Below are positions 1 to 64,000 of a stretch of 64,000 bases of DNA, piece after piece. How positions within the stretch are numbered: the stretch's first letter is position 1; each line of letters opens with the position of its first letter. The stretch is taken from contig JAZNSZ010000018.1 in the NCBI GenBank assembly GCA_045591465.1, forward strand, positions 5,730 to 69,729, in the 5' to 3' direction. This stretch comes from Acutalibacteraceae bacterium. GTDB lineage: Bacteria > Bacillota > Clostridia > Oscillospirales > Acutalibacteraceae. Below the pieces are notes generated by a model. It was given only the letters and a program-made list of their open reading frames with translations, had not been told where the DNA came from and ran no database searches. The position numbers were made by a program, and so were the translations under genes.

Positions 1-23
1 ATACACTTTTTTTGTAGCCATAA
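1..23 (-). CDS. 5' end of an unknown gene running off the left edge (MATKKVY...)
   Basis: ATG at 23-21 on the minus strand, preceded by AGAGGTG at 4-nt spacing. Only 7 codons are visible. Confidence 0.3.
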
Positions 24-109
24 TGCACCTCTAAATTTAATATTCTGTATCTTCATTACCTATTATATCAAACGGTGGGTACAAACTCAAGCTTTAATTT
101 GAAAAAAGC

Positions 110-141
110 ATAAAAAAAATAGAGGGTGCTTCCGCACCCTC
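110..141 (-). terminator. Rho-independent terminator-like hairpin
   Basis: GAGGGTGC-ttcc-GCACCCTC (122-141), followed on the minus strand by a run of 8 T. Confidence 0.5.
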
Positions 142-397
142 GTTAGAGTAATATGTATCAAGGAGATCGTTAAGGCAATCTCCGAACGATTTACCTTGTT
201 CGAAAACGTCTTCGAACTCAATGGTAACCTTTCTCATAGGTTTGCCGCCTTTCCGATTAAAATAATTATTTAAGGCGGTAACGTTCTCACGTTACCCGAT
301 ATTAAATTGTATGTAGACTGAAATTGAAAAATGTCTATCTATCGCAAGTTTTAGGACTGCGTAGATAACTAACTTTACAACTGTAAATTTCAGCCTC

Positions 398-440
398 ATA
401 ATTATTATAGTTCGAGTATTTTTAGGGGCGGGGCGAAAAC
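398..440 (+). repeat. Copy 1 of a roughly 45-bp element-internal direct repeat (ATAATTATTATAGTT...GGGGCGAAAA)
   Basis: About 75 percent identical by eye to 3298-3342. Lies upstream of mob. Confidence 0.5.
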
Positions 441-490
441 CTATGAAGTGAAAAATTTTGCAAAAATTTTTATTGGGGAAGCTCACGGCA

Positions 491-534
491 GGGGTGCAAC
501 CCCATAGTGCGAAGTAGATTTGACGGTCGTCAAA
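491..534 (+). other. Candidate oriT for the MobV relaxase
   Basis: Hairpin GGGGT-gca-ACCCC (491-503) followed directly by ATAGTGCG (504-511). A second inverted repeat TTTGACG-gt-CGTCAAA lies at 519-534. The site is about 70 nt upstream of mob. Confidence 0.45.
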
Positions 535-602
535 TCATACTGAGTACTATCTGCCGAACCGCTTTTTAGAACTTCTATACTGAAGTAAAGGCGGTGATTA
601 TT

Positions 603-1889
603 ATGGCAAAAATGAAAGCAACAGTTAGAAATGGTCGGACAAATTCAGCAGGGCGCGTTTTCAACGCTAACCACAACACAAGGGCAGAAACACGAAATCT
701 TGAGGGGCATATCGACCACACCCGAACAGCGCAAAATCTAAATTTTAAGTTTTACGCCGACGGCAACATTGAAAGGTGCGACAGTTTTGATTCAAAGATT
801 TTTGAGTTATCTCAATATGAGATTTATTACGGCGAGGGGCAAAATGCCAAAAACGAACGCTACAAGGCAGACGGACACCCTGAACGCTGTAAAACGGTTT
901 CGGAGGTTTACGCTCACCCGAAAACCGCGCCACTCGAAACTATTTTACAGCTTGGCAATATGCACACCGATATTCCCCCTGAGGAAAGACGGCGCATTTT
1001 GACGGCTTCGGCATTTCAGCTAATAGACATTTTAAGGGCAAAGTATGGGGACAATTTAAAGATACTATCGTATTCGGGGCATCAGGATGAAAAATGCGAA
1101 CATGGACATCTGAGATATTGTTTTGTCAGTAGGGATAAATTTAATTATTCTGTTTGCAACCAATCTCAAGCGTTCAAACAAATGGGTATTGACCGCCCTG
1201 ACACAAGCAAAAAAGAGGGCAAATACAACAACCCCTTAATGACCTTTTCCGAAATGTTGAGAAGCACGTTTTACGACCTTTGCGAGAAAAACGGCGGTAT
1301 TGAGATTGACCGCGAGGTCAAAAACCCAAGCCAAAAGCACAGGGATATATTAGAGTATAAGTGCGAACAACTGCAAAAGAATGTTGCAGAATTGACGGCA
1401 GAGCGCAACACCCTGCGCGACCAAAACAACATTACAAAAACCATTCAGGCAAGTTTCGACGAGGTTGAAATCGACATTGAAGCCGAAGCGGTGCCACAAC
1501 GCACCCACAGGGGTCAGGTTGTCGAAGCCGAAAAGGTCAAAATCAAGAAAAGTGATTTGGATTGGCTGAAAGACCGTGCAAGGCTCGCTATCGGTATTAA
1601 AACGGCTTTTGACAAACTGCAGCGGTATGGCAAACAGCTTTGGCAAGATGTCAGTAGGGATAAAATTGTTGCCGATTTGACCGAGAGAGCCGAAAGAGCC
1701 GAGCGCAAAGCAAGGGAAAAAGAGGCAACCGCAAAACGCCTGACCGAAAATCTTGACCGAGCTTATGAACAGCTACAAGACCAAGAGGAATTTATGAAGC
1801 GCGTGGGAATTTGGCAAAGATTTTGCAATTTTATAAAAGAGAAATTCAGGGAACGTCAGGAAGCTGAACACTCCGACCGCACCCGATAA
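603..1889 (+). CDS. mob: MobV/Pre-family plasmid mobilisation relaxase
   Basis: N-terminal HN-x-R motif (NANHNTRAE) and an HxDE...H-x-H motif (GHQDEKCEHGH). Long charged coiled-coil C-terminus. The ATG at 603 has an AAAGGCGGTG RBS (the track ORF starts at a GTG at 594). Confidence 0.85.
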   Translation: MAKMKATVRNGRTNSAGRVFNANHNTRAETRNLEGHIDHTRTAQNLNFKFYADGNIERCDSFDSKIFELSQYEIYYGEGQNAKNERYKADGHPERCKTVSEVYAHPKTAPLETILQLGNMHTDIPPEERRRILTASAFQLIDILRAKYGDNLKILSYSGHQDEKCEHGHLRYCFVSRDKFNYSVCNQSQAFKQMGIDRPDTSKKEGKYNNPLMTFSEMLRSTFYDLCEKNGGIEIDREVKNPSQKHRDILEYKCEQLQKNVAELTAERNTLRDQNNITKTIQASFDEVEIDIEAEAVPQRTHRGQVVEAEKVKIKKSDLDWLKDRARLAIGIKTAFDKLQRYGKQLWQDVSRDKIVADLTERAERAERKAREKEATAKRLTENLDRAYEQLQDQEEFMKRVGIWQRFCNFIKEKFRERQEAEHSDRTR

Positions 1890-1903
1890 AAAGAGGTATT
1901 TAT

Positions 1904-2404
1904 ATGGAAAATTTAGACTTAAACAAGGTCATAGACTCAAATGAAAGCATTGAAAGTGCGGAAGCAAGGCTTGAAACCGTAAAAGCAGAGGTAAGCATAG
2001 AGGAAGCCATGCGCGAAGCCTTTTCAAAAGACCTTACACCCAAAATCTTGCGCCGTAAGGTGCGCTATAAAAGGGTAAACGGCGTAAAAGTGGAGTTTGC
2101 AGAGGTAACTGTTTACGAAACCGAGCTTAACGACTTGGTAGAAGCCGTTAAAACTCCTGCAAGGATAAAGCAAAATTACGAAAAATTGCAAACTCTCGGC
2201 GTACAGCTAAAGCGCGAAACCTCGCAAACCGAAATTTATAAACGCTGTATTGAGGCAGAGGCACAAATTAAACAGCTAAAAACCGAAATAATGCTTTTAG
2301 AGGCGAAAGTTAAGGAACGCGACCGCGAAATCGCAGAAATACAGACACAAGGCGCAGAGCCATATATTGACTATGAGGAACAAACCTTTGATTTAGAAAT
2401 TTAA
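1904..2404 (+). CDS. Hypothetical coiled-coil protein (element-borne)
   Basis: 166-aa ORF with an AAAGAGG RBS, 15 nt after mob. Glu/Lys-rich heptad-like sequence with no recognisable motif. Confidence 0.6.
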   Translation: MENLDLNKVIDSNESIESAEARLETVKAEVSIEEAMREAFSKDLTPKILRRKVRYKRVNGVKVEFAEVTVYETELNDLVEAVKTPARIKQNYEKLQTLGVQLKRETSQTEIYKRCIEAEAQIKQLKTEIMLLEAKVKERDREIAEIQTQGAEPYIDYEEQTFDLEI

Positions 2405-3196
2405 CCAATCAAGACTTGCCGTTTCGGGCAGGTCTTTTTTCGTCGGCACACGGCGTAAAAGCGCCGTCAGGTATAGACCGCCGTATGTGTCCTCAATAAA
2501 ATCAATGCTATTTTCGACCGTTTCAAAGCCGTTAAAATGGGTTTCGAGGTATATCGCGCTGTCGCTGTCCTTTTGGCAGAACGCCAACATTTTACGGTGT
2601 GAAATCCGCCCGTCGTGTTCGGTGGTCGTAGGCTTTTCAAGGCTACGGCTACCACACCACCGCTTGAACGTCGGGCGGTCGCCCTCGTCGTCATTGCCTT
2701 TGGTGAGATACACCGCAAGAGCCGTCAATCCGTCCTTTTCAAAACGCAAACGCTCGGCTGATACCGTCCCCTGTCCCCAAAGAGCAGAAAGCTCGTCCCT
2801 GCTCAAGCCGTCTGTGATAACAAGGTGGGCGTGTAGGCGTTGGTGTTCCTCGCCATACTCAATTATGTATATATATTTAGGCTCAAGCCCTGCGTTTGCA
2901 TACTTGCGTTTTACTCGGCGCAGAAAGTTTTGCACCGCCCTTTGACAGTCGGCGACCGTTTCGGGTAGGCGGTCATCTTCAAAGGTCAGCGTAACAAAAA
3001 GGTCTTTTTCGTTAAAATTGGTGTGCAAGAGCCTACGCAGACGGTCGGTGGCGTGTCGGTGGTTTAGCCTTTTTTGTATTTCGGTTGTCGGCTTCTTTCG
3101 TTTGCCTCGTCCTCTCTCTTGGGTGTAAACAGGGTAAATTGCTACCTCAATGTAGTCCCCACAAGTGTATTTTCTCTCTCGATATGTTCTTTGCAT
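2393..3196 (-). CDS. rep: HUH-superfamily rolling-circle replication initiator (Rep)
   Basis: Motif 1 FVTLTF, HUH motif LHAHLVIT, Tyr motif AVYLTKG. GAAAGGA RBS. Confidence 0.8.
   Translation of the reverse strand: MQRTYRERKYTCGDYIEVAIYPVYTQERGRGKRKKPTTEIQKRLNHRHATDRLRRLLHTNFNEKDLFVTLTFEDDRLPETVADCQRAVQNFLRRVKRKYANAGLEPKYIYIIEYGEEHQRLHAHLVITDGLSRDELSALWGQGTVSAERLRFEKDGLTALAVYLTKGNDDEGDRPTFKRWCGSRSLEKPTTTEHDGRISHRKMLAFCQKDSDSAIYLETHFNGFETVENSIDFIEDTYGGLYLTALLRRVPTKKDLPETASLDWLNF
2411..2440 (+). terminator. Terminator of the mob operon, embedded in the 3' end of the convergent rep gene
   Basis: AAGACTTGCC-gtttcg-GGCAGGTCTT followed by TTTTTT. Confidence 0.6.
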
Positions 3197-3297
3197 AATG
3201 TTGTCCTTTCTGTTTGTGGTTGTTGAGTTAATACCTTTTACAAGCTCGGCAAAACCGAAGCAGTCGGCAAGGGTTAGTATAGAATTTATAAAACTCT

Positions 3298-3342
3298 ATA
3301 ATAATTATAGTTTGATTACATTTTTGATCGAGGGGCGAAAAT
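3298..3342 (+). repeat. Copy 2 of the same direct repeat
   Basis: ATAATAATTATAGTTTGATTACATTTTTGATCGAGGGGCGAAAA, in the rep/cargo intergenic region. Confidence 0.5.
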
Positions 3343-3390
3343 AAGAAAAGGCGTGCATTTTTGCACACCTCAGTTGTAACACATTATGTA

Positions 3391-3419
3391 TTGATATTTG
3401 TCGTAAAATATGATATAAT
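3391..3419 (+). promoter_or_regulatory. Sigma-A type promoter of the cargo gene
   Basis: TTGATA, 17-nt spacer, TATAAT, with an extended -10 TG. Confidence 0.6.
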
Positions 3420-3459
3420 TAATTTGTTAATAAACTTGAATTTTAAAGGCGGTCGTCTT

Positions 3460-4038
3460 ATGAATAAAATTATCGATTTTATTGCCCGATGGAATAAATC
3501 AACAAAAATTCTAATTTCAATAATTTTAGCACTAATCATTCTTTTTATGTCTATTTTCATTCCAACCTATAAGCAATACTCATATTATAAAAATGAAATG
3601 GCAATTAAAAATTACAATAGTTGGTGTGAAATATTAAATATTGCTAATAAAGTATATAATATTCAAAATATTGATGATCTTAAATTGTGTCGCGGATATA
3701 TAAATGGTGTTATATATGCAACACACTCCGAATTATTGCCAAATTTTCACGGGCAACCCACCTATACTTATTTTTTAACATTAAATTATGACAGTTTTAT
3801 TGCAGATGTCGTTTCAAACAATAATTACGAAGAAGAAAAAAGAAACGAAGCATTTTTACTTTTGAAAGAAATTAGTTTAGAGTTACAGGAATTGTGTGAA
3901 AAAATACTTGATATTTCTGAAAACAATAAATCTGCACTAATTGAAAGGGATTCTAAAATTTATAAGGAAGCAGAAAAGCTTATACACGATTTTTGCTATG
4001 AACAGGGTAAAATAATTTATGATTTTAACCATTCTTAA
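3460..4038 (+). CDS. Hypothetical N-terminally membrane-anchored protein (AT-rich cargo)
   Basis: ATG at 3460 with an AAAGGCGG RBS; the track ORF from 3361 is an upstream extension. One predicted TM segment (ILISIILALIILFMSIFIP). About 25 percent GC. Confidence 0.6.
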   Translation: MNKIIDFIARWNKSTKILISIILALIILFMSIFIPTYKQYSYYKNEMAIKNYNSWCEILNIANKVYNIQNIDDLKLCRGYINGVIYATHSELLPNFHGQPTYTYFLTLNYDSFIADVVSNNNYEEEKRNEAFLLLKEISLELQELCEKILDISENNKSALIERDSKIYKEAEKLIHDFCYEQGKIIYDFNHS

Positions 4039-4052
4039 ATTCTACTTTATAG

Positions 4053-4089
4053 AAAATAGCAACTACTATTTTTAGTAGTTGCTATTTTT
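4053..4089 (+). terminator. Perfect 15-bp-stem terminator
   Basis: AAAATAGCAACTACT-attttt-AGTAGTTGCTATTTT, followed by a T-rich tail. Confidence 0.7.
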
Positions 4090-4097
4090 GTACCTTT

Positions 4098-4688
4098 TTG
4101 CTTTTGTCGTGGGGGAATGATGACACACAGGATTTAATCGATATTTTAAAGGAATATGATGTTCCTGCAACATTTTTTGTCGTGGGCGCTTGGGTGGATA
4201 AATATCCCGAATCGGTAAAGGCGCTGTCTGATGCGGGGCATCAAATACAAAACCACTCAAATACCCATCCGCACATGCCACAGCTTTCGCGTGAGCAAAT
4301 GAAAGACGAAATTGAAAGTTGCAACAAGAAAATCGAAGCGGTAACGGGCGTTTGCCCAACCCTTTTGCGCCCACCCTACGGCGATTATGATAACACCCTG
4401 ATAGAAACCATGACCGAACTTAATATGTATACAATTCAGTGGGATGTTGATAGCCTTGACTGGAAAGATAATGCAACACCCGATAGCATTTGCAAAAGGG
4501 TAACGAGCAAGGTCAAAAACGGCTCTATAGTGCTGTTCCATAACGATGCCGACCATACACCCGCAGCACTTCCCAATATTCTCAAATGCTTAAAAGACGA
4601 GGGGTACGAATTTGTGTTTATAAGCGACCTTATTTACACCGAAAATTACGAAATCAAACACGACGGAACGCAGTGCAAAATATCGTAA
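4098..4688 (+). CDS. Polysaccharide deacetylase (NodB/CE4, PdaB-like), apparently 5'-truncated
   Basis: SWGNDD at residues 4-9 corresponds to the first NodB motif (compare SWGEE of B. subtilis PdaB, from memory). HSNTHPH and LRPPYG motifs are present. There is no signal or TM region, only a TTG start directly after the terminator. Confidence 0.75.
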   Translation: MLLSWGNDDTQDLIDILKEYDVPATFFVVGAWVDKYPESVKALSDAGHQIQNHSNTHPHMPQLSREQMKDEIESCNKKIEAVTGVCPTLLRPPYGDYDNTLIETMTELNMYTIQWDVDSLDWKDNATPDSICKRVTSKVKNGSIVLFHNDADHTPAALPNILKCLKDEGYEFVFISDLIYTENYEIKHDGTQCKIS

Positions 4689-4771
4689 AAAAAGACGGCT
4701 AATGCCGCCCTTTAAAGATTACAAATAATGGTGATGGAATTGTAGACCTACGAACGATTTGTCGAATTGTC

Positions 4772-4800
4772 TTGACAAATTACCGTATGTGATATATAAT
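4772..4800 (+). promoter_or_regulatory. Consensus promoter of the candidate antisense sRNA
   Basis: TTGACA (4772-4777), 17-nt spacer, TATAAT (4795-4800). Confidence 0.65.
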
Positions 4801-4805
4801 ACAAG

Positions 4806-4894
4806 TGAAATAAGGCACACCGTATAGACGGCTAACCTATTTTTGTAGTTAAAAAGATAACCGCAACTTTTGGTCGAGGGCGGTTATTTTTTTA
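4806..4894 (+). ncRNA. Candidate type I antitoxin sRNA (about 88 nt)
   Basis: Runs from the consensus promoter to the hairpin plus T-run at 4857-4894. No ORF. Overlaps the toxin 3' end antisense and carries ACCGTATAG, complementary to the toxin 5' UTR. Confidence 0.5.
4857..4894. terminator. Bidirectional terminator shared by the convergent toxin and sRNA transcripts
   Basis: ATAACCGC...GCGGTTAT stem, flanked by an A-run upstream and a T-run downstream. Confidence 0.65.
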
Positions 4895-4955
4895 TGCTTA
4901 AAATGTACCCAATCACAAGCACCATAAGAATTATGATAAATGCTTCTTGTTCCAT
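4884..4955 (-). CDS. Candidate type I toxin, 23-aa hydrophobic peptide MEQEAFIIILMVLVIGYILSIKK
   Basis: AAGGGGGTGA RBS 5 nt before the ATG. A single TM-like helix with a KK tail. Too short for the ORF track. Confidence 0.55.
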   Translation of the reverse strand: MEQEAFIIILMVLVIGYILSIKK

Positions 4956-5049
4956 AGCATCACCCCCTTATATTTCAAGGGGGCATATACCCCTTGAAAC
5001 ATCAAAGGGTTAACCGCCTACCGTATAGGCATACCTTATTCCGTTTGCT

Positions 5050-5078
5050 ATTATAACATATATCGACAATATCTGCAA
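5050..5078 (-). promoter_or_regulatory. Promoter of the toxin mRNA
   Basis: On the minus strand: TTGCAG (5078-5073), 17-nt spacer, TATAAT (5055-5050). Confidence 0.55.
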
Positions 5079-5126
5079 CAGTAATCTTTTTAAACTTTTT
5101 ATAAAAAAGTCTTTACTTTTTTATAG

Positions 5127-5381
5127 AATGATGATTCTCTTGACTGGAGAGAAAATGCTACGCCAGAAAATATTGCCAAACGGGTAACAAGCAAGGTTAA
5201 AAACGGCTCTATAGTCCTTTTCCACAATGACGCCGACCATACACCCGCCGCTCTCCCCAATATTCTCAAATGCTTAAAAGACGAGGGTTATGAGTTTGCG
5301 TTTATAAGTGATTTGATATTAAAGGATAATTACGAAATCAAACACGACGGAACGCAATGTAAAAAAGACGGCGCTGAATAG
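5127..5381 (+). pseudogene. 3' remnant (84 codons) of a second PdaB-like deacetylase copy
   Basis: No start codon; there is an in-frame TAG at 5124-5126. About 88 percent aa identity by eye to the C-terminus of 4098-4688 (DSLDW...KHDGTQC). Confidence 0.8.
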
Positions 5382-5394
5382 CACCGTCTTTTTT
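5367..5394 (+). terminator. Terminator after the deacetylase remnant
   Basis: GACGGCGC-tgaata-GCACCGTC followed by TTTTTT. Confidence 0.6.
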
Positions 5395-5424
5395 AGTGAA
5401 GAGTGAAAAGTGAATAGTGAAGAG
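5395..5424 (+). repeat. Heptamer array, AGTGAAN x4
   Basis: AGTGAAG AGTGAAA AGTGAAT AGTGAAG AG, read directly from the sequence. Confidence 0.7.
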
Positions 5425-5630
5425 TTTCGGTGTGCCTTCGGCACGGATATAAATTGGAAAAGCAGTGGCACTGCGACACAATGACTTGGGGGTTAATGTG
5501 TGTGTTTTCTTGTGTGTGATTTTCAAAGATATAAAATATTCCTCCTTCGTTTATTTCATTTTTAAATTCCTCTTACATTGTATTATCTAAATACAATATT
5601 AGTATTATAGAAAAATATTTAAAAAGCAAG

Positions 5631-5663
5631 AAAAAAAGACGGCGATTTTTCGCCGTCTTTTTT
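5631..5663. terminator. Bidirectional terminator downstream of the phosphatase gene
   Basis: A7-GACGGCG-attttt-CGCCGTC-T6. Confidence 0.7.
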
Positions 5664-5691
5664 CTATTTTTTGATATGTTAGTGTTGGGAA

Positions 5692-7155
5692 TTAACCACA
5701 GATAGCATCTATTGCGATTTTAGCAAAATCGGTGTTATCAATTTTGCCATTGAGTTTTTCAGAGCCAACACCTACACCAAATGTTCTTACATCAACACTG
5801 GAATGTACGTTAGATGTGAATAAAGAATTATCAAGTGCGTAGTTGCCACTTGGAAGTGTCACACCGCCGGTTTCGTGGTCGGAAGTGATAATAAGTAATG
5901 TATCAGGATTTTCTTTCATGAACTTAAGAATTACTGCAACTGTGCGGTCAACGGTAATAACATTATTGACTTTACCATTGATATTTTGCTTATGGCCCCA
6001 AGTATCACCAGCGGTGCTTTCCACCATAAGGAAGAAGCCGGTGCCTTTATTCTTTAAGCGGTTAAGAGCAACTTCTGTGCAACGTGCAAGAGTATTAGAT
6101 ACTTCGAGAACGCCTTCTTTAAAGAAACCGAAGAAGGGTTTTTGACGAAGCGGGTCTTCGTTAAGGGCGTTATTAAATTTGCCAAACTCGGTTGCAACAA
6201 GGAATTTTGATAAATCTACTTTTGAGAAATCGGCATCGCCCTTATAACCTTGACCGATTATAACATCGGGTTTAAATTGTGCATAAGCTTGTGCAATTTC
6301 CAGATAGTTGCTTCTAGAAGAATTGTGAGCAACGAAGGCTGCCGGTGTAGCGCCGGCAATATCATCGGTGGTAACAATACCAATCATTTTGCCCTTTTTT
6401 CTTGCCTTTTCTGAAATATTCTCTAAAATTTTACCGTCTAGGGTTATACCGAGGTGTTTGTTGTTTGTCTTAACACCGGTAGCTAAGGCTGTACCTGCAG
6501 CCGCAGAGTCGGTAGCAGAAGCAACCCCACTTAAAGTGCTCAAAGAACTAGTAACACATGTGCCGTTATTCTGGAATTGATTTAATATTGTGCCGGAATC
6601 GAGTAATAAATCCTTACTAAACTTTTCAGCCAATACAATATCATTTGGACCCATACCGTCGCAAATCATCATGATAACGTTTTTTGGTTTTTTGTATGTC
6701 ATTGAAAGTATTTGTTGAACTTCCGATTTAGTAATGGTGATTTCGCCGTCGGTGTACCAATCGGTATAACTAGGGTCAATAGCGCCACAACTTTGGCACT
6801 TTCCGTTTACATATTTATGACCCAAAGCTCTGGCAACTGTGATTCCGCAGAGTTTACATACAGAAGCCTTAACGCAAGTAGCGGCATTGTAAGAGTGTTT
6901 GCAGTCTTTTGCGTTTGCGGTAACATTAGAACTGGTTTTATCGTTTGCAGTGTTCTTGTTACTTGAAGTGGTTTTGTCGCTCGAAGTGGTACTGTTTGTA
7001 CCGGTTTGAACAGAGGAATTACCTGTAGAAGAATTTGTACTAGAGATAATTTGGTCGCCCTCTTCATAGAACGATTCATAGGTTGCGCCTGAGTTACAGG
7101 AACAAAGGGTAAAGAGCATTACTATAATACAAAGTACGGATAAAATCTTCTTCAT
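5692..7155 (-). CDS. Alkaline phosphatase family lipoprotein with Ser/Thr-rich linker and Cys-rich insert
   Basis: Signal peptide plus Cys (LFTLCSC). DGMGP metal-site motif, TDSAAAGTA (Ser nucleophile motif) and SDHETGG. Confidence 0.85.
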   Translation of the reverse strand: MKKILSVLCIIVMLFTLCSCNSGATYESFYEEGDQIISSTNSSTGNSSVQTGTNSTTSSDKTTSSNKNTANDKTSSNVTANAKDCKHSYNAATCVKASVCKLCGITVARALGHKYVNGKCQSCGAIDPSYTDWYTDGEITITKSEVQQILSMTYKKPKNVIMMICDGMGPNDIVLAEKFSKDLLLDSGTILNQFQNNGTCVTSSLSTLSGVASATDSAAAGTALATGVKTNNKHLGITLDGKILENISEKARKKGKMIGIVTTDDIAGATPAAFVAHNSSRSNYLEIAQAYAQFKPDVIIGQGYKGDADFSKVDLSKFLVATEFGKFNNALNEDPLRQKPFFGFFKEGVLEVSNTLARCTEVALNRLKNKGTGFFLMVESTAGDTWGHKQNINGKVNNVITVDRTVAVILKFMKENPDTLLIITSDHETGGVTLPSGNYALDNSLFTSNVHSSVDVRTFGVGVGSEKLNGKIDNTDFAKIAIDAICG

Positions 7156-7483
7156 TTGTTTTTCACCTTTCTGTTATTAATGTTCATTCAATTTTAACAT
7201 GTAGTATAAATTCAATCAATAAACAAAACAAATTAAAACCTTTCAAAAACAAATATTTTTAATTATACTTACTGCGTAACTGCGAAATGGTAATCGTGAT
7301 TTTAAATATAGATGCTATTGGTGTGAAAAGTTTACCAATTTGTCGAATAAAAAAATATATATTCTTAATTTGTATAAAATGCATTTTTACGACTTGACTT
7401 TAATATAAAACCGCATTACAATCAATAGTACAAATAAACGAAAAAACTTTTCAAAATAAATATTTATACAAAGGTATTTTTAT

Positions 7484-8332
7484 ATGAGATTGGAAAATAT
7501 TAACCCTTTTGTTCGCAGAGCATTTTTTCGCAATGTTGCTCCGGAAGTGAAAATGGTGAAAAATGTAGATTGCAGGTTGTTTTATATATTAGAAGGCAGC
7601 GGTAAAATCACTGTGAATGGCGTTGCTTATGAATTCAATAAGGGCGCTTTGGGAATCTGGAAATCGGGGAGCAAATACTGCTGGGATTTTAAAAAAAGCA
7701 ATAAATGCAAATTGGCAATAATTCACTTTGATTATACTCAAAATCACAGAGAAAAAACTGAAAAACAGATGCTTATAACAGAGCCTTTTTTAGACGAAGA
7801 CTTAATTTTTCATACGGATTCATTGGTCGATTCGGAAATTCTTAATGAACCGATTTTTCTAAATAATATGCACATCTTTAAACCGAAACTGATGAATATA
7901 ATAAACGAGTATGATGAAAAAAGGCTATATTATGGTGAAATGTGTTCGGGAATGCTTAAACAATTCATAATAGAAATAGTTAGATATGTATCAGCTAATG
8001 TTGAAATTCAAACAAAAATCGAACCGATTTTAGAGTATATAAGAACACATTACAATGAAGATATTTCAAATGCTTCATTAGGGAAAATGGCCAATTATCA
8101 TCCGCATTATATCAATTCGCTTGCGAAAAAATATATGGGCACAACGCTTCATTCGTATCTTAATGAAATAAGATTGGGAGAGGCGCTTAAACTTATTATA
8201 AATACAAGTGAAAGTATTGAAAATATAGCGTTTCGTGTTGGTTATAAAAATCCCACTCATTTCTGTACTTCGTTTAAGAAAAAAAACGGGTTAAGTCCTG
8301 CGGCATATCGCAAATCATCTAAAATAATTTAA
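7484..8332 (+). CDS. AraC-family transcriptional regulator
   Basis: C-terminal double HTH (IAFRVGYKNPTHFCTSFKKKNGLSPAAYR) and an N-terminal cupin-like region. Confidence 0.85.
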   Translation: MRLENINPFVRRAFFRNVAPEVKMVKNVDCRLFYILEGSGKITVNGVAYEFNKGALGIWKSGSKYCWDFKKSNKCKLAIIHFDYTQNHREKTEKQMLITEPFLDEDLIFHTDSLVDSEILNEPIFLNNMHIFKPKLMNIINEYDEKRLYYGEMCSGMLKQFIIEIVRYVSANVEIQTKIEPILEYIRTHYNEDISNASLGKMANYHPHYINSLAKKYMGTTLHSYLNEIRLGEALKLIINTSESIENIAFRVGYKNPTHFCTSFKKKNGLSPAAYRKSSKII

Positions 8333-8410
8333 AATTCTTTAATTGCATAAAATAAAGCGGCTCCATAACCTTTATAGGAATGAAGCCGCTTTGTGTAAGA
8401 CTTAGTTATA

Positions 8411-8488
8411 AATACCGAAAAATCGAACCATTTGGCCGAAAGAAAGGGATTATATTTTGTTTACGAAGTTATATAAATGTGTTATGAT
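8411..8488 (+). promoter_or_regulatory. hppA promoter region with a conserved upstream module
   Basis: TTTACG (8460-8465), 17-nt spacer, TATGAT (8483-8488) with an extended -10 TG. The upstream block 8411-8465 resembles 15978-16037. Confidence 0.45.
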
Positions 8489-8539
8489 GTAAGTTACAAA
8501 ATAAATCACAAAAATGTAGAAAGGTATAAGGTTTGTTTT

Positions 8540-10651
8540 ATGTTTGAATTTTTTAGTGAAAACTTTGTATTCATATCATTAACAAGTGCACTGGTAGCTT
8601 TGCTATTTGCTTTTTTAACAGCAAAAAGGGTGCTTGGTTTCGATGAGGGAACGGATAAAATGAAAAAAATCTCGGTTTCCATAAGAAAGGGTGCGTCTGC
8701 ATTTCTTAAGAGACAGTACAAAGTTGTTGCGGTATTCTTTTCAGTAATGTTTGTTGTATTGCTCGCTATGTCTTTTGGCGGACTTATAACGCGTTTTGTT
8801 CCATTTGCCTTTGTTTCCGGCGGGGTATTTTCGGCGCTCTCCGGATTTGTTGGTATGAAAATAGCAACATCGGCAAACTGCAGAACTGCCAACGCTTGTG
8901 TTTACTCTTTAAACAAAGGGTTAAAGGTTGCATTTTCTGCGGGTTCTGTAATGGGATTCACCGTTGTAGGTCTTGGACTTCTTGATATATCTCTTTGGAT
9001 ATTCTTACTTAAGTTTGTCTTTAAACTAACCGCTTCCGAGATGACATCTTCGATGCTTATGTTTGGTATGGGTGCTTCTTCGATGGCTTTGTTTGCGCGT
9101 GTGGGCGGCGGTATCTTTACCAAAGCGGCTGACGTTGGCGCAGACTTGGTGGGCAAGGTTGAAATCGGTATCCCTGAAGATGATCCACGTAACCCTGCTG
9201 TTATTGCCGATAATGTAGGTGATAATGTAGGCGACGTAGCAGGTATGGGTGCCGACTTATATGAATCCTATGTAGGTTCAATCATCTCGGCTATGGCACT
9301 TGGCGCTTCAGCATTTAAGGATATGACTTTGGCTGCTATTGCAGTACCTGTTCTTATTGCGGTAGTTGGAATAATGGGCTCTTTGTTAGGTACTTTATTT
9401 GTAAAAACAAAGGAAAACGCAACACAAAAGCAGTTGCTTTCTTCATTGAGTGCCGGTACAAACTGCAGCGCTATTACAGTTGTTTTACTCTCCTTCCCGA
9501 TTGTTTGGTTCATGTTGGGCGGAAAGCAAAACATAGGGCTTTATTTTGCTGTTTTAGTAGGTTTGCTTGGCGGTGTATTGATAGGTAAGATTACCGAGTA
9601 CTATACATCTGATTCTTACAATCCCACAAAGCATCTCGCATCAAAATCAAAAACAGGAAGCGCCACCGTTATCATCGGCGGATTGGGTCTTGGCATGTTT
9701 TCAACCGTAATTCCTGTTGTTATAATCGCGTCTTGTATTTTAATCGCTTTCTTCGTATCGGGCGGTGCTAACGGTGCTTCGCGCGGACTTTACGGAATTG
9801 CTCTTTCGGCGGTTGGTATGTTATCTACACTTGGTATAACACTTGCAACCGATGCATACGGTCCTGTTGCAGACAATGCGGGTGGCATTGCGGAAATGGC
9901 AGGGCTTGATAAAGTTGTACGCGAAAGAACCGATGCGCTCGATTCTCTCGGCAACACAACCGCGGCTATAGGAAAAGGTTTTGCTATAGGTTCTGCGGCT
10001 CTTACGGCACTTGCACTCATGGCTTCCTATGTGGATAAAATTAAGGAAGTTGCATTTGCTTCAGGAAAGGAAATTGAGACGGTATTCAATTTGACCGACC
10101 CAACAGTTCTTGCAGGTTTGCTTATAGGCTGTTGCTTACCTTTTGTATTTGCAGCTCTTACTATGGAATCAGTGGGCAAAGCAGCGCAGTCGGTTGTAGT
10201 AGAAGTACGACGCCAGTTTAATGAAATCAAAGGTCTTTTTGAAGGAAAAGCCGACCCCGATTACACTTCGTGCGTAGACCTATGCACAAAGTCGAGTCTT
10301 AATGAAATGGTATTACCGACCATTGTAGCTGTAGCAGTACCTGTTGTTTTGGGTATAGTTTTAGGTTATAAGGGTGTTGTTGGTATGCTCGCCGGCGCTA
10401 CCGCTTGTGGATTTTTGATTGCTATATTTATGTCTAATTCCGGCGGTGCCTGGGACAATGCTAAAAAATACATAGAAACAGGTTACATGGGCGGTAAAGG
10501 CAGTGAATCGCATAAAGCTGCTGTTGTTGGTGATACCGTAGGAGACCCATTTAAAGATACTGCCGGACCTGCTATAAATATCTTGATAAAACTACTCTCG
10601 ATGGTTTCTATCGTGTTTGCCGGTTTAGTTGTTAATTATAGCATTTTTTAA
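8540..10651 (+). CDS. hppA: Membrane-bound ion-translocating pyrophosphatase
   Basis: [29 protein letters not shown] and [14 protein letters not shown] motifs in a polytopic protein. The ATG at 8540 is preferred over the track start at 8477. Confidence 0.9.
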
Positions 10652-10699
10652 GCATCCACTGTTTTAAAAGACTCTGGTTTTAATAACGGAGATGATATT

Positions 10700-11416
10700 G
10701 TGAGTTTTGCTAAAAGCAATATTTTAAAGAATGAACTCATTTCGAAAAAATCTCTTCGAATAAAATTATTGGGAGATTCTATAACTCATGGTTTTGGCGG
10801 AACAGGTTATTCGCCGACGGATGAGCATATTGTTGATGAGTTTTATCGTAATAACAAGGGCTATTGCTGGGCTAATTCTTTCAGGGACTATATGAAAGAT
10901 AAATTCAATTGCACCGTTATTAACAACGGTTGTTCGGGCACTACGATTGAATTTATTATCGATAATTTTGATATATTAGTTGACGATGAAGATGATTTTA
11001 TAATCTGCACCATAGGAACAAATAACCGTCATTTTTATTTCAGTGCCGGTGAAAAACCCGAACGCGAAGCTTTTGGCACCAATATTTATAACAACATTAT
11101 TAAACTCTACGATAAATTCAAATCTGCAAACAAGCAGGTAGTGTTTATTGCAAATATCCCCGCAGCTGCGGATAGAGAACTTGACAGTGATGAATTTTGG
11201 CGAATATTACATATGGATGATATCAACAATATTTACAAAAAAGCATCCGAAAACTGTGGTTTGCCGCTTATAAGCCTCTATGATCTGTTTTCGCAATATT
11301 GTCAAACGAACAACATAATCGTGGACTCGCTTTTATCTGATGGTTTGCATCCGAACGATGACGGATACGATGTTATGTTTAAGTTGATAACAGAAGCGTT
11401 GGAACTAGAACAGTAA
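10700..11416 (+). CDS. SGNH/GDSL-family hydrolase (esterase), paralog 1
   Basis: Block I LGDSITHG, block II NNGCSG, block III GTNN, block V DGLHPN. GTG start with a GGAG RBS. Confidence 0.8.
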   Translation: MSFAKSNILKNELISKKSLRIKLLGDSITHGFGGTGYSPTDEHIVDEFYRNNKGYCWANSFRDYMKDKFNCTVINNGCSGTTIEFIIDNFDILVDDEDDFIICTIGTNNRHFYFSAGEKPEREAFGTNIYNNIIKLYDKFKSANKQVVFIANIPAAADRELDSDEFWRILHMDDINNIYKKASENCGLPLISLYDLFSQYCQTNNIIVDSLLSDGLHPNDDGYDVMFKLITEALELEQ

Positions 11417-11460
11417 GCCTTAATTATGTACTGTTATAAAATTATAGGAGATAAATAGGT

Positions 11461-13638
11461 ATGGATATAAAGAAGTGGAGCATAGAAGAAACTAGTTTTC
11501 TTAAGGAAAACATAGAAATAAACGGAAGCCGTTTTTTAATAGGAAACGGTTATATGGGTTACCGCGGAACATTAGAAGAATTTGGTAAAGAGCAGTTGGT
11601 ATCGCTTAATATGGCGGGATTGTTCGACAAAAACGGCGATAATTGGAGAGAGTCGGTTAACGCTCCCAACCCCTTTTATATAAACGTGTTGGCAAATGGC
11701 ACTGAACTTAGTGTGCTTAGTTGTGATGTTGTTTCGCATTCTCAGGTTTTGGATATTAGTTGCGGACTTCACACAAGAAAAACAGTTTTCAATGTGGACG
11801 GCGCAAATGTAACTGTCGAAGCAGAGCGCTTTTTGAGTCTCGACAATGAACATATTGCCGCAATTAAATACAAAATTTCTTCCGATAAAGATGCAAAAAT
11901 TTCTGTTATCACAAAGCCTGATACAGATGTTTGGAATATCAGTGGTGAGCATTTTAAAGTACTTAACGAGACCACTAATCAAGGTATTACAACACTTGAT
12001 ATTGAGACTCTTGAAACCAAAACACCTATGCGGGTTTTAGAGTATGTAAAGTGCAAAGAGAATTTAATTGCATTCGATATTACTGCAAATAGTGAAGTTG
12101 TTTTTGAAAAACTTACAGGTGTTTATTGGGGCGATTTGTGCGCCGATGCTACAAGTGACTTTAAAAACGCTATTTCTAATGATTATGATACTTTGCTTTC
12201 TAAGCAAAAGGAATGCTGGGCAAAGTTCTGGGATACATCCGATGTTGTAATTGAGGGTGATGAGGAAGCGCAGTTTGCTTTGCGTTACAGTTTGTATCAC
12301 CTTAATTCGATTGTTCCGCGCAACACCGATAAATGCGGTATTCCTGCGCGTGGACTTTCGGGTCAGGTATATAAGGGAGCGGCTTTTTGGGACACCGAAA
12401 TGTTTATGATGCCGTTCTTCTCCTTTACCGATAAAAAACTTTGCGAAAACCTTGTAAAATATCGTGTTAACACCCTTGATGGCGCTAAAAGAAAGGCGAA
12501 AGAATTCGGTTTTGAAGGCGCATTTTATGCTTGGGAATGTCAAGAAACAGGTGACGATGCTTGTACACTTTTCAATGTTACCGATATTATTACAAATCGT
12601 CCTTTGAGAACGCATTTTAAGGATGGACAAATACATATAAGTGCCGATATGGTTTACGGATTATGGAATTATTGTATAGTAAATGACGACTATTCCATTT
12701 TGGGTGAGGGCGGCATGCAGATGATATATGAGTGCCTGTATTTTTATTATAGCCACTCTGTGTTTAAGCCGCTTAAAAACCGCTTTGAGCTTCATAGCGT
12801 TGTAGGCCCTGACGAATATCACGAATTAGTTAATAACAATGCATTTACAAACAAAGTGGTACAATGCACTGCTAAAATTTTCGTTAAAGCGCTTGAGTAT
12901 ATGAAGCAAAATATGAACGGTAAATACCAAGAATTTATCGAGAATAATGATGTTTCTTGGGTTGCAGATTTTGTAGGAAAACTTTATGTTCCGCAACCTA
13001 ATGAAAATGGCGTTATAGAGCAGTTTGACGGCTATTTTGGTCTTGAAGATATAAGTCTTCCAAAGCTTAAAGAGCGCATTATTATGCCTAACGAATATTT
13101 GGGCGGTGGTGCCGGTCTTGCGACTACCACAAGAATAATTAAACAAGCAGACGTTATTATGATGCTCAATGTTTTCAGAAACGAATATTCCAAGGAAATC
13201 AAGAAAGCTAACTGGGAGTTTTATGAACCATATACCGAACACGGTTCTTCTTTGAGCGCGTGTGCATACGGTATAGTTGCGGCTCAAATCGGTATGGCTG
13301 ATTGGGCATATAAATACTTCATGAAAACTGCAACAGTAGACCTTACGGGCGACTCGAAACAGTATGTCGGAAACCTTTATATAGGCGGAACACATCCTGC
13401 GGCAAATGGCGGCAGTTGGAATACGGCAATATTCGGGTTTGGCGGCGTAAGTTATACTGATGATGCGCTTGATATTTCACCAAGCCTTCCTGAAAAATGG
13501 AACAAACTTTCCTTTAAGCTTAATTGGAAAGGCGTATGGCTAACAGTGAATGTTACAAAGGATGGAGTAACAGTACAAGCCGAAGGTGATACGAGCGGAA
13601 TAAATGTCACAGTAAACAAAGAAAAATATGTATTTTGA
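11461..13638 (+). CDS. GH65-family glycoside phosphorylase (maltose/kojibiose/nigerose/trehalose phosphorylase type)
   Basis: GNGYMGYRG, LSGQVYKGAAFWDTEMFMMPFF and EQFDGY motifs. 725 aa, immediately followed by pgmB. Confidence 0.85.
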   Translation: MDIKKWSIEETSFLKENIEINGSRFLIGNGYMGYRGTLEEFGKEQLVSLNMAGLFDKNGDNWRESVNAPNPFYINVLANGTELSVLSCDVVSHSQVLDISCGLHTRKTVFNVDGANVTVEAERFLSLDNEHIAAIKYKISSDKDAKISVITKPDTDVWNISGEHFKVLNETTNQGITTLDIETLETKTPMRVLEYVKCKENLIAFDITANSEVVFEKLTGVYWGDLCADATSDFKNAISNDYDTLLSKQKECWAKFWDTSDVVIEGDEEAQFALRYSLYHLNSIVPRNTDKCGIPARGLSGQVYKGAAFWDTEMFMMPFFSFTDKKLCENLVKYRVNTLDGAKRKAKEFGFEGAFYAWECQETGDDACTLFNVTDIITNRPLRTHFKDGQIHISADMVYGLWNYCIVNDDYSILGEGGMQMIYECLYFYYSHSVFKPLKNRFELHSVVGPDEYHELVNNNAFTNKVVQCTAKIFVKALEYMKQNMNGKYQEFIENNDVSWVADFVGKLYVPQPNENGVIEQFDGYFGLEDISLPKLKERIIMPNEYLGGGAGLATTTRIIKQADVIMMLNVFRNEYSKEIKKANWEFYEPYTEHGSSLSACAYGIVAAQIGMADWAYKYFMKTATVDLTGDSKQYVGNLYIGGTHPAANGGSWNTAIFGFGGVSYTDDALDISPSLPEKWNKLSFKLNWKGVWLTVNVTKDGVTVQAEGDTSGINVTVNKEKYVF

Positions 13639-13646
13639 GGTGTAAT

Positions 13647-14267
13647 ATGAAGGGCGCAATATTTGATTTGGACGGCGTAATTGTAGATACTGCCAAATAT
13701 CATTATTTAGCTTGGAAAGAATTGGCTGAGCGACTTGGGTTTTTCTTTTCGGAAGAAGATAATGAACGCCTTAAGGGCGTGAGCCGTATGCGTTCACTTG
13801 AAATTTTGCTTGAAGTGGGCAATATTACTGCTACTGAAGAAGAAAAACTTCAAATGGCGGACGAGAAAAACAAAAGATATGTTGATATGCTTGCTACTTT
13901 AGATAAAAGCGAACTTTTAGAAGGTGCGGAAGAATATCTTAAAAAACTCAAAAGCGAAGGCGTTTTAATATCTTTAGGCTCGGCAAGTAAAAATGCACCG
14001 ATAATATTGGAAAAACTTGGGATTTACGACTTGTTTGATGCTATTGTCGACGGCAATAATGTATCAAAGGCAAAGCCTGACCCCGAAGTATTTTTAAAGG
14101 GCGCCGAGATGTTAAATCTTGACCCTAAAGACTGCTGCGTTTTTGAAGATTCACAAGCGGGTATTGAGGCCGCTCGTGCGGCAGGTTGCTCGGTTATTGC
14201 TATCGATAAATCTCACATTTTAACCGATGCTGACAAATATGTAACCTGTCTGGGTGATTTGTTATAA
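13647..14267 (+). CDS. pgmB: Beta-phosphoglucomutase (HAD superfamily)
   Basis: FDLDGVIVDT nucleophile motif, LKGVSR, SASKNA, KAKPDPEVF and FEDSQAGIEAARAAG motifs. GAGGTG RBS before the ATG at 13647. Confidence 0.85.
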   Translation: MKGAIFDLDGVIVDTAKYHYLAWKELAERLGFFFSEEDNERLKGVSRMRSLEILLEVGNITATEEEKLQMADEKNKRYVDMLATLDKSELLEGAEEYLKKLKSEGVLISLGSASKNAPIILEKLGIYDLFDAIVDGNNVSKAKPDPEVFLKGAEMLNLDPKDCCVFEDSQAGIEAARAAGCSVIAIDKSHILTDADKYVTCLGDLL

Positions 14268-14291
14268 TTATTTTTTTAAGAAGGTATCAAT

Positions 14292-15002
14292 ATGAAATAT
14301 ACTAAAACTGATATTTTGAAAAACGAACTAAATTCCAAGAAACCTTTAAGAATAAAATTGCTTGGTGACTCTATTACTCACGGTTTCGGCGGCACTGATT
14401 ATTCTCCCAACGAGGAACATATTGCGGATAGATTCCACCGCAATAACAAAGGTCATTGCTGGGCCAATTCTTTTAGGGATTATATGAAGGAAAAATATGA
14501 CTGCACCGTTATTAATAATGGTTGTTCCGGCACTAAAGTCGAGTTTATTATTAAGCATTTTGATACCTTGGTAGAAGATTCTGATGATTTTATAATATGC
14601 ACCATCGGAACCAATAATCGTCGACAGTTGTTTACAACCGGCGAAAAGTGCACACGCGAAGCTTTTGGTAAGAGATTTTATAACAATCTCATTAAGGTAT
14701 ATAATATGTGCAAAGAAGCAAATAAAAAGGTTTTATTTGTTGCGAATATACCCGCGGCCGCTTGTAATGAGCAGGATAAAGAAACTTTTTGGCGTATTTT
14801 GTACATGAATGATATAAACGAAATTCATAAAAGGGCTTCCGAAAAATGCGGTTTCCCGCTTATAAGCCTTTACGACCTTTTCACAAAGTATTGCAGTGAC
14901 AATAATGTGACTGTTGAATCTCTTTTGTGCGACGAGGTTCATCCAAATGATGCAGGATATGACGTTATGTTCAACCTGATGGTAGAGGCATTAGAAGTAT
15001 AA
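14292..15002 (+). CDS. SGNH/GDSL-family hydrolase, paralog 2
   Basis: About 65-70 percent aa identity by eye to 10700-11416. All four SGNH blocks are retained (block V is DEVHPN). Confidence 0.8.
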   Translation: MKYTKTDILKNELNSKKPLRIKLLGDSITHGFGGTDYSPNEEHIADRFHRNNKGHCWANSFRDYMKEKYDCTVINNGCSGTKVEFIIKHFDTLVEDSDDFIICTIGTNNRRQLFTTGEKCTREAFGKRFYNNLIKVYNMCKEANKKVLFVANIPAAACNEQDKETFWRILYMNDINEIHKRASEKCGFPLISLYDLFTKYCSDNNVTVESLLCDEVHPNDAGYDVMFNLMVEALEV

Positions 15003-15010
15003 TATAAAAC

Positions 15011-15050
15011 AAAAACACACCTAAAACGTTTGATTTTAGGTGTGTTTTTT
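15011..15050. terminator. Bidirectional terminator between the SGNH paralog and the convergent AraC gene
   Basis: CACACCTAAAA-cgtttga-TTTTAGGTGTG, flanked by A and T runs. Confidence 0.65.
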
Positions 15051-15053
15051 ATT

Positions 15054-15908
15054 TTATTGTTGGTGTTTTTTACGGAATTCGGCAGGAAGTGTATTTGTGT
15101 TCTTTTTAAAAAACAATTCAAACCCGCGCGAAGAAGAAAAACCGCATTTGTATGAGATTTCAGCAATACTCAGTTCTGAAATTTCCAAGTATTTTTTAGC
15201 AGCATTTAGTCGTGTTTCTGCGAGATTTTGGGAAAAAGATTTATTGGTGTATTTAAGCAACAACCTGTTGACATGGGTTTTGCTGTAATTGAGCGTTTGC
15301 GCCAAGTCGTCAATAGTTACATGCCTTGAAAAATTGTCGTAAAAAAAGCGGTCTATCAATACGCGTTGAGTCAAGGTGTCGCTTCTTTCTACGGTGAAAA
15401 AATTGTCCAAAGACTCATGCGGCAAAATTTGTTCGGCTATATAACTTATGATAGTTCCAAAACAGTTTTTAATTCTAAAACTATTGAGTTTGTGATTTTT
15501 GTCGTTAAAGTGAAAATGTATTGACAAAATATTTCTGTATATTTCGTTTTTTGTTTTTTTATCAGGCTTGTAAAGTTGATATAGTTTTTTGTTGTTTAAA
15601 TCGAGTATGTCTCTGAATAAAAAGCGGAATGAAAAACGTTTTAAATTTTCGCTGTACGAAACGATTCTATGTTCAGTATTTGGGAATATAACTAAAATAT
15701 CATGTTCCTTTAATTCGACTTCATCCATACCGCATTGAAGAACAAGGGAGCCACTTTCGATAAAATAAACCTCGAACATTGTATGAAAATGGGAGATACA
15801 TGAATCTTTTTTAATATTTTTTAACATGTTTAAGTAATCTATTCTAGCATCAATAGTAGTGCTGGCTAACTTGAATGTAAACTCAAGATGATCAATCTTC
15901 ATAAGCAT
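15054..15908 (-). CDS. AraC-family transcriptional regulator (cupin + HTH), divergent from the GRE operon
   Basis: C-terminal AraC HTH (IAEISYKCGFSSSRGFELFFKKNTNTLPAEFR) and an N-terminal cupin-like region. Confidence 0.85.
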   Translation of the reverse strand: MLMKIDHLEFTFKLASTTIDARIDYLNMLKNIKKDSCISHFHTMFEVYFIESGSLVLQCGMDEVELKEHDILVIFPNTEHRIVSYSENLKRFSFRFLFRDILDLNNKKLYQLYKPDKKTKNEIYRNILSIHFHFNDKNHKLNSFRIKNCFGTIISYIAEQILPHESLDNFFTVERSDTLTQRVLIDRFFYDNFSRHVTIDDLAQTLNYSKTHVNRLLLKYTNKSFSQNLAETRLNAAKKYLEISELSIAEISYKCGFSSSRGFELFFKKNTNTLPAEFRKKHQQ

Positions 15909-15977
15909 GATTTATACCCCAATTCCCATATATTGTGTATGCTGTAAAACCATTCTACCATACAAAAAAAATAAAAT

Positions 15978-16067
15978 CAATACCAACCGAAAAAACGAAC
16001 CAAATGTTCGTAAAAAGGAGTATATAGTTTGTTTACAAAAAACGTGTATTTGTGGTAGAATTATAAT
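15978..16067 (+). promoter_or_regulatory. Regulatory region of the GRE operon with the palindrome ACGAAC-N5-GTTCGT
   Basis: Palindrome at 15995-16011. TTTACA at 16032-16037 and TATAAT at 16062-16067 are 24 nt apart, so this is not a standalone consensus promoter. The block resembles 8411-8465. Confidence 0.4.
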
Positions 16068-16093
16068 GCAAAAATAGCCTGGGGGGCTTATAC

Positions 16094-17089
16094 ATGTTAG
16101 AAAAATATTTAGCAGACTCGAATATCGTTGGCGCTACCGTGATAGAAACTCTTGATGGCGGATTGATGGCTTCGTATGGCACCGATTCCGGAAAACACTT
16201 TCTTAAAAGTTATGACAAGTTTAGAACTATTGCTGAAAGTTGGATAGTTCCGGTTGGAGGGTCGACCGCATGTGCAAATCTTTTACGTTTAAACGACGGA
16301 AGATTGATGATGGTTGTGCGTGAGGTTAGCGAAAATGAAAAAATAGCCGCAATAGGTGGCGCTAACTTTTACGCGGTGTATTCTGAAGATGACGGTAAGA
16401 CATTCGGTGAGTATCAAAGAATCAACAAAGAAGAAAATTGTTATTACATCATGAACAACCGAATAATAAGAACCCAGACTGGCCGAGTGCTAATTCCTGT
16501 ATGTTACGTTCCCGATAAACACACTGCAAAGGAATACCAAGAGAAAGCAGGTTGTGCAGGTTGTTTTTATAGCGACGACGATTGTAAAACCTGGAATGTC
16601 GGCGAGTGGTTAGAAAATATAAACGTTGACCAATTAGCAGAACCTATGATAGCGCAGGGCAAGGATGGCACCATCCACATGTATGCGCGTACTGGATATG
16701 GCTACTTGTATCGTTCAACTTCGACTGATGACGGCATCACGTGGGAACCTGCTCAAGCTTCAATGCTTCGTTCTCCCTGTGCTCCGTTCTGTATAAATTA
16801 CGATAAATACTCAAATAAATTTTTCGCAATATGGGATAACACTTTCCCCGCTGAAGCTCATGGCGGTCCCAGAACACCGATTTGCTTAGCAGTAAGTGAT
16901 GATTGTGTTAACTGGAAAGTACTTTTCGAACTTGATAACGATCCGTTTTATCAATACGGTTATCCGATGATGTATTTTGATGAGAAAGAAATACTTATAA
17001 CATACTACGAAAACCCCTCAAGAAGATATAACGTAGAAAACCATAAATTGAAAATGAAATTGTTCTCAAGAGAAGAAATTATTCTATGA
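16094..17089 (+). CDS. Cytoplasmic BNR/Asp-box beta-propeller protein (sialidase/GH33-like fold)
   Basis: Four Asp-boxes: SEDDGKTF, SDDDCKTW, STDDGITW, SDDCVNW. C-terminal YGYP...YYE resembles the sialidase Tyr region. No signal peptide and no FRIP motif seen. Confidence 0.7.
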   Translation: MLEKYLADSNIVGATVIETLDGGLMASYGTDSGKHFLKSYDKFRTIAESWIVPVGGSTACANLLRLNDGRLMMVVREVSENEKIAAIGGANFYAVYSEDDGKTFGEYQRINKEENCYYIMNNRIIRTQTGRVLIPVCYVPDKHTAKEYQEKAGCAGCFYSDDDCKTWNVGEWLENINVDQLAEPMIAQGKDGTIHMYARTGYGYLYRSTSTDDGITWEPAQASMLRSPCAPFCINYDKYSNKFFAIWDNTFPAEAHGGPRTPICLAVSDDCVNWKVLFELDNDPFYQYGYPMMYFDEKEILITYYENPSRRYNVENHKLKMKLFSREEIIL

Positions 17090-17868
17090 GTGTTACGGCG
17101 TGTGTAGCTGATATTCAACGCGCTTCTATCCATGACGGACCGGGCATAAGGACGACTGTGTTTTTTAAAGGCTGTCCGCTAAACTGTGCTTGGTGTCATA
17201 ATCCGGAATGCATAAGCAGAGAACCGCAAATACTTTTTTATCCCGAAAAATGTATCGGTTGCGGAATGTGTGATAAAGGATGCTATGCAGGTGCAAGGAT
17301 AGTATGTGGCAAAGAAATGACTGCCGAAGAAATTTTTAAGGAAATTTTGTTAGATAGGGCATATTACTCTACGGACGGCGGTGTTACTTTTTCCGGTGGC
17401 GAACCTATGATACACCCGGAAGTAATAAAAGAGTTGATTTGTCTTTGCAAAAAAGAGAAAATACATACTGCTATTGAAACTTCGCTTATTATTTTCGATG
17501 AGGAAATATTGGGGAATGTAGACTATGTTATGGCTGACTTTAAAATTTGGGATAGCCAAAAGCATAAAAGGTTTACGGGAGTTTCAAATGAAACTATAAA
17601 AGAAAATTTCAAAAAACTTGATTCTTTGAATGTTCCGTTCATCGTTAGAACGCCGATAATTCCCGGCATCAATGATACGGCAGAAGAAATAGAAAATATT
17701 AGAAATTTTATCAAACAATTCAAAAACATTAAAAATTATGAGCTTTTGCCATATCATCCGTTGGGTGTAGAAAAGCAAAAAGCATTGGGAATGGAAAAAA
17801 CCGAATTTTCTATTCCTGACAGAGTTCAAATGGAGGCGTTGCAAAGGTATGCTAACCTACAAGGATAG
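17086..17868 (+). CDS. Glycyl-radical enzyme activating protein (radical SAM)
   Basis: CPLNCAWC (CX3CX2C) near the N-terminus after DGPGIR. One ferredoxin-like CIGCGMCDKGC motif, then GGEP. The start overlaps the upstream stop (ATGA). Confidence 0.9.
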   Translation: MSVTACVADIQRASIHDGPGIRTTVFFKGCPLNCAWCHNPECISREPQILFYPEKCIGCGMCDKGCYAGARIVCGKEMTAEEIFKEILLDRAYYSTDGGVTFSGGEPMIHPEVIKELICLCKKEKIHTAIETSLIIFDEEILGNVDYVMADFKIWDSQKHKRFTGVSNETIKENFKKLDSLNVPFIVRTPIIPGINDTAEEIENIRNFIKQFKNIKNYELLPYHPLGVEKQKALGMEKTEFSIPDRVQMEALQRYANLQG

Positions 17869-20071
17869 GCTTAACGCTATTAGAGAAACCAAGATACAAC
17901 ACACTTTGCAAAAGCGTGAGCAAAACGGCTATACCGACCTTGATGATTTCGGCACGGTACCGCTACCTGAAAATTACAAAGTAGAGCCTTGGTATAACAG
18001 TGAAAACGGTAGTTTTTACGGTATCGATGGAATGAGCGAGAATTTTTGCAGAGTAATGGATGCGCATCCTGCTTATGTAGACCCAATGGAAATGCTTTGC
18101 GGAAGATGGCGCGACATGCTGGTTAATTATCGTGGCGACTTGCATTACATGCCAAAATGGCGTAAGGCGCAAATGGTAAATGACGATTTGTCACAGGTTA
18201 CTAATCAGTGGAGCAAACGTTGGGACGAAATAAGATTCCCGTACGATGATTTAAAACCGTTGCAAAAAAAATACAACATAACATCGGGTATTGACGCAGA
18301 CGCTCACCTTGCTTGTGATTACTCGATAGGTTTAAACTTAGGGTTTGGCGGTTTTCTTGATAAAATAGAAAAATACCGCAAAATCAATCCCCAAAAAGCT
18401 GATTTTTATGACGCTGAAGAAAAGTGCGTAAAGGCTATTGTTCGTTTTATAGACCGCAACATTGCCGAAATAGAAAAGCTTTTATTAACAGAGAATAGAC
18501 CTGAGATTATCGAAAGTTTAAACGAAATGTTACAGGTAAATAAAAATATACGACTAAATAAACCTGAAACTTTTTATGAAGCTTGTCAATGGGTTGCTTA
18601 TTTCAACTGTGCGGCGCGTATTTATACACGCGACGGTGCAGGTTTCCAACTTGATACATTGCTTTATCCCTATTATTTAAATGATAAGCAAAACGGAATA
18701 CTTGATGACGAAAAGGCTAAGTTCTTAATTGCGAATCTTTTAGTAATAGACCCGCATTATTATCAGGTATCGGGTGTAGATGTAAATGATAACGACATTA
18801 CGAATGAACTTTCATTTCTTATTTTAGATGCTTGTGATGCGATAAACATATCGGCGAATATAACAGTAAGGTATCACGAAAAATGCAATAAAGAATTTTT
18901 CGATAAAGCTGTTTATTATTTGCTAAAGAATAAGAATGGTTGGCCGCGTTTCTGCAGTGATAAAAATTTATCAGCAGGCTATATGAGAAATATCGGTGTA
19001 ACCAAAGAGATAGCACGAAAAAGAATTGCGGTTGGTTGCAACTGGATGTGCGTCCCCGGTATAGAGTTCCCTATGAACGATACCGTTAAGATAAATATAG
19101 CGAAGGTGTTCGAGTGGGCACTTATAGATATGAAAAGCGAAGAGAATAAATCGACAGAAAGACTGTTCACGCTTTTCGCATCGCACCTTGAAAAAGCAGT
19201 TGATATAACTGCTAAGGGAATAAATTTCCATATAGACCACCAAGCAGAAGTAACTCCTGAACTTATAATGAATCTTATGATGGAGGATACGATAGAAAAA
19301 GGTCTTGACATTTCGCAATGTGCGAAACTTTATACCGTAGGTATAGATGGTGCCGGTCTTGCCGTCGTGGCGGATTCGTTTGGCGCACTTGAACAAAGAG
19401 TTGAAGATGAGAAAATACTCACCTGGGATGAGATTTATGAAAATCTTGAAAACAACTTTGAAGATGTTTCAGGTGAACGCGTAAGACTTATTTTAAACTC
19501 AAGCCCCAAATACTGCGGCGGAGATACGGCGGCTGATAAATGGGCAAAACGATTAACTGAATGTTGGGTTGAAAAAGTCAAAGGACAGGAAATGCCCGAA
19601 AACAGACAGTTAATACCGGGCTGGTTCAGTTGGTCCAGAAGCATTGAGTACGGCTCCGTGGTAGGCGCTACGCCAAATGGCAGAAAAAGCGGCGAACCTA
19701 TTTCGCACGGCGCTAATCCTAATCCTCATTTCAGAACCGACGGCGCTGTTACAGCGCAGTCTAACGGAATAGCCGCTGTGCAATGCGGTTGGGGTAATAC
19801 GGCTCCGTTACAAATTGAATTTGACCCACAAATTTCCGATGATGAAAAAGGTGTATCTATTATAGGTAACCTTGTTAAGAGTCATTTTGAGCAAGGCGGA
19901 ACACTCATTAATATAAATGTTCTAGATGCTCAAAAATTAAAAGAAGCACATGAGAATCCAGATTTACATCCGGACCTGGTTGTTAGAGTTACAGGCTTTA
20001 CAGCTTATTTTGCTTCTTTGTCACCGCAATTCCGTGAATTAGTGGTACAAAGATTTTTGGAGGGGATGTAA
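17849..20071 (+). CDS. Glycyl radical enzyme, PFL2/dehydratase-like fold, unknown substrate
   Basis: C-terminal glycyl radical motif VVRVTGFTAYF (Gly716, codon 19994-19996). GATPNGRKSGEPISHGANP. Cys loop AVGCNWMCVPG (Cys397, codon 19037-19039). Confidence 0.9.
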   Translation: MLTYKDRLNAIRETKIQHTLQKREQNGYTDLDDFGTVPLPENYKVEPWYNSENGSFYGIDGMSENFCRVMDAHPAYVDPMEMLCGRWRDMLVNYRGDLHYMPKWRKAQMVNDDLSQVTNQWSKRWDEIRFPYDDLKPLQKKYNITSGIDADAHLACDYSIGLNLGFGGFLDKIEKYRKINPQKADFYDAEEKCVKAIVRFIDRNIAEIEKLLLTENRPEIIESLNEMLQVNKNIRLNKPETFYEACQWVAYFNCAARIYTRDGAGFQLDTLLYPYYLNDKQNGILDDEKAKFLIANLLVIDPHYYQVSGVDVNDNDITNELSFLILDACDAINISANITVRYHEKCNKEFFDKAVYYLLKNKNGWPRFCSDKNLSAGYMRNIGVTKEIARKRIAVGCNWMCVPGIEFPMNDTVKINIAKVFEWALIDMKSEENKSTERLFTLFASHLEKAVDITAKGINFHIDHQAEVTPELIMNLMMEDTIEKGLDISQCAKLYTVGIDGAGLAVVADSFGALEQRVEDEKILTWDEIYENLENNFEDVSGERVRLILNSSPKYCGGDTAADKWAKRLTECWVEKVKGQEMPENRQLIPGWFSWSRSIEYGSVVGATPNGRKSGEPISHGANPNPHFRTDGAVTAQSNGIAAVQCGWGNTAPLQIEFDPQISDDEKGVSIIGNLVKSHFEQGGTLININVLDAQKLKEAHENPDLHPDLVVRVTGFTAYFASLSPQFRELVVQRFLEGM

Positions 20072-21243
20072 TGAATAATTGTGAAACTGTTTTAAAAGGC
20101 TCCTATGACGTTATAGTTGTAGGCGGCGGTATAGCCGGTGTTGCGGCTTCTGTCTCAGCTGCGAGACAAGGCATGTCGGTTTTACTGATTGAAAAAGGCG
20201 TCAACCTTGGCGGTCTTGCAACATCGGGATTGATTTCTTGGTACGAACCGCTTTGTGATGGCTTAGGAAATCAAACAACATACGGAATCGCCGAAGAGCT
20301 CATAAAGTTATGTTGCAAATACAACTTTGAGAACCTACCGGTAAAATGGGGCGGCGACGGGCATAACAAGTCGAACAACGAACGTTATGCTACATATTTT
20401 TCACCAACTGTTTTCACCTTGGCGCTTGACGAATATGTTTTGGCGAACGGTGTTAAACTTTGTTTCGATGGTTTGGCAACATATCCTGTTATGGACGGTA
20501 ATATTTGTACCGGCGTTATAGTTGAGACCGTAAGCGGCAGAGAACAATTTAATGCAAAATTTGTAATCGATGCTACGGGTACTGCTTCTATAATGGATCG
20601 CGCAGGAGTACCTACCGTATGCGGCGAAAACTATATGACCTATGTGGTTCATTGGTTTGATGTCGAAGGTGCCGAAAAATTAGTTGATGATAAGAATATA
20701 TGTAAATTCAGGCGTTGGATGAATGCCGGCAGTGATATGATGGGCAAAGGTCATCCTGAAAATATGGGTATGTTATCGGGAGTTTCTTCCGAAGATGTTA
20801 CAAATTATATGATTGCGGGAAAAGCAAGACTGTTAAATAAACTTCGTGATAAGGATAAAAACAGTTTTGATGTAATGACCTTACCAAATATGCCACAGTT
20901 CAGAAAAATAAGACGAATTGTAGGCAAGACCGACTTCAACGCAATAGACGGCGAGAAGTATGAAGATTCCATAGGAAATTGCAGTGACTTTAGACCGAAC
21001 GGTAAAGGTAAACATTACCAAATACCCGGCACTTCACTTTTCAATGAAAACTTTGGCAATTTAATTGCCGCGGGAAGAATCATATCGGCGCCGGATGTAG
21101 ACGGTTGGGAAGTAGCACGAGTTATTCCAAACTGTGCGCTTACCGGTGAAGCGGCTGGTAAAATGGCTGCTTTGTGTATTAAAGAAAATAAACAACTAAA
21201 TCAACTTGATAAAGATGACTTTAGTAGAATAAAAATCAATTAG
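20071..21243 (+). CDS. FAD-dependent oxidoreductase
   Basis: N-terminal Rossmann motif DVIVVGGGIAGVAASVSAARQGMSVLLIEK. The start overlaps the GRE stop (TAATG). Confidence 0.8.
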   Translation: MNNCETVLKGSYDVIVVGGGIAGVAASVSAARQGMSVLLIEKGVNLGGLATSGLISWYEPLCDGLGNQTTYGIAEELIKLCCKYNFENLPVKWGGDGHNKSNNERYATYFSPTVFTLALDEYVLANGVKLCFDGLATYPVMDGNICTGVIVETVSGREQFNAKFVIDATGTASIMDRAGVPTVCGENYMTYVVHWFDVEGAEKLVDDKNICKFRRWMNAGSDMMGKGHPENMGMLSGVSSEDVTNYMIAGKARLLNKLRDKDKNSFDVMTLPNMPQFRKIRRIVGKTDFNAIDGEKYEDSIGNCSDFRPNGKGKHYQIPGTSLFNENFGNLIAAGRIISAPDVDGWEVARVIPNCALTGEAAGKMAALCIKENKQLNQLDKDDFSRIKIN

Positions 21244-21254
21244 GAGAGAAAAAT

Positions 21255-22178
21255 ATGGCTTTAGAAAATTTTAAGTATGTAATACCGGCTTTTAACACAC
21301 CATTTGATAAGGACGGCAACTATTCTGAAGAACGCGCTAAGCAAATGTTAGAATGGCAATTAAGCAAAGGCGTAGGCGGTTTTTATTTGTTAGGTAGTAA
21401 CGGTTTCGGCCCTGCTATTGAGAAAAAGGAACGCATGGAAGCGTTGGAGTCAATTTGCTCAATCGTTAATAACCGCGTTGAAACAGTAGCTCACGTTGCC
21501 GCAGTTTCAACCAATGATACTATTGCGATGGCTAAACATGCACAGTCAGTAGGATGCGCTGCTATATCTGCTGTACCTTCTTATTACTACAAGTTAAGAC
21601 CCGAAGAAATGTATAGATACTATGCAGAAGTAGCAGAAGCAGTTGATATTCCTTTGATTGTATATGCAAAAACTGCTGACTATGCTCCTTCAGTAGAAAT
21701 GTTCCAAAAGTTAGCTGAAATCCCGAATGTTAAGGGCGTAAAATTCACCGGTCCTAACCACTACATGATGGGTAGAATTAAAGAACATTTAGGAAAAGAC
21801 TTTAAGGTATATTCAGGTTATGACGAAATGTGCTTATCAGGTATTATGTCCGGCGCAGATGCAGTTATCGGTGGTACATATAACCTTTATCCTGATTTGA
21901 TTATTCGTTCAATCGATAAATTGTTAGCAGGCGATGTAGCCGGTGCTCAAAAGGATTACTTAGCAAGTAATGCAATAATCGAAGTATTGTTCAAATACGG
22001 CAACCTTACTTCAGTAATGCGTGCTGCTATGTCATTCATGGGAATTGATGCAGGTTATAATCCGTCACCATACACTGAAATGGATCCCGCTAAGTTACCA
22101 CAACTCAAGGCTGAGTTAAAAGAACTCAAAGCAAAACTTGATATAGAAGATATCGATTTGTTAAAGGCTGTTGAGTAA
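21255..22178 (+). CDS. DapA/NanA-family class I (pyruvate-dependent) aldolase, divergent
   Basis: PSYYYK motif and the Schiff-base Lys context VKGVKFTG (NanA-like). The usual GTTGE/GSTGE motif is replaced by GSNGFG. Confidence 0.75.
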   Translation: MALENFKYVIPAFNTPFDKDGNYSEERAKQMLEWQLSKGVGGFYLLGSNGFGPAIEKKERMEALESICSIVNNRVETVAHVAAVSTNDTIAMAKHAQSVGCAAISAVPSYYYKLRPEEMYRYYAEVAEAVDIPLIVYAKTADYAPSVEMFQKLAEIPNVKGVKFTGPNHYMMGRIKEHLGKDFKVYSGYDEMCLSGIMSGADAVIGGTYNLYPDLIIRSIDKLLAGDVAGAQKDYLASNAIIEVLFKYGNLTSVMRAAMSFMGIDAGYNPSPYTEMDPAKLPQLKAELKELKAKLDIEDIDLLKAVE

Positions 22179-22326
22179 AATAGGCAAATAACCGATAATA
22201 CATATCGGGGCATAAATCAGGAAATATTTACTTGTTGATATATTTCGAATTTATGTGTTACCTTATTTATATGTATTTAGTATATATCTATTTATATATA
22301 TATAGAATAGGAGGTAGAGCGGAATC

Positions 22327-24873
22327 GTGAATAAAAATAAAATCGGCATTTGGCAAATGGATATGGGCCAGAATGTATCGATTGGTGATTTTAACAACGT
22401 TACCGACGTTGAGAAATACGGTGTAACACCGGGTCAAAAAGGTGACCATCCACAAGAGATTATAAATCCCGATGCTCGTCCGATAGTTTACCGAGAATTC
22501 AATCCGGAAGAATATCAATATTACTTCTTAGGTAAAGATTATTTTTACGGTATTTTAAAAGATGGTGCCGAAGTTATTTCTGCAGTAGACGATAAAGGCC
22601 GTTTGCTTGATGTTTATGACTGTGCCGGTAAGTTTAAATTAGCTGTCAGAGGTAACGATATAAAATTTTTAATGACCGATATCGCTTCTTTTGAAGAAGT
22701 TACGGTTGATGGTTATAAAGGTGTTAAAATTTGGTACAATTGTGAAACAACTTGCCGTTTCGTTGATGAAGCAGCTGCTACATACTTGTTCAAGGAAACA
22801 GGAATTTCGGTTAAACTACACGCTGCATGGCAGGGCTTAGAAGATGAAGTTCTTAAAGGCGGATGCTCGGTTGTTAGAAAAGCGTTAAACGATACACCGA
22901 TAACAAAGAAGCGAATTTCGTACAACTGGAATTATCCGGAAGATAACGACTTTACTCATTTGGTTGGCGAATCGGTTGCTATTTCGGGTGAGTATGACGG
23001 TATTGCGGTTTATACATTCTGCCGCGACACTACACCGGATAAGAGATTTAATCTTAAGGTTTGCGATTGCGAACGTTTTCAGTTAGATGTCGGAACGAAC
23101 ACAAAGGATGTCGACCATACATATTATATAGATATCGTCTTCGTGAAGGCATCCGAAAAAGAAAGTTATGAAGCGCTCTTCAAGGGCCGTCATATGAACT
23201 TTGCGGCAGGTATTGCTGCAGTAGAAGATAATGAATCTACTACATTCTTTATGGGCAAAGATGTTTTACTTAACATCAATGTTACCAATATTTCAAATTC
23301 TGATATAGAGTTTGGTGTAAGATACAATGTAATTAACCATTATAATGAAGTTGTATCAAGCGGGACATTCTATCACAACAAATTGGCAGTAGGAGAACAG
23401 GCAAACCGTAATCTTGATTTAAAACTTGATAACTACGGTATGCATTATCTCAACTTGTATGTTACCGATGGTGTTAGTGAGTACCGCGAGTGTTACCACT
23501 TTGCAATGCTTGAAGAGTTTGACTTTAAGTATAGAACAAAGAGCCAGTTTGGTATCTGCGCTCCCCATACCGACAACGCGGGTGAGAGCGAAGTTACCGC
23601 AAAGCTACTCAAAAAGATGGGTATTAGCGCAACAAGACTTGGTGTAAGTTTAGACCATTATTTGTCTGACTGTCTTGAAGAAAACGGAATTGATAGATTA
23701 GTTGGTATATACGGAAACAAGGGTGTACCTGCTGATGAATATGCCAAAGCGGTAAAAGACCGCGCTGATGAGTGGATGGATGAAATCGAGTGTTTCCTAA
23801 TTGGTAATGAAATGGATAAGTTTACTAAGGGCAACTACGATAAGAGTAAGCGCCTTTTGGAAACTAACTATATTCCAAACACAATTAACCCGGTTTACGA
23901 TTACCTTACTACTAAATATCCTGATAAGGATATAGTTTGGGAAAGTAACTGCCACGGATCGCTTGAATGGTTAGAAGCCTTCTACGAAACGGGACTTTGG
24001 GACAAATCGAAAATCATTGATGTCCATTCATATAGTAGTCCATCGGGACCTGACAAGTGTTTCTCCAATCAATGGGCGAGTATGCAAGCAAGTCTATTCT
24101 CTAACGAATATGCTGCGGTACGCTGGAAACGTATTACAAGACGTTACGGCGATAAGCGACTTATGATAGGCGAGACAGGTTATCCCACCCCTTACGACGA
24201 CAGAAGGGAAATTGACATCCGTACACAAGCGGACTTCAATACAAGAATAGCGTTATTCTTCCTTGAAGTAAAAGCGGAACTTATCAATTTCTATTGCTTG
24301 TTTGACCGTATAAGTTGGGCAGAGGGTACAGGCACCGGTAAAAATGTTCAAATGTTCTTTGGCGCGTGCTATAACCACGACTATTACGGCATATATATGC
24401 CGAAGCCTTGGGCGGCAGCATACGCTAACCTTACAAGACGACTCGACGGTGTTGATACTTGTAAATTCTTCGATGATTACGAAGAAGACGAGTGGGGAAC
24501 ACTTCGTGCCTTTAAGGTTACTAAAAAGGACGGTACCGAGTTAGCGGTTCTTTGGTCGAATATTTATATGCAACCTAATACAACCGCTGAAGGCCGTATG
24601 AACAATGTCGAGCGTATACCTTTCCCTGCTTGGGAAAACCACTGGTTAGAAACCGAAACTCGTACCTTTGCTGCTGTCGGTGATACGGTAGAAGTTATCG
24701 ATATAATGGGTAACAAAAAGGTATATACCGCAAAAGACGGCAAGGTTGATATTGAAGTTAGCGGTTCGCCAATATTCGTTTATGGCATTAAGGGCAATTC
24801 TGAAATTGATCCCGAAAAAGCGAATAATCGTGACAGTGATATTCCGGTTGTAGGCACTGCCGGTATCTGTTAG
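22327..24873 (+). CDS. Putative cytoplasmic glycoside hydrolase, clan GH-A-like TIM barrel in the C-terminal half; paralog of 45360-48113
   Basis: LIGNEMD (acid/base NE) and MIGETGYP (nucleophile E) motifs, conserved in the paralog as ENGNES and ITEVGYA. No signal peptide. GTG start 12 nt after AGGAGG. Confidence 0.55.
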   Translation: MNKNKIGIWQMDMGQNVSIGDFNNVTDVEKYGVTPGQKGDHPQEIINPDARPIVYREFNPEEYQYYFLGKDYFYGILKDGAEVISAVDDKGRLLDVYDCAGKFKLAVRGNDIKFLMTDIASFEEVTVDGYKGVKIWYNCETTCRFVDEAAATYLFKETGISVKLHAAWQGLEDEVLKGGCSVVRKALNDTPITKKRISYNWNYPEDNDFTHLVGESVAISGEYDGIAVYTFCRDTTPDKRFNLKVCDCERFQLDVGTNTKDVDHTYYIDIVFVKASEKESYEALFKGRHMNFAAGIAAVEDNESTTFFMGKDVLLNINVTNISNSDIEFGVRYNVINHYNEVVSSGTFYHNKLAVGEQANRNLDLKLDNYGMHYLNLYVTDGVSEYRECYHFAMLEEFDFKYRTKSQFGICAPHTDNAGESEVTAKLLKKMGISATRLGVSLDHYLSDCLEENGIDRLVGIYGNKGVPADEYAKAVKDRADEWMDEIECFLIGNEMDKFTKGNYDKSKRLLETNYIPNTINPVYDYLTTKYPDKDIVWESNCHGSLEWLEAFYETGLWDKSKIIDVHSYSSPSGPDKCFSNQWASMQASLFSNEYAAVRWKRITRRYGDKRLMIGETGYPTPYDDRREIDIRTQADFNTRIALFFLEVKAELINFYCLFDRISWAEGTGTGKNVQMFFGACYNHDYYGIYMPKPWAAAYANLTRRLDGVDTCKFFDDYEEDEWGTLRAFKVTKKDGTELAVLWSNIYMQPNTTAEGRMNNVERIPFPAWENHWLETETRTFAAVGDTVEVIDIMGNKKVYTAKDGKVDIEVSGSPIFVYGIKGNSEIDPEKANNRDSDIPVVGTAGIC

Positions 24874-24938
24874 TGCTTTATGTGGTGATAATACCACTTT
24901 AATATATATAAATAAATTATTTAAAGGAGTGTCTAATT

Positions 24939-26957
24939 ATGAAAAAATTTACCTTTGGTAAAAACATTTCCCATGTGGGAAAAATATTTTTCTCTTTGGT
25001 TTTAACCTTGGCACTATTACTTAGCACTGTAGTATTTTCTTCTGCAGATGGTGAAACCGCTGCTGATTTCGGCGGTTATGCTACAAAGTATACCCACGTG
25101 TATTCACCTATGGATTTGATTACAGCAGCAAACACATCACCAAAATTTGTTGGTTATGATAGTACTACTAAAGATTACGGTTCTTCAGTTTGGAAGTTTG
25201 ATGCTATTGAAAATGACGTAAAGCACACCATGATAACCACAAATAAATTTTCAGTTAATGAAACTAGCCCTAATAAAGGTTATATTCAGTTATCTAATAC
25301 TGGTGCAAGTTTAAAAGCGGTATATAAATTCTATGCTTCAACTTTAGCATATGAAAATACAGCTCAAGAATACATGCACAGAACTATTCAGTATGAAAGT
25401 ACTAAAGGCGAACACATGGCTTTTGGTTTTACTGCTCCCGTATCAGGAACCTATGAAATAGCAGCTCCTATTCAAAAGGTTTCAGGAACAACTCTTGTTA
25501 ATTTCGGTGTTACTAAGACAGATGCTTTAGGCAGTGAAACTGAACTTCAAGCATTAGCTGAACTTGTAGACCAAGATAGATTCTGCGATTTAATTGTAGA
25601 CCTCGCAGCAGGTGAAACAGTATGGCTTAATGCAAGATTTGCAGGCGTTGTAACTTTAGATATCGGTATTCCACAGGCTATTCTTCTTAACAATGCAATC
25701 GTCGAGACAGAAACTGCAAAAACCTACAAATTCCGTGCAATCGACTATCTTGAAAATACAAACACAAATGATATTACATACGACGGCAATTCTACCACTT
25801 CAAATACAAAGGCAGCTTGGGAAACAGGATATATTAGTGATACTGTACAAGCAAAAAACGTAGCTGGTTTTACTGGCAAAATTTTTAAATTTGATAATAT
25901 TACTATGCCTTTATTAGCCTCTGACGAAGGAACTGAAGTAGACGCAAGTGTACTTAATGCAATGAAGCGTTACGAGATACTTTCTGCCGGTAAAGCATAT
26001 GTAGGTTTGCCTCTTAGAGAAATAAAAGAGGGCGGAGCACTCGCTTCTAGCTCCGGCGTAGGTGCGTTATGGCCTGTAAGTGGTAAGTTGTTTGAAAACC
26101 CCGGCACTATTCATCTCGGCGGCACCGATGCAAATATTGCTGGAACAAACACAGCAGTGTTTAACGGATACCCTGATACTGGCAAGAATTTATCCACCAG
26201 TATCACTTCTAGTGCTCATTACTATCGCTTTACTGCTCCTGTTTCAGGTTCTGCAACCGTAAATCTTAATAGCGATAATGCAGAAGATGCAACTAATCCA
26301 TTTAATGGCACAACAAAGTTAATTGTTTTACAAGGCAATACCATTAAGCGTGTTTTAGACGATTTAAGCCAGCCTACCTTTGAGATTGAAAATCTTGAAA
26401 AAGGCGAACAAATCACCTTAATATACTATGGTTATAAAGCAGCTTCAGAACAAGTTAACATCGGTTCTCCGTTAGTTGAAATATCTGTAAGTAAACCGGT
26501 ATACGCTACTGTAACTTATGATTTAGACGGCGGTACAATTGAAGGCGAAACCAAAGTACAAGTTGAACTTGTTCCTACAACAAATGAAGAAGGCGGAACC
26601 GATTACATCGGAACCATCACACCTCCGAGAGCAACTAAGAAAAATGCTATACATAAAGCTTGGTATATTGGTGAAGAAGGAAAGACATTAGGCAAAGAGT
26701 TTACAATAACAGGCGATGTAACAGTAAAAGCTGTTTACAACTATTTAGGTGACTATACCGGTGACAGAGTACTTGACGAAAAAGATATTGCAGAATATAA
26801 ATTGGTACTTTTAGGTTTAGTTGAGCCTTATGACTTGGCATTTTCTGAGCCTAACGCTAACGGCGATAAAGATGAAGAAGGTAATGATATAATCGATATT
26901 TGCGACCTTGTTTGCGCTTACGAATTTTTACAGGAGCAAAATCAGTCTTTTTCTTAA
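24939..26957 (+). CDS. Secreted protein with two copies of the F-x-AP-x-SG module, a Listeria-Bacteroides-type repeat and a C-terminal dockerin-like module
   Basis: Signal peptide. FGFTAPVSGTYE and YRFTAPVSGSATV. VTYDLDGG repeat. Two EF-hand-like segments, DYTGDRVLDEKD and DEEGNDIIDICD. Confidence 0.6.
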   Translation: MKKFTFGKNISHVGKIFFSLVLTLALLLSTVVFSSADGETAADFGGYATKYTHVYSPMDLITAANTSPKFVGYDSTTKDYGSSVWKFDAIENDVKHTMITTNKFSVNETSPNKGYIQLSNTGASLKAVYKFYASTLAYENTAQEYMHRTIQYESTKGEHMAFGFTAPVSGTYEIAAPIQKVSGTTLVNFGVTKTDALGSETELQALAELVDQDRFCDLIVDLAAGETVWLNARFAGVVTLDIGIPQAILLNNAIVETETAKTYKFRAIDYLENTNTNDITYDGNSTTSNTKAAWETGYISDTVQAKNVAGFTGKIFKFDNITMPLLASDEGTEVDASVLNAMKRYEILSAGKAYVGLPLREIKEGGALASSSGVGALWPVSGKLFENPGTIHLGGTDANIAGTNTAVFNGYPDTGKNLSTSITSSAHYYRFTAPVSGSATVNLNSDNAEDATNPFNGTTKLIVLQGNTIKRVLDDLSQPTFEIENLEKGEQITLIYYGYKAASEQVNIGSPLVEISVSKPVYATVTYDLDGGTIEGETKVQVELVPTTNEEGGTDYIGTITPPRATKKNAIHKAWYIGEEGKTLGKEFTITGDVTVKAVYNYLGDYTGDRVLDEKDIAEYKLVLLGLVEPYDLAFSEPNANGDKDEEGNDIIDICDLVCAYEFLQEQNQSFS

Positions 26958-27096
26958 TGTGAATTTATTGTAAAATAAGCAAATTAAAGAGTATAGAAAC
27001 GCAGGTTATAATTTCTTTTTATCCCGTTAATCCTGCGTTTATGACAAAGTAAATTTTTCCTGGTTTCTTGACTGGGGATATCATTGTGGAGATGTT

Positions 27097-30000
27097 ATGA
27101 AAAAGTTAAAAATATTTTTAAATGACTTAGACCGAAAAAAATTCAATAATATTTCAAAAAGAATTATTTCGGTAGTGCTCGCTGCAACGGTTGTTATTTC
27201 AATATTTGGGCTTTCCAATATTTTTTCTTCAGCGGAAGGCACTATTCCAAATTACCCGTTGCTAAAGTACTTTGAAGATGGCAGTGCGCCTTCTTCAGAA
27301 AGCCCTTGGAAGTTTGGTATTAAGGATTATGGCGTAAAGCCCTTTTTTGCCGAAATAACCGACGGCTACAAAGCGCCTATTGCTGTTTGGGACGCTAACG
27401 ACAGCAAGGCTAATATTAGTTGGGATGCATACACCGATGCTACCGGTTATACCCTTAACATTTACGAAGGCACTACACTTTTACATACCGAAGACCTTAC
27501 AGCCACCACTTGGTCTTCAGGGGCAGACGGTAAAATCGAGGGCGGAAAAACCTACGATATTCAGGTTTTAGCGCTTGATTCTTCTAATAAAGTGATTGCC
27601 GCAACAGCTATTTGCACATTTAATGTGATACAAGCGGCTGGTAATACTACAAGTATTATACAAAATTTTAGTGATGCTACTGTTGTTGATAGCATTACTT
27701 TGGCTAAACATTATCCCAGAAAGTCAATTAACTCTGACGGACAGTTGGTTATTGGCACCACGGCAAATGGTACTTGGGGTGCAGCTACTATACCCGGTGA
27801 TATCAGATGCGATAACGCAAAGGCTGTTACTTTCTTTGTAAAGGCACAAGAAGGTTTAGCATATCAATTTAAGATTGGTTTCGATACTGATTACGCGGGT
27901 AGCGGCAAGTCGGCAGATGCTTATGTTGTGTCTGCAGCAAATCCAAACAATTATATTAGTTCAACCGTTACTTCAACTACAAGTTCAAAAGGTTTTAATG
28001 TAGCGTTTACTGATAAAACTTACGCGGAATACACTGATGGATATTATGTTATAATCCCGTTAAGTATTTACGCGGACGCTACTTTTGGAAAAATCGCAAG
28101 CGGCGGTTATTCTAATTTCTATTTGTCAATTCGAGAGCCTTTTGCTAAGGATGGCAGCGGTCAGTATACTACTTCCGTTTTCGATGGTTCTGACATAATT
28201 GTTGACGATATCGCATTTATTTCCGATATTGATTTATTTATCGAAGATTTGCAAAAAGCAAACAACCCTGGTGGTGGAAGTTCGGATGAAGACGATGAAT
28301 CAACTTCTACCGTAAATAAAAACGAAGTAATCGGTGTAGTTTATGCTGATAAGTTTGAAAACAATAAACTTACAAATGAAGTAGCAGGAACCGGATATAA
28401 CTTTTATGATGAGAATTCTTCGCGTCAAGTAACATTTAATGCTACTTCCGAAGGTTCAAAAGATATCGGCGCACAACTTCGTTTTGTTGCACCTGAAAAA
28501 GGGCTTTATGATTTATCCGGCGCGTTGAGAGTTAAGGATAACGGCGGTGCTACCGATGCTACTGTAAAATACCGCGTTATTAAGATCGATTCTAAAGGTC
28601 AAGAAACTGTTGTATGGGCTAATAATTCAGGCAACTGGGCTACCGGTGATATTACATCCGAAAACCTTACCCCTGCTTTTGCATTCCCTGCAGCTCAGGT
28701 TAGTCTTAATAAGGATGAAGTATTAGCGATAGAAACCTATGTGCACTCAAATGACGGCACAGCCGCTAATGTTGAGTTATCTTTCGGTAACCCAACAACC
28801 ACAGTGGTTGAAGGAACTGTAACATACAAGGGATCTTCTGTTACATATCCGTTTGGCAATTATGCTATAGCAGCGATAAGTGATGGAACTTGGGAGTACA
28901 AGCAACAAACTTCTCGTTGGGAATCGGTTATGTTACATAACGATAACGGCATAGTTACTCATTCTGAATTTGGTGCATTTAAAGTAGATAATGCCAATTA
29001 TGTATTCAACAACGCTCCTACCGGAAAGATAGGTTATTACTACACACCAAAAACAACTGCTTCTCAAATGAAGTTTGATTTAGGTCGTGGCAATTATGGT
29101 GTAGCATTAAAATTCTCTGCACCAACAAGCGGTAATGCTACTATTTTAGTACCAATGCGTGGATATAGCGGAGGCACAATTAAATATCGCGTTACTAAAA
29201 ACGGCGCAACAATTCATCCGGCTGATGCTGCTTGGGCTCCCGTATCTAATAATGATATTGACTTAGCGGTAGATTGTGGTGTAAAAGCTAATGATGTTAT
29301 TGCTATTGAGTTTTACAGTACCAGCAGTGCCAAAGAAGAATTTACATTATCGGATGCTCCGTCAGTTGCAATTTCGGATGGCAGCAGTGCAAACGCACTT
29401 GGAGATAAAACCTTCTCGCCTTTGTGGGAAAGACCGTATAACGGAAATAATTATAGTGGAGAAATTGCTGTTCCTGTAGGTGCGGTATGGAATTTTGGTC
29501 TTTATAATGTTTCAAGCAAAACCGTTGAAGCAGTTGATTTCTATAATTCTAGCAAAAAGATGCTCTATAAAGACGGCATTGCTGATGTTGGATATGTATT
29601 TGAAGATGAACAGCTGAAATTTATTTCCAACGATAGTTACGGTTTATCGCTTTCATATGCTGCCCTCACAAGCGGTTATTATGATTTCAGTACCGCGCTT
29701 AATATCTTGCAAGGAAGCGGAACACTTTATGCAAGGGTTATGGTTGGCGGCAAGAAAGTATGGCCCGAAAGTGAGGATTGGTTCACCGCTGAAAACGCAA
29801 ATGGCACATTCGATGCTATTGAAGTAGGCGTTGAAGCGGGACAGGAAATTGTTCTTCAAGCGTATACTAAGCTTACTGCGGGAGAACAAAATACATCGGG
29901 ACAACCAGCAGACCCAATGGTAATAGGTTTGGGTGCACCTGTTGTTCAGTGTCTTGAAAACCGTGTATTTACCGAAACTGGTAATACGACAGATTATATC

Positions 30001-32721
30001 CCTGCTGATTATACCGCTTTCGAAGATGGTTATAACGGCGAATATATTAAACTTAATTCTCGTTTTATGTATAGCATCAATGGTAGCGATATTTCGTCTA
30101 TCGATGCTAAAAACAAAAAACTTTCTGTAGATAGTGATAATTATTTTAAATTTACAGATGATGTTTTGACAGTAAATCTAGCTGCCGGAAGCAATGCTAA
30201 AATAGTATTCACTTCCCCTATGGTTGGAAACGGAACTTTGGCACTTGCTAAAAGCTTGGTTTCAGGTAATGCCGAATTCAAACTTTTAAAAGGAACAAAT
30301 ACTTTATTCGATTGGACATCTACTTTACCTGAAACAACCGAAATTTCAGCACAAAAAAATGATGTATTCACTTTAGAAATTCGTACTGAAAACGGTGCAG
30401 AAGTTAAGTTTGATACATTTAGCGTTTTAATGTTAGGTAAACATAATAACGCTAATGCTGCAACCGACGATGGATTCTATGCTATACATGCTAATCCTTA
30501 CGGTGATCAGCTGTATGAAGGTAAGTATAAGAAGACCGATGCAAGTTTCTGGAATTTTGATTTCTACAATGTAGAAGATGATGAAATTGTAAATTCTAAC
30601 TACTATAATTCAAAAAACAAATCTCTCTCCTATTCAAAAGTTGAAGATTTAGCCTACTATTTCGGCACGAAAGAGCTTACTGCTGACATTAATTTTGCTG
30701 AAAAGCATGGTTTAGCGCTTGGCTTTACTGCACCACGTAGGGATGTATTTAATGCCCGCATGGGACTTCGACTTACTACAGCAGGTGCTACTGCTAAGGT
30801 TGCTGTTAGAATAAATATAATTTCTGCTTCGGACGGAAAAACCAATCAAATTTGGCCTGCTGACGGTTCATGGTATGAACAGGAACTTAAAACAAATAAC
30901 GATATTGCAATTCCTTATGTAGAGTATGATCTTGAAAAAGGTGATACTGTATATGTTGAAATTTATGCTAAAGATAGCGATGTTAATGTTCTTAATTTCA
31001 ACCTTGTTTCACCGGCGTTCTTCAAAGAAAATACTATGCAATTTTCACATGTAGATGTCTCTGCTAAGCTTTATCCTGCAGCTAGTTATAGTCCGGGTGG
31101 ACGCATAGGTAACTATAGCGGTGTTCATATTCCAATGCAAAACCGTTGGAATTTCCAAGTTGCTGAAGTTGAAGTTGAAAATGAAGAAATTTCCTTCAAT
31201 TTGTTTGATTTTGATTCTGTAAATAGTGGCGTTAAACAAGATATTCTCTACTATTCTCCTAATGGAAACAGCCATAGGTATGTTTTCCTTTCAAAATCAT
31301 TTACAGTTGCTTCTTGCTTAACACCAGAAAAGAACTTCGGTGCGGTTTATGATTTCATTGCGCCTTCAACAAATACATTTAACATTAATGCACCGATATC
31401 TATTAGTGCTGTTCCTATTGAAAATGCAGCGCTTAAGTATAGTATTGTTAAGGTAAGTGCTATTGACGGCACTGAGACTATAGTATGGCCTAATGATGGC
31501 GAAAATGAGTGGGAAGTACTTGATAATACTAAATTGGGTTCTGAATGTACAGATATTAATGTGGATGCTAATGTTGGCGATAAATTTGTATTTAGGACCT
31601 ATTGGGATGTAGATGAAGATTCTTTAAATCAGTATTTTGCTGAAAAAACAGATAAAAAATGGTTCCCAGTGTACACTGCAACCCCCACTATCACTATGAT
31701 TGAGTCTATAAACGATACGAGAACGAACTTCTCGTCCTCAGCGCAGTTCATTAACGAATATCTTATAAGTCCTTTCTGGCGTGTTGAATATTCAATGGAT
31801 TCTGATAATATTGTATGGAAACCCGCAACTTTATACTCGAGCAATCATTGGAGACCGGCGGAAGATACCAATATGGGTATTAGTAATAAAGGACGTTATA
31901 TGATTAATAACCCTGGCGGTGTACGCGGTGATATGAAACCGGCTCTTGCACTTAAGTTTACCCCGCTAAAAAGCGGTAATATTATTTTAACAAACAAAGA
32001 AGCTTCAATTTACGAAAAATCTTCATCTGAAGGATGCGATGTTGAAATTAGAATTACCCATAATGGCGCCAATATATATCCTGAGCAAGGTTGGCTTAGA
32101 CTTACAATGGGAGATAAAGCAGAGTTTAACAATATTGATTTCGAGGTTAGCGAAGGTGACGAAGTTCGCTTTGAAATGAGATTAGTTGAACCTTTGCCCA
32201 CTGATAATATAGTATATCTCTCTTGGGAACCTACTTTTTCTATGGGTGGATATAAGAATATTTATACTTCTACTACTGATATTTACAATTTGCTTGATGC
32301 AGATACCTATGCTATGTTCAAGGAAATGGGTAATAACGGCGAGTTTGACCAAGACCTTGCGGCAAATAAGATTCTTTCAGAAAAGATTAAGGTCGAAATG
32401 GAAAATCTCGGTAAATTTGATAGTGAAACTGACGACGAGCAACAAATACAAGATATTCCGTCTGATGAGATAATTGATGATTCTGGCGATGAATATTTTG
32501 AAGAGGATTTTGATGAGAGCGTTACCGACGAGTATACCGAATGGACGGAAGAAGTTGTTACACCTGGTGGTAAATGGCGTAAGGTGATTCGTCGTTATGT
32601 TACTGCATGGTGGGTATATGCTCTTATTATAGCAGGTGCTGTGCTCATAGTAGCTGCTGTTGTTGTTACTTTGATTATACTTCGCAAAAAGGGTAAAATT
32701 GGAAAAAGTAGACATAAATAA
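27097..32721 (+). CDS. Giant (1874 aa) cell-surface protein: signal peptide, Fn3-like region, seven 175-210-aa repeat modules, acidic stalk, C-terminal TM anchor
   Basis: The motif F-x-(A/S)P-x-SG recurs at about aa 462, 672, 853, 1036, 1209, 1419 and 1620. The C-terminus is WWVYALIIAGAVLIVAAVVVTLIILRKKGK. Confidence 0.7.
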   Translation: MKKLKIFLNDLDRKKFNNISKRIISVVLAATVVISIFGLSNIFSSAEGTIPNYPLLKYFEDGSAPSSESPWKFGIKDYGVKPFFAEITDGYKAPIAVWDANDSKANISWDAYTDATGYTLNIYEGTTLLHTEDLTATTWSSGADGKIEGGKTYDIQVLALDSSNKVIAATAICTFNVIQAAGNTTSIIQNFSDATVVDSITLAKHYPRKSINSDGQLVIGTTANGTWGAATIPGDIRCDNAKAVTFFVKAQEGLAYQFKIGFDTDYAGSGKSADAYVVSAANPNNYISSTVTSTTSSKGFNVAFTDKTYAEYTDGYYVIIPLSIYADATFGKIASGGYSNFYLSIREPFAKDGSGQYTTSVFDGSDIIVDDIAFISDIDLFIEDLQKANNPGGGSSDEDDESTSTVNKNEVIGVVYADKFENNKLTNEVAGTGYNFYDENSSRQVTFNATSEGSKDIGAQLRFVAPEKGLYDLSGALRVKDNGGATDATVKYRVIKIDSKGQETVVWANNSGNWATGDITSENLTPAFAFPAAQVSLNKDEVLAIETYVHSNDGTAANVELSFGNPTTTVVEGTVTYKGSSVTYPFGNYAIAAISDGTWEYKQQTSRWESVMLHNDNGIVTHSEFGAFKVDNANYVFNNAPTGKIGYYYTPKTTASQMKFDLGRGNYGVALKFSAPTSGNATILVPMRGYSGGTIKYRVTKNGATIHPADAAWAPVSNNDIDLAVDCGVKANDVIAIEFYSTSSAKEEFTLSDAPSVAISDGSSANALGDKTFSPLWERPYNGNNYSGEIAVPVGAVWNFGLYNVSSKTVEAVDFYNSSKKMLYKDGIADVGYVFEDEQLKFISNDSYGLSLSYAALTSGYYDFSTALNILQGSGTLYARVMVGGKKVWPESEDWFTAENANGTFDAIEVGVEAGQEIVLQAYTKLTAGEQNTSGQPADPMVIGLGAPVVQCLENRVFTETGNTTDYIPADYTAFEDGYNGEYIKLNSRFMYSINGSDISSIDAKNKKLSVDSDNYFKFTDDVLTVNLAAGSNAKIVFTSPMVGNGTLALAKSLVSGNAEFKLLKGTNTLFDWTSTLPETTEISAQKNDVFTLEIRTENGAEVKFDTFSVLMLGKHNNANAATDDGFYAIHANPYGDQLYEGKYKKTDASFWNFDFYNVEDDEIVNSNYYNSKNKSLSYSKVEDLAYYFGTKELTADINFAEKHGLALGFTAPRRDVFNARMGLRLTTAGATAKVAVRINIISASDGKTNQIWPADGSWYEQELKTNNDIAIPYVEYDLEKGDTVYVEIYAKDSDVNVLNFNLVSPAFFKENTMQFSHVDVSAKLYPAASYSPGGRIGNYSGVHIPMQNRWNFQVAEVEVENEEISFNLFDFDSVNSGVKQDILYYSPNGNSHRYVFLSKSFTVASCLTPEKNFGAVYDFIAPSTNTFNINAPISISAVPIENAALKYSIVKVSAIDGTETIVWPNDGENEWEVLDNTKLGSECTDINVDANVGDKFVFRTYWDVDEDSLNQYFAEKTDKKWFPVYTATPTITMIESINDTRTNFSSSAQFINEYLISPFWRVEYSMDSDNIVWKPATLYSSNHWRPAEDTNMGISNKGRYMINNPGGVRGDMKPALALKFTPLKSGNIILTNKEASIYEKSSSEGCDVEIRITHNGANIYPEQGWLRLTMGDKAEFNNIDFEVSEGDEVRFEMRLVEPLPTDNIVYLSWEPTFSMGGYKNIYTSTTDIYNLLDADTYAMFKEMGNNGEFDQDLAANKILSEKIKVEMENLGKFDSETDDEQQIQDIPSDEIIDDSGDEYFEEDFDESVTDEYTEWTEEVVTPGGKWRKVIRRYVTAWWVYALIIAGAVLIVAAVVVTLIILRKKGKIGKSRHK

Positions 32722-32745
32722 AAAGGTTTTAGGAGGAACAGAATA

Positions 32746-34221
32746 ATGAAAAAAACATTTAGCAGAGCTTTTGCCGTTGTTATTGCGCTTGCGCTCACAT
32801 TAACTGCTGCAGGATGCGGTACTCGTGTTGAAGAACAGAGTGTTTGGGTTGAGGGTGAAGATACCGTACAAACCATTACCCATTCAAGCGGTACAAATTC
32901 TGGCGGTACAAATTCCGGCGGTACAAATTCCGGTGATAAAAATTCCGGTAGTTCTAAAAAAGAAACGGTTTCTACCAACTCTGACGGTATAACCAATGTT
33001 GAAGGTATAGATAAAACTAATGACAAAAAATACAATCTCAAAGGTGCTACTGTTACGATTGGTTACTACAAAGCAGGTGATGGCGGTAAGCCAAATCCTT
33101 CTACCAGCACATATCAAGATGAAGTTAAACTTATAAGTGAAATTGAAAAGAAGTATAATTGTAAAATAGAATTTAAAGATGCTGGCGCTACTGGTTCAAC
33201 TCAATTTTATGGTCTTTGGACCGCAGCTGCTCAGGCAGGTACAAAATTCTGTGATATACTTCAGATTTCAACAGCTGTTGTTTTCCCGACACATATGAAG
33301 GCGGGTTACTTGACAAAGCTTGATGGTTATCTTGATTTGGATAGCGTTATTTATAATCAAACTGCTATGAAACAAACTGCAATCAAAGGTAAACATTATA
33401 TAACAGTTATGTCTAACCGTTTGTATGATACTTTTGGATTCTATTATAACCGTAAGATTTTTGATGCTTTTGGTGTTGATTACCCTGACAAGTATGTAAA
33501 AGCTAACAAGTGGACTTGGGATACATTCGTTGAAATAGCTAAGATAATGACCAATTCTAAGAACGGTGTTCAATACTATGGTTATGCATATCAGAAGAGT
33601 GACGGCGGCAGATGGGCAACTTCTAACGGCACACAAAGAATCATAGAGAAAAACGGAAAATATATATTCAATATGGGTTCCGAAAGCTATCTTAAGGCTC
33701 TCGATTTCACATATGATCTATACAACGTGCATAAGGTTGTCGGAGGTAACTGGGAAGAAGGTAGCGCAGCTATGGTATTCGGTCGACCGAACTTTGGCGC
33801 AGGTTACATGGAATCCTTAGGTGCTAACAACGTTGGCTTTACCTATGCACCAAAGGGCCCAGATGCTAAAGATTTTAATGTAGCAGTTACTGAAACAACT
33901 TCTTGGGCTATCCCATCAACAGTTAAGAATCCTGAAGTTATGGCTAAAATCTTGTACGATTTGACCTATCCTTACAAATGGCGTCGTACACTCTTAGAAC
34001 AACAGGAAGGTAACTTCAACGATTCAACCTCTTTGGAGGTAGCAATGGATATTTGCGTAAAGGGTAATGAAAATATCCGTCTCGAACCTTTGTATTCTTA
34101 TATTCGTGAAATTTCACTTTCCGGTTTCGGTATCGAAGCAGGATTAGAAAGACCCCGCGGATATATTGAAAGTGTTGCAAGTGAAGCACAGGCAGAACTT
34201 GATTCTATTTGGGGTCAGTAA
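32746..34221 (+). CDS. ABC transporter substrate-binding lipoprotein (family 1 type)
   Basis: Lipobox LTAAGC, a Gly/Ser/Asn linker, and an overall SBP-like sequence. Confidence 0.75.
   Translation: MKKTFSRAFAVVIALALTLTAAGCGTRVEEQSVWVEGEDTVQTITHSSGTNSGGTNSGGTNSGDKNSGSSKKETVSTNSDGITNVEGIDKTNDKKYNLKGATVTIGYYKAGDGGKPNPSTSTYQDEVKLISEIEKKYNCKIEFKDAGATGSTQFYGLWTAAAQAGTKFCDILQISTAVVFPTHMKAGYLTKLDGYLDLDSVIYNQTAMKQTAIKGKHYITVMSNRLYDTFGFYYNRKIFDAFGVDYPDKYVKANKWTWDTFVEIAKIMTNSKNGVQYYGYAYQKSDGGRWATSNGTQRIIEKNGKYIFNMGSESYLKALDFTYDLYNVHKVVGGNWEEGSAAMVFGRPNFGAGYMESLGANNVGFTYAPKGPDAKDFNVAVTETTSWAIPSTVKNPEVMAKILYDLTYPYKWRRTLLEQQEGNFNDSTSLEVAMDICVKGNENIRLEPLYSYIREISLSGFGIEAGLERPRGYIESVASEAQAELDSIWGQ
32888..32950 (+). 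repeat. In-frame 15-bp tandem repeat encoding (GTNSG)n in the SBP linker
   Basis: GGCGGTACAAATTCC x3, plus degenerate flanking copies. Confidence 0.8.
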
Positions 34222-34246
34222 ATCAGTAAAGTAAAGAGGTCTTGTT

Positions 34247-37009
34247 ATGAGGGACAATAAAACGATAAGATTGACGGCGTTATTTATAGCGGTAGTGATG
34301 CTTTTTAGTATCGCTTTGCCTTGCAGTGCTGAAAAAATTACAACTGTGGGTGACTCACAGGAAAATAATACTAACTCAACCCATGGTGATATCGTTTTCA
34401 TAGATTATATTTCATCATATTCTGATGCGGAATATCCCGAAAAATCTATAACGGTCCTCAATGATGAGAAATCTTTAAAAGAAAATCAAACCCTTGAAAT
34501 CCAATTTGATATTAACCAAAGCGGCTTATACGCCGCTTTGGTGGAATATCGTATTCCAAAAGCGTATGCTTTTACACCGGTTATTTCCTTAGCAATTGAT
34601 GGAGAATTTCCGTATTATGAGGCATCACAAATAGGATTGCCCCAAATTTTTAAAGATACAAAACCTGTTGATAAAAATCAGGTAGAATTGCCTGAACAGG
34701 AAGCGGTATTAGAATATCAAACTCGTTATCTCTTTGATACCGTTGGTTATTATGGTGGATTATTAGAGTTTTACCTCGAAAAAGGCACACATAAACTTAC
34801 TATCGGTGTTGATACAGGTTCGATTGATATTAAATCAATCGTATTTGAAAAATATGATTCCCCAGAAGAATACAAAGCTCCTGAGGGAACCAAATATTCA
34901 GGGGAACCAATTTACATAGAGGCAGAAACACCGACATATAAATCAGATTCTTCGGTTTTTGCAGTGCATGATGCATCATCGCCTGCTGTTAGCCCTTCTT
35001 CCCCATATTCAAAATATCTTAATTCCATTGGAGGAACTTCATGGAAGAATATAGGACAGTATGTTGAATGGGAATTTACTGTTCCTAGCGACGGACTTTA
35101 TAGTCTCGCAATTAAATACCGTCAGAATGAAAATGTCGGTTTAAACAGTTATCGCCGTATACTTATTGACGGTGCGGTTCCATACAAGGAACTTGAAGAA
35201 TATAAATTTGAATACACCAGTACCTTTGTAAATGAAACGCTTTCAGCCAATGGCGAAGCAATGTTATTCCCGCTTAAAAAGGGTAAGCACACAATTCGCA
35301 TGGAGGTTGTTATTGGCGAAAATTCATCGGTACTTCCTTATATAAATGGTATTATAAATACCCTTACTAATGACTATAGACGCATTGTAATGATCGTTGG
35401 TACTTCACCTGATTCTTTGCGTGATTATCAATTAGAAAGCACAATTCCCGAAACACTTGAATCTTTGCAAGAACAATGTAAACTTTTAGAGCAATTAAGA
35501 GACAAGTTGGAAGGTATTTCAGGCAGTAGTTCTGCCGGAACAAAGGCCATGTCAGCCTTAATAGAGCAGTTGAAGGGATTTGCTGTAGATTCCTACTATA
35601 TAACAAAAGGACTTTCTTCCTTTAAATCAAATATTTCTACTCTTAGCACATGGATGTTAAACGCAAAATCACAACCGCTTAAAATCGATTATTCTGTTGT
35701 TTGTGCTGATGAGTCTGATATAAAAGATGCAGAATCAGGATTTTTCGAATCAATGTTGTTTAACATAAAAGCGTTTTTCTTCACTTTTTCGAGTGATTAT
35801 TTGCAAAACACTTTGAGCACAAACAAGAAAAATTCAATTTCGCTTTGGATTACGGGAAGTGCTACCGGTTACGATATTACACAACAGTTAATTCGTGATT
35901 CGTTTAATAAGGAACATCCTGAAATCGAAGTAAATGTACGTCTTGTTGCAGATAGTATTACTCATGGTATTCTTTCGGGTAAAGGCCCAGACCTTAATTT
36001 AGGCGGCTCACCAAGTGAAATCATGAACTATGCTTTCCGTAAACAAGTTGTTGATTTGACAAGATTCGATGATTTTGAAGAGGTGCTTAAACAGTTCCCC
36101 GCATGTTCGATTGACGGTATGCGTTGGGAAGATGCTGTTTATGGTCTTCCGGAAACACAAACCATGCCGATGATCTTCTACCGTAAAGATATTTTAGAAG
36201 AAATGAATCTTGATATACCTGAAACATGGGACGACATTGTTTACTTAATGTCTATGCTTAAAAAGAGCAATCTTGAGTTCGGTATCCCGTATGGTAGCGG
36301 TACATTTATAACTATGATGTATCAACTCGGCGGCACACTTTATAACGAAAAAAATACCGCTACTGCGCTTACCACCTCGGCAGCTATAGAGGCATTTACT
36401 AAATATACAAGTTTTTATACTGATTATAGCGCACCGCTCGCTTATAATGAACAAAACCGTTTCAGGGCAGGCGAAATGCCAATATTATTAGCAAACTTGG
36501 CGTTTTATAATACACTTGAAACATTAGCACCTGAAATTAATGGCAAATGGGGCATAGCTCCATATCCTTGTACCAAACGTGCGGACGGTACACTTGACGG
36601 CACACTCGCTATAGATGTTACAGGTAACTATATACTTAACGAAGAAAAGGCAGATCTCTGTTGGGAATTCTTAAAATGGTGGGTTAGCACTGAAACACAA
36701 TATACATACAGTAATAGACTTGAAATGGCCATTGGTCGTTCAGCACGTCGTATACCTGCCAATACCGAAGCATTAAAGAAACTCGGATGGAACGAAGAAG
36801 TTATCAAAATGATAGATCTTTATCAAGATAGATTTTATGAGTTGCCAAACCTCCCCGGTAGTTACTTCACCGGTCGTCATTTAACAAATGCTTTGGCACG
36901 TGTTGTATATAGCGGAGATGTTCCCGGTGATGCTCTTATGCAGTATGCTGCTATAATCGATGCAGAACTTGAATACCGCCGTGAATATTTCGGTTTCGGT
37001 AAAGAATAG
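34247..37009 (+). CDS. Large secreted protein: CBM6/35-like modules fused to a C-terminal ABC substrate-binding domain
   Basis: Signal peptide. GQYVEWEFTVPSDGLYSLAIKYRQ...ILIDG is typical of CBM6/35. The C-terminal 400 aa resemble a family 1 SBP. Confidence 0.65.
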   Translation: MRDNKTIRLTALFIAVVMLFSIALPCSAEKITTVGDSQENNTNSTHGDIVFIDYISSYSDAEYPEKSITVLNDEKSLKENQTLEIQFDINQSGLYAALVEYRIPKAYAFTPVISLAIDGEFPYYEASQIGLPQIFKDTKPVDKNQVELPEQEAVLEYQTRYLFDTVGYYGGLLEFYLEKGTHKLTIGVDTGSIDIKSIVFEKYDSPEEYKAPEGTKYSGEPIYIEAETPTYKSDSSVFAVHDASSPAVSPSSPYSKYLNSIGGTSWKNIGQYVEWEFTVPSDGLYSLAIKYRQNENVGLNSYRRILIDGAVPYKELEEYKFEYTSTFVNETLSANGEAMLFPLKKGKHTIRMEVVIGENSSVLPYINGIINTLTNDYRRIVMIVGTSPDSLRDYQLESTIPETLESLQEQCKLLEQLRDKLEGISGSSSAGTKAMSALIEQLKGFAVDSYYITKGLSSFKSNISTLSTWMLNAKSQPLKIDYSVVCADESDIKDAESGFFESMLFNIKAFFFTFSSDYLQNTLSTNKKNSISLWITGSATGYDITQQLIRDSFNKEHPEIEVNVRLVADSITHGILSGKGPDLNLGGSPSEIMNYAFRKQVVDLTRFDDFEEVLKQFPACSIDGMRWEDAVYGLPETQTMPMIFYRKDILEEMNLDIPETWDDIVYLMSMLKKSNLEFGIPYGSGTFITMMYQLGGTLYNEKNTATALTTSAAIEAFTKYTSFYTDYSAPLAYNEQNRFRAGEMPILLANLAFYNTLETLAPEINGKWGIAPYPCTKRADGTLDGTLAIDVTGNYILNEEKADLCWEFLKWWVSTETQYTYSNRLEMAIGRSARRIPANTEALKKLGWNEEVIKMIDLYQDRFYELPNLPGSYFTGRHLTNALARVVYSGDVPGDALMQYAAIIDAELEYRREYFGFGKE

Positions 37010-37019
37010 AAAGGAGTGA

Positions 37020-37922
37020 ATGGAATTGTATACTAAATTGAAAAAAGGCTTTAAAAAACATAGAATGTCAATTCTATTTGCTTTACCTTTTTTAACATTG
37101 TTTTTCATATTTACTGTTGTTCCTGTGCTTATGGCGTTGGGATTAAGTTTCACAAAATACGACGTGTTACAACCGCCGGAATTTGTAGGCATAAAGAATT
37201 ATCTTATGCTTTTCCTTGAAGATGATGTATTTATTACAGCGGTTAAGAACACAGTTCTGTTTGCTTGTATATATGCACCGCTTTCCATGATTGCATGTAT
37301 GGGTGTTGCGTGGATAATTAACGATTATTCGCATAAGACCAGAACTGTTCTTACCTTTGTTTTCTATGCCCCCTCACTTTCGGGTGGTATGATGGCTATA
37401 TGGGGAATTTTGCTTAGCGGCGACGCTTATGGTGTTGTTAATAATGTGTTGATGAGTCTTGGACTAATATCTTCACCGAACCAATGGCTTACAAACCCCA
37501 AATATATGTTTACAATACTTATTATCGTATCCCTTTGGGGATGCCTGGGAACAGGATTTTTGTCCTTCGTTGCAGCGTTTAAGGGACTTGATGTTTCTCT
37601 TTACGAAGCTGCTGCTATGGACGGTATAAAAAATCGTGTTCAGGAACTTTGGTATATTACATTACCTGCACTTAAACCACAACTTATATTTACAGCGCTT
37701 ACTTCTATTACAGGTGGTTTTGGCGTAGGTGGTGTTAGTAGCGCACTCTTTGGGAACCCCAGTACTAACTACGCAGCACATACTATTGCTTTGCATATGC
37801 AAGATTATGCAGGAACAAGAATGGACCACGGTGTAGCTTGCGTTATGGCGGTTATATTATTCTTTATGATGGTTGGTTCAAATAATCTTTTCCGTAAGTT
37901 TGTCGGAAGAATAGGAAGGTAA
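37020..37922 (+). CDS. Sugar ABC transporter permease (MalF/LplB type)
   Basis: Six TM segments and an EAA-like loop (YEAAAMDGIKNRVQELWYITLP). Confidence 0.9.
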   Translation: MELYTKLKKGFKKHRMSILFALPFLTLFFIFTVVPVLMALGLSFTKYDVLQPPEFVGIKNYLMLFLEDDVFITAVKNTVLFACIYAPLSMIACMGVAWIINDYSHKTRTVLTFVFYAPSLSGGMMAIWGILLSGDAYGVVNNVLMSLGLISSPNQWLTNPKYMFTILIIVSLWGCLGTGFLSFVAAFKGLDVSLYEAAAMDGIKNRVQELWYITLPALKPQLIFTALTSITGGFGVGGVSSALFGNPSTNYAAHTIALHMQDYAGTRMDHGVACVMAVILFFMMVGSNNLFRKFVGRIGR

Positions 37923-37926
37923 CGGT

Positions 37927-38784
37927 ATGGCAAAGGATAAAAGAAACCGTCTTAACCGAAGTTTAGGTGGTAATGCAGTTACATTTTTTGTAATTATCAT
38001 TCTAGGCCTTTTCATGCTTGTTCCGATGATATATGTTGTCGGAAATGCATTTAAACCTATTGAAGAACTTTACCGTTTCCCGCCTACTTTGTTTGTTCAA
38101 ACCCCCACAACAAAGAACTTTACTAACATGTTCAATTTGCTTAATGAAACAACAATGCCGTTTATGCGTTATTTCTTTAATACAATTTTGCAGACAGCGG
38201 TAGCAAGTGTGGGACAAATAGTATTTGCTTCGCTTTGTGCATATTCACTTGCAAAAATCCCATTCCCTGGTAGTAATGCAATATTTAAAGTTATTGTTTT
38301 TTCACTTATGTTTTCGGGTACAGTTACTTCGGTACCAACATACATAATCTATGTAAAACTTGGACTTATAGATACATATGCAGGTATGCTTTTACCAACT
38401 TTGGTAAGCACTATGGGATTTTATCTTATTAAGCAGTTTATGCATACTAATGTTCCAAACGAGTTGCTTGAAGCAGCGCGTATTGACGGTGCATCGGAAC
38501 TTAATGTTTTCTTTAAAATAGTAATGCCACTTTTGAAACCCGCGTGGTATACACTTGTAATTTTATCTATTCAAAACTTGTGGGGTGCCGGTGCGTCACA
38601 TACCTATCGCGAAGTTTTCAAAACATTGCCGCAAGCACTTTCTCAAATTTCGGCGGGTGGTATTGAAAGAACAGGTGTTAGTTCTGCTGCGACACTAATA
38701 ATGTTAGTAGTACCTATCGGCTGTTTCGTAATTATGCAGTCGAAAATTGTCGATACAATGAGTTCTGCGGGACTTAAAGGCTGA
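37927..38784 (+). CDS. Sugar ABC transporter permease (MalG/LplC type)
   Basis: EAARIDGASELNVFFKIVMPL EAA motif in a polytopic protein. Confidence 0.9.
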   Translation: MAKDKRNRLNRSLGGNAVTFFVIIILGLFMLVPMIYVVGNAFKPIEELYRFPPTLFVQTPTTKNFTNMFNLLNETTMPFMRYFFNTILQTAVASVGQIVFASLCAYSLAKIPFPGSNAIFKVIVFSLMFSGTVTSVPTYIIYVKLGLIDTYAGMLLPTLVSTMGFYLIKQFMHTNVPNELLEAARIDGASELNVFFKIVMPLLKPAWYTLVILSIQNLWGAGASHTYREVFKTLPQALSQISAGGIERTGVSSAATLIMLVVPIGCFVIMQSKIVDTMSSAGLKG

Positions 38785-40274
38785 TGGAAAGGAAATTATA
38801 TATGAAAAAAATATGTAGTATTTTGGCAGTTGTAGTTTTTGTTCTTTTATCAGCTTTGCCAGTATCGGCTTCGACAGCGGAGGTTCCGTACGAAAATTAT
38901 ATTTATTCCGAATCTGATAAAAGTGCAATTCCTTGCCCTCAGGCATATCTTCCAAGTGTTGAAATATTCGGCTCTTCTTTAGGAATAGGGGAAATGAAAT
39001 CTCCAACCGATTTGGATGCAGACGATAATGGCGACATTTATATACTTGATACGGGCAATAATCGCGTTGTAGTTTTAAACAGCGATTTGTCATTAAAGAA
39101 AACTTTCGATTGCACTGTAAAGTTGGAAGATGGCACAAAATCGTTACTTGATGGCGCACAGGGTATCGCTGTTACGGAAGACTGTTTCTATGTATGCGAT
39201 ACTAATAACAACCGTATTTTAATATTCAATAAAACAAATGGTGAGTATATAAAAAGCATTGGTGCGCCAACAGCAAGTTCGCTCGGTGAAGATTTTATAT
39301 TTAAACCAACAAGATTAGATGTTGATGAAAAGGGCAACCTTTATATAGTTGGTAATGGTGTATATGAAGGAATTCTCAATCTTAATGCTAACGGTGAATT
39401 TTTAGGATTCTTTGCTAGTAATAAGGTATCGACATCGGCATGGGATTTGTTTTGGAGAAACTTTTCTACTATAGAACAGCGTAAAAAGATGGTACAGTTG
39501 GTGCCACAAGATTTTTCCAGCATTGATATGGACGATGAAGGTTTTTTCTTTGTGACAACCTTTACCGCTGTTGGCGGCTCTATGGTTAAAAGAGTTAATC
39601 CCGGCGGAAATAACGTTATCAGACAAATGTCTTCCATAAATACCGCGGGAGATCCTGCTAAATATTATAGTGGTTCACTTGCAGGAAAAAGCAGTTTTTC
39701 TGACGTAGCTGCCGGTCGTTATAAAATCTATGCTTGTCTTGATAAAACTCGTGGTAGAATTTTCTGCTACAACAATGACGGGTATATGATATACAATTTT
39801 GGCATATTAAGTGACCGTACCGGTGGATTTTTAAATCCGGTTGCGGTGACATATCTTGATGATGAGAGAATTGCTGTTTTAGATACCGTAGCTAATTCGG
39901 TTACGGTTTTTGAACCCACTGAGTATGCAAAAAGCATTAATTTAGGCGTAAAATATCTCAACGAGCTTAATTATGATGCGGCACATGCCGAATGGGGAAA
40001 AGTGTTGACGCAGAACGGAAATTTTGAATTGGCACTTAACATGATAGGCCGTTCATATTTTAATAACGGTGAATATGAAAAAGCGATGGAATACTTTCAA
40101 AAATCAAGCAACAATGAGATGTATTCCAATGCAAAAAAGACTTTACGTTCAAAACGCATATATGAATATTCGTGGCTAATAGTAGCTGTTATTGTAGTTT
40201 TGATTTTAGTGCTTATTTGGCGTTTTATTATGCGCTTAATCAAAAAAAATAACAGACAATATGATTATGATTGA
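38784..40274 (+). CDS. Secreted NHL-repeat beta-propeller protein with TPR-like region and C-terminal TM anchor
   Basis: NHL motifs DIYILDTGNNRVVVL, FYVCDTNNNRILIF and IAVLDTVANSVTVF. C-terminal TM segment WLIVAVIVVLILVLIW. Alternative start at 38802. Confidence 0.7.
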   Translation: MERKLYMKKICSILAVVVFVLLSALPVSASTAEVPYENYIYSESDKSAIPCPQAYLPSVEIFGSSLGIGEMKSPTDLDADDNGDIYILDTGNNRVVVLNSDLSLKKTFDCTVKLEDGTKSLLDGAQGIAVTEDCFYVCDTNNNRILIFNKTNGEYIKSIGAPTASSLGEDFIFKPTRLDVDEKGNLYIVGNGVYEGILNLNANGEFLGFFASNKVSTSAWDLFWRNFSTIEQRKKMVQLVPQDFSSIDMDDEGFFFVTTFTAVGGSMVKRVNPGGNNVIRQMSSINTAGDPAKYYSGSLAGKSSFSDVAAGRYKIYACLDKTRGRIFCYNNDGYMIYNFGILSDRTGGFLNPVAVTYLDDERIAVLDTVANSVTVFEPTEYAKSINLGVKYLNELNYDAAHAEWGKVLTQNGNFELALNMIGRSYFNNGEYEKAMEYFQKSSNNEMYSNAKKTLRSKRIYEYSWLIVAVIVVLILVLIWRFIMRLIKKNNRQYDYD

Positions 40275-40289
40275 AAATAGGTGCTTTTT

Positions 40290-40916
40290 ATGCAAGAAAT
40301 GATTAAAGGTCTGCTTCATACCTTTTATATTCTTTCACATCCTTTTGATGGCTTTTGGACAATGAAAAGCGAAAAGAAAGGAAACTTAAGATCTGCATTT
40401 TTAATACTTTTGCTTTTGGTAATTACAACTGCTATTCGTATTTTGTTAAGCGGTTATCTTTTTACTTCGAAAACTCTTTTACAATTTTCAATATGGATAT
40501 TAGCATTGTTAATTGTGGTTTGTGTCTTGCTTTATTGTGTTGCCAACTGGGCGCTAACTACGCTTTTTGAAGGAAAAGGAAAAATTTCCGAAATATTTAT
40601 TGCTCTTATGTATTCGCTAACACCCATTATAATTGCAAACATTCCTATTACTGTTATGACACATATCGTTGTTGCAAATGAAGCAGCTTTTGTGTCTTTT
40701 GTAAATGTACTATCAGTAATTTGGGCAGTATTTTTATTGCTTGTCGGAAACCTGACGATACATGAATATACAATGATTAAAAGTATAATTTCAGTAGTAT
40801 TTACCGGTTGTGCGATGATTGCGATTGCTGTGTTGCTTATACTTGGCTGTAACCTTATACAACAGGTTTGGATATGGGTAGTCTCAATAATTAAGGAAAT
40901 AGTGTTAAGATTGTAA
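40290..40916 (+). CDS. Yip1-family integral membrane protein
   Basis: N-terminal HPFDGFW followed by 5 TM segments. AGGTG RBS before the ATG at 40290. Confidence 0.6.
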   Translation: MQEMIKGLLHTFYILSHPFDGFWTMKSEKKGNLRSAFLILLLLVITTAIRILLSGYLFTSKTLLQFSIWILALLIVVCVLLYCVANWALTTLFEGKGKISEIFIALMYSLTPIIIANIPITVMTHIVVANEAAFVSFVNVLSVIWAVFLLLVGNLTIHEYTMIKSIISVVFTGCAMIAIAVLLILGCNLIQQVWIWVVSIIKEIVLRL

Positions 40917-40941
40917 TGTAATGACTTTATGAAGGAGCCGT

Positions 40942-43458
40942 ATGATGAAAAATCATATACTAAAAGGGATAGTTGCTATACTGACGGCGTTGTTAATACC
41001 TGTAACATTATGTGCGAATGCACAACCCGCCGTACTTGATTCACAAAATACATCGAGCACATCCAAACCGACTGAAGGTTTTGAAGAGGTGCTTCAAAAC
41101 GATAATTATATCCTTTTTTTCAATAGTGCAACTGCTGATGCTGCACTTACCGATAAAAAGACAGGGCAGACTATATATACAACACCTATCGGTAAAGAAA
41201 GTGATGTATTAGCTGCCGGCGGAAATATAAATAATTTAAGAAGCCAGGTTGTAGTCTATTATTATAAAGATAAGACTGTTCTTTCAATGAATAGTTTTAT
41301 GGATTGTTTGCAACAGCAGGGTATAGAGTATGAAGTCGCTAATGATACCCTTTCTGTCACTTATAATATTGGCGATACCAGTTTTTCGGCAAATATACTT
41401 CCACGTGCTATCACTAAGAAAAGAATGGAAGAAAAAATTCTTTCAAAATTAAGTGAAGAAGATGCACAAAAAGTATTAAATCGTTATAAACTTTATTCAC
41501 GTGATGAACTTGATGCTGAAGCGCTCAAAAGTATACGTCTTAATTTCCCCGGAATCGATAAGGATGACCTCTATATCAGAGCAAAGATAGCTGATTATAT
41601 TGCTGAGGATTTATGGGGATTATTTGAAAGCGTAGGATATACTACTGAAGATTTGCAGATTGACTGCGATGAAGTTGGTATAGAAAATACATACGTAGAA
41701 AAGGCTAAATTTAAAATTACTCTTGAGTATAATCTTACCGATGATGGATTCTCGGTAAAGATGGATCCGAAAAAGGTAGAGTATCTTCAAGAGTATAAAC
41801 CTTTCCGTATCGAAATATTACCCTTCTTATGTGCGGCAGATAGTTCGCATGAGGGATTTATATTTGTTCCGGACGGCAGTGGCTCTATTATAAATTTCAA
41901 TAATGGAAAAACTTCGGCTAATGGTTATTGGAAAGACCTTTTTAATCACGATGCTGCTATAACTAAGGATGAAAATTTAAATGATGCACAGTTGTCGGTG
42001 TTGCCGGTATTTGCTTTATCATCAGATGATTACGGAATCCTAGCTACTATTGACAGTGGTTATGAGTCTGCGGGAATTGCGGCTGATATTTCGGGCAAGT
42101 TTAATTCCTACAATTATGTGTATCCGTTCTTTGGAATGGTAGCCGTTGATGAAGTTTCACTTACAAAGCAAGAATTAGATGCATTTATTCTAATGAGTGA
42201 AGACCTTATATCAACAGAAATAAAAGTATCATATCATCTTACTAAAGGTGGAGCTACTTATAGCGATTTGGCGCTTTTGTATCGTGATATTTTAAAGAAA
42301 AATGGAACACTTCCAAAAACCGCTAAGTCGGATAACTCCGACCTTAATATCGACTTTATTACAAGTGCTTATGTAACTAAGCGTTTCCTTGGAATCCCAT
42401 ATAGAACAATAACTTCTCTTACTACATATAATCAAGCAGCTGAAATACTTAATGGAATTTCTGATATTTCTGCGGATGTAACGCTTGTTAATGCGCTTTC
42501 CGGCGGTATAAATCAGTCTTCCAATAATAAGATTAAGTTTTTATCTTGTCTTGGTTCTAAGAAAGAAAGAGAAAACTTAAGTTCTATTGCAAATAATCTT
42601 TCAGTTTCTTATTATGCGCAACGAGCACGTAATATCAAAAATTCTCACAGAACAAAAGCTATCAATCGTAGTAACATAAATTCATTTATGTATAACATTG
42701 TAAGCAGATATTATGAAAAAACGAATGTTATGAGATTTTTGTCATCTTCAAAACTTACTGACTATGCTAAAAAAATCAATAAGTCTATTGCGGCAAATAA
42801 TCTTTCATCTGTGAATATTCTTGATTTAGGGTATGAGCTTAACAGTGATTTCAACGTTAAAAACCAATATGATAGGGTAGAAGCGCGTCAAGAAGTTGAA
42901 AAATATCTTGAAACTGTTTCTGAAAAAACACGCCTTACTGTTGATACAGGTTCATACTTCTCACTTAAATATGCTTCTAAAATTAAAAATATACCTACCA
43001 CACACAGTGGGTATAAAATTAATGATTACGCCGTTCCATTCTATCAAATTGTTATAAGCGGCAGTATTCCGTACACAGTACCTTCGATTAACCAAAGTCA
43101 TGATATGCAAACTGCGTTCTTAAAAGCAGTTGAAATCGGAGCGCAATTACAGTGTACTTGGATTTATGAGAATGCAGATAACATTATAGATACACGTGAA
43201 AAATATTACGGTGTTCTCTATGAAGGTTCGATAGAGCAAATTGCCGGATATGCTCGTGACTATCGTGATGTGTACGCTAAAATTTCAAAAAGTGCAATTT
43301 CGGAGCACAAAATATATTCCGAAACACTTACCAAAACCGAATATGAAAACGGTATTGCTGTATATGTAAACTATGGCGAAAAATCCGCATCGGTTGATGG
43401 TATAGTTGTAGAACCGAAAGACTTTTATGTAAAGGATGGTGGAAACAGTGTGGAATAA
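40942..43458 (+). CDS. Large secreted protein of unknown function (resembles proteins I recall being annotated DUF5696)
   Basis: Signal peptide and a FIFVPDGSGSII motif. The family assignment is from memory only. Confidence 0.5.
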   Translation: MMKNHILKGIVAILTALLIPVTLCANAQPAVLDSQNTSSTSKPTEGFEEVLQNDNYILFFNSATADAALTDKKTGQTIYTTPIGKESDVLAAGGNINNLRSQVVVYYYKDKTVLSMNSFMDCLQQQGIEYEVANDTLSVTYNIGDTSFSANILPRAITKKRMEEKILSKLSEEDAQKVLNRYKLYSRDELDAEALKSIRLNFPGIDKDDLYIRAKIADYIAEDLWGLFESVGYTTEDLQIDCDEVGIENTYVEKAKFKITLEYNLTDDGFSVKMDPKKVEYLQEYKPFRIEILPFLCAADSSHEGFIFVPDGSGSIINFNNGKTSANGYWKDLFNHDAAITKDENLNDAQLSVLPVFALSSDDYGILATIDSGYESAGIAADISGKFNSYNYVYPFFGMVAVDEVSLTKQELDAFILMSEDLISTEIKVSYHLTKGGATYSDLALLYRDILKKNGTLPKTAKSDNSDLNIDFITSAYVTKRFLGIPYRTITSLTTYNQAAEILNGISDISADVTLVNALSGGINQSSNNKIKFLSCLGSKKERENLSSIANNLSVSYYAQRARNIKNSHRTKAINRSNINSFMYNIVSRYYEKTNVMRFLSSSKLTDYAKKINKSIAANNLSSVNILDLGYELNSDFNVKNQYDRVEARQEVEKYLETVSEKTRLTVDTGSYFSLKYASKIKNIPTTHSGYKINDYAVPFYQIVISGSIPYTVPSINQSHDMQTAFLKAVEIGAQLQCTWIYENADNIIDTREKYYGVLYEGSIEQIAGYARDYRDVYAKISKSAISEHKIYSETLTKTEYENGIAVYVNYGEKSASVDGIVVEPKDFYVKDGGNSVE

Positions 43459-44368
43459 AATTAAACGTAATCCGTTTGAGGCCATGAGTCTTAAGGATAA
43501 GGAAGCAACAAAAAGCTACCTGTTTTTCATCCCTCTTATAATAGGTCTTATAATATTTTTCATTATTCCAACTGTTAAATCGTTCCTTTTTAGTATAAGT
43601 GATGTTACAAGCGGTGCAGGTGGATATAGTTTTTCTATTACAGGTATCGCCGCTTATAAAGAGGCGTTAATGTCGCACGGAAGTTATAGACAAACGGTTG
43701 TTAAGTCGGCAATGGAAGTTGTAACTCAAACACCATTGATTATACTTTTCAGTTTCTTTATGGCATCCGTTCTTAATCAAAACTTTAAGGGAAAGACTTT
43801 CTTTAGAGTAGTGTTTTTCCTGCCTGTTATTTTAACCGTTATGAATGTTCATACTAGTTCAATGGAAGATAATATGGGTGCATTTTCAAGTTATAAAAGC
43901 ACTGAAGAAACAGTGGTATCCTTTACTTCACAAATAACCGAGTTTTTAATACAGGCCGGTTTAGGAGAAGATATCGCGGGAAGTATCACAAGTATAGCGG
44001 ATAGTGTTTATGATGTTATTTCGCTATCTGCAATACAGATTCTTATTATGCTAATCGGTATGCAGGCAATATCTCCCTCACTTTATGAGGCTGCCAGAGT
44101 AGAAGGCGCTACTGGATGGGAAAGTTTTTGGAAGATTACTGTTCCCATGGTAAGCCCGATGATTATGACTTGTGTTATATACACTATCATCGATTCATTT
44201 ACGGCAACCGGAAATAAAGTTATGACGCTTATGTCAGATACCGCTTTTAATAATTTGAATTTCTCCTTAGGTTCGGCTATGGGTTGGATATACTTTGCAC
44301 TAATTGCAGTTATTTTGGCAATAGCGGCATGGTTATTCTCTAAAGTTGTTTTAAAATATGATTCGTGA
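43436..44368 (+). CDS. Sugar ABC transporter permease (second pair)
   Basis: YEAARVEGATGWESFWKITVPM EAA motif. The start is uncertain (ATG at 43436 or GTG at 43449). Confidence 0.85.
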   Translation: MVETVWNKIKRNPFEAMSLKDKEATKSYLFFIPLIIGLIIFFIIPTVKSFLFSISDVTSGAGGYSFSITGIAAYKEALMSHGSYRQTVVKSAMEVVTQTPLIILFSFFMASVLNQNFKGKTFFRVVFFLPVILTVMNVHTSSMEDNMGAFSSYKSTEETVVSFTSQITEFLIQAGLGEDIAGSITSIADSVYDVISLSAIQILIMLIGMQAISPSLYEAARVEGATGWESFWKITVPMVSPMIMTCVIYTIIDSFTATGNKVMTLMSDTAFNNLNFSLGSAMGWIYFALIAVILAIAAWLFSKVVLKYDS

Positions 44369-44380
44369 GGTGAATGAGTT

Positions 44381-45331
44381 ATGAAAAAATTAACACTGAA
44401 CGAACCGATGTTGAAAAAGAAAGCCGTGCCATTTTTATGGTCGGCGGTGCGATTGGTATTACTGATAGGTATAAGTTACACTATATTGTATCCATTATTT
44501 GCAAAAATGGCTCTTATGTTTATGGATGCAAAGGATTTAAGTGACTTCTCCGTAAAATGGATACCGCGTCATTTTACATTGGCAAACTTAAAAATCACCG
44601 TTACGATACTTGACTATTGGCAAGCATTGGCAAAAAGTATTGGCATAAGTTTTCTAATAGCATTGTTACAGGTTACGGTATGCACATTGTCGGCTTATGG
44701 TTTTTCGCGTTATCGTACAGCTGGTAAAAAGTTATTGTTTGGCGTAGTTATTGCAACACTTTTAATTCCGCCACAAACTTATATAGTAACACTTTATACT
44801 CAACTCCAACATTTTGATATATTTGGATTAGTTAAACTTTTCAATGGTAGTGGAATAAATTTACTTGATTCTGTATGGTCATTTATTATTCTTGCGGCAA
44901 CGGGTATGGGTATTAGAAGTGGACTTTATATCTATGTTGAGAAACAAACATTTTCGGCCTTGCCTAAAGAACTTGAGGAGGCAGCAAAGGTTGACGGCGC
45001 AGGAATGTTTAAAACCTTTACGTCAATAATGCTTCCTAACGCTATACCTACAATTGTTATGTGCTTTATACTTTCTTTTGTATGGCAATGGAATGATACG
45101 TTTTACACAACGTATTTTGCTCCAAAATTAGGCACTCTTTCTATGAAGATAGGTAGGATGCACGCGCTTGTAAGTGATTATCTTGGCGGATGGGAATTAC
45201 GGGTTTCTTCTGAATCTCAAATGCTTGCAAGTGTTGGTGTATTCTTGTGTGTGCTACCGCTTATTGTTCTTTTTATTTTCGGTCAGCGATATTTCGTTCA
45301 AGGTGTTGAACGTTCAGGCTTAGTAGGGTAA
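44381..45331 (+). CDS. Sugar ABC transporter permease (second pair)
   Basis: EEAAKVDGAGMFKTFTSIMLP EAA motif in a polytopic protein. Confidence 0.85.
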   Translation: MKKLTLNEPMLKKKAVPFLWSAVRLVLLIGISYTILYPLFAKMALMFMDAKDLSDFSVKWIPRHFTLANLKITVTILDYWQALAKSIGISFLIALLQVTVCTLSAYGFSRYRTAGKKLLFGVVIATLLIPPQTYIVTLYTQLQHFDIFGLVKLFNGSGINLLDSVWSFIILAATGMGIRSGLYIYVEKQTFSALPKELEEAAKVDGAGMFKTFTSIMLPNAIPTIVMCFILSFVWQWNDTFYTTYFAPKLGTLSMKIGRMHALVSDYLGGWELRVSSESQMLASVGVFLCVLPLIVLFIFGQRYFVQGVERSGLVG

Positions 45332-45359
45332 TACTTTAAATTAACGGAGGAAAAAAAAG

Positions 45360-48113
45360 ATGAAAAAATTGAAAATGACGTTAGCTTTGTTTTTGGCGAT
45401 TTGTCTGGGTTTTTGCAGTGTAGCCTGCAAGAAAAACGAATCGTCGGGCAATTCCGGTACCCAATCAGGTGTTAATGGCGGCTATTCTTCCAGCACAGAG
45501 GAAAATTATGATGATACCGTAAATGATTGGCAGGAAAACGGAAGCAATCAAGGAGATTTTGATAATACTGTCAATAACGATACTCCAACTCCTACACCCA
45601 CTCCAGGACAAACAGGTGATGATGAATTAATCAATCTTAACAAACCTCAAGAAGACGAACAGGAGGAAGAAGAGGAAGAAGAGGAAGAAGAGGAAGAAGA
45701 GGAAGAAGAACGCGTTTTCGAAGAATCGGCGCTCGCAGACCCTAATGCACTTAAGTATTATTATGAGGGTAGCTGTTATGCATATGGTATCGACGCAGAA
45801 GGCAGAGAATGTATAGCGTTTAAAAGTAAAGCCGGCGAATTGCTCGATGTACTTAGAGGCGCAGGAAAATTCAACTTAAAAACAAGTAGCGGTCTTTTAG
45901 TTGCAGGTACAGGGGAAATTGTATCGTTTAAGCAAACTATGAAAGATGCTTTTAACGGATTGATTATTGATTATGCAGTTGAGGGTTTAGATGCTGAAAC
46001 ATCTATAATTCAATATACTTATCTCTTTAAGGAAAATTGTATTTCTGTTTCGGCCCACATTAATGCTAATACAAATCGTACTATCGCAGCGAGCACATCA
46101 ACTTTCAACAGAATGTTCCTTACTGATTACTTAAATGAACAACATTTGTTAAATGCTGATTGGATATATCCAGCAAATGGTGACTATCCGTATCAAGAAT
46201 TTGAAAGTTTGTGTTTTAGAACACAACTTACAAAAGATGTTTATCTTTATTCTTTCCAACGCGGTGAACAAATAAGAACAGAGTATAGTGATGAAAAATG
46301 GAGTAGCGCTAAGATGCCGCTTACAATGGAAGATGCTCAAGGTCTGTTCTATACGCATGAATATGATATAACATTTGTTGATACTTTATACGAAAAAAAT
46401 GAAGGCGCTGATTATCGCGGACTTTTCAAAGGTCTTAATTCTGATTTTGCAGCTGGAATTGCTCCTATAAAAGCAACTGAAGATAACTCCACTTTGTTTA
46501 TCGGTAATTCAGTTGACCTTAATATCAATGTTACAAACCTTACCGATGACGACCTTACTTTTAGTCTTAGATATGATGTACGCGATTATTATGGTAATAT
46601 TGTATCAAAGGGATTGTTTATTAACAGCACGGCATATCAGTACGCAAGTGCGAATCGTACTATTAATGTATCCGGCAAATACGGAATATATTATCTAAAC
46701 CTTTATGTTATTTCAAAATATTCGACTTATGTTGAGTGTTATCCGTTTGCATTGCTTGAAGATTATACATATAAGTATAATGCTACAAGCCCATGGGGAT
46801 TAACTTCACCAAACACAAAAAATGATACAGAGGGTAGAAATACTGGAAGACTGTTTGCAAAAATCGGTGTTTCAAATTTCCGTATCAATCCTATTTATAG
46901 AGCTACATATGAAGAATGTATAAAGCTTGGAATAAACAGATTTAATACTCTTACACTTACGAACTTTGGTGAACAAACTGAAAAAGCATATATGAAAACC
47001 GTAATCGAAAGAATTGAGGATGAGGCAGATGTCACCTTAGCGGTTGAGAACGGAAACGAATCCAACCTTGCGGTTATAAGTGGAACAACCCAAGAAATAT
47101 ACGATAGGTATGTTGCCTTCTATAAGCACATGTTCTTACCGGTATATTCATATATGAGAAAAAATTATCCAAACCTTAAGTATATACCTTCTCCATTCTC
47201 AGCTGGTCAGCAGGAATGGATAGATTGTCTTGTTACAGGCGTTAAAGTAGATAATGATGGTGACGGAATAAAGGAAACCACTCTTGCTGAACCTATTTGG
47301 GATTTAGTTGATGCTGTATCTACTCACGTATATGGTACACCTTGGATGCCTGATAACTACGGAACATATAAACCGGCATACAAAGCAGGTTTATGGCATA
47401 TTGAACCCGCACTTCAGCGATTGCAGGAATGTCTTGGAAAGTATCTTCAAGCTGATGGAACAGAAAAGGATTTATATATAACTGAAGTAGGATATGCTAC
47501 TTATCCTGGTATAGAAACATCAATCGATCTTCGTACCCATGCTGATTATAACGTTCGTTCAGGAATTTTATGTTCGGCATACGGTGCTGATGTTATCCAG
47601 TATTACTGTACCTTTGATAAAAAGACTTGGGGTTCGGGATACGACCCTGTAGATAAAGAGTGGAACTTCGGTGCTTTTTATCAACATGATTATTACGGTC
47701 GTATTAAGCCAAAACCATGGGGCGTTGCATATGCAAGTATGACCCGTCTACTTGAAAGTATTGAAAAGAATTCGATGCATACTTATGACAAGTATGACGA
47801 AGGTTATGATAAAGCCGGCGTTCGTGCTTTCAAATGTAAAACTGCATTAAATGGCGATGTTGTAATTGCTTGGTCTAACTATGAAGTACTTTCAAACGGC
47901 AAAAAGGATGCCTCATCCCAGGTGGGTCTTAGAGTTCCTAATTTGCCTTGGAATAATCAATGGGAAAAGGTTGATGAAACTGTATTTGATGCCAAGGGTG
48001 ATACCGTTACCGTTATTGATATAATGGGTAATAAAACCACATATAAGGCAAAAGACGGTAAGGTAACAATACCGCTCTCAGGTTCACCTGTGTATCTTTT
48101 AGGTGTGAAATAA
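45360..48113 (+). CDS. Lipoprotein paralog of 22327-24873: putative extracellular clan GH-A-like glycoside hydrolase with PT and poly-Glu linker
   Basis: Lipobox CSVAC. Shares the FAAGIA...LNINVTN...YYLNLYV block, ENGNES and ITEVGYA motifs, and the C-terminal DTVTVIDIMGNK...GSPVY block with the paralog. Confidence 0.55.
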   Translation: MKKLKMTLALFLAICLGFCSVACKKNESSGNSGTQSGVNGGYSSSTEENYDDTVNDWQENGSNQGDFDNTVNNDTPTPTPTPGQTGDDELINLNKPQEDEQEEEEEEEEEEEEEEEERVFEESALADPNALKYYYEGSCYAYGIDAEGRECIAFKSKAGELLDVLRGAGKFNLKTSSGLLVAGTGEIVSFKQTMKDAFNGLIIDYAVEGLDAETSIIQYTYLFKENCISVSAHINANTNRTIAASTSTFNRMFLTDYLNEQHLLNADWIYPANGDYPYQEFESLCFRTQLTKDVYLYSFQRGEQIRTEYSDEKWSSAKMPLTMEDAQGLFYTHEYDITFVDTLYEKNEGADYRGLFKGLNSDFAAGIAPIKATEDNSTLFIGNSVDLNINVTNLTDDDLTFSLRYDVRDYYGNIVSKGLFINSTAYQYASANRTINVSGKYGIYYLNLYVISKYSTYVECYPFALLEDYTYKYNATSPWGLTSPNTKNDTEGRNTGRLFAKIGVSNFRINPIYRATYEECIKLGINRFNTLTLTNFGEQTEKAYMKTVIERIEDEADVTLAVENGNESNLAVISGTTQEIYDRYVAFYKHMFLPVYSYMRKNYPNLKYIPSPFSAGQQEWIDCLVTGVKVDNDGDGIKETTLAEPIWDLVDAVSTHVYGTPWMPDNYGTYKPAYKAGLWHIEPALQRLQECLGKYLQADGTEKDLYITEVGYATYPGIETSIDLRTHADYNVRSGILCSAYGADVIQYYCTFDKKTWGSGYDPVDKEWNFGAFYQHDYYGRIKPKPWGVAYASMTRLLESIEKNSMHTYDKYDEGYDKAGVRAFKCKTALNGDVVIAWSNYEVLSNGKKDASSQVGLRVPNLPWNNQWEKVDETVFDAKGDTVTVIDIMGNKTTYKAKDGKVTIPLSGSPVYLLGVK
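45658..45711 (+). repeat. In-frame 9-bp tandem repeat (GAGGAAGAA)n encoding a run of about 17 Glu
   Basis: Read directly at 45658-45711. Confidence 0.85.
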
Positions 48114-48187
48114 TTAACTTAACTACCTAATTAACTTTACTTCTAAGTAAAGCATATATTCTTAGCAGATAATAAGTCTATTATTGT

Positions 48188-48228
48188 TACCGTATTCATC
48201 AATCAAATTGCGTTTGATGAATACGGTA
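48188..48228. other. Perfect 15-bp inverted repeat with 11-nt spacer between the GH lipoprotein gene and thuA-like
   Basis: TACCGTATTCATCAA-tcaaattgcgt-TTGATGAATACGGTA. No T-run follows. Confidence 0.6.
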
Positions 48229-48275
48229 TTACAATATAAGGGCAATTTTAGGTTGATTTTCAAAGAAGGTACATT

Positions 48276-48995
48276 ATGATAAAAGTAACTATTTTTAACG
48301 AATTTATTCACGAAATTGAAAGAGAAGATATTAAAGCAGTTTATCCCGATGGTATTCATAATGCCATTAAACAGGGTATTGAATGCGAAGATATAGCAGT
48401 AAAAACCTTCACTTTGCAAAATGTTGAAGAAATCACCGATGAAGTATTGGAAGATACCGATGTTATCATTTGGTGGGGCCATAAGGGGCATAATCGCGTA
48501 CCTGATGAGGTTGCAACACGCGTTCAAACAGCAGTTCTTGATGGTATGGGCGCTATATTCTTACATTCAGGACACCACTCCAAGCCATTCAAGAAACTTA
48601 TGGGTACTACTTGTAATCTTACTTGGAGAGAAAACGGTGACTACGAATTGGTTTGGGCTATAAAGCCTTCTCATCCGATAGCGCAGGGGATTGACCGCTT
48701 TATCAAACTCCCGAATGTTGAAACTTACGGCGAACCTTTTGATATTCCTGAACCTGATGAACTTGTTTTTATTGGTTCATATGAAGGTGGCGAAGCATTT
48801 CGTTCGGGTTGTTGTTGGAAAAGAGGAAACGGTAAGATTTTCTATTTCCAACCCGGTCACGAATCATATCCAATCTTCTATAATGAAGAAATTTTAACAG
48901 TTATTAGAAATGCAGTTTGTTGGGCAAAATCGGATTATAGAACCCCTATTCGCTGTCCAAGAGCAAAGAAACCCCTAGAAGATAAAAGTTTATAA
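48276..48995 (+). CDS. ThuA-like protein (class I glutamine amidotransferase-like fold)
   Basis: MIKVTIFNEF...VYPDGIHNAI...IIWWGH...FLHSGH, typical of the ThuA family. 239 aa. Confidence 0.75.
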   Translation: MIKVTIFNEFIHEIEREDIKAVYPDGIHNAIKQGIECEDIAVKTFTLQNVEEITDEVLEDTDVIIWWGHKGHNRVPDEVATRVQTAVLDGMGAIFLHSGHHSKPFKKLMGTTCNLTWRENGDYELVWAIKPSHPIAQGIDRFIKLPNVETYGEPFDIPEPDELVFIGSYEGGEAFRSGCCWKRGNGKIFYFQPGHESYPIFYNEEILTVIRNAVCWAKSDYRTPIRCPRAKKPLEDKSL

Positions 48996-49041
48996 AAAAG
49001 TTGTCGATAATGGTAAAATATGAAAATCGAGGGAGAAGATT

Positions 49042-50208
49042 ATGACTAACGATAATATTTTAGACCGCTTTGATGCTACTATCACCGAGGAAGACAAGGT
49101 GGACACAAATAAGAAAATAAAAATCGGTATAATTGGTACTGGCTGGATAGCTGAAGCACACATACGTGAGTATAAAAAGATGCCCGATGTTGAGGTTGTA
49201 GCCTTAGCTGATATTGTTGACGGAAAGGCGAAAGCCTTTGCGGAAAAATTTGGCATTGAAAACTGTAAGTTTTACCCGTCACATAAGGAACTTATCGATG
49301 CGGGGGAAGTGGACGCAGTTTCTATATGTACATATAATAGCCAACATGCTGCGCCGACAATTTACGCTTTGAAGAATGGTGTTCACGTATTGCTTGAAAA
49401 ACCGTTCACTGTTACTTTAGACGAAGCCGTTGAAGTTATGAAGGCGGAAAAAGAATCGGGCAAGATTCTTTCTATCGGTTTCCAACCCAGAATGGCAGCT
49501 AATATGCAAATGATAAAGAAAATAGTTGATTCAGGGGAATTAGGTAAGATTTATTATCTTCAAGCCGGAGGCGGACGCCGTCACGGTATACCTACTCCTT
49601 ACGGCACTACCTTTATCGAGGCAGAAACCGGTGGCATAGGCGCTATGGGTGATATTGGATGCTATTCACTTGATATGCTCCTTAATGCAGTTGGTTACCC
49701 GAAGCCGTTAACCGTTACAGGCTACACATCGGACTTCTTTGGCAAGACCGCTGATTACTATACTTACGATGGCAAACCTGCAGAGTATGCTGAAAAATTT
49801 GGTGTTGATGATTTCGCAGCAGGTTTTATTCGTTTAGAAGGTGGCATTATTCTTGATTTCCGTATTTCATGGGCTATGAATATGGATACCTGCGGCGACG
49901 CGCTTATTTTAGGTACAAAGGGTGGTTTGCGCATTCCGTCAACAGAATGTTGGAATGGTGATTTTAATAAGCCGCTTACTGTATATCGTGATGTTGCAGG
50001 TAAAAGAACCGAGTATACTATTCCGTTGCTTGAAAACAAGGAACCATTATTTTATAAAAAGATACGCTCATTCCTTGACGCTGTTAAGGCGGGTAAATCG
50101 GCGCCTGTTCCTTCAAGTCAGATTATTTACAACCAGGCTATTATTGACGGTATTGTAAAGTCTAACGAATTGGGACGAGAAATCGAAGTAGAGATTCCGG
50201 AAATTTAA
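49042..50208 (+). CDS. Gfo/Idh/MocA-family NAD(P)-dependent oxidoreductase
   Basis: KIGIIGTGWIAEAH Rossmann motif and an EKP motif (VLLEKPF). Confidence 0.85.
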   Translation: MTNDNILDRFDATITEEDKVDTNKKIKIGIIGTGWIAEAHIREYKKMPDVEVVALADIVDGKAKAFAEKFGIENCKFYPSHKELIDAGEVDAVSICTYNSQHAAPTIYALKNGVHVLLEKPFTVTLDEAVEVMKAEKESGKILSIGFQPRMAANMQMIKKIVDSGELGKIYYLQAGGGRRHGIPTPYGTTFIEAETGGIGAMGDIGCYSLDMLLNAVGYPKPLTVTGYTSDFFGKTADYYTYDGKPAEYAEKFGVDDFAAGFIRLEGGIILDFRISWAMNMDTCGDALILGTKGGLRIPSTECWNGDFNKPLTVYRDVAGKRTEYTIPLLENKEPLFYKKIRSFLDAVKAGKSAPVPSSQIIYNQAIIDGIVKSNELGREIEVEIPEI

Positions 50209-50223
50209 GGGAGTTGTGTTAAT

Positions 50224-51036
50224 ATGAAAGATTTTCCTGTTGCGCTTCAACTTTATTCAGTGCGAGATGTGATGAGAACGGATTTTGAAGGCACCTTAAA
50301 AAAAGTAAAGGCATTAGGTTATGACGGGGTAGAATTTGCTGGTCTTTTTAATAAGACAGCAGGTGAAGTCAAGAAAATGTGCGACGAAATCGGTCTTGTT
50401 CCGATTTCCGCGCATGTACCTTTTGTTGATATGATTAATGACCCTTCAATATTAGAAACTTATAAAGAAATCGGTTGTGAATTTGTGGTGATCCCTTATC
50501 TAACCGAAGAATACCGCCCCGGCGCTGAGAAATTCCAAGAAGTTATTGACGGCGCTAAAATGCTTGGAGAAAAGGCAAATGCGCTTGGGATGAAACTTTG
50601 CTACCATAATCACGATTTTGAGTTTGTAAAACTCGACGGAGAATATGCTCTTGATATTCTTTATAAAGAGGTTCCCGCTGAACTTTTACAACCCGAACTT
50701 GATACTTGTTGGGTAAATATCGGCGGTGAAAATCCAAGTGATTATATCCGCAAATATTCAGGTCGTATTGAAATAGTGCATTTGAAGGACTTTGTAGGTT
50801 CGAGAAGCAATAATATGTATGCTCTTATTGGTATTGATGAAGATAAGAAAAAAGATACAGACGGCAAGTTTGAATTCCGCCCTGTAGGATCGGGTGTTCA
50901 AGATTTCGAGTCTATACTAGCCGCTTCTAAGCAAGTCGGTGCGCGATGGGTAGTTGTTGAGCAGGATAATCCGAGTATGGGTAAATCTTCGCTTGAATGC
51001 GCAGAAATCAGCATTAACTATCTTAATTCTTTGTAA
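50224..51036 (+). CDS. Sugar phosphate isomerase/epimerase (xylose isomerase-like TIM barrel)
   Basis: QLYSVRD...GYDGVEF...HNHDFEF...VVVEQD pattern. 270 aa. Confidence 0.85.
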   Translation: MKDFPVALQLYSVRDVMRTDFEGTLKKVKALGYDGVEFAGLFNKTAGEVKKMCDEIGLVPISAHVPFVDMINDPSILETYKEIGCEFVVIPYLTEEYRPGAEKFQEVIDGAKMLGEKANALGMKLCYHNHDFEFVKLDGEYALDILYKEVPAELLQPELDTCWVNIGGENPSDYIRKYSGRIEIVHLKDFVGSRSNNMYALIGIDEDKKKDTDGKFEFRPVGSGVQDFESILAASKQVGARWVVVEQDNPSMGKSSLECAEISINYLNSL

Positions 51037-51066
51037 AAATAATAATTTTTAAAAAAGGTGCTTTTG

Positions 51067-51519
51067 ATGCTATTATATTTTGTGCGTCACGGCGATCCAA
51101 TTTATAGGCCCGATTCTCTTACCGAATTAGGACATGAACAAGCAGAGGCTCTTGCTAAAAGATTAGCGTTACATGGCATGGATCAGATATATTCTTCATC
51201 AATGAACCGAGCAGTTTTAACAGCAACACCACTCGCAAAACTTTTGAAAAAAATTATACAGTTAGATTGGTGCCGTGAAAATCTTGCTTCTCAGGAATTT
51301 AGGTATACCTCTAATGATAAAACATTTTGGATGTTTGCTCTTCCGGATGTTAGAAAACTTTTAAATTCACCTGAGGTTTTGGCACTGGGCAAGGAATGGT
51401 ATCGTCATGAGGCTTTTCCCGAAAATATCGGTAACGGCGTAAAAAGAATTGATGCCGAAGCGGATAAATTCTTGGAGTCATTAGGATATGTTCACGATCG
51501 TGCAAACAATACCAAATAA
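51067..51519 (+). CDS. Histidine phosphatase family protein (short)
   Basis: N-terminal LYFVRHGD (RHG motif). AAGGTG RBS before the ATG at 51067. Confidence 0.65.
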   Translation: MLLYFVRHGDPIYRPDSLTELGHEQAEALAKRLALHGMDQIYSSSMNRAVLTATPLAKLLKKIIQLDWCRENLASQEFRYTSNDKTFWMFALPDVRKLLNSPEVLALGKEWYRHEAFPENIGNGVKRIDAEADKFLESLGYVHDRANNTK

Positions 51520-51523
51520 AATT

Positions 51524-51553
51524 AAGGTCTGTTAGATTAATCTAACAGACCTT
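51524..51553. terminator. Bidirectional terminator
   Basis: AAGGTCTGTTAGA-ttaa-TCTAACAGACCTT. Confidence 0.7.
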
Positions 51554-51563
51554 GTCTTTGTTC

Positions 51564-52022
51564 TTAAACCTTTACTTTAACAACTATTTTTTTAACCGGA
51601 GCCTTATTTCCACCCAGTGACATTCCGGGTTTATGTATATCGTGCGGGAAGAAGATTCCATATTCGCCATCTTCAATAACAGCAGTTGATGCTTTATCTA
51701 AGTTTTCGTAATTTTGCAAATCTCTTTCTGCGTTATATTCGGTATTTGGGGTCATTTTAGAAATATCAGCAAATCCCATAACTTCTACACCGCGAGCAAT
51801 AAACTGAATATCGATGTAATTTTGGTGACCTTCAAATTTGCAGTCGGCTTCGTCTCTTGTTATGTTTTCCATTACATTGGCATAAACATCGGCGCCGTCT
51901 ATTTCATACCTTCCGGGTTCATAATTTTCGCTTACCGCTTTTTTAAGAAAATCAAAAGCTTTTTCAAAATTCTTGTGAACAGAAAAGTATTTTTCGCAAT
52001 TTTTAATGTTATCAGCAATCAT
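51564..52022 (-). CDS. YhcH/YjgK/YiaL-family protein (DUF386)
   Basis: GRYEIDG...YANV...FEGHQNYIDIQ...FFPHDIHKP pattern. GAGGTG RBS before the ATG at 52022; the track ORF extends to 52085. Confidence 0.8.
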   Translation of the reverse strand: MIADNIKNCEKYFSVHKNFEKAFDFLKKAVSENYEPGRYEIDGADVYANVMENITRDEADCKFEGHQNYIDIQFIARGVEVMGFADISKMTPNTEYNAERDLQNYENLDKASTAVIEDGEYGIFFPHDIHKPGMSLGGNKAPVKKIVVKVKV

Positions 52023-52242
52023 TTTTTTACACCTCATTATAGATTTATAATAATTATACAACAAACGACAAAAAGAAACAAGCACAAATTTCTAACCGCC
52101 TGTAAAGCAGATTTAATTGGTCAGAAAGGGAATGCAACATGTTTTCGGTGGAAATATAACAAAAAAGACGGCATAACTATCGTCTTTTTTGAATATATAG
52201 TCCCTTTACATTAATTTTTTTGGGTGATATAATAATTGTTAT

Positions 52243-52291
52243 GGTTTGTCGAAACGCTAAAAAACGTGTTGACAAACCGCTTTTTAAGTGG
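52243..52291 (+). repeat. Copy 1 of a 49-bp hairpin element (GGTTTGTCGAAAC...GACAAACC GCTTTTTAAGTGG) in the sulP leader
   Basis: Near-identical, in inverted orientation, to 63436-63484. Confidence 0.75.
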
Positions 52292-52362
52292 TGAAACAAT
52301 CTGGTTTCACCTAACCTATATCATTTATAACATAAACTGCTGAAAATAAAAGGGGAAATGTT

Positions 52363-53634
52363 ATGTTGGCTTATCTTAAACCGAAGTTGTTTTCGGTCAT
52401 TAAGGATTATACGAAAACTCAGTTTTTAAAGGACTTAACAGCGGGATTGATCGTGGCTATTATTGCTTTGCCACTTTCAATCGCTTTGGCACTTGCATCA
52501 GGTGTGGAACCCGCTTGTGGTATTTATACCGCTATTGCCGCAGGATTTTTTGTGGCGCTTTTGGGTGGTAGCCGTGTGCAAATTGCAGGTCCTACCGCCG
52601 CCTTCGCAACCATTGTAGCGGGTGTTGTAGCATCTCAGGGCATGGACGGATTATTTATAGCCACAGTTATTGCGGGTATTATGCTCATTCTAATGGGTGT
52701 ATTAAAACTCGGCGGCTTGATTAAATTTATACCCCACGCAATTACTGTTGGGTTTACGGGCGGTATTGCTGTTACAATTTTGCTCGGTCAGATTAAAGAC
52801 TTTTTAGGTATTACATATGAGAGCGGTGTTCGTCCTATTGAAGCCATGGAGAAAATGGAAGCCAATATTGAGTTTATTGGAACATTTTCGTGGCAGGCGG
52901 CTGTTGTGGGGGTTATAAGCCTTGCAATACTTACTTTATATCCCAAAATAGAAAAACGTGTTCCGCCTTCACTCATTGCGGTTGTGGTTGGTGCTGTAAT
53001 TGTTGGTGTAATTCCTGCTTTTTCAAGTGGAGTATATACTATTGGTGACCTTTACACAATACCGTCAGGGTTACCGAAAATAGATTTTTCGGCAATGGAC
53101 TTTAGCGCAAGTAAAATTGTTGCGGTATTGCCCGACGCGGTTACAATAGCCGTTTTGGCGGCAATCGAATCTTTACTTTCTTGTGTTGTGGCAGATGGTA
53201 TGGTGGGTTCTAAGCATAATTCCAATGCGGAACTTGTAGCGCAGGGTGTTGGTAACATTGCAAGTGTTATGTTTGGTGGTATCGCCGCTACGGGCGCTAT
53301 TGCAAGAACGGCAGCCAACATCAAAAACGGTGGTAGAACACCCGTTGCCGCTATGGTGCACTCGATTGTGCTTTTGCTTGTGCTCTTGTTCCTTATGCCT
53401 TATGCCGAACTTATTCCAATGCCCGTTATTGCGGCAATATTGTTCGTTGTGGCTTATAATATGAGTGAGTGGCGCAAATTTGTTGCAATAGTAAAATCTA
53501 AAAATTATACAGATATTTTGATTCTTGCATTAACCTTTATTCTTACAGTTGTTTTCGATTTAGTCGTAGCAATCGCTGTTGGTATGGTTGTGTATTACTT
53601 GATTGTTGTTATAAAGAAGATTTCAAAGAAATAA
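52363..53634 (+). CDS. SulP-family anion transporter, no STAS domain
   Basis: Sulfate-transporter-type TM domain (LTAGLIVAIIALPLSIALALASGV...). 423 aa, followed by a terminator. Confidence 0.8.
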   Translation: MLAYLKPKLFSVIKDYTKTQFLKDLTAGLIVAIIALPLSIALALASGVEPACGIYTAIAAGFFVALLGGSRVQIAGPTAAFATIVAGVVASQGMDGLFIATVIAGIMLILMGVLKLGGLIKFIPHAITVGFTGGIAVTILLGQIKDFLGITYESGVRPIEAMEKMEANIEFIGTFSWQAAVVGVISLAILTLYPKIEKRVPPSLIAVVVGAVIVGVIPAFSSGVYTIGDLYTIPSGLPKIDFSAMDFSASKIVAVLPDAVTIAVLAAIESLLSCVVADGMVGSKHNSNAELVAQGVGNIASVMFGGIAATGAIARTAANIKNGGRTPVAAMVHSIVLLLVLLFLMPYAELIPMPVIAAILFVVAYNMSEWRKFVAIVKSKNYTDILILALTFILTVVFDLVVAIAVGMVVYYLIVVIKKISKK

Positions 53635-53802
53635 GTTTTAGCATGAATTATTATGTTTTAACGGTGTGGTTTACAAAGACCGCACCGTTTTTTATTTATA
53701 TAAAATTCCCCGCCCCTTATACAATAAAATACAAAGGACGGGGGAGTAGTGTTTTATATCGAAAACGACTAGCAATACATATTCGGATTTTTAGGGTGCT
53801 TA

Positions 53803-54552
53803 TTATTCGTAATCTACAACATCAACCCAAGTCAGCAAGAATTCGCGTTCTTTTATCTGGCCCTTTACTGACTGAGAAGCGGCAACGATGGGCATCCATT
53901 TTTGAACATACTGTTTAGCAGTATTGCTCTTTTTGCAGAACAAATCAAGGTAATTTTTAGCGCCTTCAATATCGCCGTTAAGACAGAACAACAAGTAAGT
54001 ACGAGCGGCATCGGCAGAAGCGTTACCTTGGGTTGCGTGAGACCAGTCAAGTATATAAGGAGTACCGTCTTCAGCGATGATAACGTTGGAAGGATTAAAG
54101 TCGCCGTGACAAACCTTGTTATGCTTGGGCATACCTTCAAGGCGGGTATGGAGTTCGTAACGGGTTGTAGCATCAAGTTCGGTAGCCGAAATTTTGCGGT
54201 TCATTTTGTCCTTGAGTTTATTAAGAAGGGGACTCTTTTTATCGTGAACTGAAAGTTGCAAATCAACAAGCAATTCAAGATATTCTTGGCTTTTCTCGGT
54301 ATTTTCTTCCATAAGTTGAGCCAGGGTCTTACCCTTGATATACTCAGATACGATTGCCCATTTGCCATCAACCATAGTTACTTCTAAAATCTTGGGGATA
54401 TTAAGACCGGTTTCTTCAATACGAGCCTGATTTAATGCTTCGTTGAGAACATCGGCTTTTGAATAATTTTCGTCGAATACTTTTATGCATCTTTCGCCAT
54501 CGCGATAAATTGTTTTATTATTTCTAACTGCAATTACTTTATCAAATTTCAT
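53803..54552 (-). CDS. APH/choline-kinase-like phosphotransferase family protein
   Basis: Brenner-type motif VCHGDFNPSNVII and a downstream ILDWS. Confidence 0.7.
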   Translation of the reverse strand: MKFDKVIAVRNNKTIYRDGERCIKVFDENYSKADVLNEALNQARIEETGLNIPKILEVTMVDGKWAIVSEYIKGKTLAQLMEENTEKSQEYLELLVDLQLSVHDKKSPLLNKLKDKMNRKISATELDATTRYELHTRLEGMPKHNKVCHGDFNPSNVIIAEDGTPYILDWSHATQGNASADAARTYLLFCLNGDIEGAKNYLDLFCKKSNTAKQYVQKWMPIVAASQSVKGQIKEREFLLTWVDVVDYE

Positions 54553-54570
54553 TTGTTATTTCTCCCTTAA

Positions 54571-57228
54571 TTATGCTTTTTTACCTTTGCTTAATGCGGT
54601 TGGTTTTTCGGTTTCAACGAAATGTTTGCCATAATAAGCGTTCAAGTACATTTGCTTTATTTCGCTCATAAGCGGATAACGGGGGTTTGCGCCTGTGCAC
54701 TGGTCGTCAAATGCCTGCTCAACCATATCGTCAAGACGAGCAAGGAAGTCTTCTTCATCAATGCCGTAATCTTTAATGGTTTCCTTAATGCCAACCTTTG
54801 CCTTAAGTTCGTTAATAGCCTTAATAAGATTTTCAAGTTTTTCTTCATCAGTCTTACCGCCAAGTCCGAGATAATCAGCGATTTCAGCATAACGAGCAAG
54901 AGTATGAGGATGGTCGTATTGAGAGAATGTACCCATTTTTGTAGGCGCTTCACTTGCATTGAAGCGGATAACTTCTTCAATCATGAGAGCGTTAGCAACA
55001 CCGTGAGGGAGATGGTGGAAAGCACCGAGTTTATGAGCCATAGAGTGACAAATTCCAAGGAAAGCATTAGCAAATGCCATACCAGCCATGGTAGCCGCAT
55101 TAGCCATCTTTTCACGTGCTTCTACATCGGTTTGACCGTTATCGTAAGCACGGGGGAGATACTTAAAGATGTTCTTAAGAGCCTGGAGCGCTAGAACATC
55201 TGTATAATCGGTAGCGAGCATAGCCGCATAAGCTTCAACGGCGTGAGTTACAGCATCTATACCTGAAGCCGCAGTCAATCCCTTAGGAGCGCTCATGTGG
55301 AAATCGGTATCAATGATTGCCATGTTGGGAAGTAATTCATAGTCGGCAAGGGGATATTTTACGCCGGTATCGCCATCGGTGATAACTGCAAAAGGAGTAA
55401 CTTCAGAACCGGTACCTGCAGAAGTAGGAATTGCAATGAAGTAAGCCTTTTCACCCATTTTTGGGAATGTGTAAACACGTTTGCGGATATCGATAAAGCG
55501 CATTGCCATATCCAAAAAGTCGGCTTCGGGATGCTCATAGAGAACCCACATGATCTTAGCAGCGTCCATTGCAGAACCACCGCCGAGAGCAATAATGGTA
55601 TCGGGCTTAAAGGCAGCCATTTGTTTTGCGCCGTCCTGAGCGTTCTTCAAAGTCGGGTCGGGTTGAACGTCAAAGAATGTGGTATGTGCAATACCCATTT
55701 CGTCGAGTTTATCAGTAATAGGCTTTGTGTAGCCGTTTTCGTAAAGGAAGGTATCGGTTACGATAAATGCTCTCTTACAACCGCGTACAGTTCTAAGCTC
55801 ATCGAGAGCTACCGGCAAACATCCTTTCTTGATATATACCTTTTCAGGTGCGCGGAACCAAAGCATATTTTCCCTTCTTTCTGCTACTGTTTTAATATTC
55901 AAAAGGTGTTTAACACCTACGTTGTCGGATACAGAGTTGCCACCCCAAGAACCACATCCGAGTGTGAGCGAAGGGGCGAGTTTGAAGTTGTAAAGGTCAC
56001 CGATACCGCCGTGTGAAGAAGGAGTATTTACGAGAATACGGCAGGTCTTCATTCTTGCGGCAAAAGCGTTTAATTTTTCTTGTTCGGTAACTTCGTTAAG
56101 GTAGACTGAAGAAGTATGACCAAAACCGCCGTCTTCAACGAGTTTTTCTGCCTTGTCGAGTGCTTCACCGAAGTCTTTTGCCTTATACATTGCAAGAACA
56201 GGAGAAAGTTTTTCGTGAGCAAATTCTTCGGTTATTTCTACGCTTTCAACTTCGCCGATAAGGATTTTTGTACCTTCGGGTACGGTAACGCCCGCAAGTT
56301 CAGCAATCTTTGCAGCACTCTGACCAACTATTTTTGCATTAAGTGCGCCGTTGATGATAATAGTTTTGCGAACCTTTTCGGTTTCGGCTTCGTCTAAGAA
56401 GTAGCAACCGCGTGTTGCAAATTCTTCTTTAACAGCGTCATAAATGCTTTCAAGTACAATAACAGATTGTTCAGAAGCACAAATCATACCGTTATCGAAT
56501 GTTTTAGAATGAATAATAGAGTTTACTGCTAAAAGAATATCAGCGCTGTCGTCAATGATAGCAGGAGTATTACCCGCTCCAACGCCCAATGCGGGTTTAC
56601 CGCTTGAATAAGCCGCCTTAACCATTCCGGGACCACCGGTAGCAAGGATAATATCCGCTTCTTTCATAACAGTATTGGTCATATCAAGGGAAGGAACGTC
56701 AATCCAGTCGATAATACCTTCAGGAGCACCTGCTTTGACAGCGGCTTCAAGAATTAATTTTGCAGCAGCAATAGTGCTGTTTTTTGCACGAGGATGTGGG
56801 CTGATGATAATAGCGTTACGAGTTTTAAGAGCAAGTAAGCATTTGAAAATTGCGGTAGAAGTGGGGTTGGTGGTTGGGATAACTGCCGCAACAACACCAA
56901 TCGGTTCTGCTATTTTTTTGGTGCCAAAGGCTTTGTCTTCTTCAATAATACCGCAGGTTTTGGTTTCTTTATAAGCATTGTAAATGTATTCTGCGGCGTA
57001 GTTGTTTTTAATAACCTTATCTTCTACAATACCCATGCCTGTTTCTTCTACTGCCATTTTTGCCAGACTGATTCTTGCTTTGTTAGCGGCAGAAGCGGCG
57101 GCTAAAAAGATTTTATCTACCTGTTCTTGTGTATAAGTAGCAAATATCTTTTGCGCCTCTCTTGTGCGAACAATAGCTTCTTCGAGCTTTTCAACGCTGT
57201 CTACGATTAAATAATTTTTGGTATCCAT
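54571..57228 (-). CDS. adhE: Bifunctional acetaldehyde-CoA/alcohol dehydrogenase
   Basis: 885 aa. N-terminal ALDH domain (catalytic Cys context FDNGMICASEQ) and a C-terminal iron-ADH domain (GGGSAMDAAK). Confidence 0.95.
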   Translation of the reverse strand: MDTKNYLIVDSVEKLEEAIVRTREAQKIFATYTQEQVDKIFLAAASAANKARISLAKMAVEETGMGIVEDKVIKNNYAAEYIYNAYKETKTCGIIEEDKAFGTKKIAEPIGVVAAVIPTTNPTSTAIFKCLLALKTRNAIIISPHPRAKNSTIAAAKLILEAAVKAGAPEGIIDWIDVPSLDMTNTVMKEADIILATGGPGMVKAAYSSGKPALGVGAGNTPAIIDDSADILLAVNSIIHSKTFDNGMICASEQSVIVLESIYDAVKEEFATRGCYFLDEAETEKVRKTIIINGALNAKIVGQSAAKIAELAGVTVPEGTKILIGEVESVEITEEFAHEKLSPVLAMYKAKDFGEALDKAEKLVEDGGFGHTSSVYLNEVTEQEKLNAFAARMKTCRILVNTPSSHGGIGDLYNFKLAPSLTLGCGSWGGNSVSDNVGVKHLLNIKTVAERRENMLWFRAPEKVYIKKGCLPVALDELRTVRGCKRAFIVTDTFLYENGYTKPITDKLDEMGIAHTTFFDVQPDPTLKNAQDGAKQMAAFKPDTIIALGGGSAMDAAKIMWVLYEHPEADFLDMAMRFIDIRKRVYTFPKMGEKAYFIAIPTSAGTGSEVTPFAVITDGDTGVKYPLADYELLPNMAIIDTDFHMSAPKGLTAASGIDAVTHAVEAYAAMLATDYTDVLALQALKNIFKYLPRAYDNGQTDVEAREKMANAATMAGMAFANAFLGICHSMAHKLGAFHHLPHGVANALMIEEVIRFNASEAPTKMGTFSQYDHPHTLARYAEIADYLGLGGKTDEEKLENLIKAINELKAKVGIKETIKDYGIDEEDFLARLDDMVEQAFDDQCTGANPRYPLMSEIKQMYLNAYYGKHFVETEKPTALSKGKKA

Positions 57229-57457
57229 TATATATCCTCCCGGTTTGAATTATATGATTAATTATTATAGTATGCGAGTAAACGCGCTAAATTTTCGAAA
57301 CATCATATTTTTCGAGTTCGTTATTATTTTAACAAACAAAAAATGAATTGAAAATTCTTAAAATAGATAATTGGTATTATCAATATAGATAACAACCGTA
57401 GCCAATACAAAAATTAATCCCGACTTCTCTTAAGAAATCGGGATTGAAATCACGTTA

Positions 57458-58378
57458 TTATAGGTATTTTTTCTTGGTTTCGCATAGTTCGTTAATAAAC
57501 TGCTTGTCTAAATTTGATAATTTATACCCATTTTTATAAATCAGCATATCCTTATAGACTTTTTTATTATCGTTGCATTTTCTCAAAACCAAGTTATAGC
57601 GGTCGAGCAGAGTTTGGGGAGCGGGGGAAACCCACATAAATGTTTCCGGATTCATGGATAATAAATCAAATTGACTTGCGCGTTCAAATATAAATATTCT
57701 TCTGTTAATATTATCGGGCAGTTCTTCTTTTACCACCTTTGCAAGTGGCATAGAAGGGACATAGGGGTCGGCATGGGCGATTTCTATATAATCAACCAAA
57801 TCGTCAAAAGTAATTTCCGGCTTGTTAGCCAATGGATTATCGGCGCTCATAATCAGCGAATATGTAAACTCGGTAACCAATTCATAATGAAAACCTTTTT
57901 CTTCAAGCATTGACTTAAAGTATATATCGTAATTTTCGGCGTACCGAATAATTCCAAGTTTATAGTCATGGTTAAGCATGTTATGAATTGTGCGTTGCGA
58001 ATTTGTTTCTTTGTAAAAAATTTCCGTCGCATCGGTGGATAAGCATTTAGAAAATTTAGCAAATGCTTCCGAAATATAAGACGCGCGCGGTACCGAGATA
58101 GAAAACTTTTGCTTTTTTGGGGAACCGTCTTTATAAAATTTTTCGATTTCGTTTATTTGGTCCAAAACACCCTTAGCAAAATTCACAAATTCTTCACCGT
58201 CGGGGGTAAGTTTCATACCGTTTTGTGTGCGGTCGAAAATTGTTATGCCAAGGTCACTTTCCAATTCTTTTATAGAACGGCTTATGTTTGGCGCGGCTAT
58301 TAAAAGCGTTTCTGAAGCCTTGCTAAGCGAACCTGCTTTAGCAACTTCAAGAGCATGTTTCATATGTAATAGGTTCAA
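57458..58378 (-). CDS. LysR-family transcriptional regulator
   Basis: N-terminal HTH (NLLHMKHALEVAKAGSLSKASETLLIAAPNISRSIKELE). A TTG at 58378 with an AGGGGTGGG RBS is preferred over the track start at 58429. Confidence 0.85.
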   Translation of the reverse strand: MNLLHMKHALEVAKAGSLSKASETLLIAAPNISRSIKELESDLGITIFDRTQNGMKLTPDGEEFVNFAKGVLDQINEIEKFYKDGSPKKQKFSISVPRASYISEAFAKFSKCLSTDATEIFYKETNSQRTIHNMLNHDYKLGIIRYAENYDIYFKSMLEEKGFHYELVTEFTYSLIMSADNPLANKPEITFDDLVDYIEIAHADPYVPSMPLAKVVKEELPDNINRRIFIFERASQFDLLSMNPETFMWVSPAPQTLLDRYNLVLRKCNDNKKVYKDMLIYKNGYKLSNLDKQFINELCETKKKYL

Positions 58379-58622
58379 CAATCCCACCCCTAAAAGTACT
58401 TTTACTGTATTATAACATTTTTCACTCACAAAATCAATTAGTATAAATCCTTATGTCCTGCGGTAATTGTGGAATTTGATGATTTGCCCATTCAATAATA
58501 TCGACAGGGAATTGTATAGACAGTTCACAAAGTTTATTTATTTAGTTTTATATGAAATATTGTTTATATTCAGGTTGTGATTTTAAATCTTTCATTAAGC
58601 CTTCTTCATTATTTGAAGTAGG

Positions 58623-58650
58623 AGTGAAGAGTGAAGAGGTAAAAAGTAAA
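58623..58650 (+). repeat. Heptamer array AGTGAAG AGTGAAG AGGTAAA AAGTAAA
   Basis: Read directly; the same unit as at 5395-5424. Confidence 0.6.
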
Positions 58651-58682
58651 ATCGACAAACCTCTGTCGAGATTTGTCGATTT
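58647..58682 (-). terminator. Terminator downstream of the tRNA
   Basis: AATCGACAAA...TTTGTCGATT stem, followed by a T-rich run on the minus strand. Confidence 0.55.
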
Positions 58683-58759
58683 TGGCCCGCCCGAAGGGAT
58701 TCGAACCCCCGATCTTCAGAATCGGAATCTGCTGCGTTATCCAGCTGCGCCACGGGCGG
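58683..58759 (-). tRNA. tRNA-Arg (anticodon CCG) with encoded CCA
   Basis: Folded by hand. Acceptor CCGCCCG/CGGGCGG, D arm GCGC...ACGC, anticodon arm GCAGA-UUCCGAU-UCUGA, T arm GGGGG-UUCGAAU-CCCUU, discriminator G, CCA. Confidence 0.75.
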
Positions 58760-58780
58760 AAATATTAAGTTATAGGCAAT

Positions 58781-58801
58781 AAGTAATAGTGAATAGGCAA
58801 G
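58781..58801 (+). repeat. Heptamer array AAGTAAT AGTGAAT AGGCAAG
   Basis: Read directly. The block AGTGAATAGGCAAGGAGTTTCG closely matches AGTGAATAGTGAAGAGTTTCG at 5409-5429. Confidence 0.6.
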
Positions 58802-58850
58802 GAGTTTCGCTTTGCAAAACTCCTTACTTCTTGACTTTTAAATCTCACTT

Positions 58851-59864
58851 TTATTTTGAATATCCCTGTGGGTTATTTTTTTGCCATTTCCAAGTATCAC
58901 GGCACATTTCATCTATACCGAACCTTGCGCTCCAACCAAGAATATCACGCGCTTTATCCGCATTAGCGTAAACTTCGTCAGGGTCGCCGGGGCGGCGGGG
59001 GTCTATAACATAAGGCACATCAATTCCACTTGCCTTTACGAAGGCTTCGCGAAGTTGCAATACGCTGGTGCCGTTACCGGTACCCAAGTTAAATGCTTCG
59101 CAGCCTGTATTTGAAAGTGCCCAATCAACAGCCTTAACATGACCGTCCGCAAGGTCTACTACATGGATATAGTCGCGCACACCGGTACCGTCAACGGTTT
59201 TATAATCATCACCAAAAACATGCAACTTTTCAAGTTTTCCGACAGCAACCTGTGAAATATAGGGCATAAGGTTATTAGGAATACCTTTAGGGTCTTCACC
59301 GATAGTTCCGCTTTCGTGTGCGCCGATTGGGTTAAAGTAACGAAGCAGGGCAATACACCAATCTTTATCTGCAACATAAAGGTCCCTAAGTATTTCTTCA
59401 ATGAAATATTTTGTTCTGCCGTAAGGATTAATAGCGCCAAGCGGCATACCTTCTATAAGCGGCATCTCGGTAGCAACACCATAAACGGTAGCCGAAGAAG
59501 AAAAAACAATCTTCTTTACATTAAACTCGTTCATAACTTCAAGTAAAACAAGAGTACTTACAAGATTATTATCGTAGTACATAATCGGTTCTCTTACAGA
59601 TTCGCCAACAGCTTTAAGACCGGCAAAGTGGATAACCGCTTCAATCTTATTTTCATTAAAAATTTTGCGCAAGGCATCTTTATTTCTAACGTCTTCTTGA
59701 TAGAATTTAACAGCCTTACCTGTAATTTTTTCTACTCTTTTTAAGGATTCGCTGCTACTGTTATCCAGATTATCTACAACGATAACATCGTATCCTGCAT
59801 TTTGCATTTCAACACAGGTATGGCTACCTATGTAACCTGCACCGCCTGTTACTAAGATTGACAT
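58851..59864 (-). CDS. galE: UDP-glucose 4-epimerase
   Basis: ILVTGGAGYIGSH Rossmann motif, a YGRTK (YxxxK) motif, and GalE-like sequence throughout. Confidence 0.9.
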   Translation of the reverse strand: MSILVTGGAGYIGSHTCVEMQNAGYDVIVVDNLDNSSSESLKRVEKITGKAVKFYQEDVRNKDALRKIFNENKIEAVIHFAGLKAVGESVREPIMYYDNNLVSTLVLLEVMNEFNVKKIVFSSSATVYGVATEMPLIEGMPLGAINPYGRTKYFIEEILRDLYVADKDWCIALLRYFNPIGAHESGTIGEDPKGIPNNLMPYISQVAVGKLEKLHVFGDDYKTVDGTGVRDYIHVVDLADGHVKAVDWALSNTGCEAFNLGTGNGTSVLQLREAFVKASGIDVPYVIDPRRPGDPDEVYANADKARDILGWSARFGIDEMCRDTWKWQKNNPQGYSK

Positions 59865-60005
59865 AAAAAAACCCCTTTCGGTTTGATTTTAACTACACTC
59901 ATTTTATATTATATGCAATATTTTGTCAAGGAATAGAGCGCCTAAAATTTTCAAAACAAAAACGGCTTGGATTTAATCCAAGCCATTTTTGCGTTGAGGT
60001 AAAGA

Positions 60006-61313
60006 TTAAAGTTTCTTCATTTTCATTTTACGAGCTAACAAGGTTAAAACAAGTAAAACAATGTAAAGACAACCTATTGTTATGAAAATAGCACTCCAAC
60101 CGAAACTTTCTTTAACAAAACCGAATACAGAAGCCTGAATAGCGGCACCCATATATACAGCCCAGTCAAGAACACCAACAACGGTAGAAGAAAGAGCACG
60201 ACCGCCCATATCACCTGCGATTGCCCAGATAACGCCTGTTACCATGGAGAATACGCCAACTACAAACAACATAATTGTTGCAGGTAATTGTGTTTTGAAG
60301 AATGGGAAGCATACAAGACCTGCACAAGCAACAATAGCGGCTAAAGCAAGCATTGGTTCGCGTTTGCCTTTGAAAATTTTATCGGTAATGAAGGGGAAAA
60401 CGAACATTGCAAAAGCCTGACCTAAAGGAAGAACGATGTATGTGAACATATCGTTCTTAAGGGTAAGACCTAATTCTTCAGTGAAGTAGGTAGGAATCCA
60501 GGTGAGAAGACCGTAACGGCCGATACCTGCGATAGCAGATATTAAGCAAAAAATGATAACTTTGGGTTCGCTAAAGAGAAGCTTATAAGGATAGAAGAAT
60601 CCTCTTTTTGCAATTTCAGCTTCCATAGCAGCATTGCTATTGTCGAGTTCTTTATCTGCTTCCTCGAATGCGGGAAGACCAACATCTTCGGGTTTTTCCT
60701 TAAAGAATGCGATGAACGCGATAAGGATAAGAACCATTGGGATAATCGGGAAACGGAAACCTGCGCGCCATGTCCATTCAGGGTTAAGAATTAAGCACCA
60801 GTTAACTGTTAAATAGGTAACTGCCTGTGCAACACCTGAGAAAGCGGTAGCAAGACCTGAAGCGAAACCACGCTTCTCTTTTGGCCACCATTTGTTAATA
60901 ACGCCAACACCGTTTGACCAAACCATAGCCTGAACAAAACCATTAAGACCCCAAAGAACTGCGATGATAGCAAGGTTACTTTGGAAAGAAATCAAAACAT
61001 TAAGAATGGCAGAAGCTACAACGCCGAAAACCATAAGTTTCTTGTAGCCGAAGAAAGAACCTAAGCGTCCGCTAACCAACTGGCCAAAAGCATAGCACCA
61101 GAAAAGTGCAGATGAAACAACACCGATGGTGCCAAGGTCGGAAGCGAAGTATTCCTTCATGAGCGGCATAACCAAGTTAATGTTTTGGCGGCCGTTGTAG
61201 AAGAACAAGTAGGTAAAACCGAAGCTTAAAAGCATAAGCCAAGCGTATTTCTTAAACTTCTTGTATTGCTCATTGTTGTAGCCGTACATGAACTTTTCTT
61301 TTAAATTTGACAT
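60006..61313 (-). CDS. MFS transporter, organophosphate:phosphate antiporter (GlpT/UhpC)-like
   Basis: 12 TM segments. N-terminal YNGRQNINLVMP and a GRLGSFFGYKK loop typical of the OPA family. Confidence 0.75.
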   Translation of the reverse strand: MSNLKEKFMYGYNNEQYKKFKKYAWLMLLSFGFTYLFFYNGRQNINLVMPLMKEYFASDLGTIGVVSSALFWCYAFGQLVSGRLGSFFGYKKLMVFGVVASAILNVLISFQSNLAIIAVLWGLNGFVQAMVWSNGVGVINKWWPKEKRGFASGLATAFSGVAQAVTYLTVNWCLILNPEWTWRAGFRFPIIPMVLILIAFIAFFKEKPEDVGLPAFEEADKELDNSNAAMEAEIAKRGFFYPYKLLFSEPKVIIFCLISAIAGIGRYGLLTWIPTYFTEELGLTLKNDMFTYIVLPLGQAFAMFVFPFITDKIFKGKREPMLALAAIVACAGLVCFPFFKTQLPATIMLFVVGVFSMVTGVIWAIAGDMGGRALSSTVVGVLDWAVYMGAAIQASVFGFVKESFGWSAIFITIGCLYIVLLVLTLLARKMKMKKL

Positions 61314-61335
61314 TGTTTTTTTCTCCTATTATTAA

Positions 61336-62076
61336 TTAACCGAAGATTTTAGCATCTGCTTCGTCGTATGCAAGAATTTCTGCAGTAACGCGAGCGTGAT
61401 CTTCAAGATTATCGATTTCGTCGATGAAGTAGTCTTCGTAAGAGAATGCGCGAACATTCAAAGCGGGGAAGATTTCGTTAAGTGCGTTTTCAGCATAGCA
61501 CTTGTCTTCGCCCTTGTGAATGAATTCTACAACCTTGCCTATCCAAGCAGAAGCGGTTGCTTTTTCCATCTTGTAGAAAGGTTGGAAAGCAAAGCAGTCT
61601 TCATCGAAGATATTGATAGAAACTTCTACAACCTTACCGTCTTTAACTCTGCCCTTGAAATCCTTTTCAGGAAGAGCTTTTTTGAAGTTAACGGTAGCGG
61701 TGTTCTTTTCTTCACTTGCAAGTACATCGTGGAGTAACTTGCGGTTAAATACTAAGTCACCGTGGAAGAAGAGAAGGTCGTCGTCCATAAGGTCACGTGC
61801 TAAATACATAGAATAGATGTAGTTAGTCTTGTCATAAATATCATTGCGAACAAAACTGAAGTTAAGTTCCGGGAATTCTGCAGCAACACCTTTTAATTGG
61901 TCTTCGAAAGGACCGGTGGTGATGATGAAATCTTTAATGCCTTCTGCGCTCAAAAGACGGATTTGACGGTGGAAAATTGTTTCACCATTCTTTAATTGTG
62001 CCATAGATTTGTGATTATTCTTGGTAAATTCGCCCATGCGGTTACCAAGACCAGAGTTGAAGATAACAGCTTTCAT
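61336..62076 (-). CDS. LicC-like sugar/alcohol-phosphate nucleotidyltransferase
   Basis: N-terminal MKAVIFNSGLGNRMG (G-x-G-x-R NTP-transferase signature). GAAAGGGG RBS before the ATG at 62076; the track ORF extends to 62166. Confidence 0.7.
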   Translation of the reverse strand: MKAVIFNSGLGNRMGEFTKNNHKSMAQLKNGETIFHRQIRLLSAEGIKDFIITTGPFEDQLKGVAAEFPELNFSFVRNDIYDKTNYIYSMYLARDLMDDDLLFFHGDLVFNRKLLHDVLASEEKNTATVNFKKALPEKDFKGRVKDGKVVEVSINIFDEDCFAFQPFYKMEKATASAWIGKVVEFIHKGEDKCYAENALNEIFPALNVRAFSYEDYFIDEIDNLEDHARVTAEILAYDEADAKIFG

Positions 62077-62183
62077 AACTGTACCCCTTTCAAAAAATAT
62101 TAAGTTATTGTTTTTCAACGTTGATATTATATTAAAAATCACCATAAAAGTCAATAAATTTATCAAAATTTTAAATTTTGCTC

Positions 62184-62218
62184 TTGAAAATCACTTCGTG
62201 TTGATTTATAATAATCAA
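62184..62218 (+). promoter_or_regulatory. Promoter with a palindromic operator overlapping the -10 box
   Basis: TTGAAA (62184-62189), 17-nt spacer, TATAAT (62207-62212). TTGATT-TATAAT-AATCAA forms a perfect palindrome at 62201-62218. Confidence 0.55.
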
Positions 62219-62241
62219 AAAGGTGTTAAAAGGGTGATTTT

Positions 62242-63180
62242 ATGTCAGTAGGTTCCAATATTAAAAAACGTAGATATGAACTTAGAATGTCGCAACAGGA
62301 ACTTGCCGATGCAATGGGATACAGAACCAGGTCGACTATTGCTAAAATTGAATCGGGAGAAAACGACGTTTCTCAAAAAAAACTGCAAAAATTTGCCGAA
62401 GTACTTGATACAACTGTAGAGGCATTGATTTCGGGTTATGCTAATGCATATCAACCCGCGACTACGCAAGAGCCTTCGGTTTTCAAGAAAAATAAAAATG
62501 TTGCAATTATTCTTGCCGGTGGTAAAACGGGGCGTAACAGTAGGAATATACCAAATCAGTTTATTGATGTTCACGGCAAACCGATTATTGTGCATTGTAT
62601 GGATGCTTATCAATCACACCCATCAATTGATGATATATATGTAGTATGTCTCAAAGGGTGGGAAGATATTGTAACTGCTTATGCAAAACAATTTGGAATT
62701 ACAAAATTAAAGGGACTTGTACCTGCGGGAAACTTTGGTGTTGTTTCGCTCAAGAATGGATACACATATATAAAAGATAGATATTCTTCCGATGATGTGG
62801 TTATAGTTCAAGAGTCTACAAGGCCGATGGTAAATACCGAAACGATCTCCAAACTGTTACTTGCTTGTTCAGAGATGGGTAGTGCTACAATTTGCCATTA
62901 TATGAAGGATTATGTGCAGTTTGATATGTCGGGCGGTTATCCCGAATATTTGGACCGCGATAAAATCGTGGCGGTTCAGTCACCGGAAGCGCATCGCATA
63001 GAAATTTTGGATAATGTTTTTAAAATGGCGGAAAGTAACGGTCACAATTTAACCGAGTCTAACTGCACAATGTTAATGTATAATTTGGGTTATGATATAA
63101 ACTTTATTGAAGGCGATATTAATAATATTAAGGTAGAACGTGAAGAAGATATTATAAAATTCAGCGCGTTATGTAAATAA
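62242..63180 (+). CDS. XRE-family HTH domain fused to an IspD/TarI-like cytidylyltransferase domain
   Basis: N-terminus IKKRRYELRMSQQELADAMGYRTRSTIAKIESGEN (XRE HTH). From about aa 85, VAIILAGGKTGRNSRNIPNQF matches the IspD/TarI P-loop-like signature. Confidence 0.75.
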   Translation: MSVGSNIKKRRYELRMSQQELADAMGYRTRSTIAKIESGENDVSQKKLQKFAEVLDTTVEALISGYANAYQPATTQEPSVFKKNKNVAIILAGGKTGRNSRNIPNQFIDVHGKPIIVHCMDAYQSHPSIDDIYVVCLKGWEDIVTAYAKQFGITKLKGLVPAGNFGVVSLKNGYTYIKDRYSSDDVVIVQESTRPMVNTETISKLLLACSEMGSATICHYMKDYVQFDMSGGYPEYLDRDKIVAVQSPEAHRIEILDNVFKMAESNGHNLTESNCTMLMYNLGYDINFIEGDINNIKVEREEDIIKFSALCK

Positions 63181-63212
63181 ATTTAAAGGCGCTAACCTTT
63201 AGGTTTTAGATT

Positions 63213-63247
63213 AAAAAAGAACAAGGCGGATTGCCTTGTTCTTTTTG
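63213..63247 (+). terminator. Rho-independent terminator
   Basis: AACAAGGC-ggatt-GCCTTGTT followed by CTTTTT. Confidence 0.7.
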
Positions 63248-63311
63248 TGTAGTAGTATTGTTATATTAAATAGGTATTTTTCATATGCTTAAATGATAAT
63301 GGTATAGGTTA

Positions 63312-63484
63312 GGCGAAACGATCATGTTTCGCCACAAAATCTTTGATTTTGCGACAAATTTTAAGAAAAATTTGTCCTATCCCATTGCAATGAGTGTTGT
63401 GCAAAATTAAATATTAGAATTTAATTTTGCTTAAGCCACTTAAAAAGCGGCTTGTCGAAGCACTTTTTAGTGTTTCGACAAACC
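63312..63484. repeat. Array of back-to-back perfect hairpins, ending with copy 2 (inverted) of the 49-bp element
   Basis: Hairpins at 63312-63333, 63335-63351, 63353-63376, 63401-63430 (12-bp stem) and 63436-63484. Confidence 0.7.
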
Positions 63485-63509
63485 ACAATCATTATAGAAG
63501 GGTTTAGGG

Positions 63510-63692
63510 GTGAGCGTTTTGAAAAAACACCATATAGCAGTTTGGCAAATAGCCTTGCTTTTAATAGTATCCATGGTTTCGGCGGTTGTTGTAACGGGGA
63601 AACCGGGATATGCCGCATCTGCTGACGCAGCATCAACCAAAACGGTTATTTTGGACGCCGGTCACGGCGGGTTAACTAATACTATAGATTAG
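63510..63692 (+). pseudogene. N-terminal fragment of a CwlD/Amidase_3-like N-acetylmuramoyl-L-alanine amidase, interrupted after GHGG
   Basis: Signal/TM segment followed by KTVILDAGHGG, then unrelated sequence and a stop. The rest of the amidase domain is absent in all frames up to the window end. Confidence 0.6.
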
Positions 63693-63847
63693 GTCCAAAA
63701 CTGCCGTGAAAATTCAATATTAAACACACCGAAAACCCGCTTAAATAGCGGGTTTTCTCCATTTTGCGACAACACAAGTATCAAAAATTGAATTAACATA
63801 CAAATTTGATTAAATTTGTAGAGCGTAGGATAAAAATAAAATTTTGG

Positions 63848-63876
63848 TTGACAAATTTTCCAACAAATGATATACT
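63848..63876 (+). promoter_or_regulatory. Near-consensus promoter inside the putative insert
   Basis: TTGACA, 17-nt spacer, TATACT. Confidence 0.5.
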
Positions 63877-63912
63877 GATACAAACTGATACTATTAAATA
63901 TTGGAGAGGATT

Positions 63913-64000
63913 ATGGATATAAAGCTATTTACGAAAATGCTAAAGGATAAGCATTTTACAGATTATCAAAAAATGCAGTATAAATACGGCGAGGATTTTA
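63913..64000 (+). CDS. 5' end of an unknown gene (MDIKLFTKMLKDKHFTDYQKMQYKYGEDF...), continues off-window
   Basis: GGAGAGG RBS 4 nt before the ATG at 63913. The reading frame is open to the window end. Confidence 0.4.
   Translation, partial: MDIKLFTKMLKDKHFTDYQKMQYKYGEDF

Follow-up and report, generated by a model that had tools for sequence, protein, structure and literature searches.

Within the window, by which we mean the whole 64,000-nucleotide stretch of DNA that was analysed, two unannotated genes appear to converge, one for a very short hydrophobic peptide and one for a small antisense RNA. The locus raises the question of whether this pair is a type I toxin-antitoxin module and, if so, whether it is of the par/Fst kind, as the preliminary description had it. 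Judged from its sequence, the ~300-base stretch is a conserved two-gene unit in which a predicted gene for a 23-residue membrane peptide faces a small antisense RNA gene. [quoted passage not shown] The overall reading survived in part: the convergent pair of candidate toxin and antisense sRNA was upheld, whereas the par/Fst details (the direct repeat, kinship to Fst, a terminator generally shared by both RNAs and a position at the edge of an element) were not. The reading that we favour, with a probability of about 70%, is that the locus belongs to an undescribed family of type I toxin-antitoxin-like modules with a Shine-Dalgarno (SD)-locked toxin mRNA, an antisense sRNA and a read-through fold-back, found in uncultured Clostridia and phages. 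The genomes that carry the family are of the Oscillospiraceae type, uncultured Clostridia, together with their phages.

The module recurs in unrelated sequence contexts

Homologous modules were gathered with three sequence patterns, giving ten modules in unrelated metagenomic and viral contigs (the window, L010, L011, L012, L013, L014, L015b, L016, L017a and L017b), a small sample (n = 10) in which shared descent inflates some counts. The L014 module is identical to one copy in L015, and two further contigs (L006 and L007) carry a partial module. The flanks of the modules are unrelated (ECF-S/cotJ, rubrerythrin, an ECF sigma factor, URO-D, phage portal and terminase); L017 has two modules in tandem on one contig, and L015 has two within one phage genome. 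Tandem repeats and a prophage location are described as typical of type I loci (PMC2887945; PMC7699646). Five features are common to all ten modules, namely both promoters, an sRNA with its terminator, a buried SD sequence and a hydrophobic ORF with a lysine tail. The promoters, the ORF, the lysine tail and the anti-SD segments formed no part of the search patterns and are conserved nevertheless, so that their conservation is independent of the patterns used to retrieve the modules. The recurrence of the same architecture in ten modules with unrelated surroundings argues for more than chance; the sequence features, their conservation and their covariation are observed directly.

Reference collections hold little that resembles the module. 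No Rfam family reached its gathering score for the window or the nine homologous loci, the best sub-threshold matches being BsrG (17.9 bits) and ctRNA_pT181 (22.3 bits), and neither blastn with the module nor tblastn with two of the peptides returned anything from GenBank phages and PLSDB plasmids. A DNA pattern running from the SD sequence to the start codon found nothing in viral contigs, and its sole match among species-representative genomes was a chance match inside a gene read as mutL. An exact look-up of the ten peptide versions in a collection of 15 billion proteins found none of them, an exact look-up of the neighbouring phosphatase gave no record, and no further copies of the module were found within the 64-kb window.

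The module lies in its own insertion within pdaB

The module had been placed exactly at the edge of a mobile element. The serine-recombinase element in question ends at ~4100, leaving the module ~590 nt from that edge, and relatives of the element (L005/L018 and L008) lack the module, so the idea that it is cargo of this element was rejected. In L018, pdaB codons 1-62 lie at the far end of the serine-recombinase element. In the window, the module is bracketed by a 237-nt direct repeat, the left copy of which is the pdaB 3′ end (4444-4680, plus strand) and the right copy a displaced second pdaB 3′ end (5128-5381, plus strand) that is 83% identical and has an intact reading frame. On this sequence evidence the module is part of a separate 684-bp insertion within pdaB and not of the serine-recombinase element.

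Convergent promoters and a predicted antisense RNA

The sRNA (candidate antitoxin) promoter, TTGACA-17-TATAAT at 4772-4800 on the plus strand, was evident both on reading the sequence and in a promoter scan, and is the sole 12/12 consensus site in the 64-kb window, where 0.11 are expected by chance. A TTGAC(A/T)-16/17-TATAAT promoter occupies the same position in all ten modules. On the minus strand, sequence reading places the candidate toxin promoter, TTGCAG-17-(TGT)TATAAT, at 5078-5050, with an extended -10 (TGTTATAAT); its -35 matches the consensus at only 3 of 6 positions, which is why the promoter scan left it out. A TTGnnn-16/17-TAnnnT counterpart is found at the matching position in 10/10 modules, nine of them with the TGn extension of the -10. 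Both promoters therefore stand as first described, and the asymmetry between them is a general one, with a consensus sRNA promoter in every module and a weaker toxin -35. As the consensus site, the sRNA promoter should be the stronger of the two.

The predicted non-coding sRNA is 87 nt long (4807-4893, plus strand), its start being placed by the -10 box and its 3′ end by the T7 run. It folds at -27 kcal/mol (z = -3.7 versus shuffles), and the homologous sRNAs, of 82-101 nt, have the same 5′ motif and a strong terminator. By sequence and folding, that terminator is the central hairpin at 4851-4893, with T7 on the plus strand. On the plus strand, the 3′ arm of the hairpin and its T-run extend over the stop codon of the toxin ORF and the three codons before it, in line with the proposed 3′ overlap; the complement of the sRNA starts 10 nt before the ORF end, and the last ORF codons fall within the sRNA terminator in every module. 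Between modules, the stem exchanges a C-G pair for U-A, which is compensatory, and a C for U, which leaves a wobble (read by eye). The hairpin had been proposed to terminate both transcripts. In the sRNA direction this is supported, with a U-run of at least six after the hairpin in 10/10 modules, but not as a general rule in the toxin direction, where the tract is U5 in the window, weaker in other modules and missing from L015b and L017b.

A hydrophobic peptide with a lysine tail

The toxin-candidate ORF (4884-4955, minus strand; sequence, ORF list and homologues) encodes the 23-aa peptide MEQEAFIIILMVLVIGYILSIKK, with a GRAVY of 1.5. An ORF of this size is uninformative by itself, as the first 12 kb hold 176 ORFs with a length of 20 aa or more. 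Homologous ORFs are nevertheless present in 10/10 modules, with lengths of 20-29 aa and KK or KKK at the end. All of the module peptides are strongly hydrophobic (GRAVY 1.0-2.3). The window and L011 share 93% identity across the ORF versus 64% across the adjacent UTR, and the five differences in the ORF (two sequences read by eye) comprise three synonymous and two conservative changes, a coding pattern that suggests selection on the peptide.

The window peptide matches no toxin HMM in Pfam or NCBIfam. Pfam Hol_Tox touches only two of the ten peptides, both beneath its curated cutoff: the L012 peptide (E = 1.8e-4; 21.7 bits, under the 23.3 cutoff) and the L013 peptide (E = 0.14). NCBIfam PepG1 also matches one of these two peptides with E = 0.012 and 15.2 bits, versus a cutoff of 70. 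These matches suggest distant kinship and fall short of membership in either family; the 'holin-like toxins' are the TxpA family (PMC2887945). A PDB profile search with the peptide returned only generic transmembrane segments. The proposed kinship to par/Fst found no support at the peptide level. Fst-type peptides are described as having a PXXXG(C) motif in the hydrophobic domain, a conserved Trp and a charged tail (PMC7472228). None of the ten peptides contains Pro or Trp, hence none has the PXXXG/Trp motif, and none matches the Pfam Fst family even at E values up to 10.

The Shine-Dalgarno sequence is predicted to be sequestered

The SD sequence AAGGGGGTGA (4960-4969, minus strand; read from the sequence) sits 4 nt upstream of the ATG, and the leader around it contains four C/G segments that form a putative anti-SD/SD switch region (4963-5009, minus strand): A, CCCUUUG (5003-5009); B, CAAGGGG (4990-4996); C, CCCCCUU (4977-4983); and D, AAGGGGG, which is the SD sequence (4963-4969). 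In the minimum free energy (MFE) structure of the window, A pairs with D and B with C, whereas in the consensus of four homologues A pairs with B and C with D, with three compensatory pairs; the SD sequence is paired in both. The anti-SD also co-varies with the SD, being CCCCCUU/AAGGGGG in the window and CCCUCUU/AAGGAGGG in L013. The ~190-nt toxin RNA, in which the SD is paired, folds better than shuffles (z = -4.1). The predicted unpaired probability of the window SD core never exceeds 0.07, whether the toxin RNA is modelled as short, long or sRNA-bound, and across all predicted states of the ten modules that of the SD is at most 0.15. SD sequestration, as first proposed, is thus predicted for 10/10 modules. 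Modelling of whether the fold-back considered below opens or closes the SD gave a sequestered SD with or without tail or sRNA bound. Action of the sRNA as an anti-SD in trans was considered and rejected as a general mechanism: it is plausible only for the L012, L007 and L017a subtype (GCCCUC), and by eye there is no good match in the window or L011.

The peptide could instead be a small membrane protein that is not toxic and is controlled by the antisense RNA, with no addiction or killing involved; accessory peptides of phage or host that act in superinfection exclusion or as membrane regulators would be examples. The architecture speaks for regulation and not specifically for toxicity, the window peptide is without a toxin-family HMM match, two copies lie among phage morphogenesis genes in a moron-like manner, and YhzE-2, a peptide with an antisense RNA, is described as not toxic when tested (PMC2887945). 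Against this, redundant SD sequestration is combined with a consensus-strength antisense promoter in 10/10 modules, a combination described as a hallmark of keeping the product off (PMC6733600), tandem and multiple copies occur, two of the peptides have weak Hol_Tox/PepG1 similarity, and the C-terminal lysine tail is like that of C. difficile type I toxins (PMC7699646). We consider a non-toxic role unlikely, and a toxin remains the preferred interpretation of the peptide.

The conserved repeat is inverted and would pair in the toxin sense

A 9-nt direct repeat, ACCGTATAG (4819-4827 and 5020-5028), had been likened to the DRa/DRb repeats and proposed as a second contact between the two RNAs. 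By estimate, ~0.4 such repeats are expected by chance within 450 nt. In the homologues it shrinks to 3-5 nt (ACCGT, ACCG or ACC), and in the window it lies ~60 nt upstream of the SD, inside a leader hairpin, and not over the SD or start codon. The predicted 5′-5′ duplexes of sRNA and toxin RNA gain nothing over shuffles (z between -1.2 and 0.0). This contact therefore lacks support, the repeat being specific to the window.

Comparison of the arms indicates that the conserved repeat is a DNA inverted repeat and not a direct one, which the first reading overlooked. Arm L is the sRNA 5′ region (GTGAAATAAGGCACACCGTATAGACGGCTAACC..., 4805-4845, plus strand) and arm L′ the toxin mRNA 5′ leader (CGGAAUAAGGUAUGCCUAUACGGUAGGCGGUUAACCC, 5005-5043, minus strand). 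In every module, arm L is homologous to the toxin leader in the same sense, and the arms co-vary between modules. The consensus helix between the leader and the 3′ tail of a toxin-sense RNA has 29 pairs, seven of them with a compensatory change, and none of 500 shuffles scored as high. Pairing is retained in 95.6% of the cells of this helix in the toxin sense versus 79.1% in the sRNA sense. Transition differences between the arms give G·U in the toxin sense in 37 cases versus six of the opposite kind, counts that are partly inflated by shared descent, as two of the G·U pairs are invariant. The toxin-sense duplex is the more stable in 10/10 modules, by a mean of 12.6 kcal/mol.

These observations bear on two alternatives. 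The first is the exact par/Fst model, in which a ~190-nt toxin RNA and a ~88-nt sRNA share a bidirectional terminator and the ACCGTATAG contact blocks translation. The window does carry the 9-nt repeat and a toxin-sense U5 after the hairpin, and convergent promoters, complementary terminator stem-loops and an SD-sequestering 5′ stem-loop fit the description of par (PMC7472228). The model is improbable nonetheless, given that the repeat is reduced in homologues and lies away from the SD and start codon, the 5′-5′ duplexes do not exceed shuffles, a Pfam Fst match and the PXXXG/Trp motif are absent, and two homologues have no toxin-sense U-tract at all; nor does it account for the conserved inverted repeat or for the strand-specific G·U pattern of that repeat. 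The second, which we regard as very improbable indeed, is that the locus is a mobile-element or recombination-site remnant (MITE-like or att-site-like), the inverted repeats being terminal repeats and the ORF and promoters incidental. The dyad symmetry, with nhmmer matches to both strands of the module, its occurrence at many unrelated sites and the diverged direct repeats of local sequence that bracket two of the loci (237 nt in the window, 22 nt in L011) would fit such a remnant; however, of four other loci checked, three have no direct repeats at their flanks, the inverted repeats include neither of the two conserved promoters, and the ORF diverges in the manner of a coding sequence. Moreover, the differences between the arms are strand-asymmetric, with G·U in one RNA sense only, which repeats acting at the DNA level would not produce.

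A proposed longer toxin mRNA that may fold back on itself

Under the preferred toxin-antitoxin reading, the G·U pattern of the inverted repeat implies a toxin mRNA longer than the ~190 nt first proposed, of ~350 nt. The covariation and strand asymmetry of the 29-pair helix are strong; its formation requires that transcription continue past the central hairpin. Hypothetical long transcripts have 19-38 long-range pairs in 10/10 modules. A toxin-sense intrinsic terminator (GGGCGGCAUUAGCCGUC followed by U7; 4687-4716, minus strand) lies distally and overlaps the pdaB stop codon, and comparable toxin-sense terminators occur 30-120 nt past the sRNA start in at least six of the ten modules. We infer that the terminator at 4687-4716 forms the toxin mRNA 3′ end, and the proposed full-length toxin transcript accordingly spans 4690-5043 on the minus strand (~350 nt), a proposal based on helix covariation and on the weak or absent toxin-sense U-tracts. 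A short toxin form (~190 nt) ending near 4850 is also possible; owing to the U5 in the toxin sense, this form may dominate in the window.

The following model can be drawn from the DNA, in which the transcripts, the read-through, toxicity and the RNase III step are all predictions. A moderately strong promoter (5078-5050) would transcribe a toxin mRNA encoding a membrane peptide of 23 residues, with a single helix and a Lys-Lys tail. The SD would be held in a helix by redundant C-rich anti-SD segments, and with the SD locked in this way no translation is expected from the primary transcript. A large share of toxin transcription would pass the central hairpin and stop at the terminator at ~4690. 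The toxin 3′ UTR would in that case be complementary to the sRNA over its whole length, and the toxin 3′ tail would fold back onto its own 5′ leader. The stronger sRNA promoter would make an 87-nt RNA that matches the toxin mRNA perfectly in antisense over the 3′ part, including the last three codons and the stop, and the 5′ region of this RNA, as a same-sense copy of the leader, would compete with the leader for the tail. The resulting ~90-bp perfect duplex of sRNA and tail would be a substrate for RNase III, cleavage by which would remove the 3′ end of the ORF. The logic would be a new one: a toxin mRNA that runs antisense across the entire antitoxin gene and is closed by a helix between its 5′ leader and 3′ tail, and an sRNA that mimics the leader and displaces it. 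We offer this part tentatively, at somewhat less than even odds. Leader, tail and antitoxin would then have to change together, all three at once, and this constraint would account for the concerted evolution seen in the inverted repeat.

Relation to known type I systems

The TxpA/RatA and SprG/SprF systems are found in Firmicutes, in prophages and excisable elements. Like the present module, they (Hol_Tox PF16935, PepG1) are described as having a convergent, 3′-side antisense RNA over the end of the ORF (T1TAdb, PMC8594479). The peptides are also alike in layout, with an N-terminus that is short and polar, a single hydrophobic helix and an end rich in Lys, and two of the homologous peptides give the weak Hol_Tox or PepG1 matches noted above. 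The module peptides are shorter, however, at 20-29 aa versus profiles of 34 positions for Hol_Tox and 47 for PepG1, the window peptide and seven others have no HMM match, and no Rfam antitoxin family is matched. To our knowledge, inverted-repeat leaders and the 5′-3′ fold-back that they imply have not been described for the TxpA/SprG families.

The par locus (Fst/RNA II) of pAD1 and the wider Fst/Ldr group resemble the module in their convergent promoters, complementary terminator stem-loops and SD-sequestering stem-loop, and in a small and likely abundant antitoxin RNA (PMC7472228). In contrast to par, the module has neither an Fst-type peptide nor conserved DRa/DRb-like direct repeats, and its repeats are inverted, so that the 5′ regions of the two RNAs resemble each other and are not complementary. 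The overlap of the two RNAs includes ORF codons in the module, which the Fst/RNAII overlap is described as not doing (T1TAdb, PMC8594479).

In the Gram-negative hok/sok and aapA/IsoA systems, as predicted for the module, the primary transcript is inert, with local anti-SD hairpins and long-distance pairing of the 5′ leader with the 3′ end. Their antitoxin targets the 5′ region and their 3′ partner is trimmed away, whereas the antitoxin of the module would be antisense to the 3′ partner itself. They also differ in that there is no peptide similarity, in that the host of the module is Gram-positive, and in that the fold-back of the module is deduced from covariation only. The type I systems of Clostridioides difficile prophages (CD0977.1-RCd11 and others) are likewise clostridial and convergent, with an antitoxin 3′ region that overlaps the toxin transcript, and they are described as lying on prophages and stabilising mobile elements (PMC7699646). 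No sequence relationship between them and the module was detected, and, unlike the model proposed here, the part of their published description drawn on mentions no sequestration of the ribosome binding site and no fold-back (PMC7699646).

Discussion

Set beside the general characteristics of type I systems, the module has an ORF for a hydrophobic, membrane-type peptide of small size (<60 aa), preceded by an SD of its own, an antisense RNA gene with its own promoter and terminator that is complementary to the toxin mRNA and whose transcription is predicted, and, by prediction, a non-translatable primary transcript in which the anti-SD hides the SD. Type I toxin-antitoxin systems are badly under-annotated, and those of Gram-positive bacteria come mostly from Bacilli and C. 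difficile. The present modules would place a type I family in uncultured gut or rumen Clostridia and their phages, one that is invisible both to gene callers, with no peptide among 15 billion predicted proteins, and to Rfam.

If they are toxins, the peptides, at 20-29 aa, would rank with the shortest known in type I systems. Toxins of C. difficile are already used as counter-selection markers, and these peptides may likewise serve as such markers in Clostridia. If the fold-back is true, hok-like long-distance locking would have arisen in Firmicutes too, and the family would provide a clean natural case of three-way RNA co-evolution.

Anatomy of the candidate module

The sequence features listed for 4772-5078 in the preliminary description were all present. 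On the plus strand, the predicted small RNA (sRNA) promoter (TTGACA-17-TATAAT, 4772-4800) is the sole perfect consensus promoter of the 64-kb window (chance expectation 0.11), and on the minus strand the predicted toxin promoter (5078-5050) has a weak -35 box, TTGCAG, and an extended -10 box, TGTTATAAT. The candidate toxin ORF (4955-4884, minus strand) encodes 23 aa, MEQEAFIIILMVLVIGYILSIKK, behind AAGGGGGTGA. The ORF is not significant alone, because 176 ORFs of ≥20 aa occur in the first 12 kb of the window; nor is the 9-nt direct repeat, ACCGTATAG, significant by itself. A central hairpin (~4851-4893) precedes a T7 run of the plus strand, and its plus-strand 3′ arm and T-run contain the last three toxin codons and the stop. 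The proposal that this hairpin terminates both RNAs held for the sRNA sense, which has a long U-run, but the toxin sense has only U5 in the window, and sequence reading of the homologues showed a toxin-sense U-run that is weaker in most and absent in modules L015b and L017b. Both predicted RNAs folded better than shuffled sequences (z = -3.7 for the 87-nt sRNA and -4.1 for the ~190-nt toxin RNA), with the Shine-Dalgarno (SD) sequence of the toxin RNA paired inside a long helix, in agreement with its proposed sequestration. An nhmmer search found no second copy of the module within the window.

Conservation of the module in homologues

The module had no match among Rfam families, or among GenBank phages and PLSDB plasmids. 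The first homologue found was a partial module in contigs L006 and L007, which were chosen for a related pdaB gene and carry the partial copy ~600 nt downstream of it. Further modules were fished with three conserved patterns (the sRNA 5′ end; the toxin leader; the terminator plus SD), of which the metagenome search yielded L010-L013 and the IMG/VR search yielded L014, L015 and L015b, L016, and L017a and L017b, giving ten full modules in total (L014 is identical to a copy in L015). Outside the fishing patterns, all ten have an sRNA promoter TTGAC(A/T)-16/17-TATAAT, a predicted sRNA of 82-101 nt with a strong terminator at its end, a convergent toxin promoter TTGnnn-16/17-TAnnnT (with TGn ahead of the -10 box in 9/10), a toxin 5′ UTR with C-rich anti-SD segments, and a hydrophobic ORF of 20-29 aa that ends in KK, KKK or KTKK and has its stop inside the terminator. 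The architecture that had been put forward as a type I candidate, a hydrophobic-peptide gene with a convergent antisense sRNA, is thus kept in all ten modules. The ORF and convergent promoters recur, whereas the direct repeat, which had been likened to the DRa/DRb repeats of par, shrinks to ACCGT, ACCG or ACC in homologues.

The SD/anti-SD pairing covaries, with CCCCCUU/AAGGGGG in the window and CCCUCUU/AAGGAGGG in L013, and RNAalifold on this region gave two hairpins with three compensatory pairs. Neighbours of the modules are unrelated, chiefly chromosomal genes; L015 is a genuine phage region (portal, large terminase, HNH endonuclease, and a helix-turn-helix gene at the small-terminase position). 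Its two divergent modules, at 4465-4796 and 10415-10750, occupy intergenic gaps, of which one separates the portal gene from the gene after it and the other the HNH gene from the small-terminase-like one. The viral contig L017 holds two modules in direct tandem (10248-9939 and 9930-9630). The ECF-transporter S-component gene flanking the L012 module has a THF riboswitch upstream (8377-8493, 88 bits).

Candidate toxin peptides

The peptides of the other nine modules are MEQEAFIIIFMVLVIGYIISIKK (L011), MEYLAIIALILILATGYIQSIKTKK (L010), MEYYFLVVLVLIVATGYITSIKK (L014), MEYLAFIVIILIVATGYITSIKK (L016), MEYIIIILIIVLYSIIAIKKK (L017a), MVISYELLILIVLLLLIITIKK (L015b), MGYELLILIVLLLLIISIKK (L017b), MITYSELFLLLTLIVSIIALVIDITKKK (L013) and MYITNQDLFQFSIVIISVVTLVITVIKKK (L012). 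Between the window and L011, the ORFs are 93% identical, with five differences (three synonymous, two conservative), and the adjoining anti-SD/SD region is 64% identical. None of the module peptides was present in a collection of 15 billion proteins. The suggestion of an Fst-like peptide did not hold, as no peptide carries the Pro, Gly/Cys and Trp signature described for Fst (PMC7472228) and none matched Fst in Pfam. The L012 peptide matched Pfam Hol_Tox with E = 1.8e-4, 1.6 bits under the curated cutoff, the L013 peptide matched it with E = 0.14, and one of these two also matched NCBIfam PepG1 with E = 0.012; the other eight, including that of the window, had no match in the HMM search. The 'holin-like toxins' are the TxpA family (PMC2887945). 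From these sub-cutoff matches and the eight peptides lacking one, the module family is possibly a distant, shorter relative of TxpA/SprG, and we do not treat it as a member.

An inverted repeat and a predicted leader/tail helix

The sRNA and the toxin mRNA begin alike in every module: over 35-45 nt, the 5′ end of the sRNA (arm L; 4805-4845, plus strand, in the window) and that of the toxin mRNA (arm L′; 5005-5043, minus strand) are same-sense copies of each other. At the DNA level the arms form an inverted repeat just inside both promoters, and nhmmer matches the modules on both strands for this reason. The earlier proposal of complementarity between the sRNA and toxin 5′ regions was not upheld, the predicted duplexes being no better than shuffles (z -1.2 to 0). 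The arms change together: GGAGCTATC is common to both arms of L016, GTGTAAGG to both of L017a, CCGATGGGC to both of L015b and of L017b, and GGTTAGCC to both of L010. Transitions between the arms give G·U in the helix of L′ with the complement of L (toxin-sense RNA) in 37 cases and the opposite in 6; in 10/10 modules the toxin-sense duplex exceeds its sRNA-sense mirror in stability, by a mean of 12.6 kcal/mol, and arms pair best or nearly best with their cognates. RNAalifold on an eight-sequence alignment gave a 29-pair leader/tail helix with 7 compensatory pairs and 2 invariant G·U pairs. In the toxin sense, 95.6% of cells are paired, compared with 34-50% in slid controls and just 79.1% when the same columns are read in the sRNA sense, and the observed covariation was reached by 0/500 shuffles. 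This covariation and the strand-directional G·U pattern of the arms argue that selection has acted on an RNA that includes the toxin leader together with the complement of the sRNA 5′ region.

Such an RNA would arise if toxin transcription continued past the central hairpin. When folded, hypothetical read-through transcripts formed 19-38 long-range 5′-3′ pairs in 10/10 modules. At least six modules have a toxin-sense intrinsic terminator 30-120 nt past the start of the sRNA, and several of these terminators begin at the -35 box complement; the distal terminator of the window is GGGCGGCAUUAGCCGUC followed by U7 (4716-4687, minus strand). This hairpin lies directly after the pdaB stop and, with U7 on the minus strand only and just CUUUAAAG on the plus, is a better terminator for the toxin sense than for pdaB.

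Genomic location of the module

Positions 1 to ~4100 (1-4106) of the window are the right part of a ~7.5 kb element with relatives in L018 (2525-10005), L008, L009 and L007. A large serine recombinase, encoded just beyond the left edge of the window, belongs to it, as do a rolling-circle Rep (2393-3196, minus strand; phrog_3584, E = 2e-65) and variable cargo. Conserved ORFs of 431 and 166 aa were also seen. At 3361-4038, an ORF of 225 aa with very low GC (24-30%) had no Pfam or PHROG match; its slot holds a GH25 lysin in the related elements of L005 and L009 and an HTH gene in that of L008. The element interrupts pdaB, a sporulation gene, at codon ~58, within the SFDAAWGNDDT motif, with an identical junction (a hairpin plus TTTTTGTACCTTTTTGCTTTTATCG joined to TGGGG) in five independent contigs (window, L005/L018, L007, L008, L009), and L018 has pdaB codons 1-62 at the opposite element end. 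Possibly it is an intervening element of the skin/SPbeta kind, which sporulating cells would excise. The module had been placed exactly at the edge of this element; membership was ruled out, with a gap of 590 nt between them and no module at the related elements of L005/L018 and L008.

Upstream of the module lies the truncated pdaB, which encodes a polysaccharide deacetylase. A 684-bp segment (4444-5127) has the module as its only content, and two copies of the pdaB 3′ end that are 83% identical to each other (4444-4680 and 5128-5381) bracket it. The displaced copy (5128-5381) has an intact reading frame and a distinct C-terminus (..LILKDNYEIKHDGTQCKKD), which it shares with its orthologue at L002 8021-8278; between the two, changes are synonymous in 34 codons versus 8, and the displaced copy may be an alternative 3′ end still under selection. 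The two contigs also have ~25 nt ahead of the remnant in common, and the insert between pdaB stop and remnant is the module in the window and NUDIX and acetyltransferase (GNAT) genes in L002. The site looks like a cassette hot spot that may receive gene-restoring insertions. A strong bidirectional terminator (5631-5668; a stem of 14-15 bp with a T-run on each side) separates the remnant from a convergent alkaline-phosphatase gene (5692-7155, minus strand).

Modules follow a deacetylase gene at three loci (the window; L007 and its near-duplicate L006; L011). That of L007 is also downstream of pdaB. The L011 module (2138-2476), the nearest to that of the window, is directly downstream of a paralogue ~51% identical to P0001, a full-length pdaB. 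The 22-nt direct repeat that flanks this module (1745-1766 and 2102-2123) duplicates the neighbour's terminator.

Proposed mechanism and assignment

Comparison of the modules establishes their anatomy and conservation, and shows that the SD/anti-SD pairing covaries, as does the leader/tail helix. In the mechanism that we propose, the toxin mRNA would start near 5043 and, in a long form of ~350 nt, end near 4690, perhaps alongside a short form of ~190 nt. It would be inert for translation as made, its 3′ tail pairing over a long distance with its own leader, an interaction of a kind known from hok and aapA (PMC6733600). The sRNA, likely abundant and perfectly complementary to the tail including the last codons and stop, would probably make contact at complementary hairpin loops and then displace the imperfect, G·U-rich leader pairing. 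By analogy with the TxpA/RatA system, the resulting ~90 bp duplex would be cleaved by RNase III. Thermodynamic modelling gave a paired SD in the short, long and sRNA-bound states alike, and did not separate fold-back locking from unlocking.

Published type I toxin-antitoxin loci are characterised by a small hydrophobic Lys-tailed peptide, an SD that redundant anti-SDs keep in a helix, a stronger antisense-RNA promoter with overlap of the ORF 3′ end, tandem or multiple copies, and phage location (PMC2887945; PMC6733600; PMC7699646). The combination of features predicted for the module is this signature. The type I proposal is therefore partly supported: the module is a type I toxin-antitoxin candidate, though not of the par/Fst type, and we would class it as a new family, and variant, of type I module, in which the inverted-repeat and predicted fold-back architecture is unexpected.

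Follow-up and report, generated by a model that had tools for sequence, protein, structure and literature searches.

An orphan glycyl radical enzyme with tryptophan at the CXE glutamate position, carried with its activase as a probable accessory cassette in a sialidase-fold and aldolase operon of an Acutalibacteraceae bacterium

The window analysed here is a 64,000-nucleotide stretch of a contig from an Acutalibacteraceae bacterium. A check of its open reading frames showed five coupled genes on the forward strand at 16094-22178, encoding a sialidase-fold propeller, a glycyl radical enzyme (GRE) activase, the GRE, a PF12831 flavoprotein and a NanA-like aldolase. The genes and their flanking elements are:

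16094-17089, forward strand: propeller gene, 331 aa
17086-17868, forward strand: activase gene, 260 aa
17849-20071, forward strand: GRE gene, 740 aa
20071-21243, forward strand: flavoprotein gene, 390 aa
21255-22178, forward strand: aldolase gene, 307 aa
15054-15908, reverse strand: AraC-family regulator with cupin/AraC_binding and HTH_18 domains (Pfam), divergent from the five-gene operon
15011-15049, both strands: bidirectional terminator-like hairpin between the upstream GDSL esterase gene and the AraC gene, with a 16-17 bp stem and T runs on both strands
16032-16061, forward strand: candidate sigma-70-like promoter, TTTACA-18-TAGAAT with an extended TG, 33 nt upstream of the propeller gene

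The first-pass annotation had described the five genes as coupled through three overlaps, and all three junctions were exact on the sequence (ATGA at 17086-17089, 20 shared nucleotides at 17849-17868 and TAATG at 20069-20073). The GRE, flavoprotein and aldolase genes are each preceded by a GGAGG-like ribosome-binding site. The divergent AraC-type gene was also found as described, and its orthologues in L019, L020, L057, L148 and L150 likewise diverge from this operon. The candidate promoter is no more than a match to the consensus, and the region as a whole has as many such sites as expected from shuffling. The Rfam scan detected no riboswitch that would name a ligand; its sole match was a tRNA at 58686-58759. 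GDSL and SASA esterases are encoded close to the operon. Same-strand genes run on to approximately 51.5 kb, two ABC importer sets among them, in agreement with the glycan import locus of about 30 kb proposed earlier. This context is not obligatory, however, because L057, which has the same five-gene order with a propeller only 55% identical, sits amid housekeeping genes. Microcompartment shell genes had been reported as absent, and tblastn searches of limited sensitivity with PduA and EutN-like queries gave no match, either in the window or across 150 related loci (2.05 Mb of loci). No shell Pfam domains were present among the called neighbours of the GRE loci, and a GRM-type BMC-H/BMC-P association was not seen there.

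The GRE combines a PFL-like domain (PF02901, 293 bits) with a Gly_radical domain (PF01228, 51 bits), the barrel and C-terminal glycyl radical domain of the GRE superfamily. Its Gly loop reads R-V-T-G716-F-T-A-Y-F, and the fingerprint RVxG[FWY]x6-8[FL]x4Qx2[IV]x2R fits RVTGF-TAYFAS-L-SPQF-R-EL-V-VQ-R except for one Q to R change. The Cys loop reads A-V-G-C397-N-W399-M-C-V-P-G. In PDB sequence alignments, C397 coincides with the catalytic Cys in five GREs of solved structure, W399 takes the place of the CXE Glu, and H153 and D411 align with His164 and Asp447 of glycerol dehydratase. The adjacent Cys-Cys of the formate lyases (PFL/TdcE) is absent; the second Cys of the loop (GCNWMC) is at +4. The CXE motif characterises GRE 1,2-eliminases, isomerases and HPAD-type decarboxylases, to our knowledge every characterised example of the last, and it is replaced here by C397-N-W399. 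According to a 2026 review, all eliminases and isomerases retain CXE, and CC is found only in PFL and TdcE (PMC13450708).

The best NCBIfam score of the GRE was to TIGR01774 (267 bits vs a cut-off of 678), with 70-210 bits for the other GRE models (cut-offs of 994-1150). No cut-off was reached among the named equivalogs, which included HypD, CutC, HpfG, HpsG, the indoleacetate and 4-HPA decarboxylases, PFL and the PflD-type PRK09983. An exact copy of the window GRE was not on record among public assemblies. The earlier annotation had regarded the GRE and activase as unambiguous and their partner set as fitting no characterised GRE pathway. RVTGFTAYF and CPLNCAWC are indeed present, and Pfam and TIGR02494 agree. 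As every equivalog cut-off was missed and the CXE Glu is an invariant Trp, the orphan case is stronger than that annotation stated. Judged by its sequence, the window GRE is an orphan, outside the characterised GRE families.

The activase scored 278 bits against TIGR02494 (cut-off 174) and fell below the cut-offs of all specific activase equivalogs. Its radical SAM CX3CX2C motif is formed by C30/C34/C37 (CPLNCAWC, residues 30-37); motif and subfamily score together are those of a GRE-activating enzyme, and the GRE thus has both a catalytic Cys, C397, and an adjoining cognate activase that passes TIGR02494. The 260-aa protein had been said to carry one CX2CX2CX3C motif, and the cysteine map showed a single ferredoxin-like one (C56-C66), plus C42 and C74. 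One auxiliary motif is present in 55 of 84 clade activases and two in 23.

The B12-independent glycerol dehydratase/PFL2 family (1r8w, TIGR01774) shares the fold, the His and Asp equivalents and a TIGR02494-type activase with the window pair. It differs in having Glu435 where the window GRE has Trp, and neither a 1,3-propanediol dehydrogenase nor a BMC context is seen at the window locus. Among solved structures, Archaeoglobus fulgidus PFL2 (2f3o, 6.5e-57) was the best match by sequence; its function is still debated, and it differs in its GCVE loop, its archaeal origin and its lack of a sugar-locus context.

Of 120 close homologues, 119 carry Trp in place of the CXE Glu. The residue is found at Cys +2 in 137/137 relatives or loci with 44-87% identity, is invariant in a 20-sequence clade alignment, and extends to 50%-cluster representatives down to approximately 25% identity. 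H153 is kept in at least 90% of the clade sequences and D411 is invariant. The clade has the Cys loop signature G-C-[N/H/S/G]-W and the Gly loop signature R-V-T-G-F-[T/S]. The second Cys at +4 is present in the close subfamily and is Ser or Ala in relatives of 46-56% identity. Homologues are publicly annotated as 'formate acetyltransferase', and gut metagenomes of humans and herbivores contain the clade in abundance. Literature searches that paired the glycyl radical with sialic acid, aldolases, anhydroglucitol, SusD, PULs and SSNs turned up no description of it. The GRE is therefore assigned, from these conserved positions, to a large uncharacterised clade in which Trp replaces the CXE glutamate (CxW clade).

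The first-pass annotation had named an Asp-box propeller, an FAD oxidoreductase and a class I aldolase as the partners, and the domain matches agree with this. The propeller matched BNR_2 (Pfam, 8e-24) and contains four S-x-D-x-G-x-T-W-like Asp-boxes. Its AF2 model (pLDDT 92.7) is six-bladed, which together with the Asp-boxes corresponds to the GH33 fold, and the top 50 Foldseek matches were almost all GH33 sialidases or sialidase fusions (TM ~0.7, 11-17% identity). E183 and R199 align to E539 and R555 of NanI; R131, E183, R199, R260 and Y290 are invariant in 38 homologues, and the spacing of R260 and Y290 presumably resembles that in sialidases. The RIP-motif Arg is not conserved, the position reading T-A-C/N, and no acid/base Asp of the GH33 catalytic set was identified in the propeller. 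The protein is likely to be a cytoplasmic glycosidase for a carboxylated (ulosonic-type) sugar.

The flavoprotein, FAD_oxidored PF12831 (Pfam, 1e-52), is translationally coupled to the GRE. A PDB sequence search matched nucleotide-binding motifs only, and Foldseek with the AF2 model (pLDDT 87) returned only generic two-domain flavoproteins at TM <0.5, including fumarate reductase, geranylgeranyl reductase and sarcosine oxidase; for this reason no function could be assigned. A literature search on PF12831 found no description of such a flavoprotein. Its gene follows the GRE in L055, L057, L062, L016 and L039, and is also present in GH clusters without a GRE.

The aldolase matched DHDPS/NanA (Pfam, 197 bits, 4e-58), and its best PDB match was a putative N-acetylneuraminate lyase (6rab, 3e-37). 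Scores against the NanA models PRK04147 (198 bits, cut-off 281) and TIGR00683 (160 bits, cut-off 382) were below equivalog level. Compared with E. coli NanA (3lch), the catalytic residues are kept (Lys in VKFT, Tyr in IVYA), as is GYDE; the carboxylate motif reads GSNGF instead of GSTGE. These features place the protein as a NanA/KDG-aldolase-like class I (Schiff-base) pyruvate aldolase.

The operon has a sialidase-fold protein, an oxidoreductase, a NanA-family lyase and an ABC importer in common with the sialic-acid clusters of Ruminococcus gnavus and E. coli (sialidase, NanOx/YjhC, NanA lyase). It differs in that the propeller is cytoplasmic, 11-17% identical to GH33 and without the RIP-motif Arg, the oxidoreductase is a PF12831 flavoprotein, the aldolase is below the NanA cut-offs, and NanK, NanE and NanT are missing. 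No GRE was found in a known nan cluster in the literature.

Three sister-strain contigs (L148, L150 and L151) run collinear to the window, with approximately 80-88% nucleotide identity, and encode the propeller, flavoprotein and aldolase, without an activase or GRE. In blastn, L150 1-2300 corresponds to window 14789-17090 and L150 2306-4334 to window 20047-22072; L148 1-4681 corresponds to window 12387-17080 and L148 4735-10480 to window 20049-25843. The missing segment is:

17091-20046, forward strand: segment absent from L150 and L151, and similarly from L148, comprising the activase and the GRE minus its last ~25 nt

The spacer retained in the GRE-less contigs still codes for RFLEG*, a remnant of the GRE C-terminus. 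The stop-proximal codons of this remnant double as the ribosome-binding site of the flavoprotein gene, and its codons match the C-termini of GREs from unrelated contexts. The retained GRE 3' end indicates that the activase-GRE pair was deleted in the sister strains. The reverse event, an insertion, was rejected on the same C-terminal codons. Because the closest relatives keep the module with the pair deleted, we regard the GRE as an accessory cassette and not as an integral step of the module.

Among 136 GRE loci, an activase was present in 116 (ORF clusters 45 and 12 combined, cluster 12 being the antisense of the activase in high-GC loci), a Gfo/Idh/MocA (GFO) gene in 67, a xylose-isomerase-like TIM barrel in at least 28 and a PMI-like cupin in 13. 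The earlier view of the partner set as a mark of the GRE did not hold, as the flavoprotein was present in 12 of these loci, the aldolase in five and the propeller in four, vs 67 with GFO. The dominant operon, GFOc-TIM-GFOa-GFOb-activase-GRE, has no aldolase and no glycosidase. The refuting condition named in the first-pass annotation, that homologues never co-occur with the BNR, FAD or aldolase genes, fails, since the same operon recurs in L057 and, minus the flavoprotein, in L019/L020. In L055 the GRE and flavoprotein are followed by a BNR_2 fusion protein, and in L058-L060 a propeller-aldolase pair lies behind an ABC importer without a GRE.

Elsewhere, clade GREs accompany a hexokinase, cupin PGI, PMI-like protein and hexulose-phosphate 3-epimerase (L075, L076), lie in SusCD/RhaT PULs (L121, L122, L144) or occur with TRAP transporters (L134, L140, L143). 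Distant members adjoin TRAP (acid) transporters, KdgF-sized cupins and Hyi/OtnI/IolO-like isomerases (keto acids). The GFO genes near clade GREs weakly match LevoglcsnDh and IolG. The partners of the clade are almost always enzymes for free sugars (Gfo, TIM, cupins, hexokinase/ROK kinase, transporters). In the GRE tree, GREs of different gene contexts interleave and those of propeller/aldolase contexts are scattered; 263 of 740 GRE residues are invariant, and a single conservative position (S/T598) separates the contexts. Subclades or residues specific to propeller/aldolase or Gfo/TIM contexts, sought as a sign of different substrates, were not found.

The explanation that we favour, at somewhat better than even probability, treats the activase-GRE pair as a dispensable cassette from a new, sugar-associated CxW clade; the pair would lie inside an ulosonic-acid-type module that is sufficient by itself and would carry out radical sugar chemistry. 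The operon under the divergent AraC regulator would be a composite. Its first module (hydrolase, flavoprotein and aldolase), complete alone in the sister strains, would most likely free a carboxylated keto-deoxy sugar from an imported glycoside and convert it to pyruvate and an aldose. The second, the activase and GRE, would be translationally spliced between the hydrolase and the flavoprotein. The activase would place the radical on G716, and a thiyl radical at C397 would then take an H atom from a hexose-like sugar or keto-sugar that may be held against W399. H153 and D411, on the glycerol dehydratase alignment only, may help C-O cleavage or rearrangement without a glutamate base. The carbonyl product could be tidied by the flavoprotein here, and by Gfo, TIM and cupin enzymes elsewhere, to give a sugar for the aldolase or glycolysis. 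The cassette would thus act as an accessory branch that broadens substrate range, not as a core step.

Several observations weigh against this explanation. Gene neighbourhoods bear on function only indirectly, and a cassette so frequently reshuffled might instead serve some general metabolite, for example pyruvate or a small aldehyde, and not a sugar. The TRAP transporters, Hyi/OtnI/IolO-like TIM barrels, sialidase-fold protein and aldolase of some contexts are signs of acid sugars rather than neutral hexoses, so that no single substrate common to all contexts is evident. The ketyl-radical elimination of the nearest relatives is also hard to square with the lack of the Glu base.

It is unlikely that the GRE is instead an integral step of a dedicated keto-deoxy or nonulosonic acid pathway, in which the propeller frees the sugar, the GRE and flavoprotein modify it and the aldolase cleaves it. 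Such a pathway would suit the tight translational coupling in the order propeller-activase-GRE-flavoprotein-aldolase and the recurrence of this order in L057 and L019/L020, together with the L055 arrangement, the acid-sugar partners of distant clade members and the NanA GYDE sugar-binding motif of the aldolase. However, a propeller or aldolase is present in only 4-5/136 GRE loci, the GREs of these contexts form no clade and share no distinguishing residues, the dominant operon lacks both functions, and the nearest relatives keep propeller, flavoprotein and aldolase after GRE deletion. The keto-deoxy or nonulosonic substrate proposed in the first-pass annotation is a possible one but is not favoured as the direct GRE substrate.

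An isomerase of the PflD/YbiW kind, which would cut an inert C-O ether (anhydro bridge or O-methyl) and pass the product through Gfo, TIM, cupin and kinase enzymes to hexose phosphates ('anhydroglycolysis'), is a quite improbable alternative. PflD and YbiW (ring opening of 1,5-anhydromannitol-6-P and 1,5-anhydroglucitol-6-P; 8yjo, 8id7) are PFL-like, as is the window GRE, and are among its best PDB matches, PflD being the second-best solved structure by sequence (2.6e-51). They too are sugar-derivative GREs outside microcompartments, with downstream sugar enzymes completing the pathway. Ether cleavage is chemistry that truly requires a radical. Gfo-family enzymes act on anhydro-sugars (1,5-anhydrofructose reductase, NanOx, levoglucosan dehydrogenase), consistent with the GFO matches noted above, and the L075/L076 enzymes and the PMI-like cupins of 13 loci would lead to hexose phosphates. 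Yet PflD, YbiW and HplG all retain CXE, with the Glu bonded to substrate and, in PflD/YbiW, deprotonating the C2-OH, whereas the window GRE has Trp. PflD identity is at the general GRE level only, and the loci showed no enzyme that would produce an anhydro-sugar. PflD/YbiW work with a PTS and an FSA-type aldolase, neither of which is encoded close by, while the CxW clade has Gfo, TIM, cupin, flavoprotein and NanA-like partners.

A 2-oxoacid formate-lyase or ordinary small-diol dehydratase that disposes of pyruvate or aldehyde would explain a cassette portable across many sugar operons, the public annotation of homologues, the +4 Cys and pyruvate as the aldolase product, but is very improbable given that the GRE, although of the same superfamily as pyruvate formate-lyase, has no Cys-Cys (the second Cys being Ser/Ala in the 46-56% relatives), scores 70 bits against TIGR01255 (cut-off 994), lacks CXE, and has no shell, aldehyde dehydrogenase or phosphotransacylase genes close by.

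Beyond the favoured explanation, we tentatively propose for the CxW clade a new class of GRE reaction directly on free sugars, with a radical ether/C-O lyase, deoxygenase or epimerase that would use Trp stacking in place of the glutamate, carried as a plug-in cassette by gut Clostridia and Bacteroidota for sugar derivatives otherwise inert under anoxia. Candidate substrates or reactions, neither supported nor excluded, are Kdo/DHA from RG-II, 4-O-methyl-glucuronate, pinitol, 1,5-anhydrofructose and non-phosphorylative aldonate dehydration.

GREs carry out chemically hard steps of anaerobic gut metabolism, and newly assigned clades have exposed nutrient and metabolite flows (choline to TMA, hydroxyproline, sulfonates to H2S, anhydroglucitol). 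A clade that lacks the catalytic glutamate of its nearest characterised relatives and is confined almost wholly to carbohydrate loci suggests a radical reaction on sugars that has gone unrecognised, and the window GRE probably performs sugar chemistry so far undescribed. The presence or absence of the pair in otherwise collinear operons offers a ready-made genetic contrast for finding its substrate.

The five genes of the operon were assigned to families using Pfam and NCBIfam; the operon and its upstream flank have the following layout.

15011-15049, strong bidirectional terminator that closes the upstream unit
15054-15908, AraC-family gene, divergent from the five-gene operon
16032-16061, promoter-like site, TTTACA-18-TAGAAT
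16094-17089, + strand, propeller gene (Pfam BNR_2)
17086-17868, + strand, activase gene (TIGR02494, 278 bits against a cut-off of 174)
17849-20071, + strand, glycyl radical enzyme (GRE) gene, 740 aa (PFL-like and Gly_radical)
20071-21243, + strand, flavoprotein gene (PF12831, FAD_oxidored)
21255-22178, + strand, aldolase gene (DHDPS/NanA-like)

The five ORFs, all on the + strand, and the divergent AraC gene lie exactly as placed by the first-pass annotation, and the junctions that it described were recovered when re-read on the sequence (ATGA at 17086-17089, a 20-nt overlap at 17849-17868 and TAATG at 20069-20073). Inspection also showed GGAGG-type ribosome-binding sites preceding the GRE, flavoprotein and aldolase genes. 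The aldolase gene is followed by a 148-nt AT-rich spacer (22178-22327) with a (TA)n run as well as the short palindrome CCGATAATACATATCGG; a T-tract terminator was not found in this spacer. Microcompartment shell genes, previously noted as missing, were not found when 150 related loci were screened along with the window.

In the activase, residues 30-37 form the CX3CX2C motif, and there is only one CX2CX2CX3C auxiliary motif, as had been observed. One auxiliary motif is the commoner state among the activases of GREs with Trp in place of the CXE Glu on the Cys loop (the CxW clade), where 55 of 84 have it. The radical-generating system of activase and GRE is shown to be intact. The GRE passed none of the NCBIfam cut-offs, scoring 267 bits against the 678 required for the broad PFL2/glycerol dehydratase subfamily. 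The nearest solved structures (A. fulgidus PFL2, PflD, glycerol dehydratase, HypD and HplG) reflect general-superfamily similarity only. In HMMER alignments to these five proteins, C397 takes the catalytic Cys position and W399 occupies the Glu position of G-C-[V/I]-E, the window loop being A-V-G-C-N-W-M-C-V-P-G; the positions of His164 and Asp447 in glycerol dehydratase are taken by H153 and D411. The CXE motif, its Glu bonded to substrate, is kept in each of the six C-O eliminases, in CutC, in the C-S lyases and in the three isomerases, and two cysteines on the loop are found in PFL and TdcE only (June 2026 review, PMC13450708). With GCNW, the window enzyme therefore fails a defining feature of each such class. 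Its Cys loop is shown to be incompatible with the Glu-dependent ketyl chemistry of the known eliminases and isomerases. The view that the GRE matches no characterised family was therefore upheld, both by the missed cut-offs and by the Trp substitution.

The substitution is not peculiar to this genome. Of 120 close homologues (72% identity or more), 119 carry AVGCNWMCVPG; GC[N/H]W is present in relatives of 46-56% identity, and all 137 GREs from 136 loci (44-87% identity) have GC[N/H/S/G]W together with RVTGF[T/S]. Among 50%-identity cluster representatives, GCxW...PG reaches down to approximately 25% identity, beyond which ordinary GCVE enzymes are found. An alignment of 20 clade sequences shows no variation at C397, W399, D411 and G716 and almost none at H153. 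The CxW clade was not described in the literature searched, and whole GRE clades are still without validation (PMC13450708). A different GRE was seen in L066 (1-2183) and also in L067, called as an 878-aa product with AraC HTH_18 domains fused to PFL-like and Gly_radical and with a gene for a 304-aa activase after it; either regulator and GRE are truly fused, or two genes were merged in gene calling.

Loci were sampled from species-representative genomes (54) and metagenomes (80), and the neighbouring ORFs were clustered. The genome loci belong to gut Acutalibacteraceae, Oscillospiraceae, other Clostridia and Christensenellales.

Table. Gene families within six genes of the GRE (loci out of 136).
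Activase: 116
Gfo/Idh/MocA oxidoreductase: 67
TIM barrel: at least 28
PMI-like cupin: 13
PF12831 flavoprotein: 12
Second cupin (cluster 938): 10
Small cupin (cluster 1094): 10
NanA-like aldolase: 5
Sialidase-fold propeller: 4
RhaT: 4

The propeller, flavoprotein and aldolase, proposed as the characteristic partners of the GRE, are thus a minority arrangement (4, 12 and 5 of 136 loci, respectively). At 67-87% GRE identity, the commonest operon comprises a divergent AraC gene, GFOc, TIM, GFOa, GFOb, activase and GRE, with three Gfo/Idh/MocA oxidoreductases and one xylose-isomerase-like TIM barrel, whose nearest models are hydroxypyruvate and 2-oxo-tetronate isomerases. Two loci, L075 and L076 (2519-13408; GRE 54% identical), encode DeoR, a PMI-like cupin protein, a eukaryote-type hexokinase, a cupin-type glucose-6-phosphate isomerase (PGI), a hexulose-phosphate 3-epimerase of the ribulose-phosphate 3-epimerase family, activase, GRE and an ABC importer, which points to a hexose phosphate as end-product. 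Bacteroidota PULs (L121, L122 and L144; ~8000-17000) combine a divergent AraC gene, activase, GRE and small cupin with a RhaT-like symporter, SusC, SusD and a LamG-domain protein. TRAP transporters accompany the GRE in L134, L140 and L143, a cellobiose-2-epimerase-like gene in L054, and ROK kinases are among the other contexts. Given these varied sugar enzymes and transporters, the clade is consistently tied to carbohydrate genes, and its pervasive sugar-enzyme context is shown.

The other proteins of the operon were also analysed. The propeller model (pLDDT 92.7) gave Foldseek matches that were almost all GH33 sialidases or sialidase fusions, with a TM of ~0.7 and only 11-17% identity. By family profile, E183 and R199 align with NanI E539 and R555; R131, E183, R199, R260 and Y290 are invariant, but conservation does not extend to the first Arg, which belongs to the RIP motif, and no acid/base Asp could be assigned. 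Its sequence has no signal peptide. The propeller is read as a putative cytoplasmic sialidase-like glycosidase for a carboxylated sugar and as a candidate member of GH33. The aldolase keeps the Schiff-base Lys, catalytic Tyr and NanA GYDE motif; however, it has GSNGF where NanA has GSTGE and scores under the NanA cut-offs. No informative structural relative was found for the flavoprotein, whose PF12831 family is very large.

This partner set is real and recurs, but is separable from the GRE. The identical five-gene operon with its divergent AraC gene is found amid housekeeping genes in L057, where the propeller is only 55% identical, and L019 and L020 have propeller-activase-GRE-aldolase. Part of the set is seen in L055 (closest GRE, 87%), where AraC-activase-GRE-flavoprotein leads into a gene for a 747-aa protein that joins a 3-keto-disaccharide-hydrolase domain to BNR_2. 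The GRE is absent from L058-L060, with a propeller-aldolase pair behind an ABC importer, and from L064, a glycoside-hydrolase cluster (GH94-GDSL-FAD-GH31-GH78-GH127) containing the flavoprotein. In L062, the flavoprotein directly follows a GRE in a Gfo context. On a neighbour-joining tree, the GREs of propeller/aldolase contexts are scattered among those of Gfo/TIM contexts; 263 of the 740 positions are invariant across both groups, and position 598 (Ser or Thr, a conservative change) is the only one separating them. Most probably, then, the GRE has the same function in all these contexts.

Three related-strain contigs (L148, L150 and L151) are collinear with the window and encode the divergent AraC gene, propeller, flavoprotein and aldolase without the activase and GRE. 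L148 1-4681 and 4735-10480 correspond to window 12387-17080 and 20049-25843 (~80% nucleotide identity), and L150 1-2300 and 2306-4334 to window 14789-17090 and 20047-22072 (81-88%); the L151 junction is the same as that of L150. The residual short spacer in L150, GCACAAAGGCTTTTGGAGGGGATATAG, is homologous to the final codons of the window GRE (...V-Q-R-F-L-E-G-M-stop), and R-F-L-E-G-x is the usual C-terminus of CxW GREs in unrelated contexts; the GRE-less state is hence a deletion. The GGAGGGG stretch that it kept is also the ribosome-binding site of the flavoprotein gene. It follows that propeller, flavoprotein and aldolase are a functional unit alone, and the activase-GRE cassette is shown to be portable and dispensable.

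Directly downstream of the operon stand five large + strand ORFs (848, 672, 1874, 491 and 917 aa; window 22327-34221 and 45360-48113) with no Pfam matches. The 848-aa gene has a syntenic counterpart of 845 aa in L148 and, by eye, the N-terminus of the 672-aa protein is signal-peptide-like and its C-terminus Asp-rich and dockerin-like. Window 34247-45331 is an uncharacterised glycan-import architecture, with two ABC importer sets, a 920-aa SBP-domain protein, an NHL/TPR propeller, a Yip1 membrane protein and an 838-aa DUF5696 protein of a kind also present near the GREs of L002 and L004. The same-strand run ends at 48276-51036 with ThuA-like, Gfo/Idh/MocA and IolE-like xylose-isomerase TIM genes, a 3-keto-sugar-type module whose Gfo gene is 68% identical to one adjoining the GRE in L021. 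Upstream (10700-15002), a GH65 phosphorylase-like gene and a beta-phosphoglucomutase-like HAD gene lie between the genes of two GDSL esterase paralogues of 238 and 236 aa; GDSL or SASA esterases recur beside the flavoprotein or GRE in L056, L062, L064 and L148.

We somewhat favour a general picture in which a C397 thiyl radical would abstract a hydrogen atom from a sugar-like substrate that packs on W399, C-O cleavage or rearrangement would be assisted by H153 and D411, and the carbonyl product would then be processed by the flavoprotein in the window operon and by Gfo/TIM/cupin enzymes elsewhere. Any one specific substrate would be an unlikely choice at best. The model of the first-pass annotation, with the GRE integral to the pathway and an ulosonic acid as its direct substrate, has the recurring partner set on its side and the GRE-less loci against it, and is improbable; the operon is not a dedicated sialidase-aldolase radical pathway. 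A PflD/YbiW-like ether-opening isomerase, suggested by the PflD alignment and opposed by the missing Glu, is slightly less probable again, and a generic pyruvate or diol enzyme, at odds with the same loop, is very improbable.

What is new here is a clade of GREs set apart by its catalytic motif and found in a sugar context; it is not a categorically new system. The presence or absence of the cassette in otherwise collinear strains is a useful natural knockout.

Follow-up and report, generated by a model that had tools for sequence, protein, structure and literature searches.

Tryptophan at the position of the Cys-loop glutamate in a large clade of glycyl radical enzymes often associated with sugar-oxidizing genes

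A glycyl radical enzyme (GRE) encoded by an Acutalibacteraceae bacterium carries tryptophan two residues after its catalytic cysteine, where GRE eliminases and isomerases carry the glutamate of a C-x-E motif. The most likely explanation, which we judge to be about an even call, is that the protein is an active GRE that works on a sugar or cyclitol without a Cys-loop base.

The eliminase- and isomerase-type GREs characterized to date all rely on the glutamate of C-x-E, which also guides motif searches for GREs of new function. The analysis described here defines a large monophyletic branch, spread over hundreds of gut and rumen species, in which this glutamate was exchanged for tryptophan once and the exchange has been kept since. 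Because the branch is repeatedly linked to sugar-hydroxyl oxidoreductases, it offers a concrete starting point for finding GRE chemistry beyond the classes now recognized, and perhaps an overlooked anaerobic route for diet-derived carbohydrates, glycosides or inositol. The feature of interest is Trp399, together with Glu471, Asp411 and His153. A second cysteine in the loop, to which a preliminary description of the locus had also drawn attention, is not part of it.

An intact GRE gene with its activase

The window, meaning the whole 64,000-nucleotide stretch of DNA that was analyzed, contains the GRE gene, its activase gene and several neighbors on which the argument draws:

17849..20071, + strand: GRE of the C-x-W clade, 740 aa, with PFL-like and Gly_radical domains
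19985..19999, + strand: Gly loop R-V-T-G-F (R713-V-T-G716-F) within the Gly_radical domain
19994-19996, + strand: G716, predicted glycyl radical site, invariant in the clade
17086..17868, + strand: GRE-activating radical SAM enzyme, 260 aa, with Radical_SAM and Fer4_12 domains
16094..17089, + strand: BNR_2 protein, distantly GH33 sialidase-like, 331 aa (Pfam BNR_2, 8e-24)
20071..21243, + strand: FAD-dependent oxidoreductase (PF12831), 390 aa (Pfam, 1.4e-52)
21255..22178, + strand: DHDPS-family, N-acetylneuraminate-lyase-like aldolase, 307 aa (Pfam DHDPS, 3.6e-58)
15054..15908, − strand: divergent AraC-family regulator (Pfam HTH_18 and AraC_binding)

By the integrity of its domains, the protein is an intact GRE. 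It matches the PFL-like (PF02901, 5.5e-87) and Gly_radical (PF01228, 2.6e-13) families and ends in a glycyl radical domain with the R-V-x-G motif. The AF2 model (pLDDT 93.5) has the PFL-like ten-stranded barrel expected of the superfamily, and Foldseek superimposes it at a TM of ~0.83 on PflD, propanediol dehydratase (PD) and glycerol dehydratase (GD), at 20-23% identity. The activase, whose gene overlaps that of the GRE, passes TIGR02494 at 278 bits (cut-off 174), as would be expected of a cognate radical SAM enzyme.

No curated model claims the protein. It falls under every NCBIfam cut-off, scoring 267 against 678 for TIGR01774, 70 against 994 for the formate-lyase model TIGR01255, and 108 against 1150 and 114 against 1100 for the decarboxylase models NF033715 and NF033718. 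Equivalog models have cut-offs of their own of about 1000-1100 bits; the protein is far under them, and so are 10 diverse members of its clade. Among solved structures the best match is 2f3o (E = 6.5e-57), with all others weaker. Eliminase-type structures match at 1e-57 to 1e-44, against 4.3e-14 for BSS (4pkc), 5.6e-19 for MASS and 8e-15 for HPAD, so that the protein does not group with the X-succinate synthases. By sequence and fold, then, its nearest relatives are eliminases and isomerases (2f3o, PflD, GD and HypD) and not BSS, HPAD or PFL.

The Cys loop

The loop was read directly from the translated ORF, where bases 19031-19051 are gtt ggt tgc aac tgg atg tgc:

19031..19051, + strand: Cys-loop motif V-G-C-N-W-M-C (V395-G396-C397-N398-W399-M400-C401)
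19037-19039, + strand: C397, aligned to the catalytic cysteine of solved GREs
19043-19045, + strand: W399, aligned to the glutamate of the C-x-E motif
19049-19051, + strand: C401, variable in the 36-sequence alignment A1

The preliminary description had given the loop as A-V-G-C-N-W-M-C-V-P-G, had placed Cys397 at about 54% of the length of the protein and had proposed it as the thiyl cysteine. The reading of the loop is correct, the position computes to 53.6% of 740 aa, and the assignment is borne out by HMMER alignments to three solved GREs. In alignments with 2f3o, PflD (8yjo) and GD (1r8w), C397 falls on the catalytic cysteine of G-C-V-E and W399 on its glutamate; the numbering reproduces C433, E435, D447 and H164 of GD. 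A scan of the whole sequence found no other C-x-E and no CC anywhere in the protein, which rules out another cysteine in either context as the catalytic one. C397 is also the sole invariant cysteine in alignment A1, and in the AF2 model it sits within residues 395-399, a coil tip flanked by two short strands, which is the arrangement expected for a Cys finger loop.

According to a 2026 review, characterized eliminases and isomerases all keep C-x-E, its glutamate hydrogen-bonding or deprotonating the substrate, and adjacent cysteines are limited to PFL and TdcE among GREs (PMC13450708). The contrast originally drawn between this loop and both kinds of enzyme agrees with that account. Here the loop is G-C-N-W: the residue at Cys+2 is tryptophan, in this protein and in its whole clade, the Cys-Cys of the formate-lyases is absent, and so is the Cys+2 glutamate that the decarboxylases HPAD and IAD carry.

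A clade marked by C-x-W

Conservation of the loop had been proposed as a check on its significance. Because G-C-N-W-M-C is kept in 119 of the best 120 database matches, G-C-x-W in all 80 orthologous genome loci, and tryptophan at Cys+2 in each of 26 full-length clade representatives, down to ~25% identity, the C-N-W loop is not a chance feature. All 36 sequences of A1 keep both C397 and W399. In a neighbor-joining tree, the 26 full-length representatives form a single bipartition, one clean branch. Every feature that marks the clade is present in the protein: G-C-x-W, R-V-T-G-[FY], an invariant Asp411 and Glu471, a length of ~715-760 aa, and a place within this monophyletic group.

On these comparisons, the glutamate was lost once, early, at the root of a large monophyletic group, and its loss is no oddity of a single gene. 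The switch from Glu to Trp travels with clade-specific Glu471, Glu406 and Thr715 and with the invariant Asp411. Thr715 lies next to the predicted radical glycine and is found in 34 of the 36 A1 sequences but in 11% of C-x-E relatives. We found no curated family, solved structure or paper that covers C-x-W proteins, which thus appear to constitute a deep, large and so far uncharacterized branch of the GREs.

Loss of a canonical catalytic residue might instead mark a degenerate homolog that no longer catalyzes a reaction, such as a spare radical carrier or pseudoenzyme. This is extremely improbable. Against it stand an intact 740-aa ORF, the invariance of Gly716 and Cys397, translational coupling with the activase, and the occurrence of relatives of conserved length in at least 589 species genomes.

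The preliminary description had also singled out a second cysteine at Cys+4. It is present in this protein as C401, but it does not define the clade: A1 has Cys at this position in 16 sequences, Ala in 7, Ser in 4, Val in 4 and Gly in 3. On conservation we rejected Cys401 as a second catalytic cysteine. A mechanism in which Cys397 and Cys401 cooperate, either as a PFL-like thiyl relay or as hydrogen donors on opposite faces for epimerization, would draw on the presence of Cys401 in ~85% of close orthologs. We consider it very unlikely, given that several orthologs with 55-81% identity have alanine instead and keep the same operon, and that in the AF2 model Cys401 lies on the returning strand (400-401), off the tip of the loop.

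Other residues of the active site

Three further positions bear on how a GRE might operate with tryptophan in the Cys loop:

18305..18307, + strand: His153, equivalent of GD His164 by HMMER alignment, 33/36 in the clade
19079..19081, + strand: Asp411, equivalent of GD Asp447 by alignment, invariant (36/36)
19259..19261, + strand: Glu471, clade-specific invariant glutamate, 36/36 in A1

His153 and Asp411 correspond to the His-Asp pair of the dehydratase pocket, in which His164 of GD has been proposed to protonate the departing hydroxyl (PMC13450708). Asp411 is found in 100% of the C-x-W clade against 30% of C-x-E relatives. The retention of both residues argues against a wholesale shift to non-polar chemistry. 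A pocket strand, P-G-W-F-S-W, aligns with P-G-L-Y640-P-S of GD and supplies the aromatic residues W592, F593 and W595.

The suggestion in the preliminary description that loss of the glutamate may have brought either a different chemistry or a different proton relay is reasonable. In the second case, the protein could carry out the same Glu-assisted 1,2-elimination or ring-opening isomerization as GD, HypD, YbiW and PflD, with the base moved to Glu471 as prime candidate, or to Glu406 or Asp411, and with Trp399 serving only in packing or positioning. Such a relocation would suit the close sequence and fold relationship to eliminases and isomerases and the retained His153 and Asp411. Glu471 changes together with the switch from Glu to Trp (100% of the clade against about 2% of C-x-E relatives), as to a lesser extent does Glu406 (88% against 13%), and Glu471 is accordingly a candidate either for a relocated base or for a partner of Trp399. 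This co-variation represents a single phylogenetic event, however, so that contact between the two residues is not proven by it. The AF2 model puts residue 471 in a loop that follows the long helix 436-468, and we know of no first-shell residue contributed by this region to the active sites of GD, HypD, CutC, IslA, BSS or PFL. On balance, we regard a relocated base as unlikely.

Gene context in the window and in orthologous loci

The sialidase-like, FAD oxidoreductase and NanA-like genes are translationally coupled to the GRE gene, within a glycan-utilization region. The stop of the BNR_2 gene overlaps the activase start, the activase stop overlaps the GRE start by 20 nt, and the FAD oxidoreductase start overlaps the GRE stop by 1 nt. 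The BNR_2 protein matches PDB sialidases at 5e-12, and the aldolase scores 198 bits with NCBIfam NanA, under the cut-off of 281. PDB searches with the FAD oxidoreductase and with a neighboring 848-aa protein gave no informative relatives, and when the whole window was scanned with Rfam for riboswitches whose ligand might be informative, one tRNA was the only match.

For wider context we used 80 orthologous genome loci, whose GREs form an orthogroup at 55-87% identity. An activase homolog (at least 50% query coverage) is present in 69 of the 80. Genes of the Gfo/Idh/MocA type lie within 5 kb in 53 of the 61 loci with enough upstream DNA; in 48 of 63 cases one type immediately precedes the activase, and a second type, carried by 45 loci, resembles the C-glycoside 3-oxidoreductase DgpA (2e-59). 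A TIM-barrel partner resembles YgbM, ketose 3-epimerases and a 3-keto-glucoside 4-epimerase, and the operon has AraC-type genes beside it in 33 plus 11 loci. Sugar-oxidizing genes are thus usually adjacent, so the reaction is probably an unknown radical chemistry on a sugar-like compound. Neither a kinase nor a transporter recurs in the orthogroup operons consistently enough to narrow down the substrate.

The window differs from this majority Gfo-type arrangement. Orthologs of its FAD oxidoreductase (48-77% identity) occur near the GRE in 14 other loci, and the closest relative (87% identity) is accompanied by an FAD_oxidored protein and by a single protein of the BNR_2 plus 3keto-disac_hyd type. 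The BNR, NanA-like and 848-aa neighbors were set aside as general guides to function and treated as local context, since they stand beside the GRE in none of the 80 species loci.

Strong linkage to sugar genes is confined to the orthogroup at 55-87% identity. P0151 and P0125, two distantly related C-x-W members, lie in unrelated and uninformative gene contexts, which were rejected as functional guides. Tryptophan therefore extends through the whole clade but the substrate class may not, and a rationale based purely on stacking against sugars is weaker for it.

The DgpA-like oxidoreductases invite a further interpretation, namely non-polar radical chemistry that needs no base at the radical carbon, such as C-C cleavage or formation or decarboxylation, by analogy with X-succinate synthases or phenylacetate decarboxylase (PAD). 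Trp399 might then pi-stack on an aromatic part of the substrate, for example the aglycone of a C-glycoside or polyphenol glycoside. Aryl C-glycosides are substrates of DgpA, aromatic residues abound in the pocket strand, and in PAD both Gln484 and Trp495 are essential. We place Gln484 at Cys+2 on the assumption that Cys482, which the review does not name, is the catalytic cysteine of PAD. Several observations make this interpretation unlikely. Similarity to BSS, HPAD and enzymes of the PAD/IAD type is far weaker than similarity to eliminases, the polar His153/Asp411 pair is conserved, and the genes that flank the GRE in the window encode the activase and the 390-aa FAD protein, not small accessory subunits. 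A DgpB/C-type partner was also not identified, because the TIM barrel is Hyi/epimerase-like.

A bolder proposal treats the C-x-W proteins as a mechanistic class of their own among GREs, in which Trp399 would be catalytic and not merely steric. It might act as a redox relay, in which a thiyl radical passes to a tryptophan radical for one-electron oxidation of a bulky glycoside, or as a platform where glycosidic C-O or C-C bonds, or C-O bonds of cyclitols, undergo radical cleavage without a base, in concert with DgpA-like 3-oxidoreductases. We view this as a long shot. If it is true, Clostridia of the gut and rumen would break down sugars, glycosides or inositol by a radical route that pathway maps do not yet contain.

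A possible mechanism

For the explanation that we favor, in which the GRE is active and uses a sugar or cyclitol with no base on its Cys loop, we infer the role of tryptophan, the acid/base assignment and the substrate class from conservation and gene context. The cognate activase would install a radical on Gly716, from which a thiyl radical would arise on Cys397 at the loop tip. Trp399 may form an aromatic wall or stacking platform for the sugar or cyclitol ring beside the site of hydrogen abstraction. A hydrogen atom would be taken from a carbinol carbon, followed by cleavage of a C-O or possibly a C-C bond, driven mainly by acid catalysis from His153 and Asp411 in place of a deprotonating Cys-loop residue. 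As substrate, a neutral compound derived from a sugar is most probable, for example a keto-sugar, anhydro-sugar, glycoside or inositol, which the accompanying sugar-hydroxyl oxidoreductases would make or consume.

One consideration counts against this mechanism. Deprotonation of the alpha-hydroxyl is considered essential in known GRE eliminations, in keeping with the inactivity of CutC E491 and IslA E470 mutants (PMC13450708). An elimination without a base would be chemically less favored.

Comparison with known systems

Precedent for a GRE that works without a Cys-loop glutamate comes from PAD/PhdB and the X-succinate synthases. These enzymes are much more distant in sequence and act on non-polar substrates, and BSS and HPAD have accessory subunits that this GRE lacks.

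In gene context, the closest analog is the deglycosylation of C-glycosides by DgpA-DgpBC, along with other 3-keto-glycoside pathways, although none of these components is a homolog of the GRE. The ortholog operons share with the Dgp pathway a DgpA-like Gfo/Idh/MocA oxidoreductase and a xylose-isomerase-like TIM barrel, but the TIM barrel here is like Hyi, YgbM and ketose epimerases and does not resemble the Dgp lyase subunits. To our knowledge, GREs have not been described from DgpA-DgpBC or 3-keto-glycoside pathways. A literature search found no paper linking GREs with Dgp or 3-keto-glycoside enzymes, nor any link with sialic acid, Gfo/MocA, inositol/inosose, C-glycosides or sugar-phosphate isomerase clusters.

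GD (1r8w) and PD (5i2a, 9rco) resemble the GRE closely in fold. His164 and Asp447 of GD are matched by His153 and Asp411, and Tyr640 is conservatively replaced by Phe593. The differences are that Glu435 of GD becomes Trp399, that the region of GD Ser282 is deleted, and that the GRE is 50-100 residues shorter than GD and PD, with an N-terminal stretch of 140 residues that has no counterpart. The best sequence match, Archaeoglobus fulgidus PFL2 (2f3o), has been solved but its function is debated, so that like this GRE it is without an assigned function; it carries G-C-V-E and falls outside the C-x-W clade.

PflD (8yjo) is both the best Foldseek match (TM 0.83) and the second-best sequence match (2.6e-51). 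PflD and YbiW (PDB 8yjo, 8id0, 8id7) are isomerases that open the ring of 1,5-anhydrohexitol-6-phosphate, and their substrates are sugars. They have C-x-E, with the glutamate deprotonating the C2 hydroxyl, where the GRE has tryptophan, and identity is ~22%. The PTS, kinase or aldolase context of the anhydroglycolysis type is absent here; the partners are instead Gfo/Idh/MocA or FAD oxidoreductases. Common to all three proteins are the fold, the Gly loop, the position of the cysteine, and the H-x-x-x-D-Y and H/N-D motifs.

A Tryptophan in the Cys Loop of an Intact Glycyl Radical Enzyme

The glycyl radical enzyme (GRE) gene in the window is intact and is accompanied by its own activase:

17086-17868, + strand: GRE-activating radical SAM enzyme (TIGR02494, 278 bits versus a cut-off of 174)
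17849-20071, + strand: GRE, 740 aa (PFL-like domain, 5.5e-87; glycine-radical domain, 2.6e-13)
19031-19051, + strand: Cys loop V395-G396-C397-N398-W399-M400-C401 (gtt ggt tgc aac tgg atg tgc)

The activase reading frame ends 20 nt inside that of the GRE, the activase start lies within the end of a BNR_2 gene, and the last base of the GRE is also the first of an FAD-oxidoreductase gene. These four genes therefore constitute one tightly coupled unit. The Gly loop of the enzyme reads R-V-T-G716-F, and translation of 19031-19051 returns the same VGCNWMC loop that was read in the preliminary description.

A phmmer search with the GRE against all PDB chains gave 36 GRE matches, the best being Archaeoglobus fulgidus PFL2 (2f3o, 6.5e-57), Escherichia coli PflD (8yjo, 2.6e-51), glycerol dehydratase (1r8w, 3.1e-48), and HypD (4.5e-44); BSS, HPAD, and PFL chains scored only 1e-14 to 1e-17. 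In all three alignments inspected (2f3o, 8yjo, 1r8w), A-V-G-C397-N-W399 falls on x-x-G-C-V-E. This register is trustworthy because the 1r8w numbering reproduces the literature residues C433, E435, D447, and H164. No other C-x-E or CC occurs in the 740-aa sequence, and C397 is the sole invariant Cys in an alignment of 36 diverse relatives. In an AlphaFold2 model built on that alignment (pLDDT 93.5, pTM 0.93), two short strands flank a coil tip formed by residues 395-399, which is the arrangement expected of a Cys finger loop. Foldseek matched the model to PflD, propanediol dehydratase, and glycerol dehydratase (TM ~0.83, 20-23% identity), and the PDB holds no solved structure closer than ~23% identity. 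As judged from sequence and the predicted fold, Cys397 is the catalytic Cys, with Trp399 at the canonical Glu site. The earlier assignment of Cys397 as the thiyl Cys thus stands, and alignment to the solved structures does not move the catalytic Cys to another site in a C-x-E or CC context.

Alignments to solved GREs begin near residue 145, and the ~140 N-terminal residues (1-144, window 17849-18280) have no sequence counterpart in any of them. This segment is highly conserved among relatives with Trp at Cys+2 (the C-x-W clade) and is confidently modeled, mostly as coil. Proteins of this clade are 50-100 residues shorter than typical eliminases.

Extent of the C-x-W Clade

The Glu-to-Trp replacement is ancient, invariant, and clade-defining. 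Among the 120 closest database proteins (72-87% identity), 119 carry G-C-N-W-M-C and one carries G-C-N-W-M-A. Searching 1.84 billion cluster representatives with HMMER yielded 4232 matches. When the best 150 of these were aligned with MAFFT, every full-length sequence grouping with the query had Trp at Cys+2, down to ~25% identity, with the loop pattern G-C-[NHFQGPY]-W. A single branch of a neighbor-joining tree of 92 full-length representatives separates 26 C-x-W members from 66 others, which are mostly C-[VI]-E. Whether C-N-W is conserved had been left as a check, and it is C-x-W that is kept, in 26 of 26 full-length representatives. Relatives are encoded in at least 589 genomes (one scanned per species). 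The best 80 of these (55-81% identity) are MAGs of gut and rumen Clostridia, chiefly of the families Acutalibacteraceae, Oscillospiraceae, and Lachnospiraceae; the samples came from deer, goat, buffalo, chicken, and humans (Hadza or Nepali). The preliminary observation is confirmed and its interpretation upheld in part, but it is more fitting to see the finding as membership of a large, unstudied C-x-W branch than as a one-gene oddity.

The second Cys of the loop, at +4, was emphasized in the preliminary description but proves dispensable. The 36 aligned relatives have Cys (16), Ala (7), Ser (4), Val (4), or Gly (3) at this position, and several orthologs carry Ala. Such variability makes a two-Cys mechanism the least likely of three rival readings.

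Other non-Glu loops occur among distant representatives (C-N-N, C-S-T, C-V-Q, C-V-G, C-V-S, and C-I-D). In addition, a second GRE paralog lacking G-C-x-W adjoins the C-x-W GRE at several orthologous loci, namely L007 (12361-14538), L028, L065, L067, and L071. It has its own activase in L007 and L028, and its loop in L071 is N-G-C-N-Q-I-D, with Gln at Cys+2.

Residues That Change with the Replacement

Columns were compared between 26 C-x-W and 54 C-x-E full-length representatives.

Table. Residue frequencies in the C-x-W clade; in C-x-E relatives
W399: 100% Trp; always Glu
Glu471: 100%; 2%
Asp411: 100%; 30%
Glu406: 88%; 13%
Thr715 (adjoining Gly716): 88%; 11%
Trp at position 166 (Phe in the window GRE): 88%; 0%

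His153, common to both groups, aligns to His164 of glycerol dehydratase, the proposed proton donor to the leaving hydroxyl (PMC13450708). Asp411 aligns to Asp447 of the same enzyme, and its Tyr640 becomes Phe593 within the aromatic strand P-G-W-F-S-W. Half of the dehydratase acid/base pair is therefore retained, and the base on the Cys loop has been lost. We propose that Trp399 would give the H-abstraction site an aromatic platform or shield, and that bond cleavage would rely on His153 and Asp411 without a Cys-loop base.

The general base could instead have relocated to Glu471, whose frequencies in the two groups are nearly opposite. However, Glu471 lies in the modeled loop after helix 436-468, a region that is not known to contribute first-shell residues in characterized GREs, and for this reason we rank relocation as a rival rather than the lead.

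Gene Context of the Orthologs

All ORFs of 80 orthologous loci were clustered. In the dominant operon, a divergent AraC gene precedes one to five genes for Gfo/Idh/MocA sugar oxidoreductases (Gfo), often joined by one for a ~255-aa xylose-isomerase-like TIM barrel; the activase and GRE come last. The orthogroup is operon-linked to sugar oxidoreductases, with a Gfo gene within 5 kb in 53 of the 61 loci having enough upstream DNA. One Gfo type (50 loci), whose PDB relatives are all weak, is the immediate upstream neighbor of the activase in 48 of 63 cases, and a second (45 loci) matches the C-glycoside 3-oxidoreductase DgpA at 2e-59 and 2e-51. The nearest solved relatives of the TIM barrel are 3ngf, YgbM, ketose 3-epimerases, and a 3-keto-glucoside 4-epimerase.

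The window shows a minority context of BNR_2 (distantly GH33 sialidase-like, 5e-12), activase, GRE, FAD_oxidored (20071-21243), and a NanA-like aldolase (198 bits on NanA versus a cut-off of 281). In 14 loci an ortholog of FAD_oxidored is found close to the GRE. The gene set of the closest relative (87% identity) is DUF386, AraC, activase, GRE, FAD_oxidored, and a 747-aa protein that combines 3keto-disac_hyd with BNR_2. A relative at 83% identity shows the Gfo-type operon, preceded by rhaM and a gene for a sugar-binding protein.

Both contexts suggest a pathway of sugar-hydroxyl oxidation and keto-sugar intermediates, and the substrate is probably a neutral sugar-derived compound or cyclitol. 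A rival reading is non-polar chemistry on an aryl glycoside. In two distant C-x-W members the neighboring genes are unrelated, so the substrate class may vary within the clade even though the Trp is constant.

The Gfo-type operons of two close relatives contain an inserted gene (locus L081, 2964-5303; locus L001, 3968-6301) for a 779-aa protein with a GDPD (glycerophosphodiester phosphodiesterase-like) domain, a hint that the pathway could be supplied with a compound derived from an inositol or glycerol phosphodiester.

Surroundings in the Window

The region around the GRE is devoted to glycan utilization, including ABC sugar transporters. Two paralogous GDSL esterases (10700-11416 and 14292-15002) stand on either side of a GH65 glycoside phosphorylase (11461-13638) and a HAD protein resembling beta-phosphoglucomutase (13635-14267), with an H+-pyrophosphatase (8477-10651) just upstream. 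About 29 kb downstream of the GRE, a ThuA-like gene, the window's only Gfo gene, and a xylose-isomerase-like TIM barrel stand in a row (48276-51036). This is a 3-keto-glycoside-type module, its Gfo being 32% identical to the DgpA-like partner of the orthologous operons.

Downstream of the GRE operon (22327-34221 and 45360-48113), proteins of 848, 672, 491, and 917 aa have no Pfam match, and the 848-aa protein has no PDB match. The 672-aa protein begins with a signal-like segment and ends in an Asp-rich, dockerin-like region, and a 1874-aa ORF stands in this run of large proteins. What looks like an unusual glycan-uptake locus (34247-45331) encodes a 920-aa protein with a solute-binding domain in its C-terminal half only, two ABC permease pairs, an NHL/TPR propeller protein, a Yip1 protein, and an 838-aa DUF5696 protein. 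An Rfam scan of the whole window matched only a tRNA gene (58686-58759, - strand), with no riboswitch upstream of the GRE operon.

Comparison with Characterized GREs

Databases label clade proteins simply "formate acetyltransferase" or "pyruvate formate lyase family protein," which the lack of a Cys-Cys motif shows to be wrong. Scores of the GRE and of ten diverse clade members lie well under all curated NCBIfam cut-offs; TIGR01774 (a broad subfamily) comes closest, with 267-374 bits versus 678. A full-text literature search found no paper linking a GRE with sugar-oxidoreductase-type partners or describing a C-x-W loop. Entire GRE clades remain without annotation, according to a 2026 superfamily review (PMC13450708). 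The C-x-W branch should matter to GRE enzymologists and gut-microbiome biochemists alike.

The contrast drawn earlier with known eliminases and PFL agrees with that review: C-x-E is retained in all six C-O eliminases, CutC, C-S lyases, and three isomerases, with the Glu hydrogen-bonded to substrate, and two loop Cys residues occur only in PFL and TdcE (PMC13450708). Phenylacetate decarboxylase offers a precedent for a functional GRE without a Cys-loop Glu, because its Gln484 is essential. We take this residue to stand at Cys+2, counting from the catalytic Cys482.
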